From contig OZ250173.1 of the NCBI GenBank assembly GCA_965238075.1, positions 1,888,001 through 1,952,000 on the forward strand: a DNA stretch of 64,000 nt. The letters are read 5' to 3'. The notes under the pieces are model-generated. The model was not told where the DNA came from and did not search any database. It saw only the letters and a list, made by a program, of their open reading frames with translations. This document shows, piece after piece, positions 1 to 64,000 of the stretch (within the stretch, counting starts at the first letter, position 1; every line of letters begins with the position of its first letter). This DNA is from Candidatus Entotheonellaceae bacterium (GTDB taxonomy: Bacteria; Tectomicrobia; Entotheonellia; Entotheonellales; Entotheonellaceae). Both the position numbers and the translations under genes were made by a program.

Positions 1-688
1 CGCGGTCTTTACGGAAGACTAAATGGTTAGGCAGAACCGCGATTTCTATCTTTTCGGACTCGCCATCGGCGGAGAAGCGGCTGACTTCCTCAAGCGCTTT
101 GCGGGGAACGATGACCTGTAAGGTCTTGTCCAGGCCCATCGCTTGTTTGACGTGTGCCAGTCGATGACCATCCGTAGCCACCATGGTCATATTACCGTTT
201 TCGCAGGTCATCAACACGCCGCTGAGCGTATAGCGTGTTTCGTCATGCGAAGTCGCGAAAACCGTATGGCGAATCATATCGTCAAAGACGTTGCTATCGA
301 TCTCGGTGAACTCGGCTTCGTCGATTGGAGGCAGAGCAGGATATTCCTCCGCCGGTAAGCAGGGAACCTTGAACTTGGATACGCCTGAAGTCAGATGTGC
401 CCAGCCTTCGCTGCTAACCGCTAGATTGACAGGCTCGCCGGCTGGCAGTTCGCGCAGGATGTCATAGGTCTTGCGAGCTGGGAGTGTCGTCGTTCCGGGT
501 TGGTTCACCGTTGTATCCAAGTAGCCCTTGTAGCCCAGTTCGAGGTCGGTGGCATGAATCACGGTTTCATTGCTGATCGCGGTCAACAGAAAATGGGACA
601 GGATGGGTAGGGTGTTCTTCCGCTCGACAATGCCCTGTATCTTCTGCAAACCCTTCAGGAAAATATCTTGGCTGATGGTGAGGTTCAT
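1..688 (-). CDS. dnaN: DNA polymerase III beta clamp (3' part outside the window)
   Basis: Manual translation from ATG at 688: MNLTISQDIFLKGLQKIQGIVERKNTLPILSHFLL...ATDLE; position downstream of dnaA. Confidence 0.95.
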   Translation of the reverse strand, partial: MNLTISQDIFLKGLQKIQGIVERKNTLPILSHFLLTAISNETVIHATDLELGYKGYLDTTVNQPGTTTLPARKTYDILRELPAGEPVNLAVSSEGWAHLTSGVSKFKVPCLPAEEYPALPPIDEAEFTEIDSNVFDDMIRHTVFATSHDETRYTLSGVLMTCENGNMTMVATDGHRLAHVKQAMGLDKTLQVIVPRKALEEVSRFSADGESEKIEIAVLPNHLVFRKDR

Positions 689-705
689 GATTTGTTTTTC
701 TCCTG

Positions 706-879
706 CCTCTTAAAATTAAATAGTAGTAAACTTAAATCCGATGAATATGTGAAGAAAGGTCCCAACCCTTTCTTGATACGGCGTTTTCCTTGTGAGTAAA
801 TTTTCCCCTGTGGATAAATTCTTATCCACACACCCGATGCGCCTGCGCTTGTGGAAAACTGATATTCGTGATTTCCACA
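706..879. promoter_or_regulatory. oriC: DnaA boxes and AT-rich unwinding region
   Basis: Perfect boxes TGTGGATAA 809-817 and TTATCCACA 822-830; near-boxes 748-756, 850-858, 871-879; TAGTAGTAA trios at 721-729 next to an AT-rich tract. Confidence 0.85.
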
Positions 880-1880
880 TCTGTATTTGCAAGTGTTTTA
901 CGCAGCACACGAACCGTCCCCGCGAGACCTGCATCGCTGTTTAGCAAATCGCTGATCCTCCGATAAGCATGCTGAACCGTAGCCGTGCTACGACCGCCAA
1001 ATAGCCGGCCGATCTCCGGTAATGGTACATCGGTCAGTTCCTGGCACAGGTACATAGCAATTTGCCGCGGTATGAGGACAGCGTGGTCGCGATGTTTAGC
1101 CTTGATCTCCGATACCTTCACGCCAAAATAGCTGGCAACAGTTTGTTGGATGACCGAAATCTGGTGCTGATTCGTTGTGTGCGTCTGGCGTAACATGTCG
1201 CTGATGAGTCCATCATCAATGGAGCTGTCGTGCAACGAGGCATACGTTGCCAAGCGGGTCAGGCTGTTCTCCAGTTCTCGAATGTTCATCTGTGAATTCG
1301 ATGCGATGCGACTCGCTACGCTGTCGGGCAATGAGATATGGTAAGCGGCAGCTTTCTGGCGGAGGATGGCCAAGCGTGTTTCCAGTTCCGGAGGCTGAAT
1401 CTCGACGATGACCCCGCAACTCAACCGCGACTGTAGGCGCAAATCAAGGGATGTGATGTCCTGAGGTGTGGTCGTGCTCGCCATGACGATCTGTTTGCCG
1501 GTATTCAGCAGAACATCGAGGGTATGCAGCAGCGTTTGCTGCGTGTAGCTCTTACCGGCGATGTCCTGGATGTCGTCTACAAGCAGGATGTCCGTCTTCA
1601 GATACTGGCTACGCAGCGTCTCGATACGGCCATTTTGCAAAGCGTTGTGTAGTTTGTGGCTGAGGCTGTCAGGTGTCAGATAGGTGGTCTGCCAAGCGGG
1701 TTTACTTTCACTGAGGTGGTGGCCGATGGCAAGCAGCAAATGGGTTTTGCCCAAGCTGTCTCCCGCCCGAATAAGCAACGGATTATATGCGGCGGCAGGG
1801 TCGTTGGCGACGGCCAGGGCGGCTTGGTATGCGAGTCGGTTGGAGGGGCCGACTATGAAGTTGATGAATGTATGATTCAT
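822..1880 (-). CDS. dnaA: DnaA-family initiator lacking domains I/II
   Basis: TFINFIVGPSNRLAY, GKTHLL, LLVDDIQ, RLQSRL, NIRELE, PRQIAMYL; homology begins at domain III; between rpmH and dnaN; start codon uncertain (frame open to 2024). Confidence 0.85.
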   Translation of the reverse strand: MNHTFINFIVGPSNRLAYQAALAVANDPAAAYNPLLIRAGDSLGKTHLLLAIGHHLSESKPAWQTTYLTPDSLSHKLHNALQNGRIETLRSQYLKTDILLVDDIQDIAGKSYTQQTLLHTLDVLLNTGKQIVMASTTTPQDITSLDLRLQSRLSCGVIVEIQPPELETRLAILRQKAAAYHISLPDSVASRIASNSQMNIRELENSLTRLATYASLHDSSIDDGLISDMLRQTHTTNQHQISVIQQTVASYFGVKVSEIKAKHRDHAVLIPRQIAMYLCQELTDVPLPEIGRLFGGRSTATVQHAYRRISDLLNSDAGLAGTVRVLRKTLANTDVEITNISFPQAQAHRVCG

Positions 1881-2095
1881 GATGTCAGGGAGGATTGTGG
1901 TGACTGAAGGGAAGGTAGCATCAGGACAGTAGAAATTCACATTTTGCACAGGCCGAATACTAGCAAATTTATCGTTCTCTGACAAAGTCTTATTGCATCT
2001 TCTCAGGCGTTTCTTGACACCCACTTAGCGTGGGTGATACCCTCTGCCTTCTCAAACCACATATTTCCATTTTCATACAGGTTACTCCAAAACCC

Positions 2096-2248
2096 ATGAA
2101 ACGGACCTATCAACCGAAGAGGGTGAAGAGGCTGCGGAAGCACGGCTTCCGTGCCCGGATGGCGACCAAGGAGGGTCGTCGCGTGCTACGGAGGCGGCGC
2201 CTCAAAGGCCGGTGGCGTTTGGCCGTCACGGCTAGTCGCAACGATTGA
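2096..2248 (+). CDS. rpmH: 50S ribosomal protein L34
   Basis: [28 protein letters not shown]. Confidence 0.98.
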
Positions 2249-2261
2249 TGGAAGACGGCGT

Positions 2262-2621
2262 ATGGGTGACCAGCGCCTGCAATCCGTGGAACGTTTGCGG
2301 TGTCCGAGGGCCTATCGGCGGGTTTTCCAACAGGGGAAGAAGCTGTTAAGCCCTCTCTTTGTCTTCTACATCTTGCCTACCTCGCAACCCCACTCACGTT
2401 TGGGTTTGGCCGTGTCGAAACGCATTGGCTCGGCGGTGGTGCGTAATCGTGTCAAACGCCGTCTGCGCGAGGTGTTTCGCCGTCACAAGAACCTGTTGAA
2501 CCCGCACAGTGACGTCGTTGTCGTAGCTCGCAGTGCAGCGGCCAATGCGCCGGCTAGCGTCTACACGGAACAGTTTTGCGGGTTGTTGCGCGGTCGCCAG
2601 AGCGGGAGGCAAGAAGCCTGA
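2262..2621 (+). CDS. rnpA: RNase P protein component
   Basis: RLGLAVSKRIGSAVVRNRVKRRLRE motif; synteny. Confidence 0.96.
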   Translation: MGDQRLQSVERLRCPRAYRRVFQQGKKLLSPLFVFYILPTSQPHSRLGLAVSKRIGSAVVRNRVKRRLREVFRRHKNLLNPHSDVVVVARSAAANAPASVYTEQFCGLLRGRQSGRQEA

Positions 2622-2628
2622 GTTCGTG

Positions 2629-2865
2629 ATGACTAAATTGTTGATCGTTCTCATCCGGGTATACCAAAAGGCCCTGTCGCCTCTCTTTCCCCCGTCTTGC
2701 CGTTTTTATCCCAGTTGTTCCGAGTATGTCGTTCAGGCGCTGCACGCGTATGGCTTGTGGCGCGGCCTGTTGAAAGGCGCTTGGCGCGTGCTGCGGTGCC
2801 AACCCCTGTCGCGCGGCGGCGTTGATTTTCCCATCCCTGGTGGGAATCGTGTCATAGGACGTTAG
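2629..2865 (+). CDS. yidD: Membrane protein insertion efficiency factor
   Basis: CRFYPSCSEY...RVLRCQP motif; synteny. Confidence 0.95.
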   Translation: MTKLLIVLIRVYQKALSPLFPPSCRFYPSCSEYVVQALHAYGLWRGLLKGAWRVLRCQPLSRGGVDFPIPGGNRVIGR

Positions 2866-2866
2866 C

Positions 2867-4558
2867 ATGGAAAAACGAGCCATTCTGGCCATCGTAATGT
2901 CCTTGGTCGTGGTCGTTGCGTGGTCGCTTTTGTTTGCGCCTTCGACGCCGCCCCCAACGGAATTTGACGAGACCGTTCCGCCCAGTGCCCTTTCGCCCGA
3001 TACGCAGCTACCGCCGGGATCCATCCGCATTGCGGAACAGGAAACCCCGTCCGCTCCCGGCGAAGCCGTGAAGCGGACTGATTCTGATATTCAGGAGCGA
3101 CTCATCCAGATTGATACCGGTGTGGCGCTCGTCACCCTGACGAGCCGCGGCGCCGGGGTGCAGACGGTGCAGTTTCGCAATTACCACACGGGTCTTGACG
3201 ACGACGCGACGCCCATTGAGATTACCCCGGTGCGTGGTGCATCAACGGTGCCGCTGGCGGCCAACGTTGTGATGGACGGCACCCTGGCGATCCCGCTGGG
3301 CCGCCAGATCTTCGCGAGCGACAGTGAGGACGTGGTACTGTCCGACTACCGTACGGACGCCGAGGTCAGCTTTCATACCACTCTGGAAAACGGCGTCACC
3401 GTGCACCGTAATTATCGATTTACCCTCGGTCGATACGACTTTGAGGTAGGCACCTCGGTGCAGGGCTTGCCACCACGTGCCAGGAATGCCTTGCATCTGC
3501 AATGGGGACCCGGGCTTCTCGACCCCGGCGATGACGAGGTGCGCCGCGGCCAGACGGCCGCCCTGCCCCGGAGTTACGTGAGCGGCAAAATCTTCGACGC
3601 GGTCCCGGATGAAGACGGCGCCCCCGTCGTTGAGCAGGGATCGGTCTCGTGGGCTTCCCTCGGTGACACCTACTTTACCGCCGTCCTCATTCCCCGCGAG
3701 CCGCAAGCCGACGCCGTCATCGTCAGCAGTAGCCGGGAGGGGGCGCTGACTGTTGCCGTCCGTACCCCCCTGCACCCCGACAGGCCTCAGCAAATCGTGC
3801 AGGTGTATGTCGGGCCCAAGGAGAAGCCTCTACTGGAGGCCGTTGAGCCCTCGCTCGGCAAGGTCATTGATCTTGGCTTTTTCTCCCCCATGGCCCGGCC
3901 CATGCTGCAGCTTCTGCGTTTGGTCAACCGCTGGGTTCACAACTACGGCGTGTCTATCATTCTCGTCACGATCCTCATTAAAATCATCTTCTGGCCGCTG
4001 ACCCACAAAAGCTACAAGTCCATGAAGGCGATGCAGAAATTGCAACCTAGAATGAAGGAGTTACAGGCGCTTTACAAAGACGACAAGCAGGGTCTCAATC
4101 GCGCCACGATGCAGCTCTACCGCGACCAGAAGGTCAACCCGATGGGCGGCTGCCTGCCGATGATCCTGCAAATTCCCTTCTTCTTCGCTTTTTATAATGC
4201 CCTCCTGTATTCCATTGAATTGCGCCATGCCCCGTTTATTTGTTGGGAAAACGAAGTCCTTTGGGGCTTCCGCGGCATCTGCGACCTGTCGGTGTATGAC
4301 CCGTCGTACATCACCCCCGTGCTGATGGGCGCCACCATGTTCTGGCAGCAGAGCATGACACCCACCGTGGGCGACCCGACGCAGGCCAAGATCATGAAGT
4401 TCATGCCGCTGATGTTTCTGTTCTTTTTCCTGAACGCGCCGGCCGGTTTGGTGGTGTATTGGCTGTTCAACAACATGCTCAGTGTCGTGCAGCAGATGTT
4501 GACGAATCGTACCCGCGGGCTGGAAAAGACCAGCGCCGGGACCGTGAGCAAACGCTAG
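2867..4558 (+). CDS. yidC: Membrane protein insertase
   Basis: NYGVSIILVTILIK, NPMGGCLPMILQIP, PAGLVVYW. Confidence 0.97.
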   Translation: MEKRAILAIVMSLVVVVAWSLLFAPSTPPPTEFDETVPPSALSPDTQLPPGSIRIAEQETPSAPGEAVKRTDSDIQERLIQIDTGVALVTLTSRGAGVQTVQFRNYHTGLDDDATPIEITPVRGASTVPLAANVVMDGTLAIPLGRQIFASDSEDVVLSDYRTDAEVSFHTTLENGVTVHRNYRFTLGRYDFEVGTSVQGLPPRARNALHLQWGPGLLDPGDDEVRRGQTAALPRSYVSGKIFDAVPDEDGAPVVEQGSVSWASLGDTYFTAVLIPREPQADAVIVSSSREGALTVAVRTPLHPDRPQQIVQVYVGPKEKPLLEAVEPSLGKVIDLGFFSPMARPMLQLLRLVNRWVHNYGVSIILVTILIKIIFWPLTHKSYKSMKAMQKLQPRMKELQALYKDDKQGLNRATMQLYRDQKVNPMGGCLPMILQIPFFFAFYNALLYSIELRHAPFICWENEVLWGFRGICDLSVYDPSYITPVLMGATMFWQQSMTPTVGDPTQAKIMKFMPLMFLFFFLNAPAGLVVYWLFNNMLSVVQQMLTNRTRGLEKTSAGTVSKR

Positions 4559-4571
4559 GCGAGGCGGAGGC

Positions 4572-5960
4572 GTGGAAGCGTCCCGGCACGACACGATCGC
4601 CGCCATTGCTACGCCGTTAGGCGTGGGCGGGATCGGCGTGGTGCGCGTCAGTGGACCGGTCGCCGTCGCCGTGGCGCAGCGAGTATTCGTGCGGCCCAGC
4701 GGTTTGCCGCTGACACGTCTGCAATCGCACCGCGTCTATCATGGGTTCGTGGTTGATGAACAAGGTGAGCGGATCGACGAAGCGTTGCTCTGCGTCATGC
4801 GGCAGCCGCATTCCTACACGCGCGAGGACGTGGTGGAGATCAGTTGCCACGGTGGCGTGATGACCACGCAGCGCGTTCTGGAAACGGTTTTGGCGCCGGG
4901 CGTGCGGGTGGCCGAACCCGGCGAGTTTACGCGGCGGGCGTTCCTCAACGGGCGCCTCGACCTCACCCAGGCCGAGGCGGTCATCGACCTGATCAACGCC
5001 CGCACCCAGGCGAGCCATCGTGCCGCCATCAATCAACTCGACGGCGCCCTGTCCCGCCATCTCCGGGCGCTACGCGAGGAATTGATACAGGTCAGCGTCT
5101 ACCTGGAGGCGGGGATCGATTTTCCCGAAGAAGACTTGCAATTGGTCTCCGAGGCGGTCCTCTGCGAGCGATTACAGGCGGTGGCAACTCAGCTGGAAGC
5201 TCTCAGCGCCTCGTTTGCGCGTGGCCGCTTGCTGCGCGACGGCATGGCCGTCGCCGTCGTTGGCCGTCCCAACGTGGGAAAATCCAGCCTCCTGAACGCC
5301 CTGTTAGGTCGCGACCGCGCTATCGTGTCACCGCAGCCGGGCACAACGCGCGACACCATTGAAGAGGAATTGAGCATCGACGGCGTGCTGGTGCGCCTGA
5401 CGGACACCGCCGGCCTTCACACCGCGGCGGATTTGATCGAGCAGGAAGGCATGCGCCGGGCTCGCACCGTGGTTGAGCGTGCCGAATTGTTGATCGTCGT
5501 ACTCGACGGCAGCGTCACGCTGACCGCGGACGACCTTCTGGTGCTGGCCGAGACAGCGGAAGTACCGCGCCTGCTGGTACGCAACAAATGTGATCTGCCC
5601 ATGTCTTGGCCCGTCGCTGACTTGGCATTGTCGGGCGCGTTGGATCCCGTGCTTGACGTCTCGGCCTTGCGGCAACATGGCCTGCACGAACTTGAGCAGG
5701 CCATTGTGCGCCAAGCGCTGGGCAACGAGCCGCTGAGTCAGGATGAGGTGCTTCTGACCCGCGTCCGGCACCATCAGCGCATCATAAGCGCCCTGGAGAA
5801 CGTCCGCACGGCGCGGCACGGCCTGCAACACGAGATGCCGCTTGAGTGCGTGGCGCTCGACGTCGGCGAGGCGCTGCAGCACATCGCCGACGTGCTCGGG
5901 GAGAGCGTCGCGGGCGAGGTGCTGGACCGCATTTTCCATCAATTCTGCGTGGGCAAATGA
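4572..5960 (+). CDS. mnmE: tRNA modification GTPase
   Basis: DTIAAIATP, GRPNVGKSSLLN, DTAG, C-terminal FCVGK. Confidence 0.97.
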   Translation: MEASRHDTIAAIATPLGVGGIGVVRVSGPVAVAVAQRVFVRPSGLPLTRLQSHRVYHGFVVDEQGERIDEALLCVMRQPHSYTREDVVEISCHGGVMTTQRVLETVLAPGVRVAEPGEFTRRAFLNGRLDLTQAEAVIDLINARTQASHRAAINQLDGALSRHLRALREELIQVSVYLEAGIDFPEEDLQLVSEAVLCERLQAVATQLEALSASFARGRLLRDGMAVAVVGRPNVGKSSLLNALLGRDRAIVSPQPGTTRDTIEEELSIDGVLVRLTDTAGLHTAADLIEQEGMRRARTVVERAELLIVVLDGSVTLTADDLLVLAETAEVPRLLVRNKCDLPMSWPVADLALSGALDPVLDVSALRQHGLHELEQAIVRQALGNEPLSQDEVLLTRVRHHQRIISALENVRTARHGLQHEMPLECVALDVGEALQHIADVLGESVAGEVLDRIFHQFCVGK

Positions 5961-5980
5961 CCCTTGTTGAGGAGTAGGCC

Positions 5981-7909
5981 ATGCCTGTGGCATCAACAAC
6001 CCGTAGGTATGACGTGATCGTGGTGGGAGCCGGGCACGCCGGCTGCGAGGCTGCCCTGGCCGCGGCGCGCATGGGCTGCCGCACCGCCGTTTTTACCACC
6101 AACCTGGACAGCATCGCCCTGATGCCCTGCAACCCCGCCATCGGTGGCATCGCCAAAGGCCACTTGGTGCGCGAGATCGACGCCATGGGCGGCGAAATGG
6201 CCCGCTGCATCGACAAGACGGGCATCCAGTTTCGCGTTTTGAACCGCAGCAAGGGGCCTGCCGTGCGCGGCTACCGCGCTCAGGCCGACAAGCTGGGTTA
6301 CCGCCTGGAGATGAAAGCGCGGCTGGAGGCGCAAGACGGCCTGGACATCAAGCAGGCGCTGATCGAGCGCTTACTGGTCGAAGGCGACCGTGTCTGCGGC
6401 GTCGTCACCCAAATGGGCGAGACGTATCAGGCCCGAGCCATCGTGGTCAGCACCGGCACCTTTCTCGGCGGCGTCATTCACGTCGGCCTCAGGCAGTTTC
6501 CGGCCGGTCGCGCCGGGGAATTTCCGGCCAACGGGCTGTCGCAGGACTACGCCGACCACGGCTTTCCGCTGGGTCGCCTCAAAACCGGTACCTGCCCGCG
6601 CCTCAATGCCCGCACCATCGACTTTGACAGCCTGGAGGTGCAACCCGCCGACGACCCGCCGCCGCCGTTCTCATTCGACACCGAGGCGATTACCCAATCC
6701 CAATTGCCCTGCTATCTGACTTACACTAATGACCGCACGCACGACGTCATCCGGCAGAATCTCGACCGCTCGCCGCTGTACAGCGGCGTGATCATGGGTG
6801 TTGGGCCACGCTACTGCCCGTCGATCGAAGACAAGGTCAAACGCTTTCCCGACAAGACGCGGCACCAAATTTTCCTCGAACCCGAGGGCCGCGACACGGT
6901 GGAAATCTACCCGAACGGTATTTCCACCAGCCTGCCCGAAGATGTTCAGGTCGCCATGGTGCGCACGATTCGTGGGTTGGAAGAGGCCGAAGTCATGCGC
7001 CCGGGCTATGCGGTGGAGTACGACTTCGTGCCGCCCACCGAGCTGCGCCCGACCCTGGAAACCAAGCGTCTCGCCGGCCTCTACCACGCCGGGCAGATCA
7101 ACGGCACTACCGGCTACGAAGAGGCCGCGGCGCAGGGCCTGATGGCCGGCATCAACGCGGCGCTCCAGGTACGCGGGCGACCGCCGCTGGTCATCAAGCG
7201 CACCGAGGGATACGTCGGCGTCCTCATTGACGACCTGGTGACGCTGGGCACCAGCGAGCCCTACCGCATGTTTACCTCGCGCTCGGAGTACCGCCTCATC
7301 CTGCGGCAGGACAACGCCGATCTGCGGCTGCGCGACAAGGGCTATGCGGTGGGTTTGGTGCCCGAGGATACTTACCGACGCTTCTGCGACAAACGCCAGC
7401 ACATCGAAGCGGAGATTGGCCGGCTCGCCGCCTGCCGCGTGATGCCCCATGCCGGGGTCAACGACTTGCTGACGCGGCGCGGCACCGACGCGCTCAGCCA
7501 GCCGGCCTTGGCGTCGGAGTTGCTCAGGCGGCCGCAATTGACCTATACCGACGTGCTGCAACTGATGGGCGAGGCGCCCGAACTCGGCCCGGATGTGATC
7601 GAGCAGGTCGAGATCCACCTGAAGTACGAGGGCTACATTCGGCGGCAGCTCGAACAAGTCGCGCGCGTCGCGCAGCTCGAAGACATGCCGCTGCCGACCG
7701 ATTTCGATTACTGCCAAGTGCCCGGCCTGTCGCTTGAGATTCAGGAAAAGCTGCTGCACATCCGTCCGGCCTCGCTGGGACAAGCCGGGCGTATTTCCGG
7801 CGTCACGCCCGCCGCGGTGGCCATCCTCATGGTCTATTTTCAGAAGCACCGCACCTCGCATGCCCACCACCGATCAACGCCTCAGGAAGCGCCTCTGCCA
7901 GCAGTGTGA
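5981..7909 (+). CDS. mnmG: tRNA uridine 5-carboxymethylaminomethyl modification enzyme
   Basis: [37 protein letters not shown]. Confidence 0.98.
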
Positions 7910-8537
7910 GCGCCGCGGCCTCGACCTTTCCGCGGGCCAGGTTGACGCTTTGATGCGCTACCTGGAGCTTGTGTTGCAGGCGCGCCCGCACCTCAACCTC
8001 ACCGGCCTGCGCGACCCCGAACGCATCCTCGATGTGCTTATCATTGAGTCGCTCGATTTCTGCCGCCCCGATTTGATCCCCACCGCCGGGCGCGTTCTCG
8101 ACCTCGGCACCGGCGCCGGCGTGCCGGGCATGACGCTGGCCGTCTGGGGCGGCGCCCTTCATGTCACCCTCCTCGACCGCACCCGCAAGAAAATCGCCTT
8201 CGTGCGCCACGCTGCCTTGGCCCTGGGACTGCACAATTGCCACCCCGCCTGGGGTTCCGCTGAAGAACTATCCCGCCGCACGCCTCCCGACGAACGTTTC
8301 GATGCCGTCGTGGCGCGCGGCGTTGGTTCCATCGCCCACCTCATGCGACTCACCCTGCCCTTATTGCGCCCGCATGGAAAACTCCTGCTGCGCAAGCCGC
8401 CAGATAGTCCCGAGCACTGGGAAGCCGAGGCGCTTCTGGCTTCTCCCGCCTGGGCCGGCATGCGGACGTTCCCGCTGCCCGAGAACGGCGCCACGGCGTG
8501 GGTTCTGCTAGCCATTGAGCGTAGCGTCGCCGCTTGA
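7860..8537 (+). CDS. rsmG: 16S rRNA m7G527 methyltransferase
   Basis: [24 protein letters not shown]; follows mnmG. Confidence 0.92.
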
Positions 8538-8589
8538 CGCGACCTCGAATCTCCCTTTTGATGTCACAAAGGACCGCTTCTTTGTAGAT

Positions 8590-9108
8590 CTACAAAGAAC
8601 GATAAGGACGGTACGCTTCGTGTCCCGGGGCACGCAATTCGTCCCCGAGTTGGTTATAGGTGTAGTGGTACGGAGGCCCGTCGGCCTCAACCTCCACCCC
8701 CAATATCATCGGTATCCTCAACCTCTTGGCCTTTTCTTCATAAGGCAGAGATCCTTTGGCCGGGTCTATTATCCTGTCCCTTCTGTCGTACACAAAAAGG
8801 ACCGGTATCGGGGGATCAAGCCCCACCAATTCCTCCAGGTGGTCAAAAGGATCGTATTGACCCGGATGGTGTTTATATTTTCCGTAGAGTGGTGGTGCGG
8901 ACAAACCAACCGTCGCCACCAGGTGTTGCAATGGTGGGTGTTGGTAGATACTGGCCGCCACCAAGGACCCGCCACTGTGGCCATAGAGGTTAAAGAGTTC
9001 AAGAACTCATCGCTCAGATAGCGAAATAATACTCTCTGAGTCGGGATTTCGCCAGTGTCGGTAGTAGCCATGCGGTCTGTAGACCGCAATCGGATCCTCT
9101 TCCCGTTC
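8590..9108 (-). pseudogene. C-terminal part of an IS-disrupted alpha/beta hydrolase
   Basis: Reading upstream of the 124-aa ORF gives ELFNLYGHSGGSLVAAS (GxSxG elbow); shares 45 bp with the end of 10673..11140. Confidence 0.55.
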
Positions 9109-9113
9109 CCTCT

Positions 9114-10660
9114 TGCCAACTGACTGAGACACCGGGACCCCTCGGTTGAATTACTGTAGGGCGGTGGAGGTGAAAACCGATGACCGCAGAGAGAGACTCG
9201 ATGACATTGAATGAGATTCCCTATCCGTCCCTGGGGGTCGAGGAGCGTAGCGACGAGGCCCCCAGGGACGGCCGAGCCAGAGCGACGCCGGACCCGGAGG
9301 TCGTGGCCAAGCCGAAGCGGCGCCAGTTCACCGCGCAGTATCGGCTGCGGACCCTTGAGGAGGCCGATCGCTGCACACAGCCCGGCGAGGTTGGCCGCCT
9401 GCTTCGCCGCGAGGGGTTGTACAGCTCTCATCTGGCGACTTGGCGCAAGGCGCGGCGCAAGGGCTCGTTGCGGGAGTTGGCCTCGAAGAAGCGCGGCGCG
9501 AAACCGGCCGAACGCAACCCGTTGGATGCGAAGGTGCGCGTGCTCGAAGCGAAAGTGGCTCGCCTGGAACACGAGTTGCACACCGCGCACACGATCCTGG
9601 ACGTGCAGGGAAAAGTTGCCGGGCTGCTGGGATTGAACCTCGAACACGAAACGCGCTCCTGATGGCGGCCCAACCGCTGGCGGAGCAGGTCGGCGTCGTG
9701 CCGGCGTGCCAGGCGCTGGGCGTGTCGCGGGCGACTTTCTACCGTCGTCAGAGGTTAACTCCCGGGCACCAGCAGCCCCGTTCAACGCCCGCCCGGGCGC
9801 TGTGTGACTCCGAGCGCGAGCAGGTCCTCGATGTGCTCGCCTGTCCACGCTTCGTTGACCGTGCGCCGGCGGAGGTTGTGGCGACGCTGCTCGACGAAGG
9901 CCACTACCTGTGCTCGGAGCGTACGATGTATCGGATCCTGGCCACCAACCAGCCGGTCCGAGAAGGCGCAATCAGCGTGAGCATCCCCAGTACGCCAAAC
10001 CCGAACTGGTGGCCACGGCCCCGAACCAGACCTGGTCCTGGGATATCACCAAACTGCTGGGGCCGACGAAGTGGACGTACTTCTACCTCTACGTCGTGCT
10101 CGACATCTTCAGCCGCTACGCGGTCGGCTGGATGGTCGCCGACCGGGAGAACTCGGCGCTGGCCGCTTGTCTCATCGAAGAGACCTGCCACAAACAAGGC
10201 GTCCGGCCCCAGATCCTCACCTTGCACTCCGACCGCGGGGCGCCGATGACGAGCAAGTGCACCGCACAACTGCTCGCCGACCTCGGGGTCACGCGGTCGC
10301 TGAGCCGCCCCCAGGTGTCCGATGACAACCCGTTCTCCGAGGCGCAGTTCAAGACCCTGAAGTATCACCCAGGCTTCCCTGGGCGCTTTCACAACATCAC
10401 CGCCGCCATCGCCTTCTGTCGAACGTTCTTCCCTTGGTACAACACCGAGCATCGACATGGCGGCATTGCCATGCTCACCCCGGGCGACGTCCATCACCAT
10501 CGAACCCAGAGCGTGCTGCACCAGCGCCGGCGGACCCTTCAAGCCGCTTGGACCCGTCATCCCGAACGCTTCGTTCGAGGCATCCCAAAACCAGACCCCC
10601 TGCCCGAAGCGGTCTGGATCAATCCACCCGTGAGATCCACAACAGGAGAAACTGCTCAGT
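9114..10660 (+). mobile_element. IS3-family element (orfA 9180-9662; orfB from 9662, frameshifted near 9960); right IR not found
   Basis: TG-start end TGCCAACTGACTGAGACACC; orfA HTH (LLRREGLYSSHL); orfB WSWDIT...HSDRG...DNPFSEAQFKTLK DDE motif. Confidence 0.9.
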
Positions 10661-10672
10661 TCAATCCCGAAC

Positions 10673-11140
10673 TCATCGCGAAATAATACTCTCAGATTTC
10701 ATCGTTAAACGTTCAGTGTCGGTGTAGCCATGCGGTCTGTAGACCGCAATCGGATCCTCTTCCCGTTCGATGAGTCTGGCGCTGCTTAAAAAACCGGCCA
10801 GAACTTCATCGTCATACTCCGCCCGACTTTCGTCGAGGTCGCCGTCCAAAAACAAACTGGCAACCGGCTCTTGACCGGACAGGACTCGGTCCGGCATCGC
10901 TAACATCAGGGGTGCGGGTATGTCCAGCGTGGTAAAAAATTGGACGATTTTGTAACCCGGCTCAGGTCCGTCACTGACTATCTGCCAGTTGACGATAGCC
11001 TGAGTGACCGCGTCACTGTCAGAGTTATCGTAAGATGATGACGATGCACCATCTCCACCACCACCACAACCCGTCAGGACACAGAGTCCGGTGGTGGCAG
11101 TGGCACCAAGCAAAAAGTTCCGACGAGTTAATCTCAACAC
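10673..11140 (-). pseudogene. N-terminal part of a Tat-exported lipoprotein (probable hydrolase), interrupted
   Basis: TRRNFL twin-arginine motif and LTGC lipobox. Confidence 0.6.
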
Positions 11141-11181
11141 TGCAGTCTCCTTCCTGTGTGAACAGTGTGTAAAAAACTACC

Positions 11182-11700
11182 CACTGTACATGACAAAAGT
11201 CATTAAGTAGTTGAAAGACAAGGTGTAACCTCCTATGGCGGAAGGTCTCAAACCGATCTGCAACGACTCATGTCTCAGGGAGATTACACCCGTGAAGCAC
11301 TCTACCATGCTCGCCGACTTGCTCCAATCGACCTTTGCCTTACACCGCGCTCGCCTCACCTGCCTGGCCGCCATCGTCATCGCCTTGTTCAAGGTCAAAA
11401 TCGTCAATCTGGCACAACCCGGCACCGCCTTCCCAGGCGCCGCCGAGATCGGCTCGCACGGTCGGCGCCTGAAATGCTTCTTCAAACACGTCCAATTCCA
11501 ACCCGCTCGCATGGCTGAGTTCATCCTCGCTTTTCTACCCGATGCCCCCTACACCTTAGCCTTGGATCGAACCCAATGGATGCTTGGCAGGACACCGATC
11601 AACTTCCTCGTCTTGTTCGTCGTCCACGACGGCATTGCCTTTCCTCTTTTCTGGAAGGTTCTGGCGAAAAAGGGCAATTCCAATACCCAGGGGCGCATCT
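11182..11700 (+). mobile_element. Truncated IS4-family (ISAba1-like) element
   Basis: End CACTGTACATGACAAA; ORF from GTG 11292 with HRARLTCL, LALDRTQW, KKGNSNT; C-terminus missing. Confidence 0.8.
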
Positions 11701-11813
11701 CGGTAGCGGCGGTGAAAACGGGGAGAAGAGAAAGATACTGAAAATAAAGGGGCCGGCAGCTCCCCACGCGCCGGATTCTTTCAACGTTTCCGTAGGCATA
11801 AGGAGGCTCACTT

Positions 11814-13307
11814 ATGACTGCATCTGTCACCGCTTCGATGCTCTACGATCTCGTGTCGTGTCCGCATCGGGTTGCTATGGATCTGTTCGCCGACCCCTCG
11901 GAGCGCGATGCGCCAAATCCATTCATCCAGCTCCTCTGGGAGAAAGGCTCGCTTTTCGAGAAACAGGTCATCGAAGGTCTGGAGGTGCCCTGCACCGATC
12001 TTTCCCTGGAAGCTGGCGACGAAAAGGAACGGCAGACGCTGGAGGCCATGCAGCGCGGCGATTTCATGATCTACAGCGGACGTATACAGGCTGTGGGCCT
12101 GCTCGGTGATCCGGATCTGTTGCGCAGAGAAGGTGACGGGTATATGGCTGGCGACATCAAGTCAGGTTCGGGGGAGGAAGGCCCAGAGGACCATTCAAGG
12201 CCCAAGAAGCACTACGCCGTACAGCTCGCCCTTTACACGGACATTTTGGAGCGCAAGGGCCTTTCCGCTGGCAGACGCGCCTTCGTCTGGGACATCAACG
12301 GGGAAGAAGTCGTCTACGACTTCGAGGAACTTCACGGCAAACGGAATCCGAGGACCCTCTGGCAAGACTACCAGGAGTGTCTCGGCGAAGCGAAATCAAT
12401 CGTTGATCAGGCCAGTAAGACCCTTGCTGCATACAGCAGTCTCTGCAAGCTTTGCCACTGGTACACCGCTTGCACGTCACGCCTGGTCGATGCGAACGAC
12501 CTGACGCTGATCCCCCAGTTGGGCCGCACCAGTCGCGACACCTTGATGAATCGGTTCCCGACCATCCTGTCTTTGGCCGAGTCCGATCCCGCCAACTTTG
12601 TCGTTGGTAAAAAGACTGCCTTTCCGGGGATCGGGCTTGCGACCCTGGAGAAGTTTCACGCCCGCGCGCAGCTCATCGCGGCAGGTGACAAGGCAAAGCC
12701 CTATCTCCGGGAGTCGATCACGCTGCCAGGGGCGGAGTTGGAACTCTTTTTCGATATCGAAGTCGACCCGATGCGCGACATTTGTTACCTGCACGGATTC
12801 GTTGAGCGGCGCCACCGCAACAACGAAACGGAGAGGTTCGTTGCCTTCTTTGCCGATGAACCCACTGCGGAAGCCGAACGGCAGGCCTTTGAGGAGGCGT
12901 GGTGCTACCTGCGGGAACGTCAGTCCTGCGTCATGTATTACTACTCGAAATACGAGCGGACCATCTACAGGAAACTCCGCGAGAAATACCCTGACGTGTG
13001 CACGGAGGAAGAACTGGAAGCGCTGTTCGACCCGGAGCGGTCGGTGGATCTTTATTACGACGTGGTACTCAAGGCCACCGAATGGCCGACGCGAGACTTT
13101 TCGATTAAGACGTTGGCGAGTTATCTGGGGTTTGCTTGGCGGGATCCGCATCCGTCTGGAGCGGCGTCAATTGAATGGTTTCACCGTTGGGTAGAAACGG
13201 GCGATGCAACGATTCGCCAACGAATTCTTGACTATAACGAAGACGATTGCCGGGCGACGCGCGTCCTGCGTGACGGGATTGATGGCCTTGCCTTGAAGCC
13301 GAGGTAA
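11814..13307 (+). CDS. TM0106-family RecB-like nuclease with RNase H-like C-terminal domain
   Basis: GDPDLL...GDIKS..Y.VQLALY; FFDIEVDP; SIKTLA; ILDYNEDDCRAT. Confidence 0.88.
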   Translation: MTASVTASMLYDLVSCPHRVAMDLFADPSERDAPNPFIQLLWEKGSLFEKQVIEGLEVPCTDLSLEAGDEKERQTLEAMQRGDFMIYSGRIQAVGLLGDPDLLRREGDGYMAGDIKSGSGEEGPEDHSRPKKHYAVQLALYTDILERKGLSAGRRAFVWDINGEEVVYDFEELHGKRNPRTLWQDYQECLGEAKSIVDQASKTLAAYSSLCKLCHWYTACTSRLVDANDLTLIPQLGRTSRDTLMNRFPTILSLAESDPANFVVGKKTAFPGIGLATLEKFHARAQLIAAGDKAKPYLRESITLPGAELELFFDIEVDPMRDICYLHGFVERRHRNNETERFVAFFADEPTAEAERQAFEEAWCYLRERQSCVMYYYSKYERTIYRKLREKYPDVCTEEELEALFDPERSVDLYYDVVLKATEWPTRDFSIKTLASYLGFAWRDPHPSGAASIEWFHRWVETGDATIRQRILDYNEDDCRATRVLRDGIDGLALKPR

Positions 13308-13425
13308 GCCGGATGACCGAGCTGCAGCAAACGGAGGACGCCCTATGAAATCCTTTCAACTTGTCGTCGAGCAGACCCGTCGTTCTGGATGGGCGGCGGG
13401 GTAGTTGGTTTTGGCAGTCCGATTG

Positions 13426-13459
13426 AGGCCGTCCTGAGTATCGGGACGGCCTTTTTTTT
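13426..13459 (+). terminator. Rho-independent terminator
   Basis: AGGCCGTCCTGA-GTA-TCGGGACGGCCT followed by a T-tract. Confidence 0.8.
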
Positions 13460-13548
13460 CTTCGAGGCCAAGGAAGGGAGAGGGTGTTGTCCGGCAGCAC
13501 CAGCCTTCACCGGCCGGTGAGGAGCGAAAGACTCTGGAACAACGAGAT

Positions 13549-15447
13549 TCAGGCCAGACGCAGCACCAGATCTTCGGGAATCGGCAGGCGGGCGATTTGT
13601 CCGGGAAAGCCGAGTTCCTGGCGGATGACCTGAAAAAAAACGCTGTCGTGCACCTTCCGGCCTTGCAGACGACTGGCCAGCACGTCGGCGACGGCCAAGT
13701 CCCGACTGAACGTGACCAAGCCGGGGTGCGGTATGAGGTCGTAATTGCCCCACCGACTTCGGTATAGCCCGCGCCGGTTCCAGCGCACCGCGGCGTGCAG
13801 TCCTTCCACCATCCCATACATGTCGAATAGACAACCGTACAGCTTCGCCAGATCACAACAGACACGGGCAAAATGGGTCATGTTCGGACCGTGCCACGCC
13901 GTGCGCAGCACGTCCGGGATGAGGCCGAACAGATTGGCGACACTGAGGCGCGTCGGCCCCTTGAACCGTGCGAAGCTGAGGAACGGCGCGCCGCGGTGAG
14001 CCAACAGCGCTTCGGGTACATAGGCAGCCAGGGCGGGATGATGTAGCCGTACACCGGCCTCGCGCAAGATCGCCTCAATGCTTTCTTGCGGCGCGCACCG
14101 TCCGTCCCAGAAGGCTTCGGTGACATTCAGGTACTGTGCTTTGTGCTTCCGAATCACCTCTGCCAGGCCGGTGCGCCGCAGGTAGTCCGCCTCTTGCTCG
14201 GCAATCCAGGCGCGATGTTGCCGGCTGTGCTTGGCCCAATCCCATGTGGCGCCGCCGAGGTTGCGGCTCGACGTATGGCCCTCAAGGAGCACCGCCTGTC
14301 CGGGCAGGGCGCCGAGCAGCATGTCCAGGGCCACCGGGTCCGTGTACGTTCCCGGGGCGTAACCGTGCCACGTGACCTTGATGAAGACGTGCGTGGGGGA
14401 AGATGATTGCCGCAAGCGTCCGAAGAGACGGGCGAGTCCTTCCTGGTCGTAGACCTCGGCAACAAGGCCGGTGCCGTAGCACAGGTTGGCGTCCAATGGC
14501 TCGGTCAGGTCGGTGAGCGGGCAGCTTGTCTGGGGGCCGCGTAGACGGCTGACCTGTGGGCTGCGGCGCTGTTTGGCGGATGGTTCCTTGACGGCGAATT
14601 TGTCGCGTCTTTCTTGCCAGAGCCGCAGGATACGTTGCGCGAGCCATGTCAGTAGCCCAGGCGTGGCCCGGTCTCGGTCTGACGGCAGGGCAATGCTCCC
14701 GACAGGCTCCGTCGTCATCCAGGTGCGTGCGGCCGGCACCGTGCGGCTGAACTCGTCGCAGCTCGTTCGTACCTCGTCGTCGTGTGCATTGCGCCACGCC
14801 GCCTGTGGCACGATGACCCACGTCAGGTGTTCCCGCGTACAGCGTTCAAGCTGTTCCCGCAGCGAGGGCCGGGCATGGCGGCAAAATCCCACCTCGCCCC
14901 GCGCGCAACCGACTTGTTCCCATAGCAGGCGCATCAACCGGTAGCTTTGTGACCGTCCGGCGCCGGCGCCGTCACCGCTGGCGGCGAGCAGCAGGCCCAC
15001 CTGCTCGGGCTTGAGGGGCGAGCCCGCGAGCTGTTGGTACACGCGCTCCGCCCAGGCCTCGACCAACAAGGGGTGACAGGGGTCCACGTCGTCGTAGGCG
15101 ATCGTCGTCTGGGGAAATTGCTGCCGTACGCTTGCGGTAATTTCGGCCAGTTGTGCTTTTTGCACGAGGCCAAAATCAAGCATGGTGGGAATCAGGAAGA
15201 TATCGCCCCTGCGGGCTGCCGCCTCGTGGGCCAGGACCGTTGCCAGGTCGAAACGCAGCGCGGCTGACGGCTTGTCGGGCGCGCGCAGGAGGTGAGACGC
15301 GGGTGGCAGGCAGGCCAGACGGATACGCGGCGCAAAGCCGAGTTGCGGCGCCAACGGCTCCGTCAGCGCCTCGGCTTGCGCCAGGGCGGTCGGCCAGTCG
15401 GGGTGATACGCCGTCAACTCGGTGACGAGTATGAATGAGGGAGGCAT
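13549..15447 (-). CDS. Degenerate CbiX-like chelatase domain fused to a DUF362-like domain
   Basis: N-half HPLLVEAWAERV, RLMRLLWEQ...EVGF...RPSL (CbiX-like, no GHGS His); C-half VFIKV..GTYTDP, FKGPTRLSVANLFG..WHG (DUF362-like). Confidence 0.65.
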   Translation of the reverse strand: MPPSFILVTELTAYHPDWPTALAQAEALTEPLAPQLGFAPRIRLACLPPASHLLRAPDKPSAALRFDLATVLAHEAAARRGDIFLIPTMLDFGLVQKAQLAEITASVRQQFPQTTIAYDDVDPCHPLLVEAWAERVYQQLAGSPLKPEQVGLLLAASGDGAGAGRSQSYRLMRLLWEQVGCARGEVGFCRHARPSLREQLERCTREHLTWVIVPQAAWRNAHDDEVRTSCDEFSRTVPAARTWMTTEPVGSIALPSDRDRATPGLLTWLAQRILRLWQERRDKFAVKEPSAKQRRSPQVSRLRGPQTSCPLTDLTEPLDANLCYGTGLVAEVYDQEGLARLFGRLRQSSSPTHVFIKVTWHGYAPGTYTDPVALDMLLGALPGQAVLLEGHTSSRNLGGATWDWAKHSRQHRAWIAEQEADYLRRTGLAEVIRKHKAQYLNVTEAFWDGRCAPQESIEAILREAGVRLHHPALAAYVPEALLAHRGAPFLSFARFKGPTRLSVANLFGLIPDVLRTAWHGPNMTHFARVCCDLAKLYGCLFDMYGMVEGLHAAVRWNRRGLYRSRWGNYDLIPHPGLVTFSRDLAVADVLASRLQGRKVHDSVFFQVIRQELGFPGQIARLPIPEDLVLRLA

Positions 15448-15467
15448 TGTCAGGCCACCATGCGTCC

Positions 15468-16595
15468 TTACGCCGCGCCTGCCTTGGGCAAGTGGCCGGC
15501 GCGGACCAGGCAACCGAGCGTGTCACAAATCACGCGGCAGGCCATCAGAGAGGTGATCTCGGCGTTGTCGTACGGCGGTGCACACTCGACGACTTCCATG
15601 CCGGCGAAGCCCTCGGCGGCTATCAGGTGGATGAATTTCAACACCTCTCGCGGCAGAAAACCACCCGGCTCCGGCCATCCCGTGCCGGGAACAAACGCCG
15701 CGTCGAGACAGTCGATATCGAACGACAGCCACACCGCATCGGCCCCGTCCCATGCTACCTCAAGGGCGCGTTCCGCAGCTTTCTCGATTCCCATCTCGAC
15801 GCAGTCCGTGACGGTCATGATCGTTGTGCCGCGTTCCCGTGACACCTTGACCCCGGCGCGCGGCGCCTGCCAGCCGCCAATACCGATCTGCACCAGGTTT
15901 TTGGCCGGCACGTTGGGCAGGTTGGTGGCATGAAACCACGGCGTGGTGTGCATGCGTTCGTCGAGGTCCGTGTCTTGCGTGTCGACATGGCGGTCGAAGT
16001 GGATGATTCCAAGGTTGCCGCCGCCCAGATGCTCGGCGATTGCTCGTGTGGTGGGATAACCCAGCGAGTGATCGCCGCCGAGCACCACCGGAAAAGCGCC
16101 CGAAGCAAAGACGTGTCCCACGGCCTTGCTCACCTGGTCGAAGGTCTTTTCGATATTGGCGGGGATGGTGAAAATATCGCCCAGGTCGCACATGGTGATC
16201 GATTCACGCAGGTCGACGCCGAGCTCGAAGCTGTAGGAGCCGTACAGGGCGGATATTTTGCGGATGCCCTGCGGTCCGAAGCGGGCGCCGGCCCGGTACG
16301 TGGTGCCGCCGTCGAAGGGCGCCCCAACAATCGCTACGTCGTAGTTGCCGCATTGCCGCACGTCCTCAAGGAAATGTTGCTTGAGGAAGGTGTTGATGCC
16401 GGCGAAATGCGGTAATTCCCCGCGGCTGAACGTGGGTATTGACCGGTCCACGACCGAATCGGCCGCCGGCAATCCCACCTCGAGCCGCCAGGCGATTTCC
16501 TGCTCGTATTTCGTTTGCGGCAGCGCAGCTTCCGCCTCGACGGCGTAACGCGCCTCCGGACCGTGCCGCGACTGCGGTGTGGCATCCTCAGGCAT
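15468..16595 (-). CDS. gdmH: Guanidine hydrolase (arginase/ureohydrolase family, GdmH/Sll1077-type)
   Basis: DRSIPTFSRGELPHFAGINTF, HFDRHVDTQ..DLDERMHT.PWFHATN, SFDIDCLD, GWPEPGG match recalled Synechocystis Sll1077. Confidence 0.88.
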   Translation of the reverse strand: MPEDATPQSRHGPEARYAVEAEAALPQTKYEQEIAWRLEVGLPAADSVVDRSIPTFSRGELPHFAGINTFLKQHFLEDVRQCGNYDVAIVGAPFDGGTTYRAGARFGPQGIRKISALYGSYSFELGVDLRESITMCDLGDIFTIPANIEKTFDQVSKAVGHVFASGAFPVVLGGDHSLGYPTTRAIAEHLGGGNLGIIHFDRHVDTQDTDLDERMHTTPWFHATNLPNVPAKNLVQIGIGGWQAPRAGVKVSRERGTTIMTVTDCVEMGIEKAAERALEVAWDGADAVWLSFDIDCLDAAFVPGTGWPEPGGFLPREVLKFIHLIAAEGFAGMEVVECAPPYDNAEITSLMACRVICDTLGCLVRAGHLPKAGAA

Positions 16596-16631
16596 TCCTG
16601 TTCTCCTCGCTCCCAACGTGTATATCTTGTA

Positions 16632-17534
16632 TCACAACGCCTCATCACCAACGTACGTCATGCGAAAAATCGGCAAGGGCATGTCCCGGGCTTCTCCCGG
16701 CGGATGAATAAGTTCCTCCAAGCGCTGCTTGGTGGCAAAGAACGCCGGCGCCAGCAGGTGCTCGGGGCGACGCGGCCGCGGCACGGGCACCTCGATGATC
16801 TCCTTGATCGAACCGGGATTACGCCCCAGCACGACAATCCGGTCGGCCAGGTAGGTGGCTTCGTCAAGATCGTGGGTGATAAACAGAACGGTGATATTGA
16901 CGTTACGCCAGATCTGCAACAGATAACCCTGCATCTGCGCCCTGGTCTGCGCATCGAGGGCCCCGAAGGGTTCGTCCATGAGCAGAACGCGCGGCTCGTT
17001 GGCGAGGGCGCGGGCAATGGCCACGCGCTGCTGCATACCGCCCGAGAGTTGGTGTGGATAGTGGTCGATAAAGTCAGCCAGCCCCACCATGTCGATCCAC
17101 TGTCTGGCGGTTGCCTCGGCGTGCTGCGAGCTGCAGCCGGTCATGCGCAGTCCGAACATGACGTTCTTTTTCACCGTCAGCCACGGGAACAGGGTATAGC
17201 TCTGAAACACCATGCCGCGCTCTGGGCCCGGCTCCCGCACTGCTTCGCCATCCAGCAGGACCGTGCCGGCCGTCGGGGATTCCAGGCCGGCAATGATCCG
17301 GTTCAGGGTCGACTTGCCGCAGCCGGAGGGACCGATGACACAGATGAATTCGCGGCGGTGGATCTGGAAGGTGATGTCCCGGAGCGCCACCACGTCCTCG
17401 CCCTGGCTGCCGATAAAGGTCTTGTCGAGTCCCTGGACGTGCAGAATCACCGGGCGCTGCCGGATGCGGCCAAAACGCTCGCGCACCGCCGGCTCCATGT
17501 CCGTATAGCTGGGAAGTTCAAGAGGCAGCGCCAT
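16632..17534 (-). CDS. ABC transporter ATP-binding protein (NitT/TauT type, guanidine-associated)
   Basis: [24 protein letters not shown]. Confidence 0.92.
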
Positions 17535-18600
17535 CAACAGACCTCGCCTCCCGGGTGGGAGATGCGGGAACGGCGGCCGGCACCCGTCTACGGACCGCGG
17601 CGCCGAGCGTTCGAGAGAGGGTCGTCAGAAAGCCTGGGGCCCCTTGCCGCTGCGCCGGAAACATCTGGCGTCCGAACAGCCGCAGGATCTGATCGGTGCC
17701 GATCCCAAGCAGGCCGATGCTCACGATGCCGGCATAGACCCGCTCGAAATTGAAATAGCGCCCCTGCTGCTGGATATACGCCGTGATGCCGCTCTTTTCA
17801 CCGATGAGCTCCGCCACGATGAGGTACGTCCAGGCCCAGCCGAGCAGGATGCGCATGTCGATATACAGCCTGGGCAGCACACCGGGAATCACCACGTGCG
17901 TCACCAGCCGCCAGCGCCTGGCGCCGAGGGTCTGGGCGGCTTCCAGGAGCGCGGTGTCGGTCTGCCGCGTGGTGTTGGCCAGCACCAGCACCATCTGGAA
18001 GAAGGTGCCGATAAAGATGATGGCGACTTTCGGGGCTTCCTGGGTGCCGAGAATGGCGACCATCAGCGTGCCGAAGGCTGGCGCCGGCATGTAGCGAATG
18101 AAGTCGATAACCGGTTCGTTGAGCTTCGAGAACAGGGCGAACGTGCCGCACAGGACGCCCAGCGGCACGCCCAGGAGGCTCGCCCACACAAAACCCCAGA
18201 AGATAACCCGCAGGCTTTCGTAGATCCGTTGGTGGAACCATTTGTCGGTTATCCGGTTGCGCGGCGGTGTGGTGAAGACCGTGTACAGGGCGTGCAAGAC
18301 CTCATGGGGTGCCGGCAGGAACACGGGGTTGGCCGGCTGGCCCACGGCCGGCGTCTTGCCGTCTTGTAACGCCCGGGCATTCATCCGCTCCACCATCGGC
18401 GGGTCGTACCGTTTGCCCTCCAGCAGGACGGTGTCGTGAGACGCAAGGATCAAAACCTTGGGGTGCCAGACGAACGGCAGATAACTGACCGCGCACCACA
18501 CGCCGCAGGGCAGCAGGAACGCCAGGATGCTCAGCGCCAAGGCACGGCGTGGCGCGAACTCGCGTCGGACCGCCAGCCAGGGTGTTGGCGCGTGCTGCAT
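17518..18600 (-). CDS. ABC transporter permease (NitT/TauT type)
   Basis: [31 protein letters not shown]. Confidence 0.92.
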
Positions 18601-18601
18601 G

Positions 18602-19621
18602 CTACTTCTGCTTCAGGGTAAAGGTGAGGCTCGGGTCGAAGTAGCTATCCCCGGTCTCCGCCTGCGGATAGACGCCGTACTTGACGTTGAAGGTGTCGAC
18701 GTAGGCGTTCGAGCCCTTGAGGGATTTCAGCCCCGCCGATTCGTCGGCCTGCCAGACGGACAGGGCCTCGTCGAGCGACAGGATGCGCGTGCCGGCCAGA
18801 AACGGGGCGTATTCGTCGGGCGGCAGCCCGACGCGGGCACTGAGTATTTCGAGCATCTCCTCGCGGTTGGCCGGGTCCTCCATGAACGCCACGATGCGAT
18901 ACCACACCCGCACCACTTTGGCCCAGTCGCCGCCTCTTTCTGACAGGCTTTCGTGCGACACGTACAGCATATCGTAGATGATGCCGGGACTGTCCGCGCT
19001 GGAGTACAGCCGCTTCGAGCCGGGAACGATCTTGAGCGCCTGGCCCGAGTTCGGCTGCCAGGCGGTGATGGCGTCGACGCTGCCGGCTGCCAGCGCCTGG
19101 GGCAGTTCATTCGTTGGGATATTCACCAGCGTGACGTCGTTTTCGGTCATGCCGTGGGCTTCGAGGGCCGTCAGCAGCAGCAGGTGCCCGACAAAGCCGA
19201 CCTCAACGCCGACCTTTTTGCCTTTCAGGTCCGTGATCGAATCAATGCCGGGTTGGCCAACGACCATATCATTGCCGTTGGAATAGTCGTTCAGAATAAT
19301 GGCGGTTGACGGCTTGCCTGAAGCCGCCCCTATGACCAGGGCGTCGCCGTTCGTCATGCAGACGGCATCAGCCTGGCCGGCGGCGAAGGCATCCATGCCC
19401 GCTACGTAGTCCATCCACAACAACTCCACCGCGACGCCTTCCTGAGCGAAAAAGTCCTTCTGTCTGGCAATCTCCCAAGTCACCCAGCCGGGCCAGTCGC
19501 TGTAGATGAGTTTCAACGCTGGGCGATCCTCAGCTACGGCATGAGCGCCCCAGCCGGGCAGCAGGATCAAGCCCAGTAGACATAGACACAGTATCTGCCG
19601 CTTCATAGTCGCGTATGCCAT
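18602..19621 (-). CDS. ABC substrate-binding protein (guanidine/urea-carboxylase-associated type)
   Basis: Signal peptide; [23 protein letters not shown]; start uncertain. Confidence 0.88.
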
Positions 19622-19738
19622 GCGTTTTTCCACCTTCTTCGCTCCTTTGTAGACTGTGCACCGCGAGGCGGGAAACCCGACAGGCAACACGGATTGCGCC
19701 TGTATGCCTCCCGCACGAGCCCCTGTGTCACTTGATGA

Positions 19739-19773
19739 AGCAAATTAGGTGCCAAAGAGCAAACGGGATGCCA
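19739..19773 (-). promoter_or_regulatory. Two tandem sigma-54 (-24/-12) promoter motifs
   Basis: Minus strand TGGCATCCCGTTTGCT (19773-19758) and TGGCACCTAATTTGCT (19754-19739), both GG-N10-GC. Confidence 0.75.
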
Positions 19774-20069
19774 AATTCGCAAAGTCGCTGCCCGATCGGC
19801 TCGACATCCGGGACCTGTTGCCGAATGATCATCACGACTTGCAACGGGTTGGCGCTTTGACACGATCAAGTCTTTCGGCAGAGCCGGGCCGGGACCGGGG
19901 AAGAGAGCAATTCCACAAGAACGGCTTGTATCATAACATTTACGTAGGAAAGTCCACATTAAGGTTAAAATTATGCGTTCTGCCGGAGCAATCTCACGCA
20001 GACAAGCTTGCACGCCGCAAGCCTTGGCGGTCATACTGGCCGCAAATTGTCAGAAAAGGAGTTGTTCAG

Positions 20070-20927
20070 ATGTCGTTACCGGCTGCACAGGATAGGGAAG
20101 GAATGCTGTCGTTGGAGACGCCGTTCGAGGCGTTGCCGCTGGTTTGTGTGGATGTCGAGACCACTGGGTTGACGCCGGACAAGGGCGCCCGTGTTTGCGA
20201 GATTGCCTTGCTGCGCAGCGCGGGGGAGCGGGAAGTGGCGCGCTTCGAGTCGCTGGTGCATCCGCAGCAGCCGATACCGCCGGAGGTGATCGCCGTGCAC
20301 GGCATTACCGACGCCATGGTCGCCGAGGCGCCTGCCTTCACGGCCCTGCTGCCGGATATCCGTGACCTGCTGCAGGGCGCCGTCGTCGTTGGCCACAACG
20401 TGCACTTCGACCTGCGCTTCCTGCGCCACGAGTGGCGCATCGCCGGCGACGCGCTGCCGGAATGTGTCGCTATCGACACGCTTTCCTTGGCGCGTACGTA
20501 TTTCGACTTCTCCCGCAACGGCCTCGGCGCCATCGCCGCCGCCCTGGGCATCGCCCATACCGCCGCGCACCGCGCCATGGGCGACGTGCTGGCCACTTGG
20601 AACGTCCTGCAGCATTTTGTCGCGGAATTGCGCCGTCGTGGGCCGGTGACCCTGGCCGATCTGATCCTGCCGCGCGTGCCTGACGCCGCCGGCGTCGGCA
20701 TCCGCGACATGGTAACCGCCCTGCAAGACGCCCTGCCTCAGAGTGCCCCCCTGTGCATGCGCTATCGTGCTTGGCACGCCCCCGAAACCGTCCGCGTCGT
20801 GCAGCCCCTCAGCGTCTACTTCCAACGCGGTTACGGTTTCCTTCATGCCTTCTGCCACCTCCGCCGCGAGGAGCGGCACTTCCGCCTGGATCGTATCCTC
20901 GAGCTCAGCCCATTAGGTGACGAGTAG
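20070..20927 (+). CDS. DnaQ-like DEDDh 3'-5' exonuclease with C-terminal WYL domain
   Basis: VDVETTG, GHNVHFD, HRAMGD; C-terminal RVVQPL..FLHAFCHLRREERHFRLDRI; RBS AAGGAG. Confidence 0.85.
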   Translation: MSLPAAQDREGMLSLETPFEALPLVCVDVETTGLTPDKGARVCEIALLRSAGEREVARFESLVHPQQPIPPEVIAVHGITDAMVAEAPAFTALLPDIRDLLQGAVVVGHNVHFDLRFLRHEWRIAGDALPECVAIDTLSLARTYFDFSRNGLGAIAAALGIAHTAAHRAMGDVLATWNVLQHFVAELRRRGPVTLADLILPRVPDAAGVGIRDMVTALQDALPQSAPLCMRYRAWHAPETVRVVQPLSVYFQRGYGFLHAFCHLRREERHFRLDRILELSPLGDE

Positions 20928-22037
20928 GGGAATCTTGCCCGTTTGGATGCGCTGCTCCACGTCGGCGCTGCACGCGGGTGCGTGGCCGAAGGTCTGCTGC
21001 CAGAGGGTCTGCGTTTCCATGCACAGATAGAGCGGTGCGTCGGGCGCGTAGCGGCGAATCCAGCCCCACATCTTCGCGTACATCTCGGCACGGAGCGGCC
21101 TGAAATAGCGGATTTTGCCGTCGTCGGAGGGAAACAGCTCGGCGGTCATCAATCGGCTCTTGGGAAAACGCGTCCGCACCACGTCCTTGAGGTCCGGGGT
21201 GAAGCGCAGGCTGCCCAAGCTCATCGTGGTGACGGCCCGCGGGTCAACGGCCTGGAAGACCTGCTTCACAAAGGGCTCGTACACGTCTTCCCAGCCGCGG
21301 AAGTGCAAGAGAGGGTCGAAATGCAGGCCGATCTTGTAACCCGCCTCAAGGCAGCGCTGGGCCGCTCGCAGGCGCGCCGCCAGCGGGGCCGTCTTGTGCT
21401 CTTCGCGCTGCACCACGGACTGCGGATTGATGGACCACGACACCATCACCCGCCCTTGGGGTTCCACGTCCAGCAGGCCCTCGATCAGGTCGCTTTTGGT
21501 CTTCAGCTCGAACAGCACGTTGGGAAACTGGCGGATGAACGGCACCAGCAGCCCCGAAAAGCCGGTCAGCGGGTCGAGCGACAGGCTATCGCTGAACTCC
21601 CCTGAGCCCATGCGCACCAGCTGGTGCGGCCGGGCGCGCAGAAATGCCGTGACTTCCTCGAACAGCCGGTCGATGTTGGTGTACACGGTCAGGTAGGGCG
21701 TATTGATATAGCTTTGCAGGTAGCAGTAGGTGCAGTCGTAGTTGCAGTTGGACACCGTATCGACGATGACGTACCCGCAGCATAGCCGACCGTCGGTATT
21801 GCGGCTGCTGGCGCCAGGGCAGTCGCGCACGAAACGGCCCTTCTGCGCGGTGAGATACAGGTGCTTCTTGGCCAGGGTCATCAACGCCGCCTGATCCGAC
21901 GGCGCCGGCAACGGCGGCGGCCCGTCGATCACGTCCATTGGCACCGCGGCCAGTTGGCGCACCACATTGGCGGTGATCGGGCTGTCCACAACCTGCCTGT
22001 CGATCCACACGTGCTGCGGTCGGTAAACACGAGACAT
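20913..22037 (-). CDS. Spore photoproduct lyase-like radical SAM protein
   Basis: CNYDCTYCYLQ, GEFSDSL, ELKTKS, LHFDPL, LYLCME. Confidence 0.88.
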   Translation of the reverse strand: MSRVYRPQHVWIDRQVVDSPITANVVRQLAAVPMDVIDGPPPLPAPSDQAALMTLAKKHLYLTAQKGRFVRDCPGASSRNTDGRLCCGYVIVDTVSNCNYDCTYCYLQSYINTPYLTVYTNIDRLFEEVTAFLRARPHQLVRMGSGEFSDSLSLDPLTGFSGLLVPFIRQFPNVLFELKTKSDLIEGLLDVEPQGRVMVSWSINPQSVVQREEHKTAPLAARLRAAQRCLEAGYKIGLHFDPLLHFRGWEDVYEPFVKQVFQAVDPRAVTTMSLGSLRFTPDLKDVVRTRFPKSRLMTAELFPSDDGKIRYFRPLRAEMYAKMWGWIRRYAPDAPLYLCMETQTLWQQTFGHAPACSADVEQRIQTGKIPLLVT

Positions 22038-22210
22038 CGTCGTATGGTCCTTGAATCTCAGGTACTTGCACGGTAAGAGCAGCCATTGTAGGGGTGCCTC
22101 GGCGGGCGGTCAAGCAGGCTGCCCATGGTTCACGCAACGGCCCCTCCCCGAACTTGATATACTCGCCGCTCCAACCCATCATACCGACATACCGAAAAGG
22201 AGAACCTATC

Positions 22211-23416
22211 ATGGCCCAAAAGCCGTTGCTTGACGGGATTCGTGTGCTCGACCTGGGGCGCTTCATCGCCGCGCCGTATGCCGGACAATTGCTGGCTGAC
22301 CTCGGTGCCGAGGTGGTTCGGGTGGAGCGCCCCAGACCGGAGCCGGACCGGGTGCGGGGACCGCATCTGAACGGCGATTCCATGTACTTCGTCACCATTA
22401 ACCGCCACAAGAAGTCCGCCGCTTTCAACCTGTTCGACGAAGCGGGCCGGCGCCTGCTCGATCAACTCATCGTCAAGGCCGACATCCTCATCCAGAACTA
22501 CTCGCCGCGCGCCGCGCGTGACCTCGGCTTCGCCAAGGAGCGGCTGCTCGGCCTCAACCCGCGCCTGATCGCGCTGTCCATCACGGGCTACGGCGCTGAC
22601 GGACCGGACGCGGAGCGGGTCGCCTTCGACGGGTTGGCGCAGGCGAGGAGCGGCGCCATGGCCTGCAACGGCAGCGGTCAGCCGTTTCTCAACCACCTGC
22701 CGTACGTCGATTTCAGCACCGCTCTGTACGGCGGCTTCGGCATCATGGCGGCCCTGTACGAGCGCGAGCGCACCGGCAAGGGGCAATTCGTGGAAGTGTC
22801 GCTGATCGAAACCATCAGCGCCTTTGCGGGCACCTACGGCATGATCGCCGAAACCGCGCTGACCGACACCACTCGCCACCAGCAGGGCAACGCGTTGATC
22901 TACGCGCTCGGCGACTGCGTGCAGGCCAGCGACGGCGGCTTCGTGATCTTCAATTGCATCGGCAACATGTTCAAACGCCTGTGCGAGATGATCGGCCACC
23001 CGGAACTGCTGGACGATCCGTGCTACGCCACCGACGACCTGCGCTACGCCAACCGCGACGAGCTCATGGCGCACGTCACCGAGTGGGCGGGCGGCCTGCC
23101 GACCCCCGACATCCTCGCTGCTGCCGAACGCTTCCGTCTGCCCTTCGAGCGCGTCAGCACCGTGGCGGACCTGGCGAGCGATCCGCACGCCGCCGCGCGC
23201 GCCCTGTTTCCATGCGTTGACCAGCCCGGCATGGGGCCGATTCCGGTGGCCCGGCAGGGGTTGAACCTCAGCGCCCATCCGCATCCCGACCTGCGTCCGG
23301 CGCCGGCCATCGGCGAGCACACCGCGGAGGTGCTGCAGAACTGGCTGGGCTACACCCCGGAGCAGGTCCACGAGTTGCTGGAGGACGCCGTCGCGCCCGC
23401 CGCCGAGGCCCGTTAG
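22211..23416 (+). CDS. CaiB/BaiF family III CoA-transferase
   Basis: LDGIRVLDL..IAAPY..LADLGAEV; NRHKKS; AP.IGEHT. Confidence 0.92.
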   Translation: MAQKPLLDGIRVLDLGRFIAAPYAGQLLADLGAEVVRVERPRPEPDRVRGPHLNGDSMYFVTINRHKKSAAFNLFDEAGRRLLDQLIVKADILIQNYSPRAARDLGFAKERLLGLNPRLIALSITGYGADGPDAERVAFDGLAQARSGAMACNGSGQPFLNHLPYVDFSTALYGGFGIMAALYERERTGKGQFVEVSLIETISAFAGTYGMIAETALTDTTRHQQGNALIYALGDCVQASDGGFVIFNCIGNMFKRLCEMIGHPELLDDPCYATDDLRYANRDELMAHVTEWAGGLPTPDILAAAERFRLPFERVSTVADLASDPHAAARALFPCVDQPGMGPIPVARQGLNLSAHPHPDLRPAPAIGEHTAEVLQNWLGYTPEQVHELLEDAVAPAAEAR

Positions 23417-23552
23417 CGGGGCGGCGAAAACTTCTTGATGTTCCCGGAGCGGCGGTGCTAGGATACGCTACCTTTAACAGCGCCTTAACAGGCGTTCTGT
23501 GTCATGCGTGGAGACCGAGACCTGGGCCGGCATCCTACGAGGGGACAACGAG

Positions 23553-25532
23553 ATGAGTGCTGCTGTGGTGTGGTTATTCGTGTTTGTGCTCCTTTATTGG
23601 ATCTATTGCATCTACTGGGGGGTGAAGGGAGCCAAAACGGCCAGGACAGCCTCGGATTACTTCATCGCCGGGCGCTCGATTCCGCTGTGGGTGTTCGTGC
23701 TTGCTGCCACCGCCACGTCATTCTCCGGCTGGACCTTCATGGGCCACCCCGGCCTCGTCTACCGCGACGGTTTCCAATACGCCTACGCCTCGTTCTACGC
23801 CATTACCATCCCGTTCACCGGCCTGATGTTCCTGAAGCGCCAATGGATGCTCGGCAAGCGCTTCGGCTACGTGACGCCGGGTGAAATGTACGCCGATTAC
23901 TTCCGCTCCGACCTGATGCGCATCCTCACCGTCTTGGTGGCTCTGATATTTTCCGTGCCCTACCTCGGGGTGCAGCTGCGAGCCTCCGGCTTCCTGTTCA
24001 ACGTCCTCACCGACAATCTGTTCCCCGTCTGGCTCGGCATGTGGCTGCTGTCGCTGGTCGTCATCGTTTACGTCGCCTCGGGCGGCCTGCGGGCGGTAGC
24101 CTACGTGGATACGGTGCAGTGCGTCCTGCTGGCACTGGGTATCACGGCCATCGGGCTGATCACCCTGAGCTACGTCGGCGGTTTCGGCGCCCTGAACGAG
24201 GGCATCGCCAAGCTGGCGGAGATCGACAGCAAGCGCACGCCGGCGGGATACAGCCACTACATCGCCATACCAGGGGTCATCCAGTTCGTGAAGTCGGGGC
24301 CGAGCGCCGTCGGCGGCGCCTGGACGGGGATCATGATTCTCACGTACATGTTCGCGCTCATGGGTATTCAGTCGGCGCCGGCGTTCTCGATGTGGTCATT
24401 TTCCAACCGTAACCCGCGCCCCTTCGCGCCGCAGCAGGTGTGGGCGTCGTCGTTCGGTATCGGCTTCATCCTGATCGTCTTCACGGCCATCCAGGGCATG
24501 GGGGCGCACTTGTTGGGGGCTGACAAGGCGATGCTGGACGCCGTGCAGGCGGCGCAGGCGGCGGGGCAACCCGCCGGGTTTGCCAGCGATGTGCTGAAGC
24601 TGGGCGGCGACATCATGGAAATGCCGGGCAAACAGGGTTTCCTGGTGCCGGTGTTGATTCGCCTGATGAGCGACGTGGCGCCGTGGCTCGTGGGTCTGCT
24701 GGCAGTGTGCGCCCTGGCGGCGATGCAGTCGACCGGTGCGGCCTACATGTCTACGGCGGCCGGCATGCTGACGCGCGATCTGTACAAGCGCTTCTTCAAC
24801 CCCGATGCGTCGCATGAGTCGCAGAAACTGCTCGGGCGTATCGGCGTGGTGGTGATTACGATTCTGGCCCTGGTGGTGGCGACCACCTCGCGCGATGCCC
24901 TGGTGCTGCTCGGCGGCCTGGCAGTGGCGTACGGCTTCCAGATGTGGCCGGCGCTGATCGCCACCTGCTGGTGGCCGTGGCTGACGCGGCAGGGGGTCAC
25001 GGTAGGGCTCATCGCCGGCATCATTGCAGTGACGCTCACCGAGTCGATCGGCCAACAATGGTTCGGCATCACCGCATGGGGCAGATGGCCGCTGACCATT
25101 CACTCGGCGGGTTGGGGCCTGATCTTCAACCTCGGCCTGGCCATCCTGATTTCGCTTGTAACGCAAAGCCGCGAAGGGACCGAGCATCGCATGCGGTTCC
25201 ACAGCTTCCTGAAAGAACACGCCGGCCTGCCCGAGGCCAAGAAACCCCTGATTCCCTGGGCCTGGGGCATCACGATTGCCTGGTTCTTCTTCGGCATCGG
25301 GCCGGGGGCCGTCATCGGCAACACGATTTTCGGCAACCCGAACGACGCCGCCACGTGGATATTCGGCATACCCTCCATCTGGGCCTGGCACATCTTGTGG
25401 TGGGCGCTGGGCGTCGGCATGATGTGGTTCCTGGCCTACAAGATGCAGATGTCCACGGTGCCGGATCAGGAGGTCGTGGCGCTGGTGGAAGACATCGGCG
25501 ACGTGAAGGTTCCAGAGGCCGCGTCGGACTAG
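23553..25532 (+). CDS. Sodium:solute symporter family protein
   Basis: DYFIAGRS, SGWTFMGHPG, GGLRAVAYVD, many TM segments. Confidence 0.92.
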   Translation: MSAAVVWLFVFVLLYWIYCIYWGVKGAKTARTASDYFIAGRSIPLWVFVLAATATSFSGWTFMGHPGLVYRDGFQYAYASFYAITIPFTGLMFLKRQWMLGKRFGYVTPGEMYADYFRSDLMRILTVLVALIFSVPYLGVQLRASGFLFNVLTDNLFPVWLGMWLLSLVVIVYVASGGLRAVAYVDTVQCVLLALGITAIGLITLSYVGGFGALNEGIAKLAEIDSKRTPAGYSHYIAIPGVIQFVKSGPSAVGGAWTGIMILTYMFALMGIQSAPAFSMWSFSNRNPRPFAPQQVWASSFGIGFILIVFTAIQGMGAHLLGADKAMLDAVQAAQAAGQPAGFASDVLKLGGDIMEMPGKQGFLVPVLIRLMSDVAPWLVGLLAVCALAAMQSTGAAYMSTAAGMLTRDLYKRFFNPDASHESQKLLGRIGVVVITILALVVATTSRDALVLLGGLAVAYGFQMWPALIATCWWPWLTRQGVTVGLIAGIIAVTLTESIGQQWFGITAWGRWPLTIHSAGWGLIFNLGLAILISLVTQSREGTEHRMRFHSFLKEHAGLPEAKKPLIPWAWGITIAWFFFGIGPGAVIGNTIFGNPNDAATWIFGIPSIWAWHILWWALGVGMMWFLAYKMQMSTVPDQEVVALVEDIGDVKVPEAASD

Positions 25533-25626
25533 TTCCCTTCACCCCAACCCGCTCCCTCTCCAGGGGAGAGGGAGCAACAGCAACAATTCCCTCTCCCTGC
25601 GCGGGGGAGGGCTGGGGAGAGGGGGA
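25533..25626. repeat. REP-like palindromic element (CCCTCTCCC...GGGAGAGGG type)
   Basis: Nested inverted repeats; partial copy at 26595-26633. Confidence 0.75.
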
Positions 25627-25657
25627 TTGTTGAGCGGCCGGCAAGGGGCGCTGCATC

Positions 25658-25903
25658 ATGGCACCGTGGGTCATTCCCTGGTACGGCTTTTCGTCTTTTC
25701 TGCTGGGCTTGTTGCTCTTCTGGCCCCTCCGCAAACTTATCCTGGCCCTCAGCATCAACCGCCACCAGCGCCGCATTCAGGCCGATATCGACGACGCGGA
25801 CCGGGAGCGGTTGCGGCAGCGGGTCACCTGGGTCGCCGCCTTTATCGCCATGACGTTCGCCTTCCTGTACAACCACTTCATCTTCTTCAGGTCGGTTGGC
25901 TGA
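25658..25903 (+). CDS. Small two-TM membrane protein
   Basis: Two hydrophobic segments; co-oriented between symporter and TPR gene. Confidence 0.7.
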   Translation: MAPWVIPWYGFSSFLLGLLLFWPLRKLILALSINRHQRRIQADIDDADRERLRQRVTWVAAFIAMTFAFLYNHFIFFRSVG

Positions 25904-26489
25904 CATGAACGCGTTCTACCGCAGGGAGAATCGCGCTGGCGTCCTGGCGCTGATGCTGTTCGTGGGCGTCGTTGCCTTCGTGCTGTATTGGCGCACCGTA
26001 GTGGAGGACACACCGGGCGACTATCACGTCAAGACGGGCAACTACCGCCTGCAAGACGCGCAGTATGATCGGGCTGTCGCCGAATTCGAGCTCGCCCTGG
26101 AAGCGCATGCCCACCACCCTTTGGCCCACCTCGGCATCGCCCTGGCCCTGATGCATCAAGAGCGCTACGAGGCCTCCCTGGAAGCCTTCGACCGCGCTCT
26201 GGCGCTCGATGATTCCCTTGCCGTAGTCTATGCTGACCGGGGCATTTTGTATGACCGCACCGGTCAGCACGCCCTGGCCTTGCAGGACTACCGCCACGCC
26301 CTGGCCCTGGACCCCAAGCTGGCCGACGGTCCCGGCTGGCTGTGGCGCTTCCTCCGCAACATACCCGAACGTCCCCCCACCATCGCCGACCGCGCCGCTT
26401 ACCTCGAAGCCGAACTACGCAAGGCGCCTGAAGACCGCGTCCTGCGCCTGCCGGAGGTCGACGCGCAGCAGCGCATGTACAAGTATTGA
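25896..26489 (+). CDS. Membrane-anchored TPR protein
   Basis: N-terminal TM and TPR motifs (AHLGIALAL, VYADRGILY..ALALDP); start may be ATG 25906. Confidence 0.82.
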   Translation: MADMNAFYRRENRAGVLALMLFVGVVAFVLYWRTVVEDTPGDYHVKTGNYRLQDAQYDRAVAEFELALEAHAHHPLAHLGIALALMHQERYEASLEAFDRALALDDSLAVVYADRGILYDRTGQHALALQDYRHALALDPKLADGPGWLWRFLRNIPERPPTIADRAAYLEAELRKAPEDRVLRLPEVDAQQRMYKY

Positions 26490-26594
26490 TACGCTGCACG
26501 CCGGTGCTTGAGAAAGCCCTTTGACGTGCTATGCTTCACGCCCATGGCTTCAGATTGACGGGTCGGCGGGTTGCGGCGTGGCCCGTATTCCTGC

Positions 26595-26633
26595 TCCCTC
26601 TCCCCTGGAGGGAGAGGGTTGGGGTGAGGGGGA
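26595..26633. repeat. REP-like palindromic element, partial copy
   Basis: TCCCTCTCCCCTGGAGGGAGAGGGTTGGGGTGAGGGGG. Confidence 0.7.
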
Positions 26634-26715
26634 ACGCCTCGAATTACAAGCCGTCTTGAACCGAAAATGGTTTAGCGTAGTGCGACAAGTGACGAAGAAC
26701 GGACAGGAGAGTCTC

Positions 26716-27456
26716 ATGATTTCAGATGCGGACGTGAAGGCGTTGGTGCGTGAGCGCTACGCCGAGGTGGCGAATGCCGCGGGCGGTTGTTGCGCCGATG
26801 ATAGTTGCGGCACGTCCACGCAGCTTTACGACGACGAGCAGGTCGAAGGACTGCCGAGCGAGGCGCTGATGGCGTCGGCGGGCTGCGGCAATCCGACGGC
26901 CATCGACGACCTCAGACCCGGCGACACGGTGGTGGACTTCGGCAGCGGCGGCGGTATCGACTGCTTCATTGCGGCCAAGGCGGTGGGGGAGCAGGGTCAC
27001 GTCATCGGCGTGGACATGACGCCCGATATGGTGGACCTCGCGCGCCGTAACGCGGCAAGCCTCGGCATGACGAACGTGACGTTTCACCTCACCGAGATGG
27101 AAAGCACGCCCGTCGCCGGCGACTCGGTGGACGTGATCATCTCGAACTGCGTCATTAACCTGGCGCCGGACAAGGACGCGGTGTTCCGTGAGGCCTATCG
27201 CATCCTGAAGCCGGGGGGCCGGATGTTCATTTCGGACATGCTGCTCACGGCGCCGCTGCCGGCGCACGCGACCGCCGACGCGCGGAACTGGGTGGCCTGC
27301 CTGTCGGGCGCCGAGCCGCAGGAAGTCTATCTCGACCGGATGCGGCAGGCGGGCTTTGAGCGCATGGAGATCGTGGACGACAAGCCCTGGCAGGGCGAAC
27401 AGGAATGGGCGTCGCGCGTCCACAGCATGAATATCAAGGCGTACAAGCCGGCGTAG
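26716..27456 (+). CDS. arsM: Arsenite methyltransferase
   Basis: [40 protein letters not shown]. Confidence 0.88.
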
Positions 27457-27519
27457 GCATCCTGCCGCGCGCTGCCGATGCGCTGTTCCCGTCGGCTGCC
27501 GAATGAAAGGAGAGGCCAT

Positions 27520-27720
27520 ATGCGCAAGATCCATGAGCGTTTTGTGACGGACAGCACCGGAAGGCGGACGGCAGTGTTGCTGGATATGGGGGAATACGAG
27601 AAGCTGCTCCAGGAACTCGAAGAACTCGAATCCCTCAAAGCCTATGATGCGGCCAAGTCGTCTGCTGACGAAGCCATCCTGCTCGACCGAGCCCTGGCAG
27701 AAATCGAAGCGCGTCGGTAG
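27520..27720 (+). CDS. Putative antitoxin of a RelE pair
   Basis: FVTDSTGRRTAVLLD..EYEKLL.ELEELE; directly upstream of a relE-like gene. Confidence 0.7.
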   Translation: MRKIHERFVTDSTGRRTAVLLDMGEYEKLLQELEELESLKAYDAAKSSADEAILLDRALAEIEARR

Positions 27721-27975
27721 TGCCCTACTCCGTTGTTATCTTAACGGAGGGCTCAGAAGGAAATGGCCCAGTTGCCATTAGATATGTATGAGCGCATGCG
27801 TGATGCACTCCTTCATCTGAGCGATGTGCCGCGCCCCGCTGGTTGTGCCAAGTTGAGGGGCAGGGAGGGTTGGCGCATCCGGGTTGGGAACTATCGGGTG
27901 ATCTATGAGATTGATGACATTCTACGCCGCATCACGATACTCCACACTGGGCAAAGACGTGACATTTACCGTTAA
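27720..27975 (+). pseudogene. RelE/ParE toxin with a 1-nt insertion near 27744
   Basis: GTG start VPYSVVIL then shifted frame RRAQKEMAQLP...WRIRVGNYRVIYEID. Confidence 0.75.
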
Positions 27976-28007
27976 GAATTTTCCCATAACTCAAAGGGAG
28001 CATTAAC

Positions 28008-28781
28008 GTGCCAGACACCATCCTGTACGAAAAAGAAGGCCACGTCGTTACCATCACCTACAATCGGCCCGAGCGGCTCAACGCCATCAACGGCCAGATG
28101 CGCGAGGAACTGAACGCCGCCTGGCTGCGTTTCCGCGACGATACCGACGCCTGGGTGGCCATCCTGACCGGGGCGGGGCGGGCTTTCTGCGCCGGTGCCG
28201 ACATCAAGGAGGGCGGCTCGGCGGGCACCTTCGCGGGCACGTATTGGGAAAAACCCACCATCAACTCGTTCGAGAGCGGCCTGGAACTGTTCAAGCCGAT
28301 CATCGCGGCGATCAACGGCCCGTGCCTCGGCTATGGTGTCACCGGCGTGTCGTTCTGCGATTTCGTCATCGCCTCGGAGCGCGCGACCTTTGGCTTCCCG
28401 GAGGTGCGTATCGGCGTGCCCACAATCGTGGGCGCGGTCCGCATGCCGGGCCGCATCGGCTGGACCAACGCCATGGAACTGCTGCTTATCGGTGAGTCCG
28501 TGGACGCGGCGCGCGCCAAGGAAATGGGGCTGGTGTGGAAGGTGGTGCCGCACGACGATCTACTGAGCGAGGCGAAAGCGCTGGCCGCCCGGCTGTGTCA
28601 ATCGGCGCCGCTAGCGGTGCGCGCTACCAAGGAAGTGGCGGTGCGCACCCGCAGCCTGCCGTGGATCGAAGCGGTGCGCTTTGGCGAAACCATGCGGTTG
28701 GTGGCCGGCGAAACCGCCGACGCCAGCGAGGGCAAGCAGGCGTTCAGAGAGAAACGCTCCCCGGTCTGGCAGGGCAAGTAA
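28008..28781 (+). CDS. Enoyl-CoA hydratase/isomerase family
   Basis: NRPERLNA, AFCAGAD, KPIIAAING, FGFPEV. Confidence 0.92.
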   Translation: MPDTILYEKEGHVVTITYNRPERLNAINGQMREELNAAWLRFRDDTDAWVAILTGAGRAFCAGADIKEGGSAGTFAGTYWEKPTINSFESGLELFKPIIAAINGPCLGYGVTGVSFCDFVIASERATFGFPEVRIGVPTIVGAVRMPGRIGWTNAMELLLIGESVDAARAKEMGLVWKVVPHDDLLSEAKALAARLCQSAPLAVRATKEVAVRTRSLPWIEAVRFGETMRLVAGETADASEGKQAFREKRSPVWQGK

Positions 28782-28839
28782 ACCGCTGGATACTGAGTGC
28801 AGGAGTCAGAACGATCTGAAGAGCATGGCGCGACACCGT

Positions 28840-30003
<1,164 letters not shown>

Positions 30004-30099
30004 TCATCGTCCTCGTATTCGAACCGGGCGCCAGCGAGGCGTCCCCCCGATAGAGGCCGGAGGCGATCATCCGAACGATTCATTCCCGCGACTACCCAA

Positions 30100-30400
30100 C
30101 TAAGCTCGACTTTGTACAAAATGAGGGAGTATCCAGGGACATTGCCCCTGTGTTGTAAGATGGCAGGTCCCACTCAAACCGTCTTGCAGCGAGGTCAGCG
30201 ATGCCCCCTTCAGCACACAGTAGCACCGTCCTGGCGTCCTTTCAAAGTCTCTTCAGGGTTGGCCCCAACGCCCCAGAGCCTGTCCTCGTGAAAACGGGGA
30301 TCAGTGAGCGCCTGGGGCTACGACACAAGACCATCGCCCAGTGGACGCGCCAGATGATCCGGGTGGTGCGGCGTTGGCTGCCGCACGTCACGATAGTACT
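30100..30400 (+). mobile_element. IS701-like transposase remnant
   Basis: End-like CTAAGCTCGACTTTGTACAA; fragment RHKTIAQWTRQMIRVVRRWLP. Confidence 0.5.
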
Positions 30401-30435
30401 AGGAACGTTAAGTCTATTGGGAGGAAGCGATTGCA

Positions 30436-31146
30436 ATGACAGCGGCGACGAATGAGGTGCTCAAGCGCGAGGTCAAGGTGTTGATGTTCGATCAGTACGG
30501 TACCGTTGTCGATATGCAGCAAGGCTTGATCGATGCGGTCACACCCTTTCTGCGCGAGAAGGGCTGGGACGGTGAGCCGCACCGCTTTGTCACCTGGTGG
30601 CGGCGCATCCATTACGAGGATTCGATGATCGATGCGCTGTGTGACCGCGGTCACACGCCGTACCGGCAGATCGGCCACCGGGCGGTGTCGCACGTGATGA
30701 CTCGAGCAGGTATTGCCTATACTCAGGAAGAGGTGCAGTGGCTGGTCGCCCAGATCGAACAACTGCGGCCTTTTCCAGACGTTCTTGACACGCTGTCCCA
30801 ACTCCGAACCCGTTACCGTCTCGTGATTCTGTCTAACGGCGACCGGGATATGCTGGAAAATGCGAAGCCGTCGATTGGCTTCGATTTTGACCAGACGATC
30901 TCGGTTGAAGAAGCGGGTTACTTCAAGCCCCATTACAAGACGTATCAGAAGGCTGAAGAGCTAATCGGAGAGGCGCGGACGAGCATTATGCACGTCGCCA
31001 ATCACGCCTTCGACTGCATCGGTGCCAAGGCTTATGGCATGCGCGCGGCATTCATCGATCGTCGCAGCCGCCCCTATGGCGAAACACCGCATCAGCCGGA
31101 CCTGGTCGTACCGAACTTTGCAGCGTTGGCCGAGGCGTTGACATAG
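30436..31146 (+). CDS. Haloacid dehalogenase type II (HAD)
   Basis: FDQYGTVVD, ILSNG, FKPH, HVANHAFD. Confidence 0.9.
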   Translation: MTAATNEVLKREVKVLMFDQYGTVVDMQQGLIDAVTPFLREKGWDGEPHRFVTWWRRIHYEDSMIDALCDRGHTPYRQIGHRAVSHVMTRAGIAYTQEEVQWLVAQIEQLRPFPDVLDTLSQLRTRYRLVILSNGDRDMLENAKPSIGFDFDQTISVEEAGYFKPHYKTYQKAEELIGEARTSIMHVANHAFDCIGAKAYGMRAAFIDRRSRPYGETPHQPDLVVPNFAALAEALT

Positions 31147-31584
31147 GGCTCAGACGGGAGGAAGACACCATGAAACAGGCGACGAAAAAATTCGACAACT
31201 TTTGGATCGGGGGTGCGTCATAGATACGGTTCAAGAGCACTGCGGCGTCAAACTAAACAAAGTGGGGCAACGCGACACGTGGCTACGAAACGAATCAGGT
31301 AGAACCTGGTGGGTTCTGGGTGAAGTAGCAGAAGAAGCCCTGCGCCAGGTACGGAAAACCGAGTGCAGGGCTTTTTGCTTGAACCACGAGTGAGCGAGGC
31401 GCAGAAAGCGCAAGACGACGTAAAGCGCCAGCGGGGATATCAAAGACGATCCGCTGGATGAGGGGCGTTCTTCTGACCCTGCGGATTCTGGTGCTTGGGC
31501 TGCTCTGGCGGTTGTTCTCTACACATGACAGGGAGCGGGTTGACCCCACGCAAAGCCGTGAGCAAAGCCTTACCCCGAGCCGCA

Positions 31585-32736
31585 TCAACAACCCATCAGG
31601 GTCTCCGCGACCAGCATATCGACGACGCGCTTCAGCGCCTCGTGTTCATCGGCGCCCTCGGCAACGGCTTTGTGGAACGTGTCCAACTGCCAGTGGGCGC
31701 TCGTCCCCCGCGCCACGATGGTGCGGGCGTGCTCGATTTCAGCCACGCAGTCGAAATGCTCGGCGTCTTCCCGAACAAACTCGATGATCTCGTCGATGAG
31801 ATCGGGGTACGGCACCACCTCGCCGCGCCCGAAGTCGATCAGCCCCTCATCCATGCCGAAGCGGTGCGCGCGCCAGCGGTTCTCTTCGATGAGCAGCCGC
31901 GGGTAGCGCCGCCAGCGCTGGTTACTGCGCCGCAGGCGGTACAGCAGCCGCAGCCAGCAGCGATACAGCGCCGCGATGCAAACGGCGTCCTCGACGCGGG
32001 TGCACAGGTCCGGGATGCGCATTTCGAGGGTCGGGAAGCGCCCGCTGGGCCGCACGTCCCACCACAGCTCGGTGCTGTCGCGGATAATGCCGCAGCGCAC
32101 CAGCACACCGACGTGGCGTTGAAATTCGCCGTAACTTTCAAACAACTCCGGCAGCCCGGTGCGCGGCAATTCGTCCCACACCGCGAGGCGGTACGACTTC
32201 AGCCCGGTGTCGCGTCCCTGCCAGAACGGCGATGAGGTGCTGAGGGCGAGAAAGTGGGGCAGCACGTAGCTCACCTGGCCGATGAAATCGTTCCGCATCT
32301 CGTCGCCGTCGAGGCCAACGTGCACGTGCATGCCGCTGATCAGCAGGCGCCGCGCCACCTCCTGCATTTGCGCGGTGAGGCTGTCGTAGCGTTCCTTGCG
32401 GGTGCGCTGAATCTCCAGCGGCTGCGCGAACGGGTGGGTGGAGGCGGCGATGATCTCGAAGCCGTACTCGCGTACCACGTCCGAGACACCGCGGCGCAGG
32501 CGCACGAGCTCGGCCCGTCCCTCCTGCACGGTGCCGCAGACGCGCGTGCCGATCTCGATCTGGCACTGCATGAGTTCGGTGGTGACCTGCTCGCCGAGCC
32601 GCTCGCTGCACTTCTGCATCATGTCCGGCGGGGCTTCGTGAATGAGGTCGCGCGTCTCGCGGTCGACGACGAGATACTCCTCTTCGATGCCCATGGTGAA
32701 TGGGAGGTCCGGGTAGGGTGCGGACTTACTGCTCAT
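31585..32736 (-). CDS. Carboxylate-amine ligase (YbdK/GCS2 family)
   Basis: TMGIEEEY, QIEIGT, GMHVHVG, SSPFW, WWDVRP, LEMRIPD. Confidence 0.92.
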   Translation of the reverse strand: MSSKSAPYPDLPFTMGIEEEYLVVDRETRDLIHEAPPDMMQKCSERLGEQVTTELMQCQIEIGTRVCGTVQEGRAELVRLRRGVSDVVREYGFEIIAASTHPFAQPLEIQRTRKERYDSLTAQMQEVARRLLISGMHVHVGLDGDEMRNDFIGQVSYVLPHFLALSTSSPFWQGRDTGLKSYRLAVWDELPRTGLPELFESYGEFQRHVGVLVRCGIIRDSTELWWDVRPSGRFPTLEMRIPDLCTRVEDAVCIAALYRCWLRLLYRLRRSNQRWRRYPRLLIEENRWRAHRFGMDEGLIDFGRGEVVPYPDLIDEIIEFVREDAEHFDCVAEIEHARTIVARGTSAHWQLDTFHKAVAEGADEHEALKRVVDMLVAETLMGC

Positions 32737-32752
32737 CCGATGTCTCCCTGGA

Positions 32753-33934
32753 TCACGCCGCGCTAACGATGTCTTGGGCGATCAGTGCGTCGATCTGCGC
32801 CGCGTCGTAGCCGTGCTCGCGGAGGATGGCCGCCGTGTGCTCGCCGAGGTGCGGGGCGTGCAGCGGGTTGTCGGGATCGTAGGGGCCGACGCCGGCCGTG
32901 TTGGCCAGGGGCATGGTGCCGATGTCGGGATGCTCGAACCACGTCAGGGCGCCGCTGTCGGCGGCCTGCGGGTGCGCCATGAAATCGCTGTACGTGTTGA
33001 TTCGCTCGTGCAGCAGCCCCCCGGCCGCCAAGCGCTCGCACCAGGTGTCGGATGACTGCCGGGCGATGGCTTCGCGGATGACCGGCTCCAGCGTGGCGCG
33101 CCGCTCCTCGCGCTGCACCACCGTCTTGTAGTCCGGGTGATCGCGGAACTCGGCCAGGCCGAGGATGTCGCACAGAACGGGGAAGTTGTGGTCGTGCAGG
33201 CAGATGACGTTGATAAAGCCGTCGGTGGTGGCAAAAATACCGGTCGGGTAGATGCCCAGCGGGCGCTCCGAGCCGAGCAGGTGCTCGCTGGCCAGGCTCA
33301 TGTTGTAAAGCGACGCCGCGCCGCGCAGCAGGCTGTTATCGATATGGCATCCCTCGCCCGCGGTCTGCCGCGCCCACAGGGCGGCTTGCATGGCTTGCAG
33401 GTTATACAGCGACGTGGCCAGATCGATGATCGGCACCCCGGCGCGGTGCGGGATGTTGTCGGGGCCGCGGTTGACCGACATGAAGCCCGAAAATGCCTGC
33501 AGCACGCCGTCGGTGGCGGGGCGCTCGCGCAGCGGCCCTTCCTGCCCGAAGCCGGACACCGACAGGTAGATGACGCGCGGGTTGAGGTCGGCAACCACTT
33601 TGTAGCCGAGCCCGAGGCGCTCGATGACGCCGGGCCGGAAGCCCTCCATGAAGATGTCCGCCTCGGCTGCGAGCTGGCGCACGATCGCCACGCCCTGGGT
33701 GGTTTTCAGGTCCACCACGATGCTGCGCTTGCCGAGGTTGGCGATGACGAACGAGGGCGTCATGTCGCCGAACGGCCCGTCCTTGCCCTTGGGGCGCATC
33801 CAGTCGCCGCGCTGCGGTTCGACCTTGATCACGTCGGCTCCCTGCTGAGACAGCAGTGCCGAGGCGTAGGGGCCGGCAATGCCCTGGCTCAGGTCGAGCA
33901 CCTTGACGCCGGCGTATGGCTTGGCATAGCTCAC
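32753..33934 (-). CDS. CaiB/BaiF family III CoA-transferase
   Basis: KVLDLSQGIAGP, NLGKRS, FRPGV, APHLGEHT; GTG start. Confidence 0.9.
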   Translation of the reverse strand: MSYAKPYAGVKVLDLSQGIAGPYASALLSQQGADVIKVEPQRGDWMRPKGKDGPFGDMTPSFVIANLGKRSIVVDLKTTQGVAIVRQLAAEADIFMEGFRPGVIERLGLGYKVVADLNPRVIYLSVSGFGQEGPLRERPATDGVLQAFSGFMSVNRGPDNIPHRAGVPIIDLATSLYNLQAMQAALWARQTAGEGCHIDNSLLRGAASLYNMSLASEHLLGSERPLGIYPTGIFATTDGFINVICLHDHNFPVLCDILGLAEFRDHPDYKTVVQREERRATLEPVIREAIARQSSDTWCERLAAGGLLHERINTYSDFMAHPQAADSGALTWFEHPDIGTMPLANTAGVGPYDPDNPLHAPHLGEHTAAILREHGYDAAQIDALIAQDIVSAA

Positions 33935-33944
33935 GGGTTCCTCC

Positions 33945-34901
33945 TTACGACGCCACCTGCGGCAGGATGTCGGCGCAGCGCTCGAGCTGGCCGATCTGAT
34001 CCGGGCAGGCGAAGCGGATGACGATGGTTTGCGCGCCGGCCGCAACAAAGTCCCTCAGCCAAGTGATGCAGGTATCGGGCGTGCCGTAGCAGAAGCTCAT
34101 CATGCGGCCAATCACGTCGTAGGGGGCGTTGTAATAGCCCTCGGCGAACGCCTTCGTTTCCCGCTCGGCCTGGGCTGCGTCGTCGTTGATGTTGAGGGTG
34201 GTATACACGCAGCGGTGCAGTTCCTGGGGGTCGCGTCCGGCCTCGCGGGCGAAGCCGTCCAGTTGCTGCGATTGCTCGGCGAATATCTGCGGCGACAAGG
34301 GATTGGGGTACCAGCCGTCGCCGAGGCGCGCCACGCGGCGCAGGGCGTTATCGACCGAGCCGGCGATCCACATCGGGATGCCGGAGGCGTTGTACGGGCG
34401 CAGGCCGAGGCTGACGTCTTGCAACTGGAAATGGCGCCCGTTGAAGGTGACGCTGGGCTCGCGCCACAGGCGGCGCATGAGGGTCACGGTTTCCTCGAAA
34501 ATGCCCAGGCGGTGGTCGATGGAGACGCCGCAGGCCGCGAACTCGGCGCGCACCGCGGGCATCTTGGCGGCAATGCCGAGGCCGAGGATGAGACGGCCCT
34601 CGCTGAGCAGATCGAGGTTGGCGGCCTCGTTGGCCATGACGACCGGATGGCGCAGCGCCGGCAGCAGCACCGCAGTGCCCACTTTGACGCGCCGGGCGCG
34701 GGCGGCGACGGCCGCCAGGGTGGTGAAGGCTTCCAGGCGCGGCCGCGCGAGGATGCTGTCGCCCGCCCAAACCGAGTCGAAGTTCAGCGCTTCGGCGCGT
34801 TCGGCCAGGTCGATGATCCCGCTCACGTCGGGGGTTGACTGGTTCATGACGAGCTCGCGGGTCGGCAGCAGAAAGCCGTAGGAAACCGCAGAATCGGGCA
34901 T
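33945..34901 (-). CDS. LLM-class flavin-dependent oxidoreductase
   Basis: FDSVWAGDS, LRHPVVMA..LDLLSEGRLILGLG, ARLGDGW. Confidence 0.9.
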   Translation of the reverse strand: MPDSAVSYGFLLPTRELVMNQSTPDVSGIIDLAERAEALNFDSVWAGDSILARPRLEAFTTLAAVAARARRVKVGTAVLLPALRHPVVMANEAANLDLLSEGRLILGLGIAAKMPAVRAEFAACGVSIDHRLGIFEETVTLMRRLWREPSVTFNGRHFQLQDVSLGLRPYNASGIPMWIAGSVDNALRRVARLGDGWYPNPLSPQIFAEQSQQLDGFAREAGRDPQELHRCVYTTLNINDDAAQAERETKAFAEGYYNAPYDVIGRMMSFCYGTPDTCITWLRDFVAAGAQTIVIRFACPDQIGQLERCADILPQVAS

Positions 34902-35132
34902 TCTGAAAAACTCCTTTTGGGCCATTTATGTGGAGAGGGTGGTGCCGTAGAACGGGCGCGCATCGTAGCAGATTGTCCGCAGCGCCTCCACCGCGTGCTG
35001 CCGGGAACGACGGTGAGGGGGAAAGCCGCAGTGAGACACGACCCGCTGACGGCGCCCGGCTATCGACAGGACCGGGCCCTGTGATACCATTCCCGCCGAC
35101 GCCATCGCACAACCTCTCACCCAGGAATTCTT

Positions 35133-36116
35133 ATGAATACCAATCGTTCTGCCGTATGGGCCTTGGCCGGCGTTGCCGTGGGATTCGGCCTGCCGATTGT
35201 GGCGCTTATCGGCCTCATTCTCGCGGTGGGACTCGGCGCCGCGCAACTCACCGGCGGCGCCATGCCGTCTGCCGCCCGCTACACACAGATTTCCGGGCCG
35301 GAAAGCGGGCCGGCGATAGCGGTGCTCGACGTTGCCGGACCCATCGTCAGCGGCAGCAGGTCGTCGTTTGAAACCCGCGCCGTAGCGGCCTCGGGCGACC
35401 TCGTGCCGCTGATCCGCCGCGCCGCGCGCAACCCGGACGTCGCCGTGCTGGTGCTGCGCCTCAACAGCCCCGGCGGCTCGGTCGTGGGCTCGGACGAAAT
35501 CTACCACGCCCTGCGCGAGACGCAGAAGCCCGTGGTGGCGTTCCTGCAGGAGGTGGCCGCTTCCGGGGCGTACTACATCAGCATGGCCGCCGGGCACATC
35601 GTTGCCAACCCGAACTCGCTCACCGGCTCGATCGGCGTCATCGGCCAGTTTCCCAACGCCGAGGCGCTGATGGAAAAGATCGGCGTGCAGGTCACCACCA
35701 TCAAATCCGGCAAATCCAAGGACATCGGTAACCCGTTCCGGGCCATGAGTGACGAGGAGCAGGGCATTTTTCAGGACATCGTGGACGAGACCTACGCGCG
35801 CTTCGTGGACATTGTGGCGCGCGGCCGCAACCTGCCGGAGGACGAGGTGCGCGAGTTGGCCGACGGCCGCATCTATACCGGCCAGAAGGCCCTGGAACTG
35901 GGCCTGGTGGACGCCCTCGGCTACCAGCAGGACGCCATCGACGCCGCTGCCCGGCTGGGCAACATTGACGGCGAGCCGCGCGTGTTACATTACCGCCGGC
36001 GGGGCGGCTTCCTTGACCTGATCGGCGCCAGCGGCTGGATCGCCGGCGCGGCGTCGCCGCGACGCTGGCTCAGACGCCTAATGGCGCCGTCCTTGGAATA
36101 CCGCTGGGAGCCGTGA
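35133..36116 (+). CDS. sppA: Signal peptide peptidase SppA (S49)
   Basis: LNSPGGSV, AASGAYYIS, GSIGVI, ADGRIYTG. Confidence 0.9.
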   Translation: MNTNRSAVWALAGVAVGFGLPIVALIGLILAVGLGAAQLTGGAMPSAARYTQISGPESGPAIAVLDVAGPIVSGSRSSFETRAVAASGDLVPLIRRAARNPDVAVLVLRLNSPGGSVVGSDEIYHALRETQKPVVAFLQEVAASGAYYISMAAGHIVANPNSLTGSIGVIGQFPNAEALMEKIGVQVTTIKSGKSKDIGNPFRAMSDEEQGIFQDIVDETYARFVDIVARGRNLPEDEVRELADGRIYTGQKALELGLVDALGYQQDAIDAAARLGNIDGEPRVLHYRRRGGFLDLIGASGWIAGAASPRRWLRRLMAPSLEYRWEP

Positions 36117-36183
36117 GCTTCGCAAACGCGATCCGATGTCTTCCCTTCGATAAACGTACCCGAGCCCCATTAGGAGACAGCCC

Positions 36184-37557
36184 ATGACGGCCAGCAGCAA
36201 GCACGACATGACGATTGAGCAGGAGTACGCGGCGCGCTTTCCGCAGTCGCAGCAGTTGCACCGCGAGGCGGCGGCGCACCTGCCCGGCGGCGTCACGCAC
36301 ATGGCGCGGTCGTTCGAGCCGTTTCCGATCTACGTCGACCGCTGCGTCGGGCCGTACAAGTGGGACGTGGACGGCAACCGCTACATCGACTACTGGACCG
36401 GCCACGGCGCCATGCTGCTGGGGCACGCCCACCCCGCAGTGGTCGAGGCGATCCAGGAGCAGGCGGCCAAGGGCACGCACGCCGGGGGCAGCACGCGGCG
36501 CGAGATCGAGTGGGCGCAACTGATCATGGATATGGTGCCGTGCGCCGAGTCGGTGAAATTCACCAGCTCCGGCACCGAGGCGACCCTGCTGGCCCTGCGC
36601 GCGGCGCGGGCGGCAACCGGCAAGAGCAAGATCATCAAATTCGAGGGGCATTTTCACGGCTGGCACGACTACGTGGCTTGCGGCGTCGTGGAGCCGTTTG
36701 ACGTGCCGCTGTCGGCCGGCATCCCGGAGGCGGTGCAGGACACGGTCATCTTGGTGCCGTTCAACGATCCCGACGCCTTGAACGCGGCGCTGGACACCTC
36801 GGACGACATCGCCGCGGTGATCGCCGAGCCGGGCGGCTCTTACGACGACACGGTGCCGTCCAACCCGGCCTTTCTCGCCCATCTGCGGGCCGAGACGGCG
36901 CGCCGCGGCGTGGTGCTGATTTTCGATGAGGTGGTGACAGGCTTTCGCTACGCAGTCGGCGGTGCGCAGGAGTATTTCGATATCATGCCGGACATGACGA
37001 CGTTGGCCAAGGTGATGGCCGGCGGGCTGAACGGCGGCGCAGTGGTCGGACGGCGGGACATCATGGCGGTGTTCGAGCCCACGGCGGATGCGCATTGGAA
37101 CCGTTACCAGATGGTGCCGCATCCGGGGACCTTCAACGCCAATCCGCTTTCCGCCGCGGCCGGCGTTGCGGCCCTCCAGATCATCGCCAGCGGCGCGCCC
37201 ACCAATCACGCTCAGGAAATGATGGACCTGATGAAGCGCGGCTTCAACGAGGTGCTCACCCGCCGCGGCGTGCCGGGTTGTGCCTACGGGCGCGCCTCGA
37301 TCTTCAAGACGTACATCGGCGCCGCGGCGCCGCGCCTCACCCGCCTCGATTTCAGCAACCTCAAGGACGACACCGCCACCCTGCTGCGCGGCACGCCCCT
37401 CACCCCCCTGCTGCGCAAGGGCATGCTGCTCAACGGCGTCGATATGATGCGCGCCGCCGGCTTCCTCTCAGCCGCCCATACCCCCGAAATCGTTGAGGAA
37501 ACGGTGCAGGCGTTTGATCGCACCCTGGCCCGCATGCAGGCGGAGGGCGCGGTGTAG
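36184..37557 (+). CDS. Class III PLP aminotransferase (GSA aminomutase-like)
   Basis: WDVDGNRYID, SGTEA, FEGHFHG, LIFDEVVTGFR, TTLAK. Confidence 0.88.
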   Translation: MTASSKHDMTIEQEYAARFPQSQQLHREAAAHLPGGVTHMARSFEPFPIYVDRCVGPYKWDVDGNRYIDYWTGHGAMLLGHAHPAVVEAIQEQAAKGTHAGGSTRREIEWAQLIMDMVPCAESVKFTSSGTEATLLALRAARAATGKSKIIKFEGHFHGWHDYVACGVVEPFDVPLSAGIPEAVQDTVILVPFNDPDALNAALDTSDDIAAVIAEPGGSYDDTVPSNPAFLAHLRAETARRGVVLIFDEVVTGFRYAVGGAQEYFDIMPDMTTLAKVMAGGLNGGAVVGRRDIMAVFEPTADAHWNRYQMVPHPGTFNANPLSAAAGVAALQIIASGAPTNHAQEMMDLMKRGFNEVLTRRGVPGCAYGRASIFKTYIGAAAPRLTRLDFSNLKDDTATLLRGTPLTPLLRKGMLLNGVDMMRAAGFLSAAHTPEIVEETVQAFDRTLARMQAEGAV

Positions 37558-37563
37558 GCCGGG

Positions 37564-37680
37564 TTGGCGTTGCGCAAGCCGCCGCATCCCGGCGGGATCG
37601 TGAAACGACAATGCTTAGAACCCTTGGGCCTGTCCGTAACGCGGGCTGCCGAGGGGTTGGGCGTGGCACAGCAAACGCTA
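37564..37680 (+). pseudogene. HigA antitoxin N-terminal fragment
   Basis: [29 protein letters not shown], same peptide as the gene at 61629. Confidence 0.8.
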
Positions 37681-37873
37681 ACCCATTGCCCAACGCCCCT
37701 TTCCCCGCTTCTCAATACTTGAGGGCAATCTGAGCGGACGCCCAGCGGGTGTCTTGGCCTTTGAACACGTCGCCGCCGTCATATAGGCGTAGCCGAAAAA
37801 AGCGACCAATGGTCGCCAATGCGGTAGCTCACCACCACGTCCGCTTCCATTCGCGAATAAGCCGAAAACCCCT

Positions 37874-38737
37874 TCAACCGACCCCGTGGCTGCTGCCGTA
37901 CCCGTTGCTGGACAACGGCTGCCAGCTCGCCAGATGCTCTGCCCGCGGGCGGTGGATTTCGATGCGCAGCGGATGGCACGTCGAAGCGTCGCTGGAGTGG
38001 CCGGTACCGCAATCGCCGCCCGGACAGCTGGACAGCGCCGCCAGCAGATCGATTTCGGCGAACAGCTCGATGAAATCCCCCGCCCGCGAAGGGCTCGCCT
38101 TCATGAAGTACTGGTTCGTGTCGCGCGTGTAGCCGGTACACATGAAGACATTGACCACGTCGTGCACATGCGTTTCGGCCTCGGCGAGCGGCAGGTTCCT
38201 CGCCGCGGCCAGGGCTCGAGTGAGATTCGAATGGCAGCAATAATGGTAGTTGCCGCCCGTCAGCAGAAAATTCGTGTAGGGATCGCAGCGGGTGCCGATG
38301 ACGTCATGCACGCCGGCGCCGAACTCGTCGATGCCGTACCAGTCCAGGGTATCGTGGGTGATGGTCGCCATCGGGCGCAGCCATGGAAAGGTGCTCCACA
38401 GCCGGTCACCGGTGCTGACGTGGGTCGCGTGCAGGGCACGGGTCTTGCCGCTGTAGAACCGCTCGCGGAGGTCGGAGGCGTTCCACAGGTTCAGGTCGCC
38501 GACCTGCGAGCCTTCGGCGGTGATGATGCGAAACAGATGTCCGGCCGGGACCTCGAATGCCCGTGCATCGCGAGGCGGCACGGTCAACTCCTGCACCAGG
38601 GTGAGGTCGCTTCGAACCGTCTCGTAGAACGTCCGATCGAACGGTGGAAGTCTGTCCAGGGTGTAGACCGTCACGGGTTCGATCGCCCGCCGAGCAGCCG
38701 CGTCGGCAGGTTCGGGATTCTGCGCTGCAATTGCCAT
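37874..38737 (-). CDS. DUF1989 / urea carboxylase-associated family protein
   Basis: QVGDLNLW, HDVIGTRCDPY, CCHSNL, NVFMC, SSCPGGDC. Confidence 0.85.
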   Translation of the reverse strand: MAIAAQNPEPADAAARRAIEPVTVYTLDRLPPFDRTFYETVRSDLTLVQELTVPPRDARAFEVPAGHLFRIITAEGSQVGDLNLWNASDLRERFYSGKTRALHATHVSTGDRLWSTFPWLRPMATITHDTLDWYGIDEFGAGVHDVIGTRCDPYTNFLLTGGNYHYCCHSNLTRALAAARNLPLAEAETHVHDVVNVFMCTGYTRDTNQYFMKASPSRAGDFIELFAEIDLLAALSSCPGGDCGTGHSSDASTCHPLRIEIHRPRAEHLASWQPLSSNGYGSSHGVG

Positions 38738-38822
38738 GGTTTGCTCCGGTTACTCGATGTGGCACGCCCGGGGGCCACGAGGAAGAGTAGCGCTACGGCG
38801 TGCTCCGACCGCTACCACTGCG

Positions 38823-38973
38823 AGGGGAGTACCAAAAAGCGTGGGACATTCAGGGGCGCACGGTTCAGGTTCGGACGCTCTGTCCCAGATACCTTCGGTC
38901 CTTGGTGCCGCGGCTCGAATTTCTCTTACCCACACAGATCCGTACTCCCGCCCCCACTTTTTGGTACTCTCCT
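38823..38973. mobile_element. Putative MITE (151 bp)
   Basis: 17-bp terminal inverted repeats AGGGGAGTACCAAAAAG / CTTTTTGGTACTCTCCT (1 mismatch), no internal gene. Confidence 0.65.
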
Positions 38974-39039
38974 ATGACCTGAGATTGACCCAGGACTTCC
39001 TGGGGCATCGCGACCCCACACCCGCCAAGAAAGCAAGAG

Positions 39040-39221
39040 GTACAGGACATGTCGAGAACACTGATTTCCTCGTTTCCGACCGCGGCCTGGTTCCCCGAGC
39101 GCTGGCGTGTGTCGGCAGCTATTTGCGCGACATTCGTCCTGCGGCGACGATGATGGTAGCAGGCTTGATCGAAGAGGAGATGAAGATCGAGATCGAGTTG
39201 ACGGCACTTCGCCAAAGTTGA
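39040..39221 (+). pseudogene. RidA-family C-terminal fragment
   Basis: DIRPAATMMVAGLIEEEMKIEIELTA; no N-terminus. Confidence 0.65.
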
Positions 39222-39318
39222 CCTGTCCCAACCCGAGGCCATCTGGCCCAAGACGAGCCGGCAACGTAAGTCCAAGTATTTGCCATGTCGGGTACAAACC
39301 AAGCTGAGGACAAAGGCA

Positions 39319-40143
39319 ATGAGATTCTTGAAGAATGTGGGTAAGCACGGGCTGCTGGGACTGTGCATCGTCATCGGGGTCATCGTTTGCAGCAACACGA
39401 GCGGCATGTCTCAGGGTGATGCCGAGGGCGGCGCGACAGCATCGGCTATGGAATCAATGCCAATCGGATGCAGCCGCGGACACGACATCAGGCCCGGAGA
39501 TGCCTGCGCATGGACGCTCGAGGGAGATGAGGTCGAGATTCATGCCGCGATGGACGGCTGCGCTCAGGTGAGCTTGAGGAAGGTTGGGCAATCCGATCCC
39601 GAGCCTGGACCTCGGCTGTGCCCGGGAGGCTCGGACTATTCCAAGCGCGGTCTTTCTGAAGCGCACGCCGGCGAGACGATTGTCGCGTCAGCCATGGACG
39701 CACCGATGTGTGGGATGATCTCGATCTCAGGCCTCAGTGTCGACTTCAATGGTACCGATATCCACATATGGCCGGGACTGGACCTGAACCAACTGGTCGT
39801 GCACTGGAACGGCGCGCACTGGTCCGTGAAGGAGACGCCGAGCCAGGAATGGATCCATCCGAGGCGTGTTGTCGAAGTGCCTGCCTGCCAGCCCGGACAG
39901 CGCCTGAGATCGAATGACGTCTGTCGTTACGAAGGACACGTTGCCGTGATCGGCCGCCAAGGCAACCGGGTCGACGTGTGGGAAAATGGCAAGGATCAGC
40001 CGGAGAGGTGGGTGGTAGATCCGAATGGGTCCTGCTACGTCATGGCGTCCATGAGCGCTCGTTCCTTTTCATCGCTCGCGTTCGCGGGTCTCCGCCTGAT
40101 TTGGGATGACGCCGAAAGTACGTGGACAGTCGTCGCGCCGTGA
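39319..40143 (+). CDS. Secreted Cys-containing hypothetical protein with two internal repeats
   Basis: Signal-like N-terminus; CSRGHDIRPGDACAW and CQPGQRLRSNDVCRY. Confidence 0.65.
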   Translation: MRFLKNVGKHGLLGLCIVIGVIVCSNTSGMSQGDAEGGATASAMESMPIGCSRGHDIRPGDACAWTLEGDEVEIHAAMDGCAQVSLRKVGQSDPEPGPRLCPGGSDYSKRGLSEAHAGETIVASAMDAPMCGMISISGLSVDFNGTDIHIWPGLDLNQLVVHWNGAHWSVKETPSQEWIHPRRVVEVPACQPGQRLRSNDVCRYEGHVAVIGRQGNRVDVWENGKDQPERWVVDPNGSCYVMASMSARSFSSLAFAGLRLIWDDAESTWTVVAP

Positions 40144-40203
40144 TCGACCGGTTGGACAGGGCAAGCAGAGCGCGGAGTTGGCTAACAGTGCTGTTCCGCT
40201 GCC
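40144..40203. repeat. 60-bp dispersed repeat, copy 1
   Basis: Matches 50939-50998 with 2 mismatches. Confidence 0.9.
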
Positions 40204-40809
40204 GCAACGGGAGTCGCGAGCCCCGACCGCTCGATCTCGCCGTGACGCGGGCGAGGCTTCGGGGGCTACGGGCTGCGGCTTTCCTTGCGCTATGCCTTCT
40301 GAGACGAAGGACGGGACGGATAGAGATCGACCGGACGCTGTTCATGACGGCCTCCGGCCGCGATGTCGACTACCAGGGGCGTCATCGCAAGGTTTGTACC
40401 CAGAATTACCCTTCAGGGGGGGCAGTACGACGTGACAAGGGGCAAAAACGGCCCCCTGTGGGGAATGTCCGTCGACTTTGGCCCCAGGAATTCGGTCAGG
40501 TCTTCGCCTCCAGAGAGGCAACCCCGGCCTTTTGTCCCTGTCGTCCCAAATTCCCCCGCCTCACTCCGCCCGGGCAGCTTGTGAGGGCCTCCTGAGGGTC
40601 TGCGATCCGGACCGTGGTCAGCCCCGCTTTCAGCGCTTTGCGCCGCGGAATCTCCCACTTACACCCCACCCAGGGCCTGATAGTCGTCCTTTCAGGCCTT
40701 TTCCGTCCCACCCTTTTGAGGCAAGGTCTACGTCCTTATTAGGGGTGGAGATTTTGCGGTGGGACGCCGATCGCGACTGCCGTTTGGTCCAGCAACGGCG
40801 CGGATCCAA

Positions 40810-40838
40810 CTTTTACATAATGGGGCCTTATCAGAAGT
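40810..40838 (-). other. dif-like (Xer-type) site
   Basis: Minus strand ACTTCTGATAA-GGCCCCA-TTATGTAAAAG (7-bp spacer containing a homopolymer). Confidence 0.55.
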
Positions 40839-40917
40839 GAATTGAATCACGATCACGAAGCGTCGACCCGAGGGCACTCGTCTACGTAGAACTTCCGCCG
40901 GACCTGCCGGTTCCCCC

Positions 40918-41470
40918 TGACCGGCCCCCATGGAGTGGTCCAGCCCGAATGTTAGTTCATAGACAGTGTCGGCTCCAATGAATACCTGACAGGGCTTGTT
41001 AGAACACCCTGGATTGGCCACAGACCGTCAGGCTGCCGGGTTGCCCGCTCAGCCAACGCCGGCACCACCACTTCCGGCGCCGGCGATCGATAGCCAAGCG
41101 AGCCATGCGGCCTCACCCTGCTGTAGTGCCGACGTCAACTCTCAATCACGACCTGTGCCTCCCGCAACGTGTAGAAGATCTCACCATTCAGTAGCTCGTC
41201 ACGCAGCCGCGCATTGAAACTCTCCACATAGCCGTTCTCCCATGAACTGCCAGGCGCAATGTAGGCCGTCCTGGCACCCAGCGCGGCGATCCACTCTTGC
41301 ACGGCTTGGGCGATGAACTCCGGACCATTGTCGGAGTGGATGTACCCCGGCACACCCCGCAGCATGAACAACTCCGACAGCAGCTCGATGACGTCGACTG
41401 ACTTGAGCCGCCGCGCCACCGCATGGCAAGACATTCACGCGTGTACTCGTCAACCAAGTTGAGCACGGCA
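40918..41470 (-). mobile_element. IS3-family right-end fragment
   Basis: [44 protein letters not shown]; degenerate copy of 42424-42975. Confidence 0.88.
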
Positions 41471-41502
41471 ATGCCCGCTCCGGTCATCGACCAGGACGGC
41501 TT

Positions 41503-42261
41503 CTACTGCGCCACCCAGCCGCCGTCCACGACGAGCTCGCTGCCCGTCACGAAGCGGGACTCGTCGGAGGCCAGGTAGAGAACGGCGTAACCCACGTCGT
41601 CGGGCTGGCCGAATCTACCGAGCGGTACCCGCGACAGCATCGACTGGTAGGCGTTGGGGTCGGACCGCCGCCTTTCGTTCATGGGTGTAGCGATCGGACC
41701 GGGATGAACGGAGTTGACCCGTATACCCTCTTTGGCGTACTGAAGGGCGGTCAATTTGGTCAAGGTGCGCACTGCGCCTTTCGAAGCCTGATATTGCGGG
41801 GTGCTATCGATCGCACCCACCAGCCCATATTGGGAGGAAATGTTAATGATGGAGCCGCCTCCTGAGTTGCGCATCTCCGGTATGGCCACCTTGGTCCCCA
41901 GAAATACGCCCTTGGCGTTGATGTCCATTACCCTGTCCCAGTCTGCCTCGGAGGTTTCTTCCACCAAGCTGCTAACGACGCTGATGCCGGCGTTGTTGAC
42001 CAGGACGTGCAGCCCGCCGAAGCGGGACGTGGTGACAGCGACGGCTTCGTGCCAATTGGCCTCGCTGGTCACGTCCAGGTGAACGAAGACGCAGGCCCCG
42101 CCGCTTTCGTTAATCTCAGCCTCCACTTGGCGGCCTTGGTCGTCCAGGACGTCGCCAATTGCGACCTTGGCGCCTTCCTTGGCGAACAGTCGAGCCTCGG
42201 CGGCGCCCATGCCGCGAGCACCGCCACTGATGAATGCTACCTTCCCGTCAAGTCTGCCCAT
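41503..42261 (-). CDS. SDR oxidoreductase
   Basis: SGGARGMG, VNNAG, YQASK, RVNSVHPG. Confidence 0.93.
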   Translation of the reverse strand: MGRLDGKVAFISGGARGMGAAEARLFAKEGAKVAIGDVLDDQGRQVEAEINESGGACVFVHLDVTSEANWHEAVAVTTSRFGGLHVLVNNAGISVVSSLVEETSEADWDRVMDINAKGVFLGTKVAIPEMRNSGGGSIINISSQYGLVGAIDSTPQYQASKGAVRTLTKLTALQYAKEGIRVNSVHPGPIATPMNERRRSDPNAYQSMLSRVPLGRFGQPDDVGYAVLYLASDESRFVTGSELVVDGGWVAQ

Positions 42262-42423
42262 TGTGAACCCCTCAAAAGAAAGCGCTTGATTGTATCCGTT
42301 CGGACCGGTGCTCAGCTTTGCAGCAAGGCCACACGGGTAGCTTCGTAGCCGGAGCCGTTTTCCACCACGTCCACTTCCACCGCGGTGCCATGGTTGTCAA
42401 GCGTCCGCGCGGCTTCGCCGGGC

Positions 42424-43670
42424 TGATCGGCCCCCACGGAGTGGTCCAGTCCGAATGTTAGTTCATAGCCAGTGTCGGCTCCAATGAATACCTGACAGGG
42501 CTTGACAGAACACCCCGGATTGGCCACAGACCGCCAGGCTGCCCAAGTGGCCAGCCAGCCATCGCAGGCACCACGACCTCCGGCGAAGGCGCCCGGTAGC
42601 CAAGCGAGGCATGCGGCCTCACCCTGTTGTAGTGCCGTCGCCAACTCTCAATCACAACCTGTGCCTCCCGCAGCGTGTAGAAGATCTCACCATTGAGCAG
42701 CTCGTCACGCAACCGCGCATTGAAACTCTCGACATAGCCGTTCTCCCACGGACTGCCAGGCGTGATGTAGGCCGTCTTGGCACCGAGCGCGGCAACTCAT
42801 CCTTGCACAGCCTCAGCGATGAACTCCGGACCATTGTCGGAGCGGATATACCTCGGCACACCGCGCAAGATGAACAACTCCGCCAACATCTCGATGACAT
42901 CGACAGATTTGAGCCGGCGCGCCACCCGCATGGCGAGACATTCGCGGGTGAACTCATCGACGGCGTTGAGCATCCGGTACTTGCGCCCGTCATGGCTGCG
43001 GTCCCGGGCGAAGTCATAGCTCCACACATGGTTTACATGCTCGACTCGCAAACGCATGCACGAGCCGTCGGCGAGCCACAGGCGCCGACGCTTGGGTTGT
43101 TTGGCCGGCACCTTGAGCCCCGCACGCCGCCAGATGCGCTCGACCCGCTTGTCGTTGACCACCCAGCCGGCCTCAACACGCAGCAACTCGGCGATCTTGC
43201 GATAGCCGTAGCGGCCATAGGACCGGGCCAGGGTGATGATGTCTTCGGTCAGGCGGGCCTCATCATGACGCCCCTGCGGCGGCTTGCGCTGCGTCGAACG
43301 GTGCTGTCCGAGTGCCCGGCAGGCACGGCGCTCCGAGACACCCAGTTGGTCTCGGATATGCTCGACACAGAGACGGCGGCGTGCGGGGGCTCAGAAGTTT
43401 CCCCGTGCGGCCTCCTGCAAGATGACGTTGTCCAGGGTCAGGTCGGATACGGCGCGGCGCAGGCGGGCGTTTTCGGTTTCGAGTTCCTTGAGGCGTTTGA
43501 CCTGACTGATCTTGAGGCCGCCGAACTCCTGTCGCCAGCGATAGATGCACGTCGACCTAGCGGAGCTTCGCTACAATCTCTTCTGGCTTGTATCGCTTCT
43601 TTGGCATGATGGTCCTCCTGTATGCTCTTCACACAACATCAGGATGGACCACTTCAAGGGGGGCGGGTCA
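42424..43670 (-). mobile_element. IS3-family (IS407-like) element, inactivated
   Basis: Both IRs present; orfA with frameshift, stop and deletion; orfB WSYDF..RSDNGPEF frameshifted near 42797. Confidence 0.9.
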
Positions 43671-43743
43671 GTGCGGCATCAGCACTACGACGACGAGGAT
43701 TTAGACCCCCGGCCCGTCGCGTCCTAGGTCCAGGAGGGAAGAA

Positions 43744-44193
43744 ATGGCTATGGGTGAGAGACGTACTGTGACAATTGACCAATGTTGCCTGATTGACCTA
43801 GAGGAGCATCGTCCTGACGCTCGCTATGTTGAAGCCCTGATAGATGCCTGGAGGTGCGGACGAATTGACTTGGCTGTGTGCGCAATAGGCGCCACGGAAA
43901 ACACGAAAGACTACTTCCCGGTGGAAACTTACGATGGCTTTAGGCAGCGATTAAGGAACATCGGTTTGGGGGATGTACCCGAGATTCTTCCCTTCGCTCG
44001 TTGGGGCCTGTTCTTTTGGGGCCACGCATTATGGGGCGACGACCAGACGAAAGACCTGGAAAGAAGAATATGGGAGGTCCTCTTTCCTAATTGCGAGTGG
44101 AAGCCAGAATTTAACCGGACACATGCCGGCGAGCCTGCGGCGACCTTTCCCCTTGGGTCGACAGAAGGGGGCGGCCTGATTGGCGATTTCTGA
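43744..44193 (+). CDS. Hypothetical protein, possibly PIN-like and C-terminally truncated
   Basis: RBS GGAGG; N-terminal TVTIDQCCLIDLEE resembles the PIN DTN motif. Confidence 0.45.
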   Translation: MAMGERRTVTIDQCCLIDLEEHRPDARYVEALIDAWRCGRIDLAVCAIGATENTKDYFPVETYDGFRQRLRNIGLGDVPEILPFARWGLFFWGHALWGDDQTKDLERRIWEVLFPNCEWKPEFNRTHAGEPAATFPLGSTEGGGLIGDF

Positions 44194-44207
44194 AATGGCT
44201 TCTGAAT

Positions 44208-45488
44208 TCACTTCTCGAACGTTCGCATCACTCGAAAGCCGATCTTGGAGGAGTGCTCGTCGGGCACATTCGCGTGACGGCGGCCAGAACGATTATCCAG
44301 CGGTTTATCCTTCCAGGAGCCGCCACGCACGACACGCCTGGCGCAATTTCCGGTACCCCACGCCCGACCGTCTTCGGGCGCCCCATTGTAATGGCTGTTA
44401 TAGCAGTCCAGTGTCCACTCACTGGCATTTCCATGTATATCGTGGAGACCAAAGGCATTCGCCTCAAAAGACCCCACTTCCAGCGTTCGCCCCCTATATA
44501 TATCTGAAGTGAGAACGCCGCTACGGCGCCAATCGTATCGCCCGTCATAGTTGGCCTGTTCAGACGTGATTGACTGGCCTGTGTGAAACAGGGTCGTCGT
44601 GTTGGCTCTCGCCACGTATTCCCACTCCGACTCGCTCGGTAGTCGGTAATCCATACCCGTCCGGCCAGACAGCCAGTCTGTATACGTCTTCGCTTCATGC
44701 CAGGTCACGTGGGTGACGGGTCGCTTCCCGTTTCTCGGCCCCTTATGCCTGTCGAGGGTAATAGAACTGCAGCCGCCTTCGTTGACACAGGCATCCCACT
44801 CCGCAAGAGTGACCTCATATGCGCCGACGGCAAATGAATAGGAAATTTCCACGGCATGCCTTGGTTCTTCATTAACCTTAGCGTCTTTTTCCGAGGGTCC
44901 CGAACCCATAAAGAACTTGCCCGGCGGTATTGAAGCCATTTCGGGACAGTGATCATCGCAGTCTCGAAATGAAACGGGACCCCGCAACAGCAACCCGACT
45001 GATTCTTGGCTGAGGAAACCCGTCTGCGTCTCACCGCGAGACTTCTGCCAGCAGCTTATTGCGCCGCGCGTCCGTGCATCAAATAACAGGGCGACCTCTT
45101 CACTGGGTTCGCATCCGGATTGCGCCAAATGATATTTGATCCAACGAATTTGCCAGCGCTCCAGATTCAGCTCTGCCTCTTTGACTTTTGCGATGTCGCT
45201 TTCAAGAATGATTTTCAGCTTCTGCAATATCTCTCCCTGTCTCTCACCGGCAGCGACAAGAAGCTGCTTCGTGACCGTCATGCGTTCCCGGTTGTCTTCG
45301 GCCTGTTGCTTCAGCAGGTTCGCCTGCTCTCTCAGTTCCTCTACTTCGATGTCAATATCAGCCAAGCGATTTCGTATGGTGAAGAAGTTGACCACCTGGA
45401 ACGCAACCAGGATGAGGACCGTCAAAAGGACTGCGAGGACTAATGGATTCCGCAAGGAAAATGCACCAGGATCTTGGCCTTCACGCAC
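44208..45488 (-). CDS. FGE/SUMF1-domain protein with TM, coiled coil and PG-binding-like segment
   Basis: FRDC..CPEM, YEVT..EW, YRLPSESEWEY, NAFGLHDIHGN, RGGSW, IGFRV; TRGAISCWQKSRG..TG. Confidence 0.88.
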   Translation of the reverse strand: MREGQDPGAFSLRNPLVLAVLLTVLILVAFQVVNFFTIRNRLADIDIEVEELREQANLLKQQAEDNRERMTVTKQLLVAAGERQGEILQKLKIILESDIAKVKEAELNLERWQIRWIKYHLAQSGCEPSEEVALLFDARTRGAISCWQKSRGETQTGFLSQESVGLLLRGPVSFRDCDDHCPEMASIPPGKFFMGSGPSEKDAKVNEEPRHAVEISYSFAVGAYEVTLAEWDACVNEGGCSSITLDRHKGPRNGKRPVTHVTWHEAKTYTDWLSGRTGMDYRLPSESEWEYVARANTTTLFHTGQSITSEQANYDGRYDWRRSGVLTSDIYRGRTLEVGSFEANAFGLHDIHGNASEWTLDCYNSHYNGAPEDGRAWGTGNCARRVVRGGSWKDKPLDNRSGRRHANVPDEHSSKIGFRVMRTFEK

Positions 45489-45621
45489 TAGCTTCTCCTT
45501 TCTCGTTGGCGTCTGAAAATTGAAGCAATACCCAAGGGAAGTCGATCAAGTGCCAGACACGTACGGCGACCGGTACAGTAAACAGGCTGAAGGCGCCAAT
45601 CCGGACGGGGGCAAGCAGGGC

Positions 45622-45870
45622 TGACCCAGCCCCTTGAATCCGGGCCGCGGTGCTGTAGAGTCCATTGGAGTTGGGAGAATGGGTTCTATGAAGCGCCGAT
45701 TCACGGACCAACAGATCATCGGCATGATCCGGGAGCAAGAAGGGGGATTGAAGACCTCCGAGGTTTTCCGCAAGTATGGTACCAGCGACGCTACCTTCTA
45801 CAAGTACAAAGCCATGTTCGGCGGTATGACCGTGTCGGATGCAAGGAAGCTAAGGGCTCTGGATGTCCTC
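45622..45870 (+). mobile_element. IS3-family left end with orfA fragment
   Basis: TGACCCAGCCCCTTGAATCC; MKRRFTDQQIIG..ATFYKYK. Confidence 0.8.
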
Positions 45871-45899
45871 TTACTCTTCTAGACTAACGAACAGATCGG

Positions 45900-46590
45900 A
45901 TGGTTTCAATGGGCCTGCATACAACTCTACAAGCCTTTGCCAACACTGTGACAGCCAAAATGGCACAGGTGACACCTGGCTCGCCAGAAGACCAGATACG
46001 CGCCCCATTTGAGACCTTCATAGCCGCTGCCGCCCAGGCTTTGGGCTGGAACGTCGTCTGCACGGGTGAAACGCCCCTGCCCGACCGCCTCGGGCGCCCG
46101 GATTACGCCGTTCATCTCAACCAATTACTGGCTGGATATGTCGAACTCAAGGCCCCCGGCGTCGGCGCCACCGCCAGTCGGTTCAAGGGGCGTAACCGAG
46201 ACCAGTTCATTCGCTTCTCAGTCATCCCGAACCTTCTCTACACCGACGGCAATGAATGGGCGCTTTACCGAGACGGCCAGCTTGTGGACCGGGTTGTTCA
46301 TCTGTCGGGCGATGTTATGGCTGACGGCAGTAAGGCCGCCACGCTCCATGACGCACATGCTGTCGAACGCCTGTTGCGCGACTTCCTCTCGTGGCAGCCG
46401 TTTATCCCCACCGACCACACGGGCAAGATCGACCTCCAGGGCTTTGCCGCAATGGTGGCCCCGTTGTGCCGCATGTTGCGTGACGACGTGACCGAAGCCC
46501 TCAAGCGCCCGGCTTCGTCCCTGGTACAACTGGCGCAGGACTAGCGGCAACTGCTCTTCCCGGATGCCTCGGACGATCAGTTTGCCGATA
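45900..46590 (+). pseudogene. Type ISP/IIG restriction-modification enzyme N-terminus, truncated
   Basis: GRPDYAV..GYVELKAPG, PNLLYTDGNEWALYRDG; in-frame TAG at 46542 then RQLLFPDASDDQFAD. Confidence 0.75.
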
Positions 46591-46591
46591 C

Positions 46592-48063
46592 ACCTACCTG
46601 CCGAGCGGCGGCCCCATCCCGCTGCACCGCTATCGCAAGCCGCGTGCGTCGGCGACCCAGCAACGCGCTGACCGCATCGGTGACTTGGCCCGCAAGCTGT
46701 CAGTGCCGCGGGCGGCCCTGAGCGGGGTGGACGATAGCCTGGCGCGCGCTGCCGACGCGGTGCCGCTGCGCCGCCAACCCTTTGTCGACCCCGACCCTTA
46801 TGGACAGTTCACCTATGGCGGCCGCCTCGAGGCGCTGCGCGGCGTCTCAGACCTGCTGCATCGGCCCTTGACGCGTCTGGCCGAGGACGACCTCGACTTC
46901 ATCAACGCGCTCGTGGAGCGCACCCTCGACAAGGCCGCCATCGAGCAAGCCGTCCTTGAGCGGTTTCTGCCGAAACGGCCCGCCGCAAGCAAGGAGAACG
47001 CGCGATGCTGAATGCCGAAATCATGGCGCGATACGCGCTGGCGAAGGACTGGCGCAGTGCGGGATTCTATGAGACCGAAAACCACCGTCAGATCGGGCGG
47101 ACGGTGCGCGCCGGCCTCGGCGCCGGTCGCCTAATTGCCATCACCGGCCCGATTGGCGTCGGCAAGACCGTCTTCCTGCATCGTTTGCAGGACGAGATCG
47201 CCAGTGAGAAGAAGGTGGTGGTGGCCGAGAGCCTGTCGGTCGACACCAACCGGACCACCGTGCCGACGCTGATCGCTGCCCTGTTCTACGATCTGTCACG
47301 CGAAAAGGAGCTGAAGATCCCCACCCAGGGCGAAAAGCGCGAACGCGAGCTGCGAAAGCTCGTGCTGCGCGGCGGCAAGCCGGTCGCCCTGTTCATCGAT
47401 GAAGCCCATGGTCTGCATAGCAGAAACCTGAACGGACTCAAGCGGCTGATGGAGGTGATCGCCCGTGGCGGCGGCAGCCTGTCCGTGGTGCTGATCGGGC
47501 ATCCGAAGCTGCGCAACGACCTGCGCCGTCCGACCATGGAGGAGATCGGCCACCGCACCGACATCCTGTCCTTTGAGGGCCTCGGTGAGGACGCGCCCGC
47601 CTACCTGGACTGGCTGCTCGCCGAGTGCACCGAGGCGGACACCGACGTCGATGCCCTGATCGAGCCCGCGGCCCTGGACCTGATGGCACTCCGACTGACC
47701 ACGCCGCTGCAGTTTGCCGAGCACCTCAACCGTGCCTTTGAGGCCGGCTTCCGCACCGGCCAGAAGCCGATCACCGCCGAGATTGTCGCCGCCACGCTGG
47801 CGCCTGATTTTGACGACCTCGAACCGCGGCTGACCCGCCAGGGCTATTCCGTCAAGGTGCTGGCTGACCAGTTCCATGCCAAGCCCAGTGAGATCCGCCG
47901 TTTCCTGGGCGGCCAACTCGACGCCGGTCGTACCCGGGAGCTTGCCGACCGGATGCGCGCTGTCGGGCTGGCCGTGTGACGCGCGCCGTCTGTTCGCACG
48001 GCGACGGTTTCAGTCTCAATAATGTGAGCCGAAAACGGCGATGATCTTGTCTGTAAAGTGTCA
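46592..48063 (+). mobile_element. Right part of a transposase + ExeA-like ATPase transposon
   Basis: Transposase tail (PSGGPIPLHRYRK, to 47011) overlapping the ATPase; end ...GTCTGTAAAGTGTCA. Confidence 0.65.
47005..47979 (+). CDS. ExeA-like AAA ATPase (transposition helper)
   Basis: GPIGVGKT, LFIDEAH, LIGHPKLRNDLRRPTMEEIG. Confidence 0.88.
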   Translation: MLNAEIMARYALAKDWRSAGFYETENHRQIGRTVRAGLGAGRLIAITGPIGVGKTVFLHRLQDEIASEKKVVVAESLSVDTNRTTVPTLIAALFYDLSREKELKIPTQGEKRERELRKLVLRGGKPVALFIDEAHGLHSRNLNGLKRLMEVIARGGGSLSVVLIGHPKLRNDLRRPTMEEIGHRTDILSFEGLGEDAPAYLDWLLAECTEADTDVDALIEPAALDLMALRLTTPLQFAEHLNRAFEAGFRTGQKPITAEIVAATLAPDFDDLEPRLTRQGYSVKVLADQFHAKPSEIRRFLGGQLDAGRTRELADRMRAVGLAV

Positions 48064-49260
48064 CCAGTCCGAGGCATGAACGCCCCGGAGAGGTAGCGGT
48101 GGTCGGACCGTCATGATCTGGGTCGACTGGGGCCGTGCTTGAGTGGGGTCGCCACCGCCCTTCCCAGTGTCCTGAATGGTTACATGAGCATCAAGGCTCG
48201 CATGACAAGAACAGGAGAGGAAGGATGACGGATCATATCCTTGGCGTTGACATCTCGAAAGCCAACCTGGCCGTCCATCTCGTCCCGACAGGCGAAACCC
48301 AGCAATTCGCTAACAACACCGTCGGCTTCCGCCGCCTTATCGCTTGGCTCCGGGGTCGCCCCGTAGGCCGCGTGGTCTACGAGCCCACGGGAGCTTGGCA
48401 TCGAGATTTCGAGCGAGTGCTTGGCAACGCCGGCTTGCCCCTGTCACGAGTCAATCCGTTGCAGGCACGGCGTTTTGCGCAAGCACTGGGGCAAAAGGCC
48501 AAGACAGATGCTGTTGACGCCCGGATCTTGGCGGCAATGGGCCAAGTGCTTGACCTGCCCCGCTCCAGACCACCCTCGCAGTGGCAGACTGAACTCCGGG
48601 AGCTGCACACAGCTCGACTGGCACTGGCCAAGGATCGAACGGCAACGCTGAACCGCCAGAAACAGGCGCGCGTCCCCTTGCTCAAGCGTCAATGCGCAAG
48701 CCGTCTGCGGCATATCGAGCGCCAACTCAAAGCCCTTGAGGCCGAGATGGCAAAGCACGTCAAGGCCGATCCTGCGCAAGCGCGGGCGTTCGAGATACTG
48801 AACTCGATCCCGGGAATCTCGGTCATCACCGCCGTCGCCGTGCTCTCGGAGCTCCCGGAGATTGGCTCGCTCGACCCCAAGGCCGCGGCCAGTCTGGCCG
48901 GCCTGGCGCCAGTCACGCGGCAATCCGGCACCTGGCAAGGGCACAGCTTCGTCCAAGGGGGCCGGCGAAGGCTGCGCCAGGCGCTCTACATGCCGGCTGT
49001 CTCAGCGATCTCATGTAACCCTGACCTGGCCCGGAAGTATCGCCAGCTCTGCCAGGCCGGCAAGCCGCCGAAGGTGGCGATCACCGCTGTCATGCGCAAG
49101 CTCTTGCTGCTTGCCAATGCGCTGATTGCCCAGGATAGAATTTGGGCAGCCACTCCGCCAACGTGTGCGTAAGCCCGGCCACGGCGCAGAGCGACGCTCG
49201 GCCCACCTTGAAACGGGCTCACCGGAGGAACAACATATCGCGTTGACAACAGGGTTACTC
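48064..49260 (+). mobile_element. IS110-family element (boundaries approximate)
   Basis: About 160-bp non-coding left end; candidate right end TTGACAACAGGGTTACTC 49243-49260. Confidence 0.7.
48225..49172 (+). CDS. IS110 DEDD recombinase
   Basis: GVDISK, YEPTG, KTDAVDA, SIPGI, RQSG, AVMRKLL. Confidence 0.93.
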   Translation: MTDHILGVDISKANLAVHLVPTGETQQFANNTVGFRRLIAWLRGRPVGRVVYEPTGAWHRDFERVLGNAGLPLSRVNPLQARRFAQALGQKAKTDAVDARILAAMGQVLDLPRSRPPSQWQTELRELHTARLALAKDRTATLNRQKQARVPLLKRQCASRLRHIERQLKALEAEMAKHVKADPAQARAFEILNSIPGISVITAVAVLSELPEIGSLDPKAAASLAGLAPVTRQSGTWQGHSFVQGGRRRLRQALYMPAVSAISCNPDLARKYRQLCQAGKPPKVAITAVMRKLLLLANALIAQDRIWAATPPTCA

Positions 49261-49429
49261 AAGCCGCCACAGGTAGGGGACCGGAGATGCCGTTGTCTGC
49301 CGTTACGTAACGCTTGGTATTGGCTACTGAGCCAGTATCTCGGGAGGTGAAGTAGCGACAGCTTGCGCTGTGAGTGAGCTGTGAGTGGGAGGAGCAACAT
49401 GTCGTATTGACAACATGGTTACTCAAGCC

Positions 49430-50167
49430 CGACGGCCGATAATCTCAGGTCGCTACAGGTAGGGGTGTGCAGCAAGACTTTGCTGAAGCCGTGAAGTGGT
49501 TTCGCAAGGCGGTTGAGCAAGGCCTCGACCCAAGTACAACCTAGGCGTCGCATGGCGCGGGGTGTACCGCATGACTTCGTCGAGGCAACGAAATGGTACC
49601 GCAACGCAGCTGAGCAGGGCTTCGCCAAAGCGCAATACAATGTGAAAAATGGCGCGGGGTGTACCGCATGACTTCGTCGAGGCAACGAAATGGTACCGCA
49701 ACGCAGCTGAGCAGGGCTTCGCCAAAGCGCAATACAACTTGGGCGTCCTGTATGACAATGGCCCGGGGGACTTACCGGAGGACAATGCCGAGGAAGTAAA
49801 GTGGTACCGCAAGGCCGCCGAACAGGGAGTCGCCTTAGCGCAGAGCAATCTGGGCCTTATGTATGCCAAGGGCGAGGGCGTGGAGCAGAATTATGTCGAA
49901 GCCGTGAAATTGTACCGTAAGGCGGCCGAACAGGGCGTTGCTTTAGGACAACACAATCTGGGACTTATGTATAACCTTGGCGAGGGTGTGCCACAGGACG
50001 ACGTTCAGGCCTACGCTTGGTTCAATACCGCTGCCGCTCAAGGGAACGAACTTGCCAAGGAAAATAAGGAGCGCGTCGCTGAGTCCATGACCCGCGAAGG
50101 ACGCGCCCGCGCACAAGAACTTGCGCGCCAGTACTGGGAAGCCTACGTGCTGCCTTTCCGAAACTGA
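49430..50167 (+). pseudogene. Sel1-repeat protein; 5' part degraded, intact ORF 49649-50167
   Basis: Repeated AQYNLG.MY..G.GV..D..EA.KWYRKAAEQG; broken repeats and an ~89-bp duplication upstream. Confidence 0.8.
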
Positions 50168-50283
50168 CCCACGCGGCCCTGCGGCAGTAACATAACGCAT
50201 CCGAACCAGCCAGCCGCCCCTCCGGGCGGGGTTATCGAAGGCGATCTGGCCTTACGGAAGTTGTCAGTAACCACTATCCAGCC

Positions 50284-50317
50284 GCCCCTCCGGGACATTC
50301 TCCGGAGGGGCTTTTTT
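50284..50317 (+). terminator. Rho-independent terminator
   Basis: GCCCCTCCGGGA-CAT-TCTCCGGAGGGGC followed by T-tract. Confidence 0.7.
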
Positions 50318-50325
50318 ACGTCCGA

Positions 50326-50353
50326 AGGCGACATATCTGGCCTTATCGGAAGT
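50326..50353 (-). other. dif-like (Xer-type) site
   Basis: Minus strand ACTTCCGATAA-GGCCAG-ATATGTCGCCT. Confidence 0.5.
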
Positions 50354-50403
50354 TGTCAGGTAACCACTATCTGGACGGGAGGTAAGCCGAAATCATGGCC
50401 GGT

Positions 50404-50610
50404 TCAACGGACACTCGTGGCCTCGGGCTCGCGATCGGGCCGTCGGGTCGGACGCCTGGCCAACTCGCCACTGCAATTGGGGCAGGTGGCATCCATCGAG
50501 GTTGTGCACCTCGGGCAGAAGGTGCACTCGTAGGAACAAATGAACGCCTCCGACACATGCGTCAGCGGCGCGTGACACCTTTCGCACTCCGTTCTCATCT
50601 CCAGCGCCAT
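50404..50610 (-). CDS. DUF1272 family Cys-rich protein
   Basis: LEMR..CERC..AFICSYECTFC..C..CPNC.GEL.RRP. Confidence 0.88.
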   Translation of the reverse strand: MALEMRTECERCHAPLTHVSEAFICSYECTFCPRCTTSMDATCPNCSGELARRPTRRPDREPEATSVR

Positions 50611-50737
50611 CTCCGTAACATGCTCCTACACGAGGCAGCGTCAAGCTGCCGACCCTGAGCGAGTGACCGCCGATCCTGCCGGCGATGCCGCCAACAGAGG
50701 GATAAGCCCAAGCTTGCGGCAGGGCGAGGTGAGGCAA

Positions 50738-50765
50738 AGGCTACATAAAACAGCTTATCGGAAAT
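50738..50765 (-). other. dif-like (Xer-type) site
   Basis: Minus strand ATTTCCGATAA-GCTGTT-TTATGTAGCCT. Confidence 0.6.
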
Positions 50766-51084
50766 GGCCGCACAAGCTGAATCCAGACCAACCACAACCC
50801 TGGCCAAGATCAAGGAATGGTTCGCACTCGCCAGCCTCATAGTGGTCCTTGCAGGCGGTATCGCCGCCGGTCTGCTCGGCGGCATGAAACTCGTGATCGC
50901 GCCCCTGCAGTCAGATATCCGGGCCATCCACAGCCGTCTCGACCGGATGGACAGGGCAAGCAGAGTGCGGAGTTGGCTAACAGTGCTGTTCCGCTGCCCC
51001 AGGCGACTGGTTCATACCTCCAAGGGCGCAACACCCTACAGGCTCATGCCGCCATCCAGAAAAAGGGTCTGTCCGGTCATGTAA
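50764..51084 (+). CDS. Small TM + coiled-coil hypothetical protein (3' end doubtful)
   Basis: Hydrophobic helix then LQSDIRAIHSRLDRMD, running into the 60-bp repeat. Confidence 0.45.
   Translation: MAAQAESRPTTTLAKIKEWFALASLIVVLAGGIAAGLLGGMKLVIAPLQSDIRAIHSRLDRMDRASRVRSWLTVLFRCPRRLVHTSKGATPYRLMPPSRKRVCPVM
50939..50998. repeat. 60-bp dispersed repeat, copy 2
   Basis: Matches 40144-40203. Confidence 0.9.
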
Positions 51085-51824
51085 TCGGACGCGGCCGACG
51101 CGAGATAGAGCGCCAGATAGCCCACCTCGCGCAGTTCGCCGGGGCGTGTCAAGGGCACCCTGCGCGCCGCCATGTCCTTGGCTCGCTGCATCCCGTCGTC
51201 GCCGACCGTCACCGGATCGGGGAAAATGCCCGGCGCGATACTGTTCACGTGCACCCCATACGGCGCCCATTCGAGCGCCTGCGCCCGCGTAAAGCCGGAC
51301 AAGCCCGTCTTAGCAATTGAGTACACCACCATGTCGCCGCCGCCTTGCCGGGCGGTCCAGGACGAAATGTTGATCACCTTGCCCGATCGGCGCTCCAGCA
51401 TGTGCGGCCCGACGGCGCGGGTGCACAGGATCGCCTCGGTGAGATTGACGTCCATAACGCGGTTCAGTTCCTCGTCGGTCAAGGCAGCCGTTTCTTGCCC
51501 GGGCAGGGCCACCAGCGGCTTGTAAATGGCGTCACCCAGATTATTGATCAGAACGTCAATCCGCCCAAAGGTCTCCATGACCAGGTCGATCGCCTGTTGC
51601 ACACCGTCGGTGTTGGTGACGTCCGCGATCACCGGTACCACCTTGCGGCCGCTGGCTTCGGCGATCTCGGCCGCAACGCCCTCGACGTAGCGCGGGGTCA
51701 GCGAGTTGATCGCCACATCGGCGCCGGCCTCGGCGAGCACCCGGGCGATGCCCTTGCCGATGCCCCGCCCCGCTCCGGTAATGAAAACCACTTTGTCGGT
51801 CACATCAAAAGCTTCTGGAAGCAT
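51036..51824 (-). CDS. SDR oxidoreductase
   Basis: TGAGRGIG, YSIAK, VNSIAPG, TGQTLFLDGG. Confidence 0.92.
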   Translation of the reverse strand: MLPEAFDVTDKVVFITGAGRGIGKGIARVLAEAGADVAINSLTPRYVEGVAAEIAEASGRKVVPVIADVTNTDGVQQAIDLVMETFGRIDVLINNLGDAIYKPLVALPGQETAALTDEELNRVMDVNLTEAILCTRAVGPHMLERRSGKVINISSWTARQGGGDMVVYSIAKTGLSGFTRAQALEWAPYGVHVNSIAPGIFPDPVTVGDDGMQRAKDMAARRVPLTRPGELREVGYLALYLASAASDYMTGQTLFLDGGMSL

Positions 51825-51876
51825 GATTCAATTCCTTGAAGGTGGGTGTTGCCGATCCGTCGCACGGCTACTCGCC

Positions 51877-52860
51877 CTACGGCATCAGGATGGTTGAGCC
51901 TGTGGTCTTGCGCGCTTCCAGGTCGGCGTGGGCCTGTGCCGTATCGCTCAACTTGTACCGCTGATTGATCTCGACTTTCAAAACACCGTCGGCGATCAAG
52001 CCGAAAAGCTCCGCGGCGTTGCGCGCTCGAACCTCGGGGTCCTTCACGAAGAAATACAGGCCGCCGCGTGTCACGTTTTGCGCTTTCATCGCCAGACGGG
52101 CGGTATTCAGCAGCGGCGCCGGCCCCGAGGATTGGCCATAGGAAACCATCCAGCCGCGTGCGGCCAACACATCGATGCCTTTATCAAACGTGTCCTTGCC
52201 GACGGCGTCATAAATGACATTGGCGCCTTTTCCTTGCGTGAGATCGAGCACCGCGTCGCCGAAATCAACCTCGCGATAAAGGATCGGGTGATCGCATCCG
52301 TGAGCCTGAGCCAAGGCGGCTTTTTCTTTGGTTCCCACCGTGCCGATTACGGTTGCGCCCAGATGCTTCGCCCATTGGCAAAGCAGCAGCCCGACACCGC
52401 CGGCGGCGGCATGGACCAGCGCTGTGTCTCCGGGTTTCACCTTATAGAGGTCGCGCACCAGATAATGCGCCGTCAGGCCCTGGAGCGTCGAGGCCGCGGC
52501 GATCTCTTCGGTCGTCCTGCCATCCAGTTTAATCAGGTGATTGGCGCCGATCAGCCGTTGTTCGGAATAGCTGCCGCGCACCATGCAATAGGAAACGCGG
52601 TCGCCGGCAGCAAAACCGGCCACCTCAGGCCCGACCGCATCGATCACGCCGGCGCCTTCCATGCCCAAGGCGACGGGCAGGTCGTTCATCGGATAGCCGC
52701 CGGATCGTTGTTGGATGTCGATATAGTTCAGGCCGACTGCGGTATGACGGAGGCGGACCTCACCGGCACCCGGATCGCCGACCGATACGTCCTCCCAACG
52801 CATGACTTCGGCCCCGCCCGTCTCGTGAATACGGATCGCTTTAACAGTCATTTCGGTCAA
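51877..52860 (-). CDS. qor: NADPH:quinone oxidoreductase (zeta-crystallin type)
   Basis: GLNYID, GMEGAG, HAAAGGVG, YDAVGK, TTGS. Confidence 0.88.
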   Translation of the reverse strand: MTEMTVKAIRIHETGGAEVMRWEDVSVGDPGAGEVRLRHTAVGLNYIDIQQRSGGYPMNDLPVALGMEGAGVIDAVGPEVAGFAAGDRVSYCMVRGSYSEQRLIGANHLIKLDGRTTEEIAAASTLQGLTAHYLVRDLYKVKPGDTALVHAAAGGVGLLLCQWAKHLGATVIGTVGTKEKAALAQAHGCDHPILYREVDFGDAVLDLTQGKGANVIYDAVGKDTFDKGIDVLAARGWMVSYGQSSGPAPLLNTARLAMKAQNVTRGGLYFFVKDPEVRARNAAELFGLIADGVLKVEINQRYKLSDTAQAHADLEARKTTGSTILMP

Positions 52861-52878
52861 GGTACTTCCTCCCCCACC

Positions 52879-53175
52879 TCACTGGATTAATCGTAACTGA
52901 CAACGCGGCGAACCGAACCGGCGACGGGCCGGTTGCATCACGTCTACTTGGCGCCCGTTGGCCGGATCTTTTTCCCGGCTGATGATTCGCCGCGTTTCAA
53001 GTCGACTCAGCCGGTCGGACAGCACGTTGGTCGAAATGCCTTCACCGGCATCCAGGAAGTCCTGAAACCGGGTAGAGCCGCGAAACATCAAGTCGCGGAT
53101 AATCAATAACGACCAGCGATCCCCGAAGACGCCGAGCGCAAACCGAATTGGGCATTGATTGGGTTCGTAAATCAT
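52879..53175 (-). pseudogene. HxlR-family regulator, C-terminally truncated
   Basis: CPI..AL.VFGDRWSLLIIRDL..GISTNVLSDRL; lacks the usual Y.LT.KG wing. Confidence 0.7.
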
Positions 53176-53301
53176 GTGCTAGCGTACCGGCTTTGGAATC
53201 ACTTGCAAATAACAATTGGCTCTCACACACTACGGGCAAACATGTCAACGCCCAAGGGCAACGGCCACGTCATGATCACTCAAGACCATAGAGAGGCAGC
53301 G

Positions 53302-54192
53302 ATGAGCAAGCAGGCAGTTACATTTTATTCCCAGGGCTGCAAGCTGATGGGCGATCTCTACCGCCCGGACAATCTCGGCGGCGGCGAGACGCGGGCGGGG
53401 ATTTTGCTGTGCCACGGCTATACGGGCGTGAAAGATCTCTATCTGCCGGACAATGCGGCGGCGCTGGTTGCGGAAGGCTATGTCGTGCTCGCGTTCGACT
53501 ACAAGGGCTGGGGCGAGAGTGAAGGGCCGAAGAGCCACCTCAATCCGCACGGGCGTGTCGCCGATGCGCAAGCCGCGCTCACCTTTCTCGCCCTGCAGCC
53601 GGAGGTCGACGCGGATCGCCTTGGCGTGTACGGCACGAGCTATGGCGGCGCCACGGTGGTGTGGCTCGCCGCAGTCGATGAGCGCGTCAAATGCATGGTC
53701 TCGGTGGTCGGTGTCGGCCACGGCAAGCGCTGGATGCGCAGCGTCCGCCGGCCCGACGAATGGTTCGACCTGCTGGAGCAAAACGTCACCGATCGCGATC
53801 GCCGCCTGCGCACCGGCGAGTCAACCTATGTCGACCGAAGCGCCGTGCTGCTGCCGGACCGCCAATCGCTCGAACTTGCCACCGCGGCGCGCCGCGACAA
53901 CCCGACGGCGGTCAGCACCTTGCCCTTCGACTATGTCGACGACACGCTCGTATTCAACCCTGAATGGGTGGTCGACAAGATCGCGCCGCGCGCCGCGCTG
54001 TTCATCACCAGCGACCAGGATCGTCTGGTGCCGCCGGAAGAGTCGATCGCCCTGTACGAGCGCGCCGGTGAGCCCAAGAAACTCGTGACCCTCAAAGGCT
54101 ACGGCCATTACGAAGTCTATAGCGAGCCCGCCTTCTCCGAAGTGATGCGCGAAACCATAGCCTGGTACCAACGCTACGTGCCGGCGCGGTAG
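53302..54192 (+). CDS. Alpha/beta hydrolase
   Basis: CHGYTG, FDYKGWGESEG, GTSYGG, D.LVP, GHY. Confidence 0.9.
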   Translation: MSKQAVTFYSQGCKLMGDLYRPDNLGGGETRAGILLCHGYTGVKDLYLPDNAAALVAEGYVVLAFDYKGWGESEGPKSHLNPHGRVADAQAALTFLALQPEVDADRLGVYGTSYGGATVVWLAAVDERVKCMVSVVGVGHGKRWMRSVRRPDEWFDLLEQNVTDRDRRLRTGESTYVDRSAVLLPDRQSLELATAARRDNPTAVSTLPFDYVDDTLVFNPEWVVDKIAPRAALFITSDQDRLVPPEESIALYERAGEPKKLVTLKGYGHYEVYSEPAFSEVMRETIAWYQRYVPAR

Positions 54193-54316
54193 GCCGCGCT
54201 GCTAAACCTCTCGGGCCATTGATCAGGCTCATTGGGGAGTACCAAGCGGTCTACCGATTCGTCTGGCATCGGATGGCACCGTGTTTTGACCTCCGAATCA
54301 GGTGAGGGTTTCTTCA

Positions 54317-54946
54317 ATGGACAATGTCACGGTCGTCGATCATCCCCTGGTCCAGCACAAGCTGTCCCTCATGCGCCGAAAGGAAACCGATACCGCGCGG
54401 TTTCGGCTGCTCCTTCGTGAGATCTCCCTGTTACTTGGCTATGAAGTGACCCGCGATCTCGCAACTGAGACCCGCAAGATCCAGACGCCGCTTTCGGAGA
54501 CGCACGCGCCATTTCTGACGGGCAAGAAGCTCGTCCTTATCTCCATCCTGCGGGCGGGAAATGGGCTGCTGGAGGGGATGCTCGACCTCATCCCTTCGGC
54601 CCGTGTTGGGCATGTGGGGCTCTATCGCGATCCGCAGACGCTGGCAGCAATGGAATACTATTTCAAGGTGCCAGAGGATCTCGAGGACCGTGCGGTGATC
54701 GTCCTCGATCCCATGCTGGCGACAGGAAACTCGGCAATCGCCGCGGTGGCCAGGCTCAAGGAGGCGAACGCACGCCATATCAAGATGCTCTGTCTGCTTG
54801 CGGCGCCGGAGGGCATCGAGGCCTTCCACGCAGTCCACCCCGAGGTGGCGATTTTCGCCGCCGCCGTTGACGAACAGCTCAACGACCACGGATACATCAT
54901 TCCGGGGATCGGGGACGCTGGTGACAGGCTGTACGGCACCAAGTGA
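54317..54946 (+). CDS. upp: Uracil phosphoribosyltransferase
   Basis: [36 protein letters not shown]. Confidence 0.97.
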
Positions 54947-54959
54947 TCCATCCTCGGGG

Positions 54960-55080
54960 GCTGATCTCTTCATGATCGACTGGATCATGAACCCCGACAC
55001 GCGGCGGCGCGCTCAGGTCGGACTGAACAAGGGTGAGGACCATCACGCCCTCAAACGCGCCATCGCCCTGGGGCGGCGCC
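54960..55080 (+). pseudogene. Tn3-family transposase fragment
   Basis: LFMIDWI..RRRAQVGLNKGEDHHALKRAI. Confidence 0.7.
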
Positions 55081-55243
55081 GATTCCGGGTACGCCGTCGT
55101 GTAGCGGGTTGTGCCAAGCCGGAAGGAGTCGGAAGGGGCGCGGATTTGAGTCTGGGGAGATATCGACGTCATCGCTGCCTTCCGCTGACTGATTCCGTGT
55201 GTGTCGTTCGGATGCGGGGAATCTTGCGAATCGAGGACTGAAG

Positions 55244-55831
55244 ATGACTCGGACACGTTGCAGCTGGGTGAACGATGATTCGCTCTACGTTGCTTATCAC
55301 GACGAGGAATGGGGGGTCCCGGTCCGCGACGACCGCGGACTCTACGAGATGCTGGTGCTCGAGGGCGCGCAGGCCGGCCTGAGCTGGTACACCATTCTGA
55401 AGAAGCGCGAGGCGTACCGGCGCGCCTTCGACGGGTTCGATCCGGACCGCATCGCGCGCTACGACGACAAGAAAATCGCATCGCTCCTCGAAGACCCAGG
55501 TATCGTGCGCAACCGCCTCAAGGTACAGGCCGCGATTGGCAATGCGCGCGCGTGGTTGGATGTGCGCGAGTCGGGCATTCGGTTCTCGGAATTCCTGTGG
55601 GCGTTCAGCGGCGGCGCGCCCGTCGTCAACGCCTGGCGTCGGCTCGAAGATGTCCCCGCCGCGACGCCGGTCTCCGAGGCGATGAGCAGAGCGCTCAAGG
55701 CCCGCGAATTCCGCTTCGTCGGTCCCACCATCTGCTACGCCTTCATGCAGGCCGTGGGGATGGTGAACGATCACGTTACCTCGTGCTTTCGCTGGCAGGA
55801 ATGCAAGGGGCTGATGGAGAATGCGCATTGA
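55244..55831 (+). CDS. tag: DNA-3-methyladenine glycosylase I
   Basis: RCSW..YHDEEWG, EGAQAGLSW, FVGPTICYAFMQAVGMVNDH. Confidence 0.96.
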   Translation: MTRTRCSWVNDDSLYVAYHDEEWGVPVRDDRGLYEMLVLEGAQAGLSWYTILKKREAYRRAFDGFDPDRIARYDDKKIASLLEDPGIVRNRLKVQAAIGNARAWLDVRESGIRFSEFLWAFSGGAPVVNAWRRLEDVPAATPVSEAMSRALKAREFRFVGPTICYAFMQAVGMVNDHVTSCFRWQECKGLMENAH

Positions 55832-55915
55832 GGGGAGTACCAGAACGTACACCTTAACCGAGCCGCCAGGATGTCCAAAACACCGGGCTCAACCCCGCGT
55901 TCGGGTCGGCGGGGG

Positions 55916-57289
55916 TCAGAACTCCCAGCGCAAGCGCATTCCCACGCCGTTCACCGTACCGCCTTCCTGGTTCCCCTGTTCGTCCAGATTGTCGACTTCG
56001 GCATGAACATAGTTCAACGACAAACGGACATAGGGGTTGAAATACCAGTTCAACGCCAGAGAGACATTGTTGCTGACGCCGCCGCGCACCCCGCCCACGA
56101 GGTCGTCAACTTCGTCGTCGAGATCGATATGGCTGACGCGTGCCGCGACCTCAAACGCACCCCAGCCGCCGCTGCCCCACGGATCGAACTCGCGATGCGG
56201 CGCCACACGCCAGAACGAGCCGAGGCGCTGATAGTAATTGCGCGACTCACCGGTCAGGAAATAACTGCCAAGCAGGTAGTATCCGTTGAACGACAGGTCG
56301 GGATAGGCGGCGCCACCCGGCCCGTTGTCGCGGTCGATGCCGAGGCGCTGAAGCTCGCCCTGAAACGACCACCGCCCGTAGACGCCGGCGAGCTCAAGCG
56401 ACGTGTAATGGAAGCTGTCAACATACCCGATACGGCCCGTGTCCACGACGAAGCCCTCCTCATCGATGCGGAGTTCCGGGCGCGCTTTGAACTGCTCACC
56501 GCCGCTGGCCTCCCCTTTCAATAGGGTGGGTTTGCGCCAATAGCCTGCGACTCCGAAGTGAAGCGCCTTCGTTCGCTCGACGATGGGGGCGTAGCTGACG
56601 CGGCCATGCACGCCATAGCCTTCCCGATCACCACCCATCTCCTTGACGGGCACGCTCCAGACGCCAAGCCGAATGTTGTGATGGGCGCCGCGGTGTGATA
56701 CCGAGGCACCGAGCGAGGGCGTGCCCGGCGCGTAGCCGAGCGCGCCCGAGGCCATCGACTCCTCCATGAACGAGCGGATGCCGCGTGCCGCGTCGAGGGG
56801 CGATGCGATGTTGTGTTGGCCGACTCTTATCCACCAGGGGTCGAAGCCGCGGTAGATGACCACGGCGGAACGCAGGCCGTCGCTGAAACGGTCGTCGCGA
56901 TCAGTGAAGTTCCACGACCCGAAGACAATGAAGTCCTTGTAGAGCAGCGCGTTGGCGATCAGGATCGCGCGCCGGTCGCGCACGCCGTCTTCAAGATTGT
57001 CGATTGAGGTGCCGCCGCGCGTGCCCGACTTCCCATAGTGCCCGGCATCGAAGTCGAGCAGCAAACCGGCGCCGACGCTGATATTCCCGTCGCGGCTGGT
57101 ATAGCGTGGCAGCGGGCCGAAGAACGCCCTCTCCGGGTCGTAGGCGCGGGTACCGGCGCCTGCGAGCGCCTTGTCTTTGACGGCTTCTTCCCGGTCTGCC
57201 GGTGCAGCTTGTTCCGGCGCTGCGGCAGACACCGCAACGAGCGATACCATGACCAGGGCGGCCATGAAGATGACGCATTTATACGACAC
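55916..57289 (-). CDS. OprO/OprP-family porin
   Basis: Signal peptide; FKARPE, SYFLTGE, GAFEVAARVS..DL, LNWYFNP, terminal F; start uncertain. Confidence 0.85.
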   Translation of the reverse strand: MSYKCVIFMAALVMVSLVAVSAAAPEQAAPADREEAVKDKALAGAGTRAYDPERAFFGPLPRYTSRDGNISVGAGLLLDFDAGHYGKSGTRGGTSIDNLEDGVRDRRAILIANALLYKDFIVFGSWNFTDRDDRFSDGLRSAVVIYRGFDPWWIRVGQHNIASPLDAARGIRSFMEESMASGALGYAPGTPSLGASVSHRGAHHNIRLGVWSVPVKEMGGDREGYGVHGRVSYAPIVERTKALHFGVAGYWRKPTLLKGEASGGEQFKARPELRIDEEGFVVDTGRIGYVDSFHYTSLELAGVYGRWSFQGELQRLGIDRDNGPGGAAYPDLSFNGYYLLGSYFLTGESRNYYQRLGSFWRVAPHREFDPWGSGGWGAFEVAARVSHIDLDDEVDDLVGGVRGGVSNNVSLALNWYFNPYVRLSLNYVHAEVDNLDEQGNQEGGTVNGVGMRLRWEF

Positions 57290-57717
57290 GTGTTCGAATC
57301 CTTTCTCGATGGATGGCGTTGCGGTTTCACCTCTGCAGTGAAGCGGACCGAGTGCGTGTCTTGCAGTTATCCTTGATCGGGCGACCGGACGGCCACCCTG
57401 CGTCTGACTACTTGAGCGCTGGCGGAAAGGTTGAGCCGCGGTTGTAGAGCGTCTTGTGCGGGCATAGCAGACAGGTGCATGGCGCCACATCAAGCCGTAA
57501 CGGATAGCGTGAATGATACCACTGAACCCCTATAGGGGCAGTGCGCCACCGGTCGGCAACGGGCAGTCTCAAGCGAACAGCCAAATTTTCCTGACAAGGC
57601 TCCGCTATCATGGCGCACATCACGAAGCGTCGTTTGCGGAAGGGCGCGAAAATCACAAGAACAGTTTTGCCAGGTGTTTGAAGAGAACACAAAATTGAAC
57701 GGGAGGCCGGGGGACAC

Positions 57718-58470
57718 ATGGGAAGGCTACTTGAAGGACATATCGCGGTGGTGACCGGGGCGGGATCGGGCATCGGCCGAGCGATCGCCAAGGGCTACGC
57801 CGCGGAAGGCGCGCGGGTGATGGCCGCCGACATCAACGAGGACGGGGCGAGGGAGACCGCCGCGATGATCACCGAGGCCGGCGGCACGGCCGTCAGCGGT
57901 GCCCTCGACGTAACCAACCGCGCTTCCTGCGCGGCGCTGGCAGAGACGGTCGAGCGACAGCTCGGCGCGGCATCGGTACTGGTCAACAATGCCGGCATCG
58001 TGCGATGCGAGACGATTTCGGCCCCCAACGCGGATGCCGATTGGGACGCGGTTATGGCCGTCAACGCGACCGGCGTGTACAACGTGACCAAGGCGTTCCT
58101 CGAGGCGCTGAAACAGACCAAGGGACGGATCGTCAATATCGGCTCAATCCAGAGCCAGGTGCACACTGGCAACGCCGCTGTCTATACCGTGGCCAAGCAC
58201 GGCGTACTCGGTTTGACCCGTGCGTTGGCGGCGGAGTTGGGACCGGACGGCATTCGGGTCAACGCCATCGGGCCCGGTCTGATCCGCACGCCGCTCAACG
58301 CCGAGATTCGGGCGAATCCGGATATTGCGGCGCGGTTCCTGCGCCGCACGCCGCTCGGCCGTGCCGGCGAGCCGGAAGACATTGCCGGCCCAGCGATCTT
58401 CCTGGCGTCCGGCCTGTCGGCTTTTGTGACGGGGGTGCTTCGCCGTGGATGGCGGGTATCTGACGCTTTA
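57718..58470 (+). CDS. SDR oxidoreductase (frameshift near 58440 in the last codons)
   Basis: TGAGSGIG, VNNAG, YTVAKHG; canonical AVDGGYLTL-stop is in another frame ending at 58470. Confidence 0.85.
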
Positions 58471-58671
58471 ACGCTGGCCGAAGGCGGCATTCGCCATCAA
58501 CCCGCATCATCCGCCTCGTCGTAGCGCGACAGAAGGACTCGATCTGCAGCTGCGGGAACGCCGCGCCGGCCCAACATTTCCAGGCTTTTGCCGCAAAACG
58601 GCCCTCCCGGTGGAGATCAGCCTACCGTTGCGAATTTACATGACATACCTGCACGGCGCGTCTCGCCGCGC

Positions 58672-60465
58672 CTAACGGCCGGCCGGCAGAATGCCGATCG
58701 CGCGGCCTGGGCCGCCGTGGTTGTTCTCGATCTTCGGATTGAGGAACACGTAGAACGCGCCCTTCGCCGGCAGTTGGCCCACGCCCGTCAGGTACTCGGT
58801 GAAAATCATGCCCTCGTTGGCCGCGGCCCAGTAGGTGAATGCCCGCTCCTTCGGATCGACCGAGCCGGCCGACGGCGCGTCGATGGCGACGTGGCGGACC
58901 CCCTTGCCGGCGAGGTACTGGATGGTCTCCGGCGTCACCGCCGCCCAGCCTTCCATCTGACCGTCCAACGGCGCTTTGAGCGCCCGTTCCAGGCGGTTGC
59001 GCAGCATCGGACGGAAATGGGCGTCGGTATGGCCGGTCTGGAAGATCACGACCTCGCCAGCCTTGAGGTTGCCATGCGCCAACTCATGCGCCCTGACCAC
59101 GTCGACGGTAATCGCGGGCGACGCCGGCCAATCTTCTTGGCTGGTCGAGCCGGAGAGGTTCTGCACGTTGATGACGCGCGCCGGGCCCATCATCTGGCTG
59201 ACCGGCACCTTGTCCGAGGTCATGTCGGTAACCTTGATCTGGCCGTACTTGCCCTCGAACTCCTCGGCCCAGGTGCGGACCTCCGGTGCGTAGTCGGCCA
59301 CGCTGAAGCCGGCGGGCAGGCCATAATGCGCCGGCGGCGAGATATGGGTGCCGGTGCGCGAGTCCATGATCTGTGAGTTCACCCAATACTGCGCGTAGCC
59401 GTCATAGCCGTTCACCGGCTCGATGCGGAAGAACGGGAAGGCGAAGTTGCCGACGCCCGCACCCAGCCAATAGACAGGCAGGTCGTCGCCGTTGAGGACC
59501 GACAGGTCAACCACGCGCTGTGCCTTGATGGCCCGTGACAACTCGGCCGCGAGCGCGACGTCGGTGATCGCCGCCGCGCGGGTCTGTACGGTCGGCGTGT
59601 TCTGGATCTTGACCGGCAGCGCGATGAACACGGAGCCGTCGGGGACCTTGTCCAGGTTTAACAACCCCTCCACGTCGACGCCGCCATGCTTGAACACGCC
59701 AAGATGGCTTTCGATCGCCTTGAAGGTCTCCGTACGGTAGCTCTGGGGGCCGCCCCATTCATAGTCCGGCGGGCCAAAGGCGCCAATGCTCGGGCTGTCC
59801 AGCCCGACCAGCGCCACTCCCTTACCGCCGACATAGTCGGACGTGTCGAAGTTCGGGGCCGGCCAGGCCGGCGCCTTGCCAAGCAGCACGTCGATCTGTG
59901 GCCGGTCCGGCGATTGATCGGGCGCACCGCGCTTGTCGTTGTAGCTGCTCCAGTAGATCACCGCATCGCCGCGCGTCAAGTCGCGACCGAGCGCTTGCTC
60001 GGCCTGCTTGACCATGTCCACGGTGAAGATCGGGCTCTGTCCGTTCGGCGCCTGATCGTAGATACTGCGACCGTCGATCTTGACCACCTCGCCGACCAGT
60101 TGCCAAGCCGGCAGCTTGTCGCAGGTCAGGAAGCCCCAATAGCCGGCGTTCGGCAGGCCCGAGTCCTGATGGGCCATCATGTGCGGCGGGCAATCGAGCT
60201 GAGTTGCCGTGTCGTTGTCAACGATGATCAGATCGGCGGTGTACGGGCTCGACCCATGCCGGATATAGGGAAAGATCACCGGCCGGTGGTGCCGCTGCCC
60301 GCCCGGCCAGTTCTGTTTAAGTGACATCGAGATGGTCGGCGAAAGATCGATCACCGATCCCGGCTCCGGAACCTTGTACTGAGCGGCCGCGACTCCCGAC
60401 GCGATATACCAGACGATTGCGGCGGCGCAGATAGCGCCGAATGTGTTGTGTCGCTTTTGCATCAC
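58672..60465 (-). CDS. Secreted tandem cyclase-family (kynurenine formamidase-like) protein
   Basis: Signal peptide; two DLS...T.T.xx.PP.H...D.PS...E.L domains. Confidence 0.8.
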   Translation of the reverse strand: MMQKRHNTFGAICAAAIVWYIASGVAAAQYKVPEPGSVIDLSPTISMSLKQNWPGGQRHHRPVIFPYIRHGSSPYTADLIIVDNDTATQLDCPPHMMAHQDSGLPNAGYWGFLTCDKLPAWQLVGEVVKIDGRSIYDQAPNGQSPIFTVDMVKQAEQALGRDLTRGDAVIYWSSYNDKRGAPDQSPDRPQIDVLLGKAPAWPAPNFDTSDYVGGKGVALVGLDSPSIGAFGPPDYEWGGPQSYRTETFKAIESHLGVFKHGGVDVEGLLNLDKVPDGSVFIALPVKIQNTPTVQTRAAAITDVALAAELSRAIKAQRVVDLSVLNGDDLPVYWLGAGVGNFAFPFFRIEPVNGYDGYAQYWVNSQIMDSRTGTHISPPAHYGLPAGFSVADYAPEVRTWAEEFEGKYGQIKVTDMTSDKVPVSQMMGPARVINVQNLSGSTSQEDWPASPAITVDVVRAHELAHGNLKAGEVVIFQTGHTDAHFRPMLRNRLERALKAPLDGQMEGWAAVTPETIQYLAGKGVRHVAIDAPSAGSVDPKERAFTYWAAANEGMIFTEYLTGVGQLPAKGAFYVFLNPKIENNHGGPGRAIGILPAGR

Positions 60466-60795
60466 GTGTCTCCCCTTCGGTTTTCGCCTCGGTTGCGAGG
60501 CTGTCTATCGTCTTGGCCCTGCCTTTGCCAAGCACGGCCAGCGAAGCGGCCGTCCTGCAAGGCGGCGACCCTAACTAAATCCGATCGATCGGAATCTGAT
60601 CTCAAAGGACGACGATCACTTAAACAGTGTATCGGAATCGAAGCGTCATGGGAATGAGCGGCGCGCGGGCCGTTTTCGCAGGCCAAAATGCCGGATTTGG
60701 GCGTGTCAGCCCCGCATCGGGCCGACTTCGGGGCCGCGAGCGGCTGCGCGACCGCCGCTTGGTTCCCGCCGCCGCCCCAGGGAGGGCTGGTGAGG

Positions 60796-61011
60796 TCAGT
60801 TGCCTTCGGCGTAGTCCTGGAAGGTCTGGCCCATGTCGGGTGGAACGTCGCCCACTCCGTGGGATCCGAAGTGATGCTCCCCCAGCCACATGGCCTCGAA
60901 GCCAAGCTCCTCGGCCAGGATGGTCTGCTGTCTGAGGTTGTCCAGCAAATTCGCAGCGTTCGTGGCGTCTTCCGCGGATGCCGCCACCGTGGTAAACGCC
61001 GCAAACTTCAT
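60796..61011 (-). pseudogene. LLM-class oxidoreductase N-terminal fragment
   Basis: LAEELGFEAMWLGEHHF then loss of homology. Confidence 0.75.
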
Positions 61012-61322
61012 CTTGAGACCTCTCTACGGATTCATTCAACCCCTTCCGCATGACCTCCTATTATCGGGTTCCGCCGTGCTTGTGCCAGTTCGTAGACACA
61101 CCCGCTTTGCCGTTCAACAGACGCGACAACGTTCCGCGGTCGCAACCCAAACGAGTCGCTGTCTCGGTGACGTTCCAGCCAACCTCTTCCATGCTCTCAC
61201 GGATCAGTTCATCCAGATGCGGCGGGTTCAGCATAGGAGCTACACGTTCGCTATCGTTACTGCTCCTAGGCGAAAGCCTCTTTCATGTTATCACCACCGA
61301 CAATTGTCAACCGACAGGCGAC

Positions 61323-61617
61323 ATGATAGAGTCGCGCCATGGTTATGTTGTTTCGTTATTGCGGCCTCAAGGCTCTCTACGATGGCAGGACAACACGGCG
61401 TGTGGCGCCAGATCATGTCCGCAAGTTGCTGGATATATTAGCGGCCCTTGACCGTAGTCGAGGGCCGGAAGGCATGGACTTGCCGGGATTCAGACTGCAT
61501 GAGTTGAGGGGCCGGCTGAAGGGTCATTACGCGGTGTCGGTGTCAGGAAACTGGCGGGTGACCTTCCGATTCGAGGACGGGTCGGCCGTTGATGTCGATT
61601 ATGTGGACTACCATTGA
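61323..61617 (+). CDS. higB: HigB (plasmid maintenance killer/RelE) toxin; 5' end irregular
   Basis: [36 protein letters not shown] start (61323) is out of frame. Confidence 0.8.
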
Positions 61618-61628
61618 GGAGATTGAGC

Positions 61629-61916
61629 ATGGCCATGCACAACCCGCCGCATCCCGGCGGAATCGTGAAGCGGCAATGCTTGGAGCCCTTGGGCCTATCT
61701 GTGACGCGGGCTGCCGAGGGATTGGGTGTGACTCGGCAAGCCCTCTCCGAGCTTCTGAATGGCAGGACGGGAATTTCAGTCGAGATGGCGATCCGTTTGT
61801 CGAAGGCGTTCGGGTCGACTCCGGAGACGTGGCTCGGCATGCAACTGGCCTACGACCTGTGGCAGGCGCGTGACCGTGCCGAACAGATAAAGGTTGAGCG
61901 TTTCGTCGTGGCCTGA
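61629..61916 (+). CDS. higA: HigA antitoxin
   Basis: [32 protein letters not shown]. Confidence 0.93.
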
Positions 61917-62041
61917 GTTCGCGGTTTGCTGATAAACGGTCGGCATGAGAGGCTCGGAGGCAAAATTTCGTGTGACAACTTGGTGTGTGTTGGGTTAAGA
62001 GCATTCTCCCATGCGGTCAAACCATAAAGAGATAAGCCTCA

Positions 62042-63309
62042 TCAATCCCACCTCGTTTCTATGCCAAAAGAGTTATCTGGAAAGTGTTTCTCGAATACCG
62101 ACATCGCTGCTTTTACCGCCGCTTCCGCTAACGCTAGAGCTTGGTCATTCCTCCAGCCAAGGCCACCGATACTCTCAACATAGCACCCAGTTCCCGGAAC
62201 TACCCTCCCTGCTCTCAATTTCAGTAGCGCTGACACGAGAGGAGACCGAGCATCGCGGACTACCAGATGTGCCCAGCCTGCCACATCGGCCACATGATCG
62301 TCGGCCGTACGTCGAGCTGATTCCAAGAGTGCTTGCGCCGCACTGTCAGCCGCTAACTGTGCCTCTGCAAGTACACGCCGCGCTTTTTCGGTGAGCTGTA
62401 GTGATGCCGTTGGACGAACAAAGTTCTGAATTTGTACCGCCGGGACATCTTCCAGTCTCAAAGGTTTCCCTTCGCTATTAGGTGGATCCATATCCAATCG
62501 GTCAAGGGCAATTACAGACGTAGCTTCCAGTGTTTTTCTACAAAACAGATGGTCAAAATCATTTGCACCGGTATCGTGCAATTCTTGCAACCTATCGAGC
62601 ACACGTTCTGCTTCCGTCGAATCAGGTACAACGACAAATACGCGCGAGAATGAGAATGGCTCCTCGAACAACCAGATTGGGAGTCCCGGACAAGAGCATT
62701 GATCCTCATGATCAACCCAACGCCATTCTCGTTCGTGTGACCAGTCGATTAGCCGCTCTGGATCCTGCGGACATGGCAACGTACCTAAACTGTTCGGTAT
62801 CGTCGATTCCGCAGGCGGGAGCCAGATAGCGAGGCCATCCCCTATTGAATGGGCGCTTCAGCTTACGTTCAACATGCCTGCCGGAAAGACCATATATTAC
62901 AGGCCGACCTCCGGCCGCAAAAAGTTCCCTCTTTAAGATTCCAACCGCGTAAGTTCTTACGGAATCGTTGCTCCGTTGCTTGGCATACTTTACAAGCTCG
63001 TACAGGGGCATTTCCGTGAAGCATACAGCCGCCCGTGGGCCATAGACGGTTGGACGACCATTCCTAAATGCCCAACTGGCTCGGATGTGCCCGTCAGTGA
63101 TGATCTTTAACAACACCTGTAATGCATCCAAGTCGGGAGGGTAGTCGGCCATCACTGATTCTCCACGAATCGAATCTGGATCCGTTGTAACGGTCGAAAT
63201 CGATCATCTGATCCGTCGGTTCCGAATCGGGATTGTAGTTATGGATGAAATGCAAAGCCCATTCGCTTAGGTCCTGTCGCATTGAGTTCAAGTTAAAGCC
63301 GCTAGGCAT
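62042..63309 (-). pseudogene. DUF4427/AbiGi-like putative defence protein split over three frames
   Basis: R.DLSEW..HF; GRPTVYGPRAAVCFTEMPL; GGRPVIYGL; IDWSHEREWRW; frameshifts near 63170 and 62770. Confidence 0.65.
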
Positions 63310-63425
63310 TGTTATGCCTCCTCTTCGCAACTACTCTGTGTTGGCCACTCGCATCCGATGAATCCGTTTTCTTCTGCCTGATTATTTGGAAGTGAGATTC
63401 TATAGGTCAGAGCAGCTAACGATTA

Positions 63426-63929
63426 TCAGGTAATCCCTGCAGACCCCAAGACGAATCTTGCTCCCTCCCGACGCAGCATTGCGTAAGGGGTTACGCAGCG
63501 CAGGCCGAGACCGATGCAGGCATTTGGAATCTTGATTTTCCGAGTCGTATCGGCGGGAACTTCGTGGCTGACGATGGCGCAGCCGTACGCCAGCGCGTGG
63601 GCGACAAGCCAGTAATCAGCAACCTGAAGAAACGTGGCAACGGCGGCGGGTTCATAGCCTTGGTTGTTCGCCCAATGACTGACAGTGCGAAGAGCGGGCA
63701 CCACCGTGTCGTCCGGTCTCAGAAAGAAGCCATCGCCACGGGCTTCGGCCCAGTCCTTCAACTCGTCCGCACCCCTGTACAGTTCGTCTGCAACCTTCTC
63801 GATACTGGCCACTTTTCCGGTAAGGTTTTGCTTATCCAGCCAATCCCAAAACGCCGGACAGAAATCGAAGCCGTAATGCAGGTTTTTGGCTTGGATAAAG
63901 ACGTTCGCATCGAGAAGGTAATCGGTCAT
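63426..63929 (-). CDS. DUF4411 family PIN-like protein
   Basis: YLLDANVFIQAKN..FCPAFWDWL, ADYWLVAHA, KIKIPNAC. Confidence 0.9.
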   Translation of the reverse strand: MTDYLLDANVFIQAKNLHYGFDFCPAFWDWLDKQNLTGKVASIEKVADELYRGADELKDWAEARGDGFFLRPDDTVVPALRTVSHWANNQGYEPAAVATFLQVADYWLVAHALAYGCAIVSHEVPADTTRKIKIPNACIGLGLRCVTPYAMLRREGARFVLGSAGIT

Positions 63930-64000
63930 CCCATCATCCCGACTTCCCGGCCAAGGTTGTTGAACGTCTCCGTCTTGGAGATCCCGAGCATCCGGAAGGC
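63926..64000 (-). CDS. C-terminus of a probable ImmA/IrrE metallopeptidase (partial)
   Basis: AFRMLGISKTETFNNLGREVGMMG-stop with ATGA overlap to DUF4411; assignment mostly by typical pairing. Confidence 0.55.
   Translation of the reverse strand, partial: AFRMLGISKTETFNNLGREVGMMG

Follow-up and report, generated by a model that had tools for sequence, protein, structure and literature searches.

Guanidine is now regarded as a genuine source of nitrogen and, in the case of comammox, of energy as well, and guanidine hydrolase belongs to the small group of nickel enzymes besides urease and hydrogenase. To our knowledge, the HypA/HypB-like pair GhaA/GhaB is the only known route by which a guanidinase is loaded with nickel. 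The available text of the respective reports states that GdmH requires Ni-delivery proteins encoded with it (PMC12186494, PMC12704784) and that MefH and DmgH, both nickel-dependent ureohydrolases, need HypA/HypB to be expressed alongside them (PMC11399263). The guanidinase of N. inopinata is described as active without any known chaperone, though under-loaded with Ni, and the authors of this comammox study note that, for want of a known chaperone in such cases, the loading with nickel has no explanation (PMC11410670). In the window analysed here, a stretch of 64,000 nucleotides from the genome of a Candidatus Entotheonellaceae bacterium (one contig, 3.35 Mb, 93% complete), the guanidinase gene is followed by a gene for a fusion protein of 632 amino acids.

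The original prediction had placed this gene at the end of a five-gene operon, and five open reading frames on the same (minus) strand were indeed confirmed, in the order substrate-binding protein, permease, ATPase, guanidinase and fusion protein. The periplasmic substrate-binding protein (18605..19690) belongs to an ABC importer of the NMT1/SsuA type (Pfam NMT1, 1.7e-20) and probably starts at the Met codon at position 19621; its best NCBIfam match is TIGR03427 ("ABC_peri_uca") with 155 bits, which is under the cut-off of that model. The permease (17521..18600; Pfam BPD_transp_1, 1.3e-23) and the ATPase (16635..17537; Pfam ABC_tran, 2e-35) follow, the latter with an ntrCD-like model as best NCBIfam match, likewise under its cut-off. 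Substrate-binding proteins that are 53–68% identical to the one in the window were found in fusion-bearing operons of other phyla, and the importer is likely to serve the uptake of guanidine. The guanidinase gene (15471..16616, 382 amino acids) ends with a TAA stop codon (15468-15470), located 20 nucleotides from the ATG at 15447 that opens the fusion gene (13552..15447, stop codon 13549-13551). This ATG is favoured over an upstream TTG at 15513, since homologues align from residue 1–5. A 13-bp GC-rich hairpin (13425..13453), called as a terminator-like site on the plus strand, sits between the convergent end of the operon and the adjoining plus-strand gene; it is possibly a two-way terminator, which would then be used by the minus-strand operon as well.

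By similarity, the arginase-family gene is predicted to encode a guanidinase of the GdmH type. The protein covers 278 of the 280 positions of the Pfam Arginase profile PF00491 (5.4e-79), and its best matches in the PDB are the N. inopinata guanidinase 9FEK (1.2e-209) and Synechocystis GdmH (7ESR/7OI1, 2.9e-169), the next-best match reaching only 3.8e-50. It stays under the cut-offs of every NCBIfam model for agmatinase, arginase and formimidoylglutamase (hutG). The motifs FDxGTTYR and GTGWPEPGG are invariant in our guanidinase alignment A3, and with them residues T106 and W314, which are found in all 13 aligned sequences. Going by the alignment with 9FEK, these two residues would be equivalent to Thr97 and Trp305, reported as the guanidine-specificity residues of Synechocystis GdmH (PMC11410670). 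In a tblastn search, the guanidinase gene of the window was the sole arginase-family gene found in the genome.

Members of the fusion family are spread over at least nine phyla, and they accompany the guanidinase in Tectimicrobiota, Binatota, Acidobacteriota, Planctomycetota, Myxococcota, Latescibacterota, Verrucomicrobiota and Poribacteria. A carrier available in culture is Singulisphaera acidiphila DSM 18658 (locus L028). Of 77 genome loci with the fusion, 71 have a guanidinase match immediately upstream in the same orientation, and 66 pass a stricter linkage test, which required an HSP no shorter than 300 amino acids with its end within 600 nucleotides. The inferred gap between the two genes has a median of 14 nucleotides (range -25 to 268, 56 loci). 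Co-occurrence was determined in three taxon samples comprising 319 genomes, in which the guanidinase was searched for independently. In the order of genome G002, nine of 151 genomes contain the guanidinase and the same nine contain the C-terminal domain of the fusion; in the order of G005 this applies to the same two of 151 genomes, and in the sample of the window's own phylum the guanidinase was present in five and the C-terminal domain in four of 17 genomes. A fusion without guanidinase was found in none of the 319 genomes, and at the loci L033 and L065, where the two genes are unlinked, a guanidinase is present elsewhere in the same genome. Linkage of the homologues to gdmH, which had been named beforehand as the test of the prediction, is thus strong, with identical sets of genomes in two orders. 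Both trees, that of the fusion and that of the guanidinase, group the six "clade A" modules in a single starred clade, so the module is inherited together. Other neighbours are not conserved: the ABC transporter, an OprB porin, an SSF transporter and urease genes vary from locus to locus, and the fusion loci have no Ni transporter as a constant neighbour, an observation that speaks against a maturase.

The fusion was never found without a guanidinase in the 319 genomes, yet guanidinases without the fusion exist, and therefore the fusion is a guanidinase-dependent accessory and no universal requirement. The closest guanidinases (74–86% identical to the window enzyme) come from 80 metagenome loci, none of which carries the fusion gene; 51 of these loci have at least 1,500 nucleotides of downstream sequence, and in the guanidinase tree the window enzyme falls into the same clade as these 80 enzymes. 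Genome G006 contains tandem guanidinase paralogues and no fusion. In G616, a genome of the same family as the window genome that is 89% complete, the guanidinase is located on an intact 17-kb contig and the fusion was not found. The prediction that the fusion is a maturation factor thus gains from the gene linkage but fails for guanidinases generally, as the 80 loci, G006, G616 and the N. inopinata enzyme illustrate.

The AlphaFold2 model of the 632-amino-acid protein (pLDDT 88.3) was compared with known folds by VIA Z-scores and Foldseek and shows two domains, connected by a basic, poorly conserved linker (residues 285–327, 14467..14595). The pLDDT drops below 50 for linker residues 287–296, and family members share on average 35% pairwise identity over residues 281–340. 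The N-terminal domain (residues 1–284, 14596..15447) has the two-lobed fold of class II chelatases (SirB/CbiX/HemH). Pfam CbiX, which is matched by 54 of 68 family members, gives 31 bits for the window protein (cut-off 22), and a profile of the fusion family matches SirB (5e-5). The highest Z-scores were obtained with HemH (21.8), SirB 5ZT7 (21.6; 246 residues, rmsd 2.8), CbiK (19.4) and CbiX 4CCS (18.9), whereas CfbA matches only one lobe (residues 149–276, Z 12.5). Foldseek likewise identified SirB (7e-8), and SirB crystallised with Ni2+ (5ZT9) was among the matches. The domain also resembles periplasmic-binding-protein/LacI-type ligand-binding domains, with lower Z-scores of 8–9 and an rmsd above 5.8 A.

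The CbiX-like fold of the original prediction is therefore confirmed, and its further claim that the usual catalytic His motifs are lacking proved mostly correct. Of the positions which we take to correspond to the catalytic residues of SirB and CbiK, position 159 is D in the window protein and H in 28 of 68 family members, and position 222 is H in the window protein and H in 34 of 68; in the alignment of the family profile with SirB, the N-lobe residue aligned with a SirB His reads as hydrophobic. The only histidines of this domain kept in the family are H191 (64/68) and H125 (58/68). That the chelatase His positions are not conserved also speaks against a maturase. Some databases label the fusion protein "sirohydrochlorin ferrochelatase" or CbiX, and together with the chelatase fold this could suggest that it travels with the guanidinase by accident and has an unrelated function, for instance in metal insertion into tetrapyrroles. 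We regard this as highly improbable, given the chelatase histidines that are not conserved, no tetrapyrrole genes in the neighbourhood of the fusion, the absence of the fusion from all those of the 319 genomes that have no guanidinase and a pair that is retained across phyla while all other neighbours vary.

The C-terminal domain (residues 328–632, 13552..14466) has a divergent fold of the DUF362/LarA-N-terminal type. The best VIA Z-scores were found for 4NAR (11.3), malate racemase 7S91 (10.8), 9EIA and 9Q3J (both 10.3) and LarA 5HUQ (10.1), and the domain superposes on the N-terminal parts of LarA-type proteins over 197–209 residues (209 for 5HUQ). LarA is characterised by a cofactor-tethering Lys and a Ni-ligand His; K496 and H519, invariant in the fusion family, are at most candidates for their counterparts. 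The predicted relationship to DUF362 did not appear in a direct comparison, since the C-terminal half reaches only 13.3 bits with PF04015 (E 0.087, cut-off 24), but it emerged through intermediates and through the LarA-type model. Seven of 68 family members match Pfam DUF362 at E <= 1 (best 0.0048), and an hhalign comparison with one canonical DUF362 subfamily was weak (0.074 and 0.036). A profile of the domain, however, finds stand-alone relatives of about 300–350 amino acids with E-values from 1e-56 to 1e-25, and 26 of the 28 tested are Pfam DUF362 proteins at E <= 0.01, 23 of them over the cut-off. The LarA superfamily and Pfam DUF362 are assigned to the same clan, CL0471, in the available text of PMC11770544, and the literature searched contained no published function for DUF362.

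The motifs TWHG, EGHT, WHG and VCC, which had been noticed in the window protein, are all located in this half and are conserved across the 68 family members: H361 and H519 are present in all 68, H391 in 66, C530 and C531 in 67 each, and C451 is near-invariant. Fixed residues of the guanidinase-linked family that the stand-alone DUF362-like relatives lack are H361, C451 and the pair C530-C531, while K357, E389, E444, K496, H519, D532, E548 and D588 are common to both. Across phyla, the mean pairwise identity of the domain is 63%, and 87 columns are at least 95% identical. Such enzyme-like conservation, as well as the polar residue set common with DUF362 proteins, speaks against a maturase.

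Both observations would fit a second enzyme of the pathway, the alternative named in the original prediction, in which the DUF362/LarA-type domain, possibly with a bound cofactor like the nickel-pincer nucleotide, makes guanidine from a guanidino precursor or processes a side product, and which is useful only beside a guanidinase. The structural neighbours of the domain are LarA-family enzymes, and LarC is encoded in the window's genome and in all five other carrier genomes tested. LarC was, however, found in 148 of 151 genomes of a sampled order, and its co-occurrence with the fusion is therefore uninformative. Furthermore, no Pfam Lar_N match was found in the fusion protein or in either half, and the alignment with LarA 5HUQ is limited to chain residues 34–270, so that the full two-domain architecture of LarA is not present. 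The guanidinase-fusion pair is not accompanied by any additional co-varying gene of the pathway, the guanidinases keep the motifs with the guanidine-specificity residues, and these genomes, at times even these loci, already possess a urease for the urea. On balance, we consider a second enzyme unlikely.

The guanidine-I riboswitch was found in eight of 13 loci without the fusion, in none of eight fusion-bearing loci and not in the window. For a second enzyme this could mean that the physiological substrate or signal is a different one. It could also point to a non-catalytic partner, that is, a regulatory or sensor subunit that acts post-translationally and replaces riboswitch control, or a subunit that stabilises the hexamer. 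The tight coupling of the two genes and the resemblance of the N-terminal domain to PBP/LacI-type domains would agree with such a partner, and related Ni-ureohydrolases are described as needing a second, inactive subunit (in the available text of PMC11399263). Nevertheless, chelatases match far better than PBP/LacI-type domains, the riboswitch contrast may reflect taxonomy only, and the invariant His/Cys pocket with its many fixed polar residues suits metal or small-molecule chemistry better than scaffolding; we therefore think that a non-catalytic partner is quite improbable.

The absence of hypA from the window, as claimed in the original prediction, was confirmed by a Pfam survey and extends to the whole 3.35-Mb genome. 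The genome contains two strong CobW-family matches, UreG and a CobW-like GTPase, besides two weaker ones. HypA is also absent in three of five other carrier genomes and present in the other two, far from the guanidinase. The fusion protein itself matches neither PF01155 (HypA) nor PF02492 (CobW/HypB), and no NTPase domain was detected by Pfam in the whole protein or its halves. The cited Ni insertion systems use GTPases (HypB, UreG), which speaks against a nickel role of a protein of this kind.

The reading we prefer, and to which we would give nearly an even chance, is that the fusion acts, in the operon position that GhaA/GhaB hold in cyanobacteria, as a factor for maturation or for the metal centre that needs no GTPase. 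A role with nickel is suggested by the relatives of both folds, the nickelochelatase CfbA (Z 12.5) and the LarA-family enzymes with a nickel-pincer cofactor (Z 10.1–10.8). The linkage, co-occurrence and joint inheritance of the two genes, the variability of all other neighbours, the missing HypA, the published need of GdmH, MefH and DmgH for nickel-delivery proteins and the His/Cys residues that set the family apart from its stand-alone relatives also speak for this reading. The ABC transporter would bring guanidine into the cell, the guanidinase would convert it to urea and ammonium, and the urease of the genome would then take the urea. The fusion protein would be made from the same transcript as the guanidinase and bind Ni(II) in the His/Cys pocket of its LarA-type/DUF362 domain (H361, H391, C451, H519, C530-C531), and the chelatase-fold domain, having lost the conserved chelatase histidines, may serve for docking or as a second module that handles metal. 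In contact with the apo-guanidinase, it would hand over the nickel without a GTPase and thus help to build or keep the dinuclear Ni(II) centre.

It is possible, but rather doubtful, that the fusion founds a new class of nickel-enzyme maturases, GTPase-free and combining a degenerate tetrapyrrole-chelatase fold with a LarA-type Cys-Cys/His pocket, that assembles the dinickel site of guanidinase. This would give DUF362-type domains a first function, in metal or metallocofactor handling, and would explain the maturation of Ni-ureohydrolases in phyla without adjoining HypA/HypB. The family provides a concrete candidate, easy to test, for another route of nickel loading and offers a first functional handle on the DUF362-type domain. 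In biotechnology, with guanidine-based biofertiliser and ethylene-producing strains, the activity of a heterologous guanidinase may hinge on co-expression of a suitable accessory gene. The nickel loading of comammox is not solved by the fusion, because the comammox loci do not contain its gene.

The guanidinase and its loading by GhaA/GhaB have been described before; the fusion protein is uncharacterised and its pairing with the guanidinase appears to be new, no paper linking the two genes having been found in the literature searched. Compared with Synechocystis GdmH (7ESR/7OI1) and the 9FEK guanidinase, the window encodes the same type of enzyme by strong sequence match, but its locus contains the fusion gene instead of GhaAB, an APC permease and a guanidine-I riboswitch. 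The class II chelatases SirB, CbiX, CbiK and HemH share the fold of residues 1–284, and CfbA that of one lobe, but the metal-ligand His positions are not conserved in the fusion family, and its loci contain no tetrapyrrole genes. The LarA superfamily, in its N-terminal part, and DUF362 share the fold of residues 328–632, and stand-alone relatives of this domain are Pfam DUF362 proteins; the CC pair and H361 are specific to the guanidinase-linked family. GhaA/GhaB and the HypA/HypB of metformin hydrolase operons, as described in the available text of PMC12704784 and PMC11399263, adjoin a Ni-dependent ureohydrolase and are co-transcribed with it, and the fusion occupies the same slot directly after the guanidinase. 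It has no kinship with GhaA/GhaB in sequence or fold, being a single polypeptide of a chelatase and a LarA-type fold, and may thus resemble the HypA/HypB-type chaperones in the way it works without belonging to them.

The operon in the window is a guanidine operon of an already known kind, and the accessory gene at its end is new and widespread. On the minus strand, five open reading frames, annotated with Pfam and NCBIfam, lie head to tail: an NMT1-type substrate-binding protein (SBP; 18605-19690, probable Met start at 19621), an ABC permease (17521-18600), an ABC ATPase (16635-17537), the arginase-family guanidinase gene (15471-16616, stop codon 15470-15468) and a gene for a 632-aa protein (13552-15447). 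The ATG of the latter at 15447 is separated from the guanidinase stop by 20 nt and preceded at 5-6 nt by GGTGG; starting at the alternative in-frame TTG (15513) would lengthen the protein by 22 residues, but alignments with homologues begin at residue 1-5 of the ATG form. The flanking genes, for a convergent PD-(D/E)XK/RNase_H-like protein (11814-13304) and a divergent RNase_T-WYL protein (19749-20924), are unrelated to the operon, thus the unit comprises five genes. The layout, the 20-nt gap and the two domains of the last protein are as described in the original prediction. A 13-bp hairpin (13425-13453) lies between the ends of the convergent genes. No Rfam family reached the gathering score in the whole 64-kb window, and the sole match of a permissive scan (E <= 10) of 19400-20000, a narK RNA, was at chance level and discarded.

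The guanidinase operon may be located on an acquired segment. The start of the window carries the replication-origin gene set dnaA, rnpA, yidC, mnmE, mnmG and rsmG (span 825-10683); an rve-type integrase (9910-10683) and a GC dip to 0.57-0.59 at 10-14 kb are found just ahead of the operon, and an IS110 transposase is located at 48135-49169. A 677-aa sodium:solute symporter (SSF) protein is encoded at 23499-25529, 4 kb off the operon.

The arginase-family protein matched the crystal structure of the Nitrospira inopinata guanidinase (9FEK) with an E value of 1.2e-209 and Synechocystis GdmH (7ESR/7OI1) with 2.9e-169, the next PDB relative following at 3.8e-50, and it stayed below all cut-offs of the NCBIfam agmatinase, arginase and formimidoylglutamase models. 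Thr97 and Trp305 are named as specificity residues of the Synechocystis enzyme in the available text of PMC11410670; the motifs carrying their presumed counterparts, mapped onto the window enzyme by sequence alignment with the PDB guanidinase, show no variation among the 13 sequences aligned. A tblastn search of the organism's own genome (3.35 Mb, single contig) identified the window gene as the only arginase-family gene. The same genome encodes the urease alpha subunit and UreG, therefore the path from guanidine via urea to ammonia is complete.

For the 632-aa protein, AlphaFold2 with 68 family sequences as input gave a model of mean pLDDT 88.3, in which residues 287-296 are disordered. The N-domain (residues 1-284) superposes on class II chelatases, namely HemH/CpfC (Z 21.8), SirB (Z 21.6; 246 residues, rmsd 2.8), CbiK (Z 19.4), CbiX (Z 18.9) and, with one lobe only, the nickelochelatase CfbA (Z 12.5). 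Foldseek was in agreement (SirB, E 7e-8), as was the family profile (SirB, E 5e-5), and Pfam CbiX matched the N-half with 31 bits at a cut-off of 22 and was found in 54 of the 68 family members.

For the C-domain (328-632), fold matches were taken from the full-length model. The best, with Z 11.3, was 4NAR, an uncharacterised Thermotoga protein, followed by matches to the N-terminal part of LarA-family nickel-pincer-nucleotide enzymes, with Z 10.8 for malate racemase 7S91, Z 10.3 for 9EIA and 9Q3J and Z 10.1 for LarA 5HUQ (209 residues, chain range 34-270). Pfam DUF362 scored below its cut-off on the window C-half (13.3 bits). Since a direct profile-profile comparison with one canonical Fe-S-type DUF362 subfamily was weak, the link to DUF362 was drawn via intermediates and the fold. 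A C-domain profile retrieved 222 proteins at E <= 0.001 from 1.84 billion representatives, including stand-alone relatives of about 300-350 aa (E 1e-56 to 1e-25); 26 of 28 of these tested matched DUF362 at E <= 0.01, 23 of the 26 above the cut-off. In addition, DUF362 and the LarA N-terminal family belong to the same Pfam clan, CL0471, according to the accessible part of PMC11770544. The designation as a CbiX-DUF362 fusion was thus correct. Among the 150 best representatives of the profile search no longer form fused to guanidinase was found, the longest having 638 aa. A PDB search with the single sequence gave no matches, a cluster look-up of the stand-alone relatives gave no informative names or taxa, and the ESM Atlas, queried with homologue P0006, returned only the family's own clusters plus a lead to DUF362 (0.76). 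Elsewhere, the window's own genome (G000) encodes a canonical Cys-rich DUF362 protein of 476 aa, a LarA-type protein (Lar_N, E 1.4e-51) and two LarC-type (Ni_insertion) matches; DUF362, LarA-type and LarC-type matches are located at G000:C1 655166-656041 (L164), 1488404-1488985 (L165), 1407089-1407805 and 1767396-1768481.

The chelatase histidines are not retained in the N-domain, largely confirming that the usual His motifs are missing: across the 68 sequences, position 159 is His in 28 (Asp in the window protein) and position 222 in 34, and the only conserved histidines are H191 (64/68) and H125 (58/68). Conservation is far higher in the C-domain (341-632; mean pairwise identity 63%, 87 columns at least 95% identical) than in the N-domain (1-280; 44%, 17 columns). 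K357, E389, E444, K496, H519, D532, E548 and D588 are common to the fusion C-domain and the stand-alone relatives; H361, C451, R500, the C530-C531 pair, R563 and R565 are fixed only in the guanidinase-linked family. Metal binding would fit this family-specific His/Cys pocket, which favours a role as maturation or metal-centre factor of the guanidinase, whereas the enzyme-like manner in which the C-domain is conserved argues against it. That the protein is itself a second enzyme is a reading we regard as rather unlikely, but worth keeping in mind.

In a locus scan with one genome per species, the 632-aa protein was encoded at 77 loci from Tectimicrobiota, Binatota, Poribacteria, Acidobacteriota, Latescibacterota, Myxococcota, Verrucomicrobiota, Planctomycetota and unclassified MAGs, the cultured Singulisphaera (Planctomycetota) being among the carriers. 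At 71 of them (66 under a stricter test) the gene is immediately preceded by a guanidinase match in the same orientation, as expected for homologues linked to gdmH, the inferred gap being 14 nt in the median (range -25 to 268, 56 loci). Where the match is missing, the contig begins within the gene (L026, L063), is 4.4 kb long with other genes upstream (L006), or the guanidinase is located on another contig or 35 kb off (L033, L065). In a Latescibacterota genome (L066:7286-8906), only the C-terminal half (residues 324-627) follows directly after an SBP gene, guanidinase and N-half being missing, which looks like a deletion remnant. It is very improbable that the function of the 632-aa protein is unrelated to guanidinase.

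No other gene is conserved around the pair; an ABC transporter, OprB porin, SSF transporter, metallo-beta-lactamase or urease accessory genes are each near it in some loci only. In Bryobacterales, ureF, ureD and ureG are found directly upstream (L019:2288-3806, L022:6174-6833), and the pair is retained even beside these urease nickel chaperone genes. In about five loci (e.g. L023:6811-8322, L065:9688-11127) the gene after the fusion encodes an SSF protein, possibly a carrier for urea or guanidine.

Co-occurrence was determined in genome samples around seed genomes picked for carrying the 632-aa protein (G000, G001, G002, G005), with guanidinase searched independently of the C-domain. In the Bryobacterales-type order of G002, 9 of 151 genomes contain guanidinase and the same 9 the C-domain (7 with the genes adjacent, 1 with 35 kb between them and 1 with them on two small contigs), and in the myxococcotal order of G005 both occur in the same 2 of 151 genomes and are adjacent. 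Of 17 genomes from the window's phylum, 5 have guanidinase and 4, all of the window's genus, the adjacent C-domain. The Planctomycetota sample (301 genomes, 2 with guanidinase, one pair in G001; C-domain not searched sample-wide) was too sparse to be useful. The predicted co-occurrence was borne out: none of the 319 genomes searched for both contained the 632-aa protein without guanidinase.

The converse does not apply. G616, from another genus of the window's phylum (89% complete), encodes guanidinase on an intact 17-kb contig with no fusion found, a convergent ABC transporter coming next. In the small genome of G006, the other guanidinase carrier of the Planctomycetota sample, a search of the whole genome gave no fusion either; there, SBP, permease and ATPase genes are followed by a tandem pair of guanidinase paralogues (G006:C1, L167, 8499-10777, minus strand) that share 64% and 58% identity with the window enzyme, an arrangement that recalls the heteromeric metformin/dimethylguanidine hydrolases. 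In a metagenome scan with the guanidinase alignment, the 632-aa protein was found at none of the best 80 loci (74-86% identity to the window enzyme), for 51 of which the sequence extends 1,500 nt or more downstream. These loci contain no HypA- or HypB-like cluster; an APC permease is present in 26, NMT1-type ABC genes were also found, and in six an oligopeptide/nickel-type ABC system, a possible nickel supply route, adjoins the fusion-less guanidinase (L156:2955-5123 and five more: double ATPase with oligo_HPY domain, plus BPD_transp_1_N permeases).

In a FastTree phylogeny of 153 guanidinases with an agmatinase paralogue as root, the window enzyme, three Entotheonella relatives, L004 and L005 group in a single starred clade nested in an otherwise fusion-less clade A; clade B comprises the remaining fusion-linked enzymes. 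The same six cluster in a single starred clade in the C-domain tree, therefore the pair was inherited as a module. A scan for the guanidine-I riboswitch (RF00442) was positive for 8 of 13 fusion-less loci (from L084-L163; e.g. L142:664-768, L147:4852-4951) and negative for all 8 fusion-bearing loci and for the window. Partner gene and riboswitch control appear to be inversely related. That the 632-aa protein is a regulatory or structural partner of the guanidinase is an improbable reading. A complex prediction of guanidinase (residues 20-382) and the full-length protein, run twice without controls, scored 0.00 and is evidence neither for nor against binding. Contigs of a near-identical strain cover the operon in four metatranscriptome runs from two studies, and three bridge the guanidinase/fusion junction. 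With 10-11 kb these contigs may reflect DNA carry-over, and a contig over two genes does not equal a transcript; the operon is present in RNA libraries, which we count as presence only. The contigs of three of the four runs (X10, X11, X13) have 10 nt inserted after position 19657, within the extended 5' region of the SBP frame upstream of the probable Met start.

With regard to the suggested exclusion of hypAB by the fusion, HypA gave no match in the own genome and is absent from three of five other carrier genomes; it is present in two, 200 kb off or on another contig. CobW-family searches of the own genome returned two strong matches, UreG and a CobW-like GTPase, and two weaker ones. LarC is present in 6 of 6 carriers tested, which is uninformative as evidence since it also occurs in 148 of the 151 genomes from the sampled order; use of a nickel-pincer cofactor is neither supported nor excluded by this distribution. 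The available portions of the literature report that GdmH is encoded with GhaA/GhaB and requires them (PMC12704784, PMC12186494) and that metformin and dimethylguanidine hydrolases depend on HypA/HypB co-expression (PMC11399263); these portions contain no mention of CbiX or DUF362. A full-text search for literature connecting guanidinase with CbiX or sirohydrochlorin gave nothing relevant, and the accessible parts of the literature found give no function for DUF362 (PF04015, COG2006, COG2768).

The 632-aa protein depends on guanidinase and not vice versa, and such one-way dependence is typical of an accessory factor dedicated to one enzyme for which other solutions are available. The proposed role in metal delivery or maturation is partly supported, with the fact that close guanidinases manage without the protein speaking against it. 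We tentatively favour a maturation or metal-centre factor, a reading that falls somewhat short of probable; besides the His/Cys pocket, it is favoured by the operon position, by the lack of HypA and by the nickel-handling relatives of both folds. Compared with the HypA/HypB-like maturases GhaA/GhaB, the 632-aa protein lacks a GTPase, which speaks against this role, and occupies the corresponding position beside the guanidinase.
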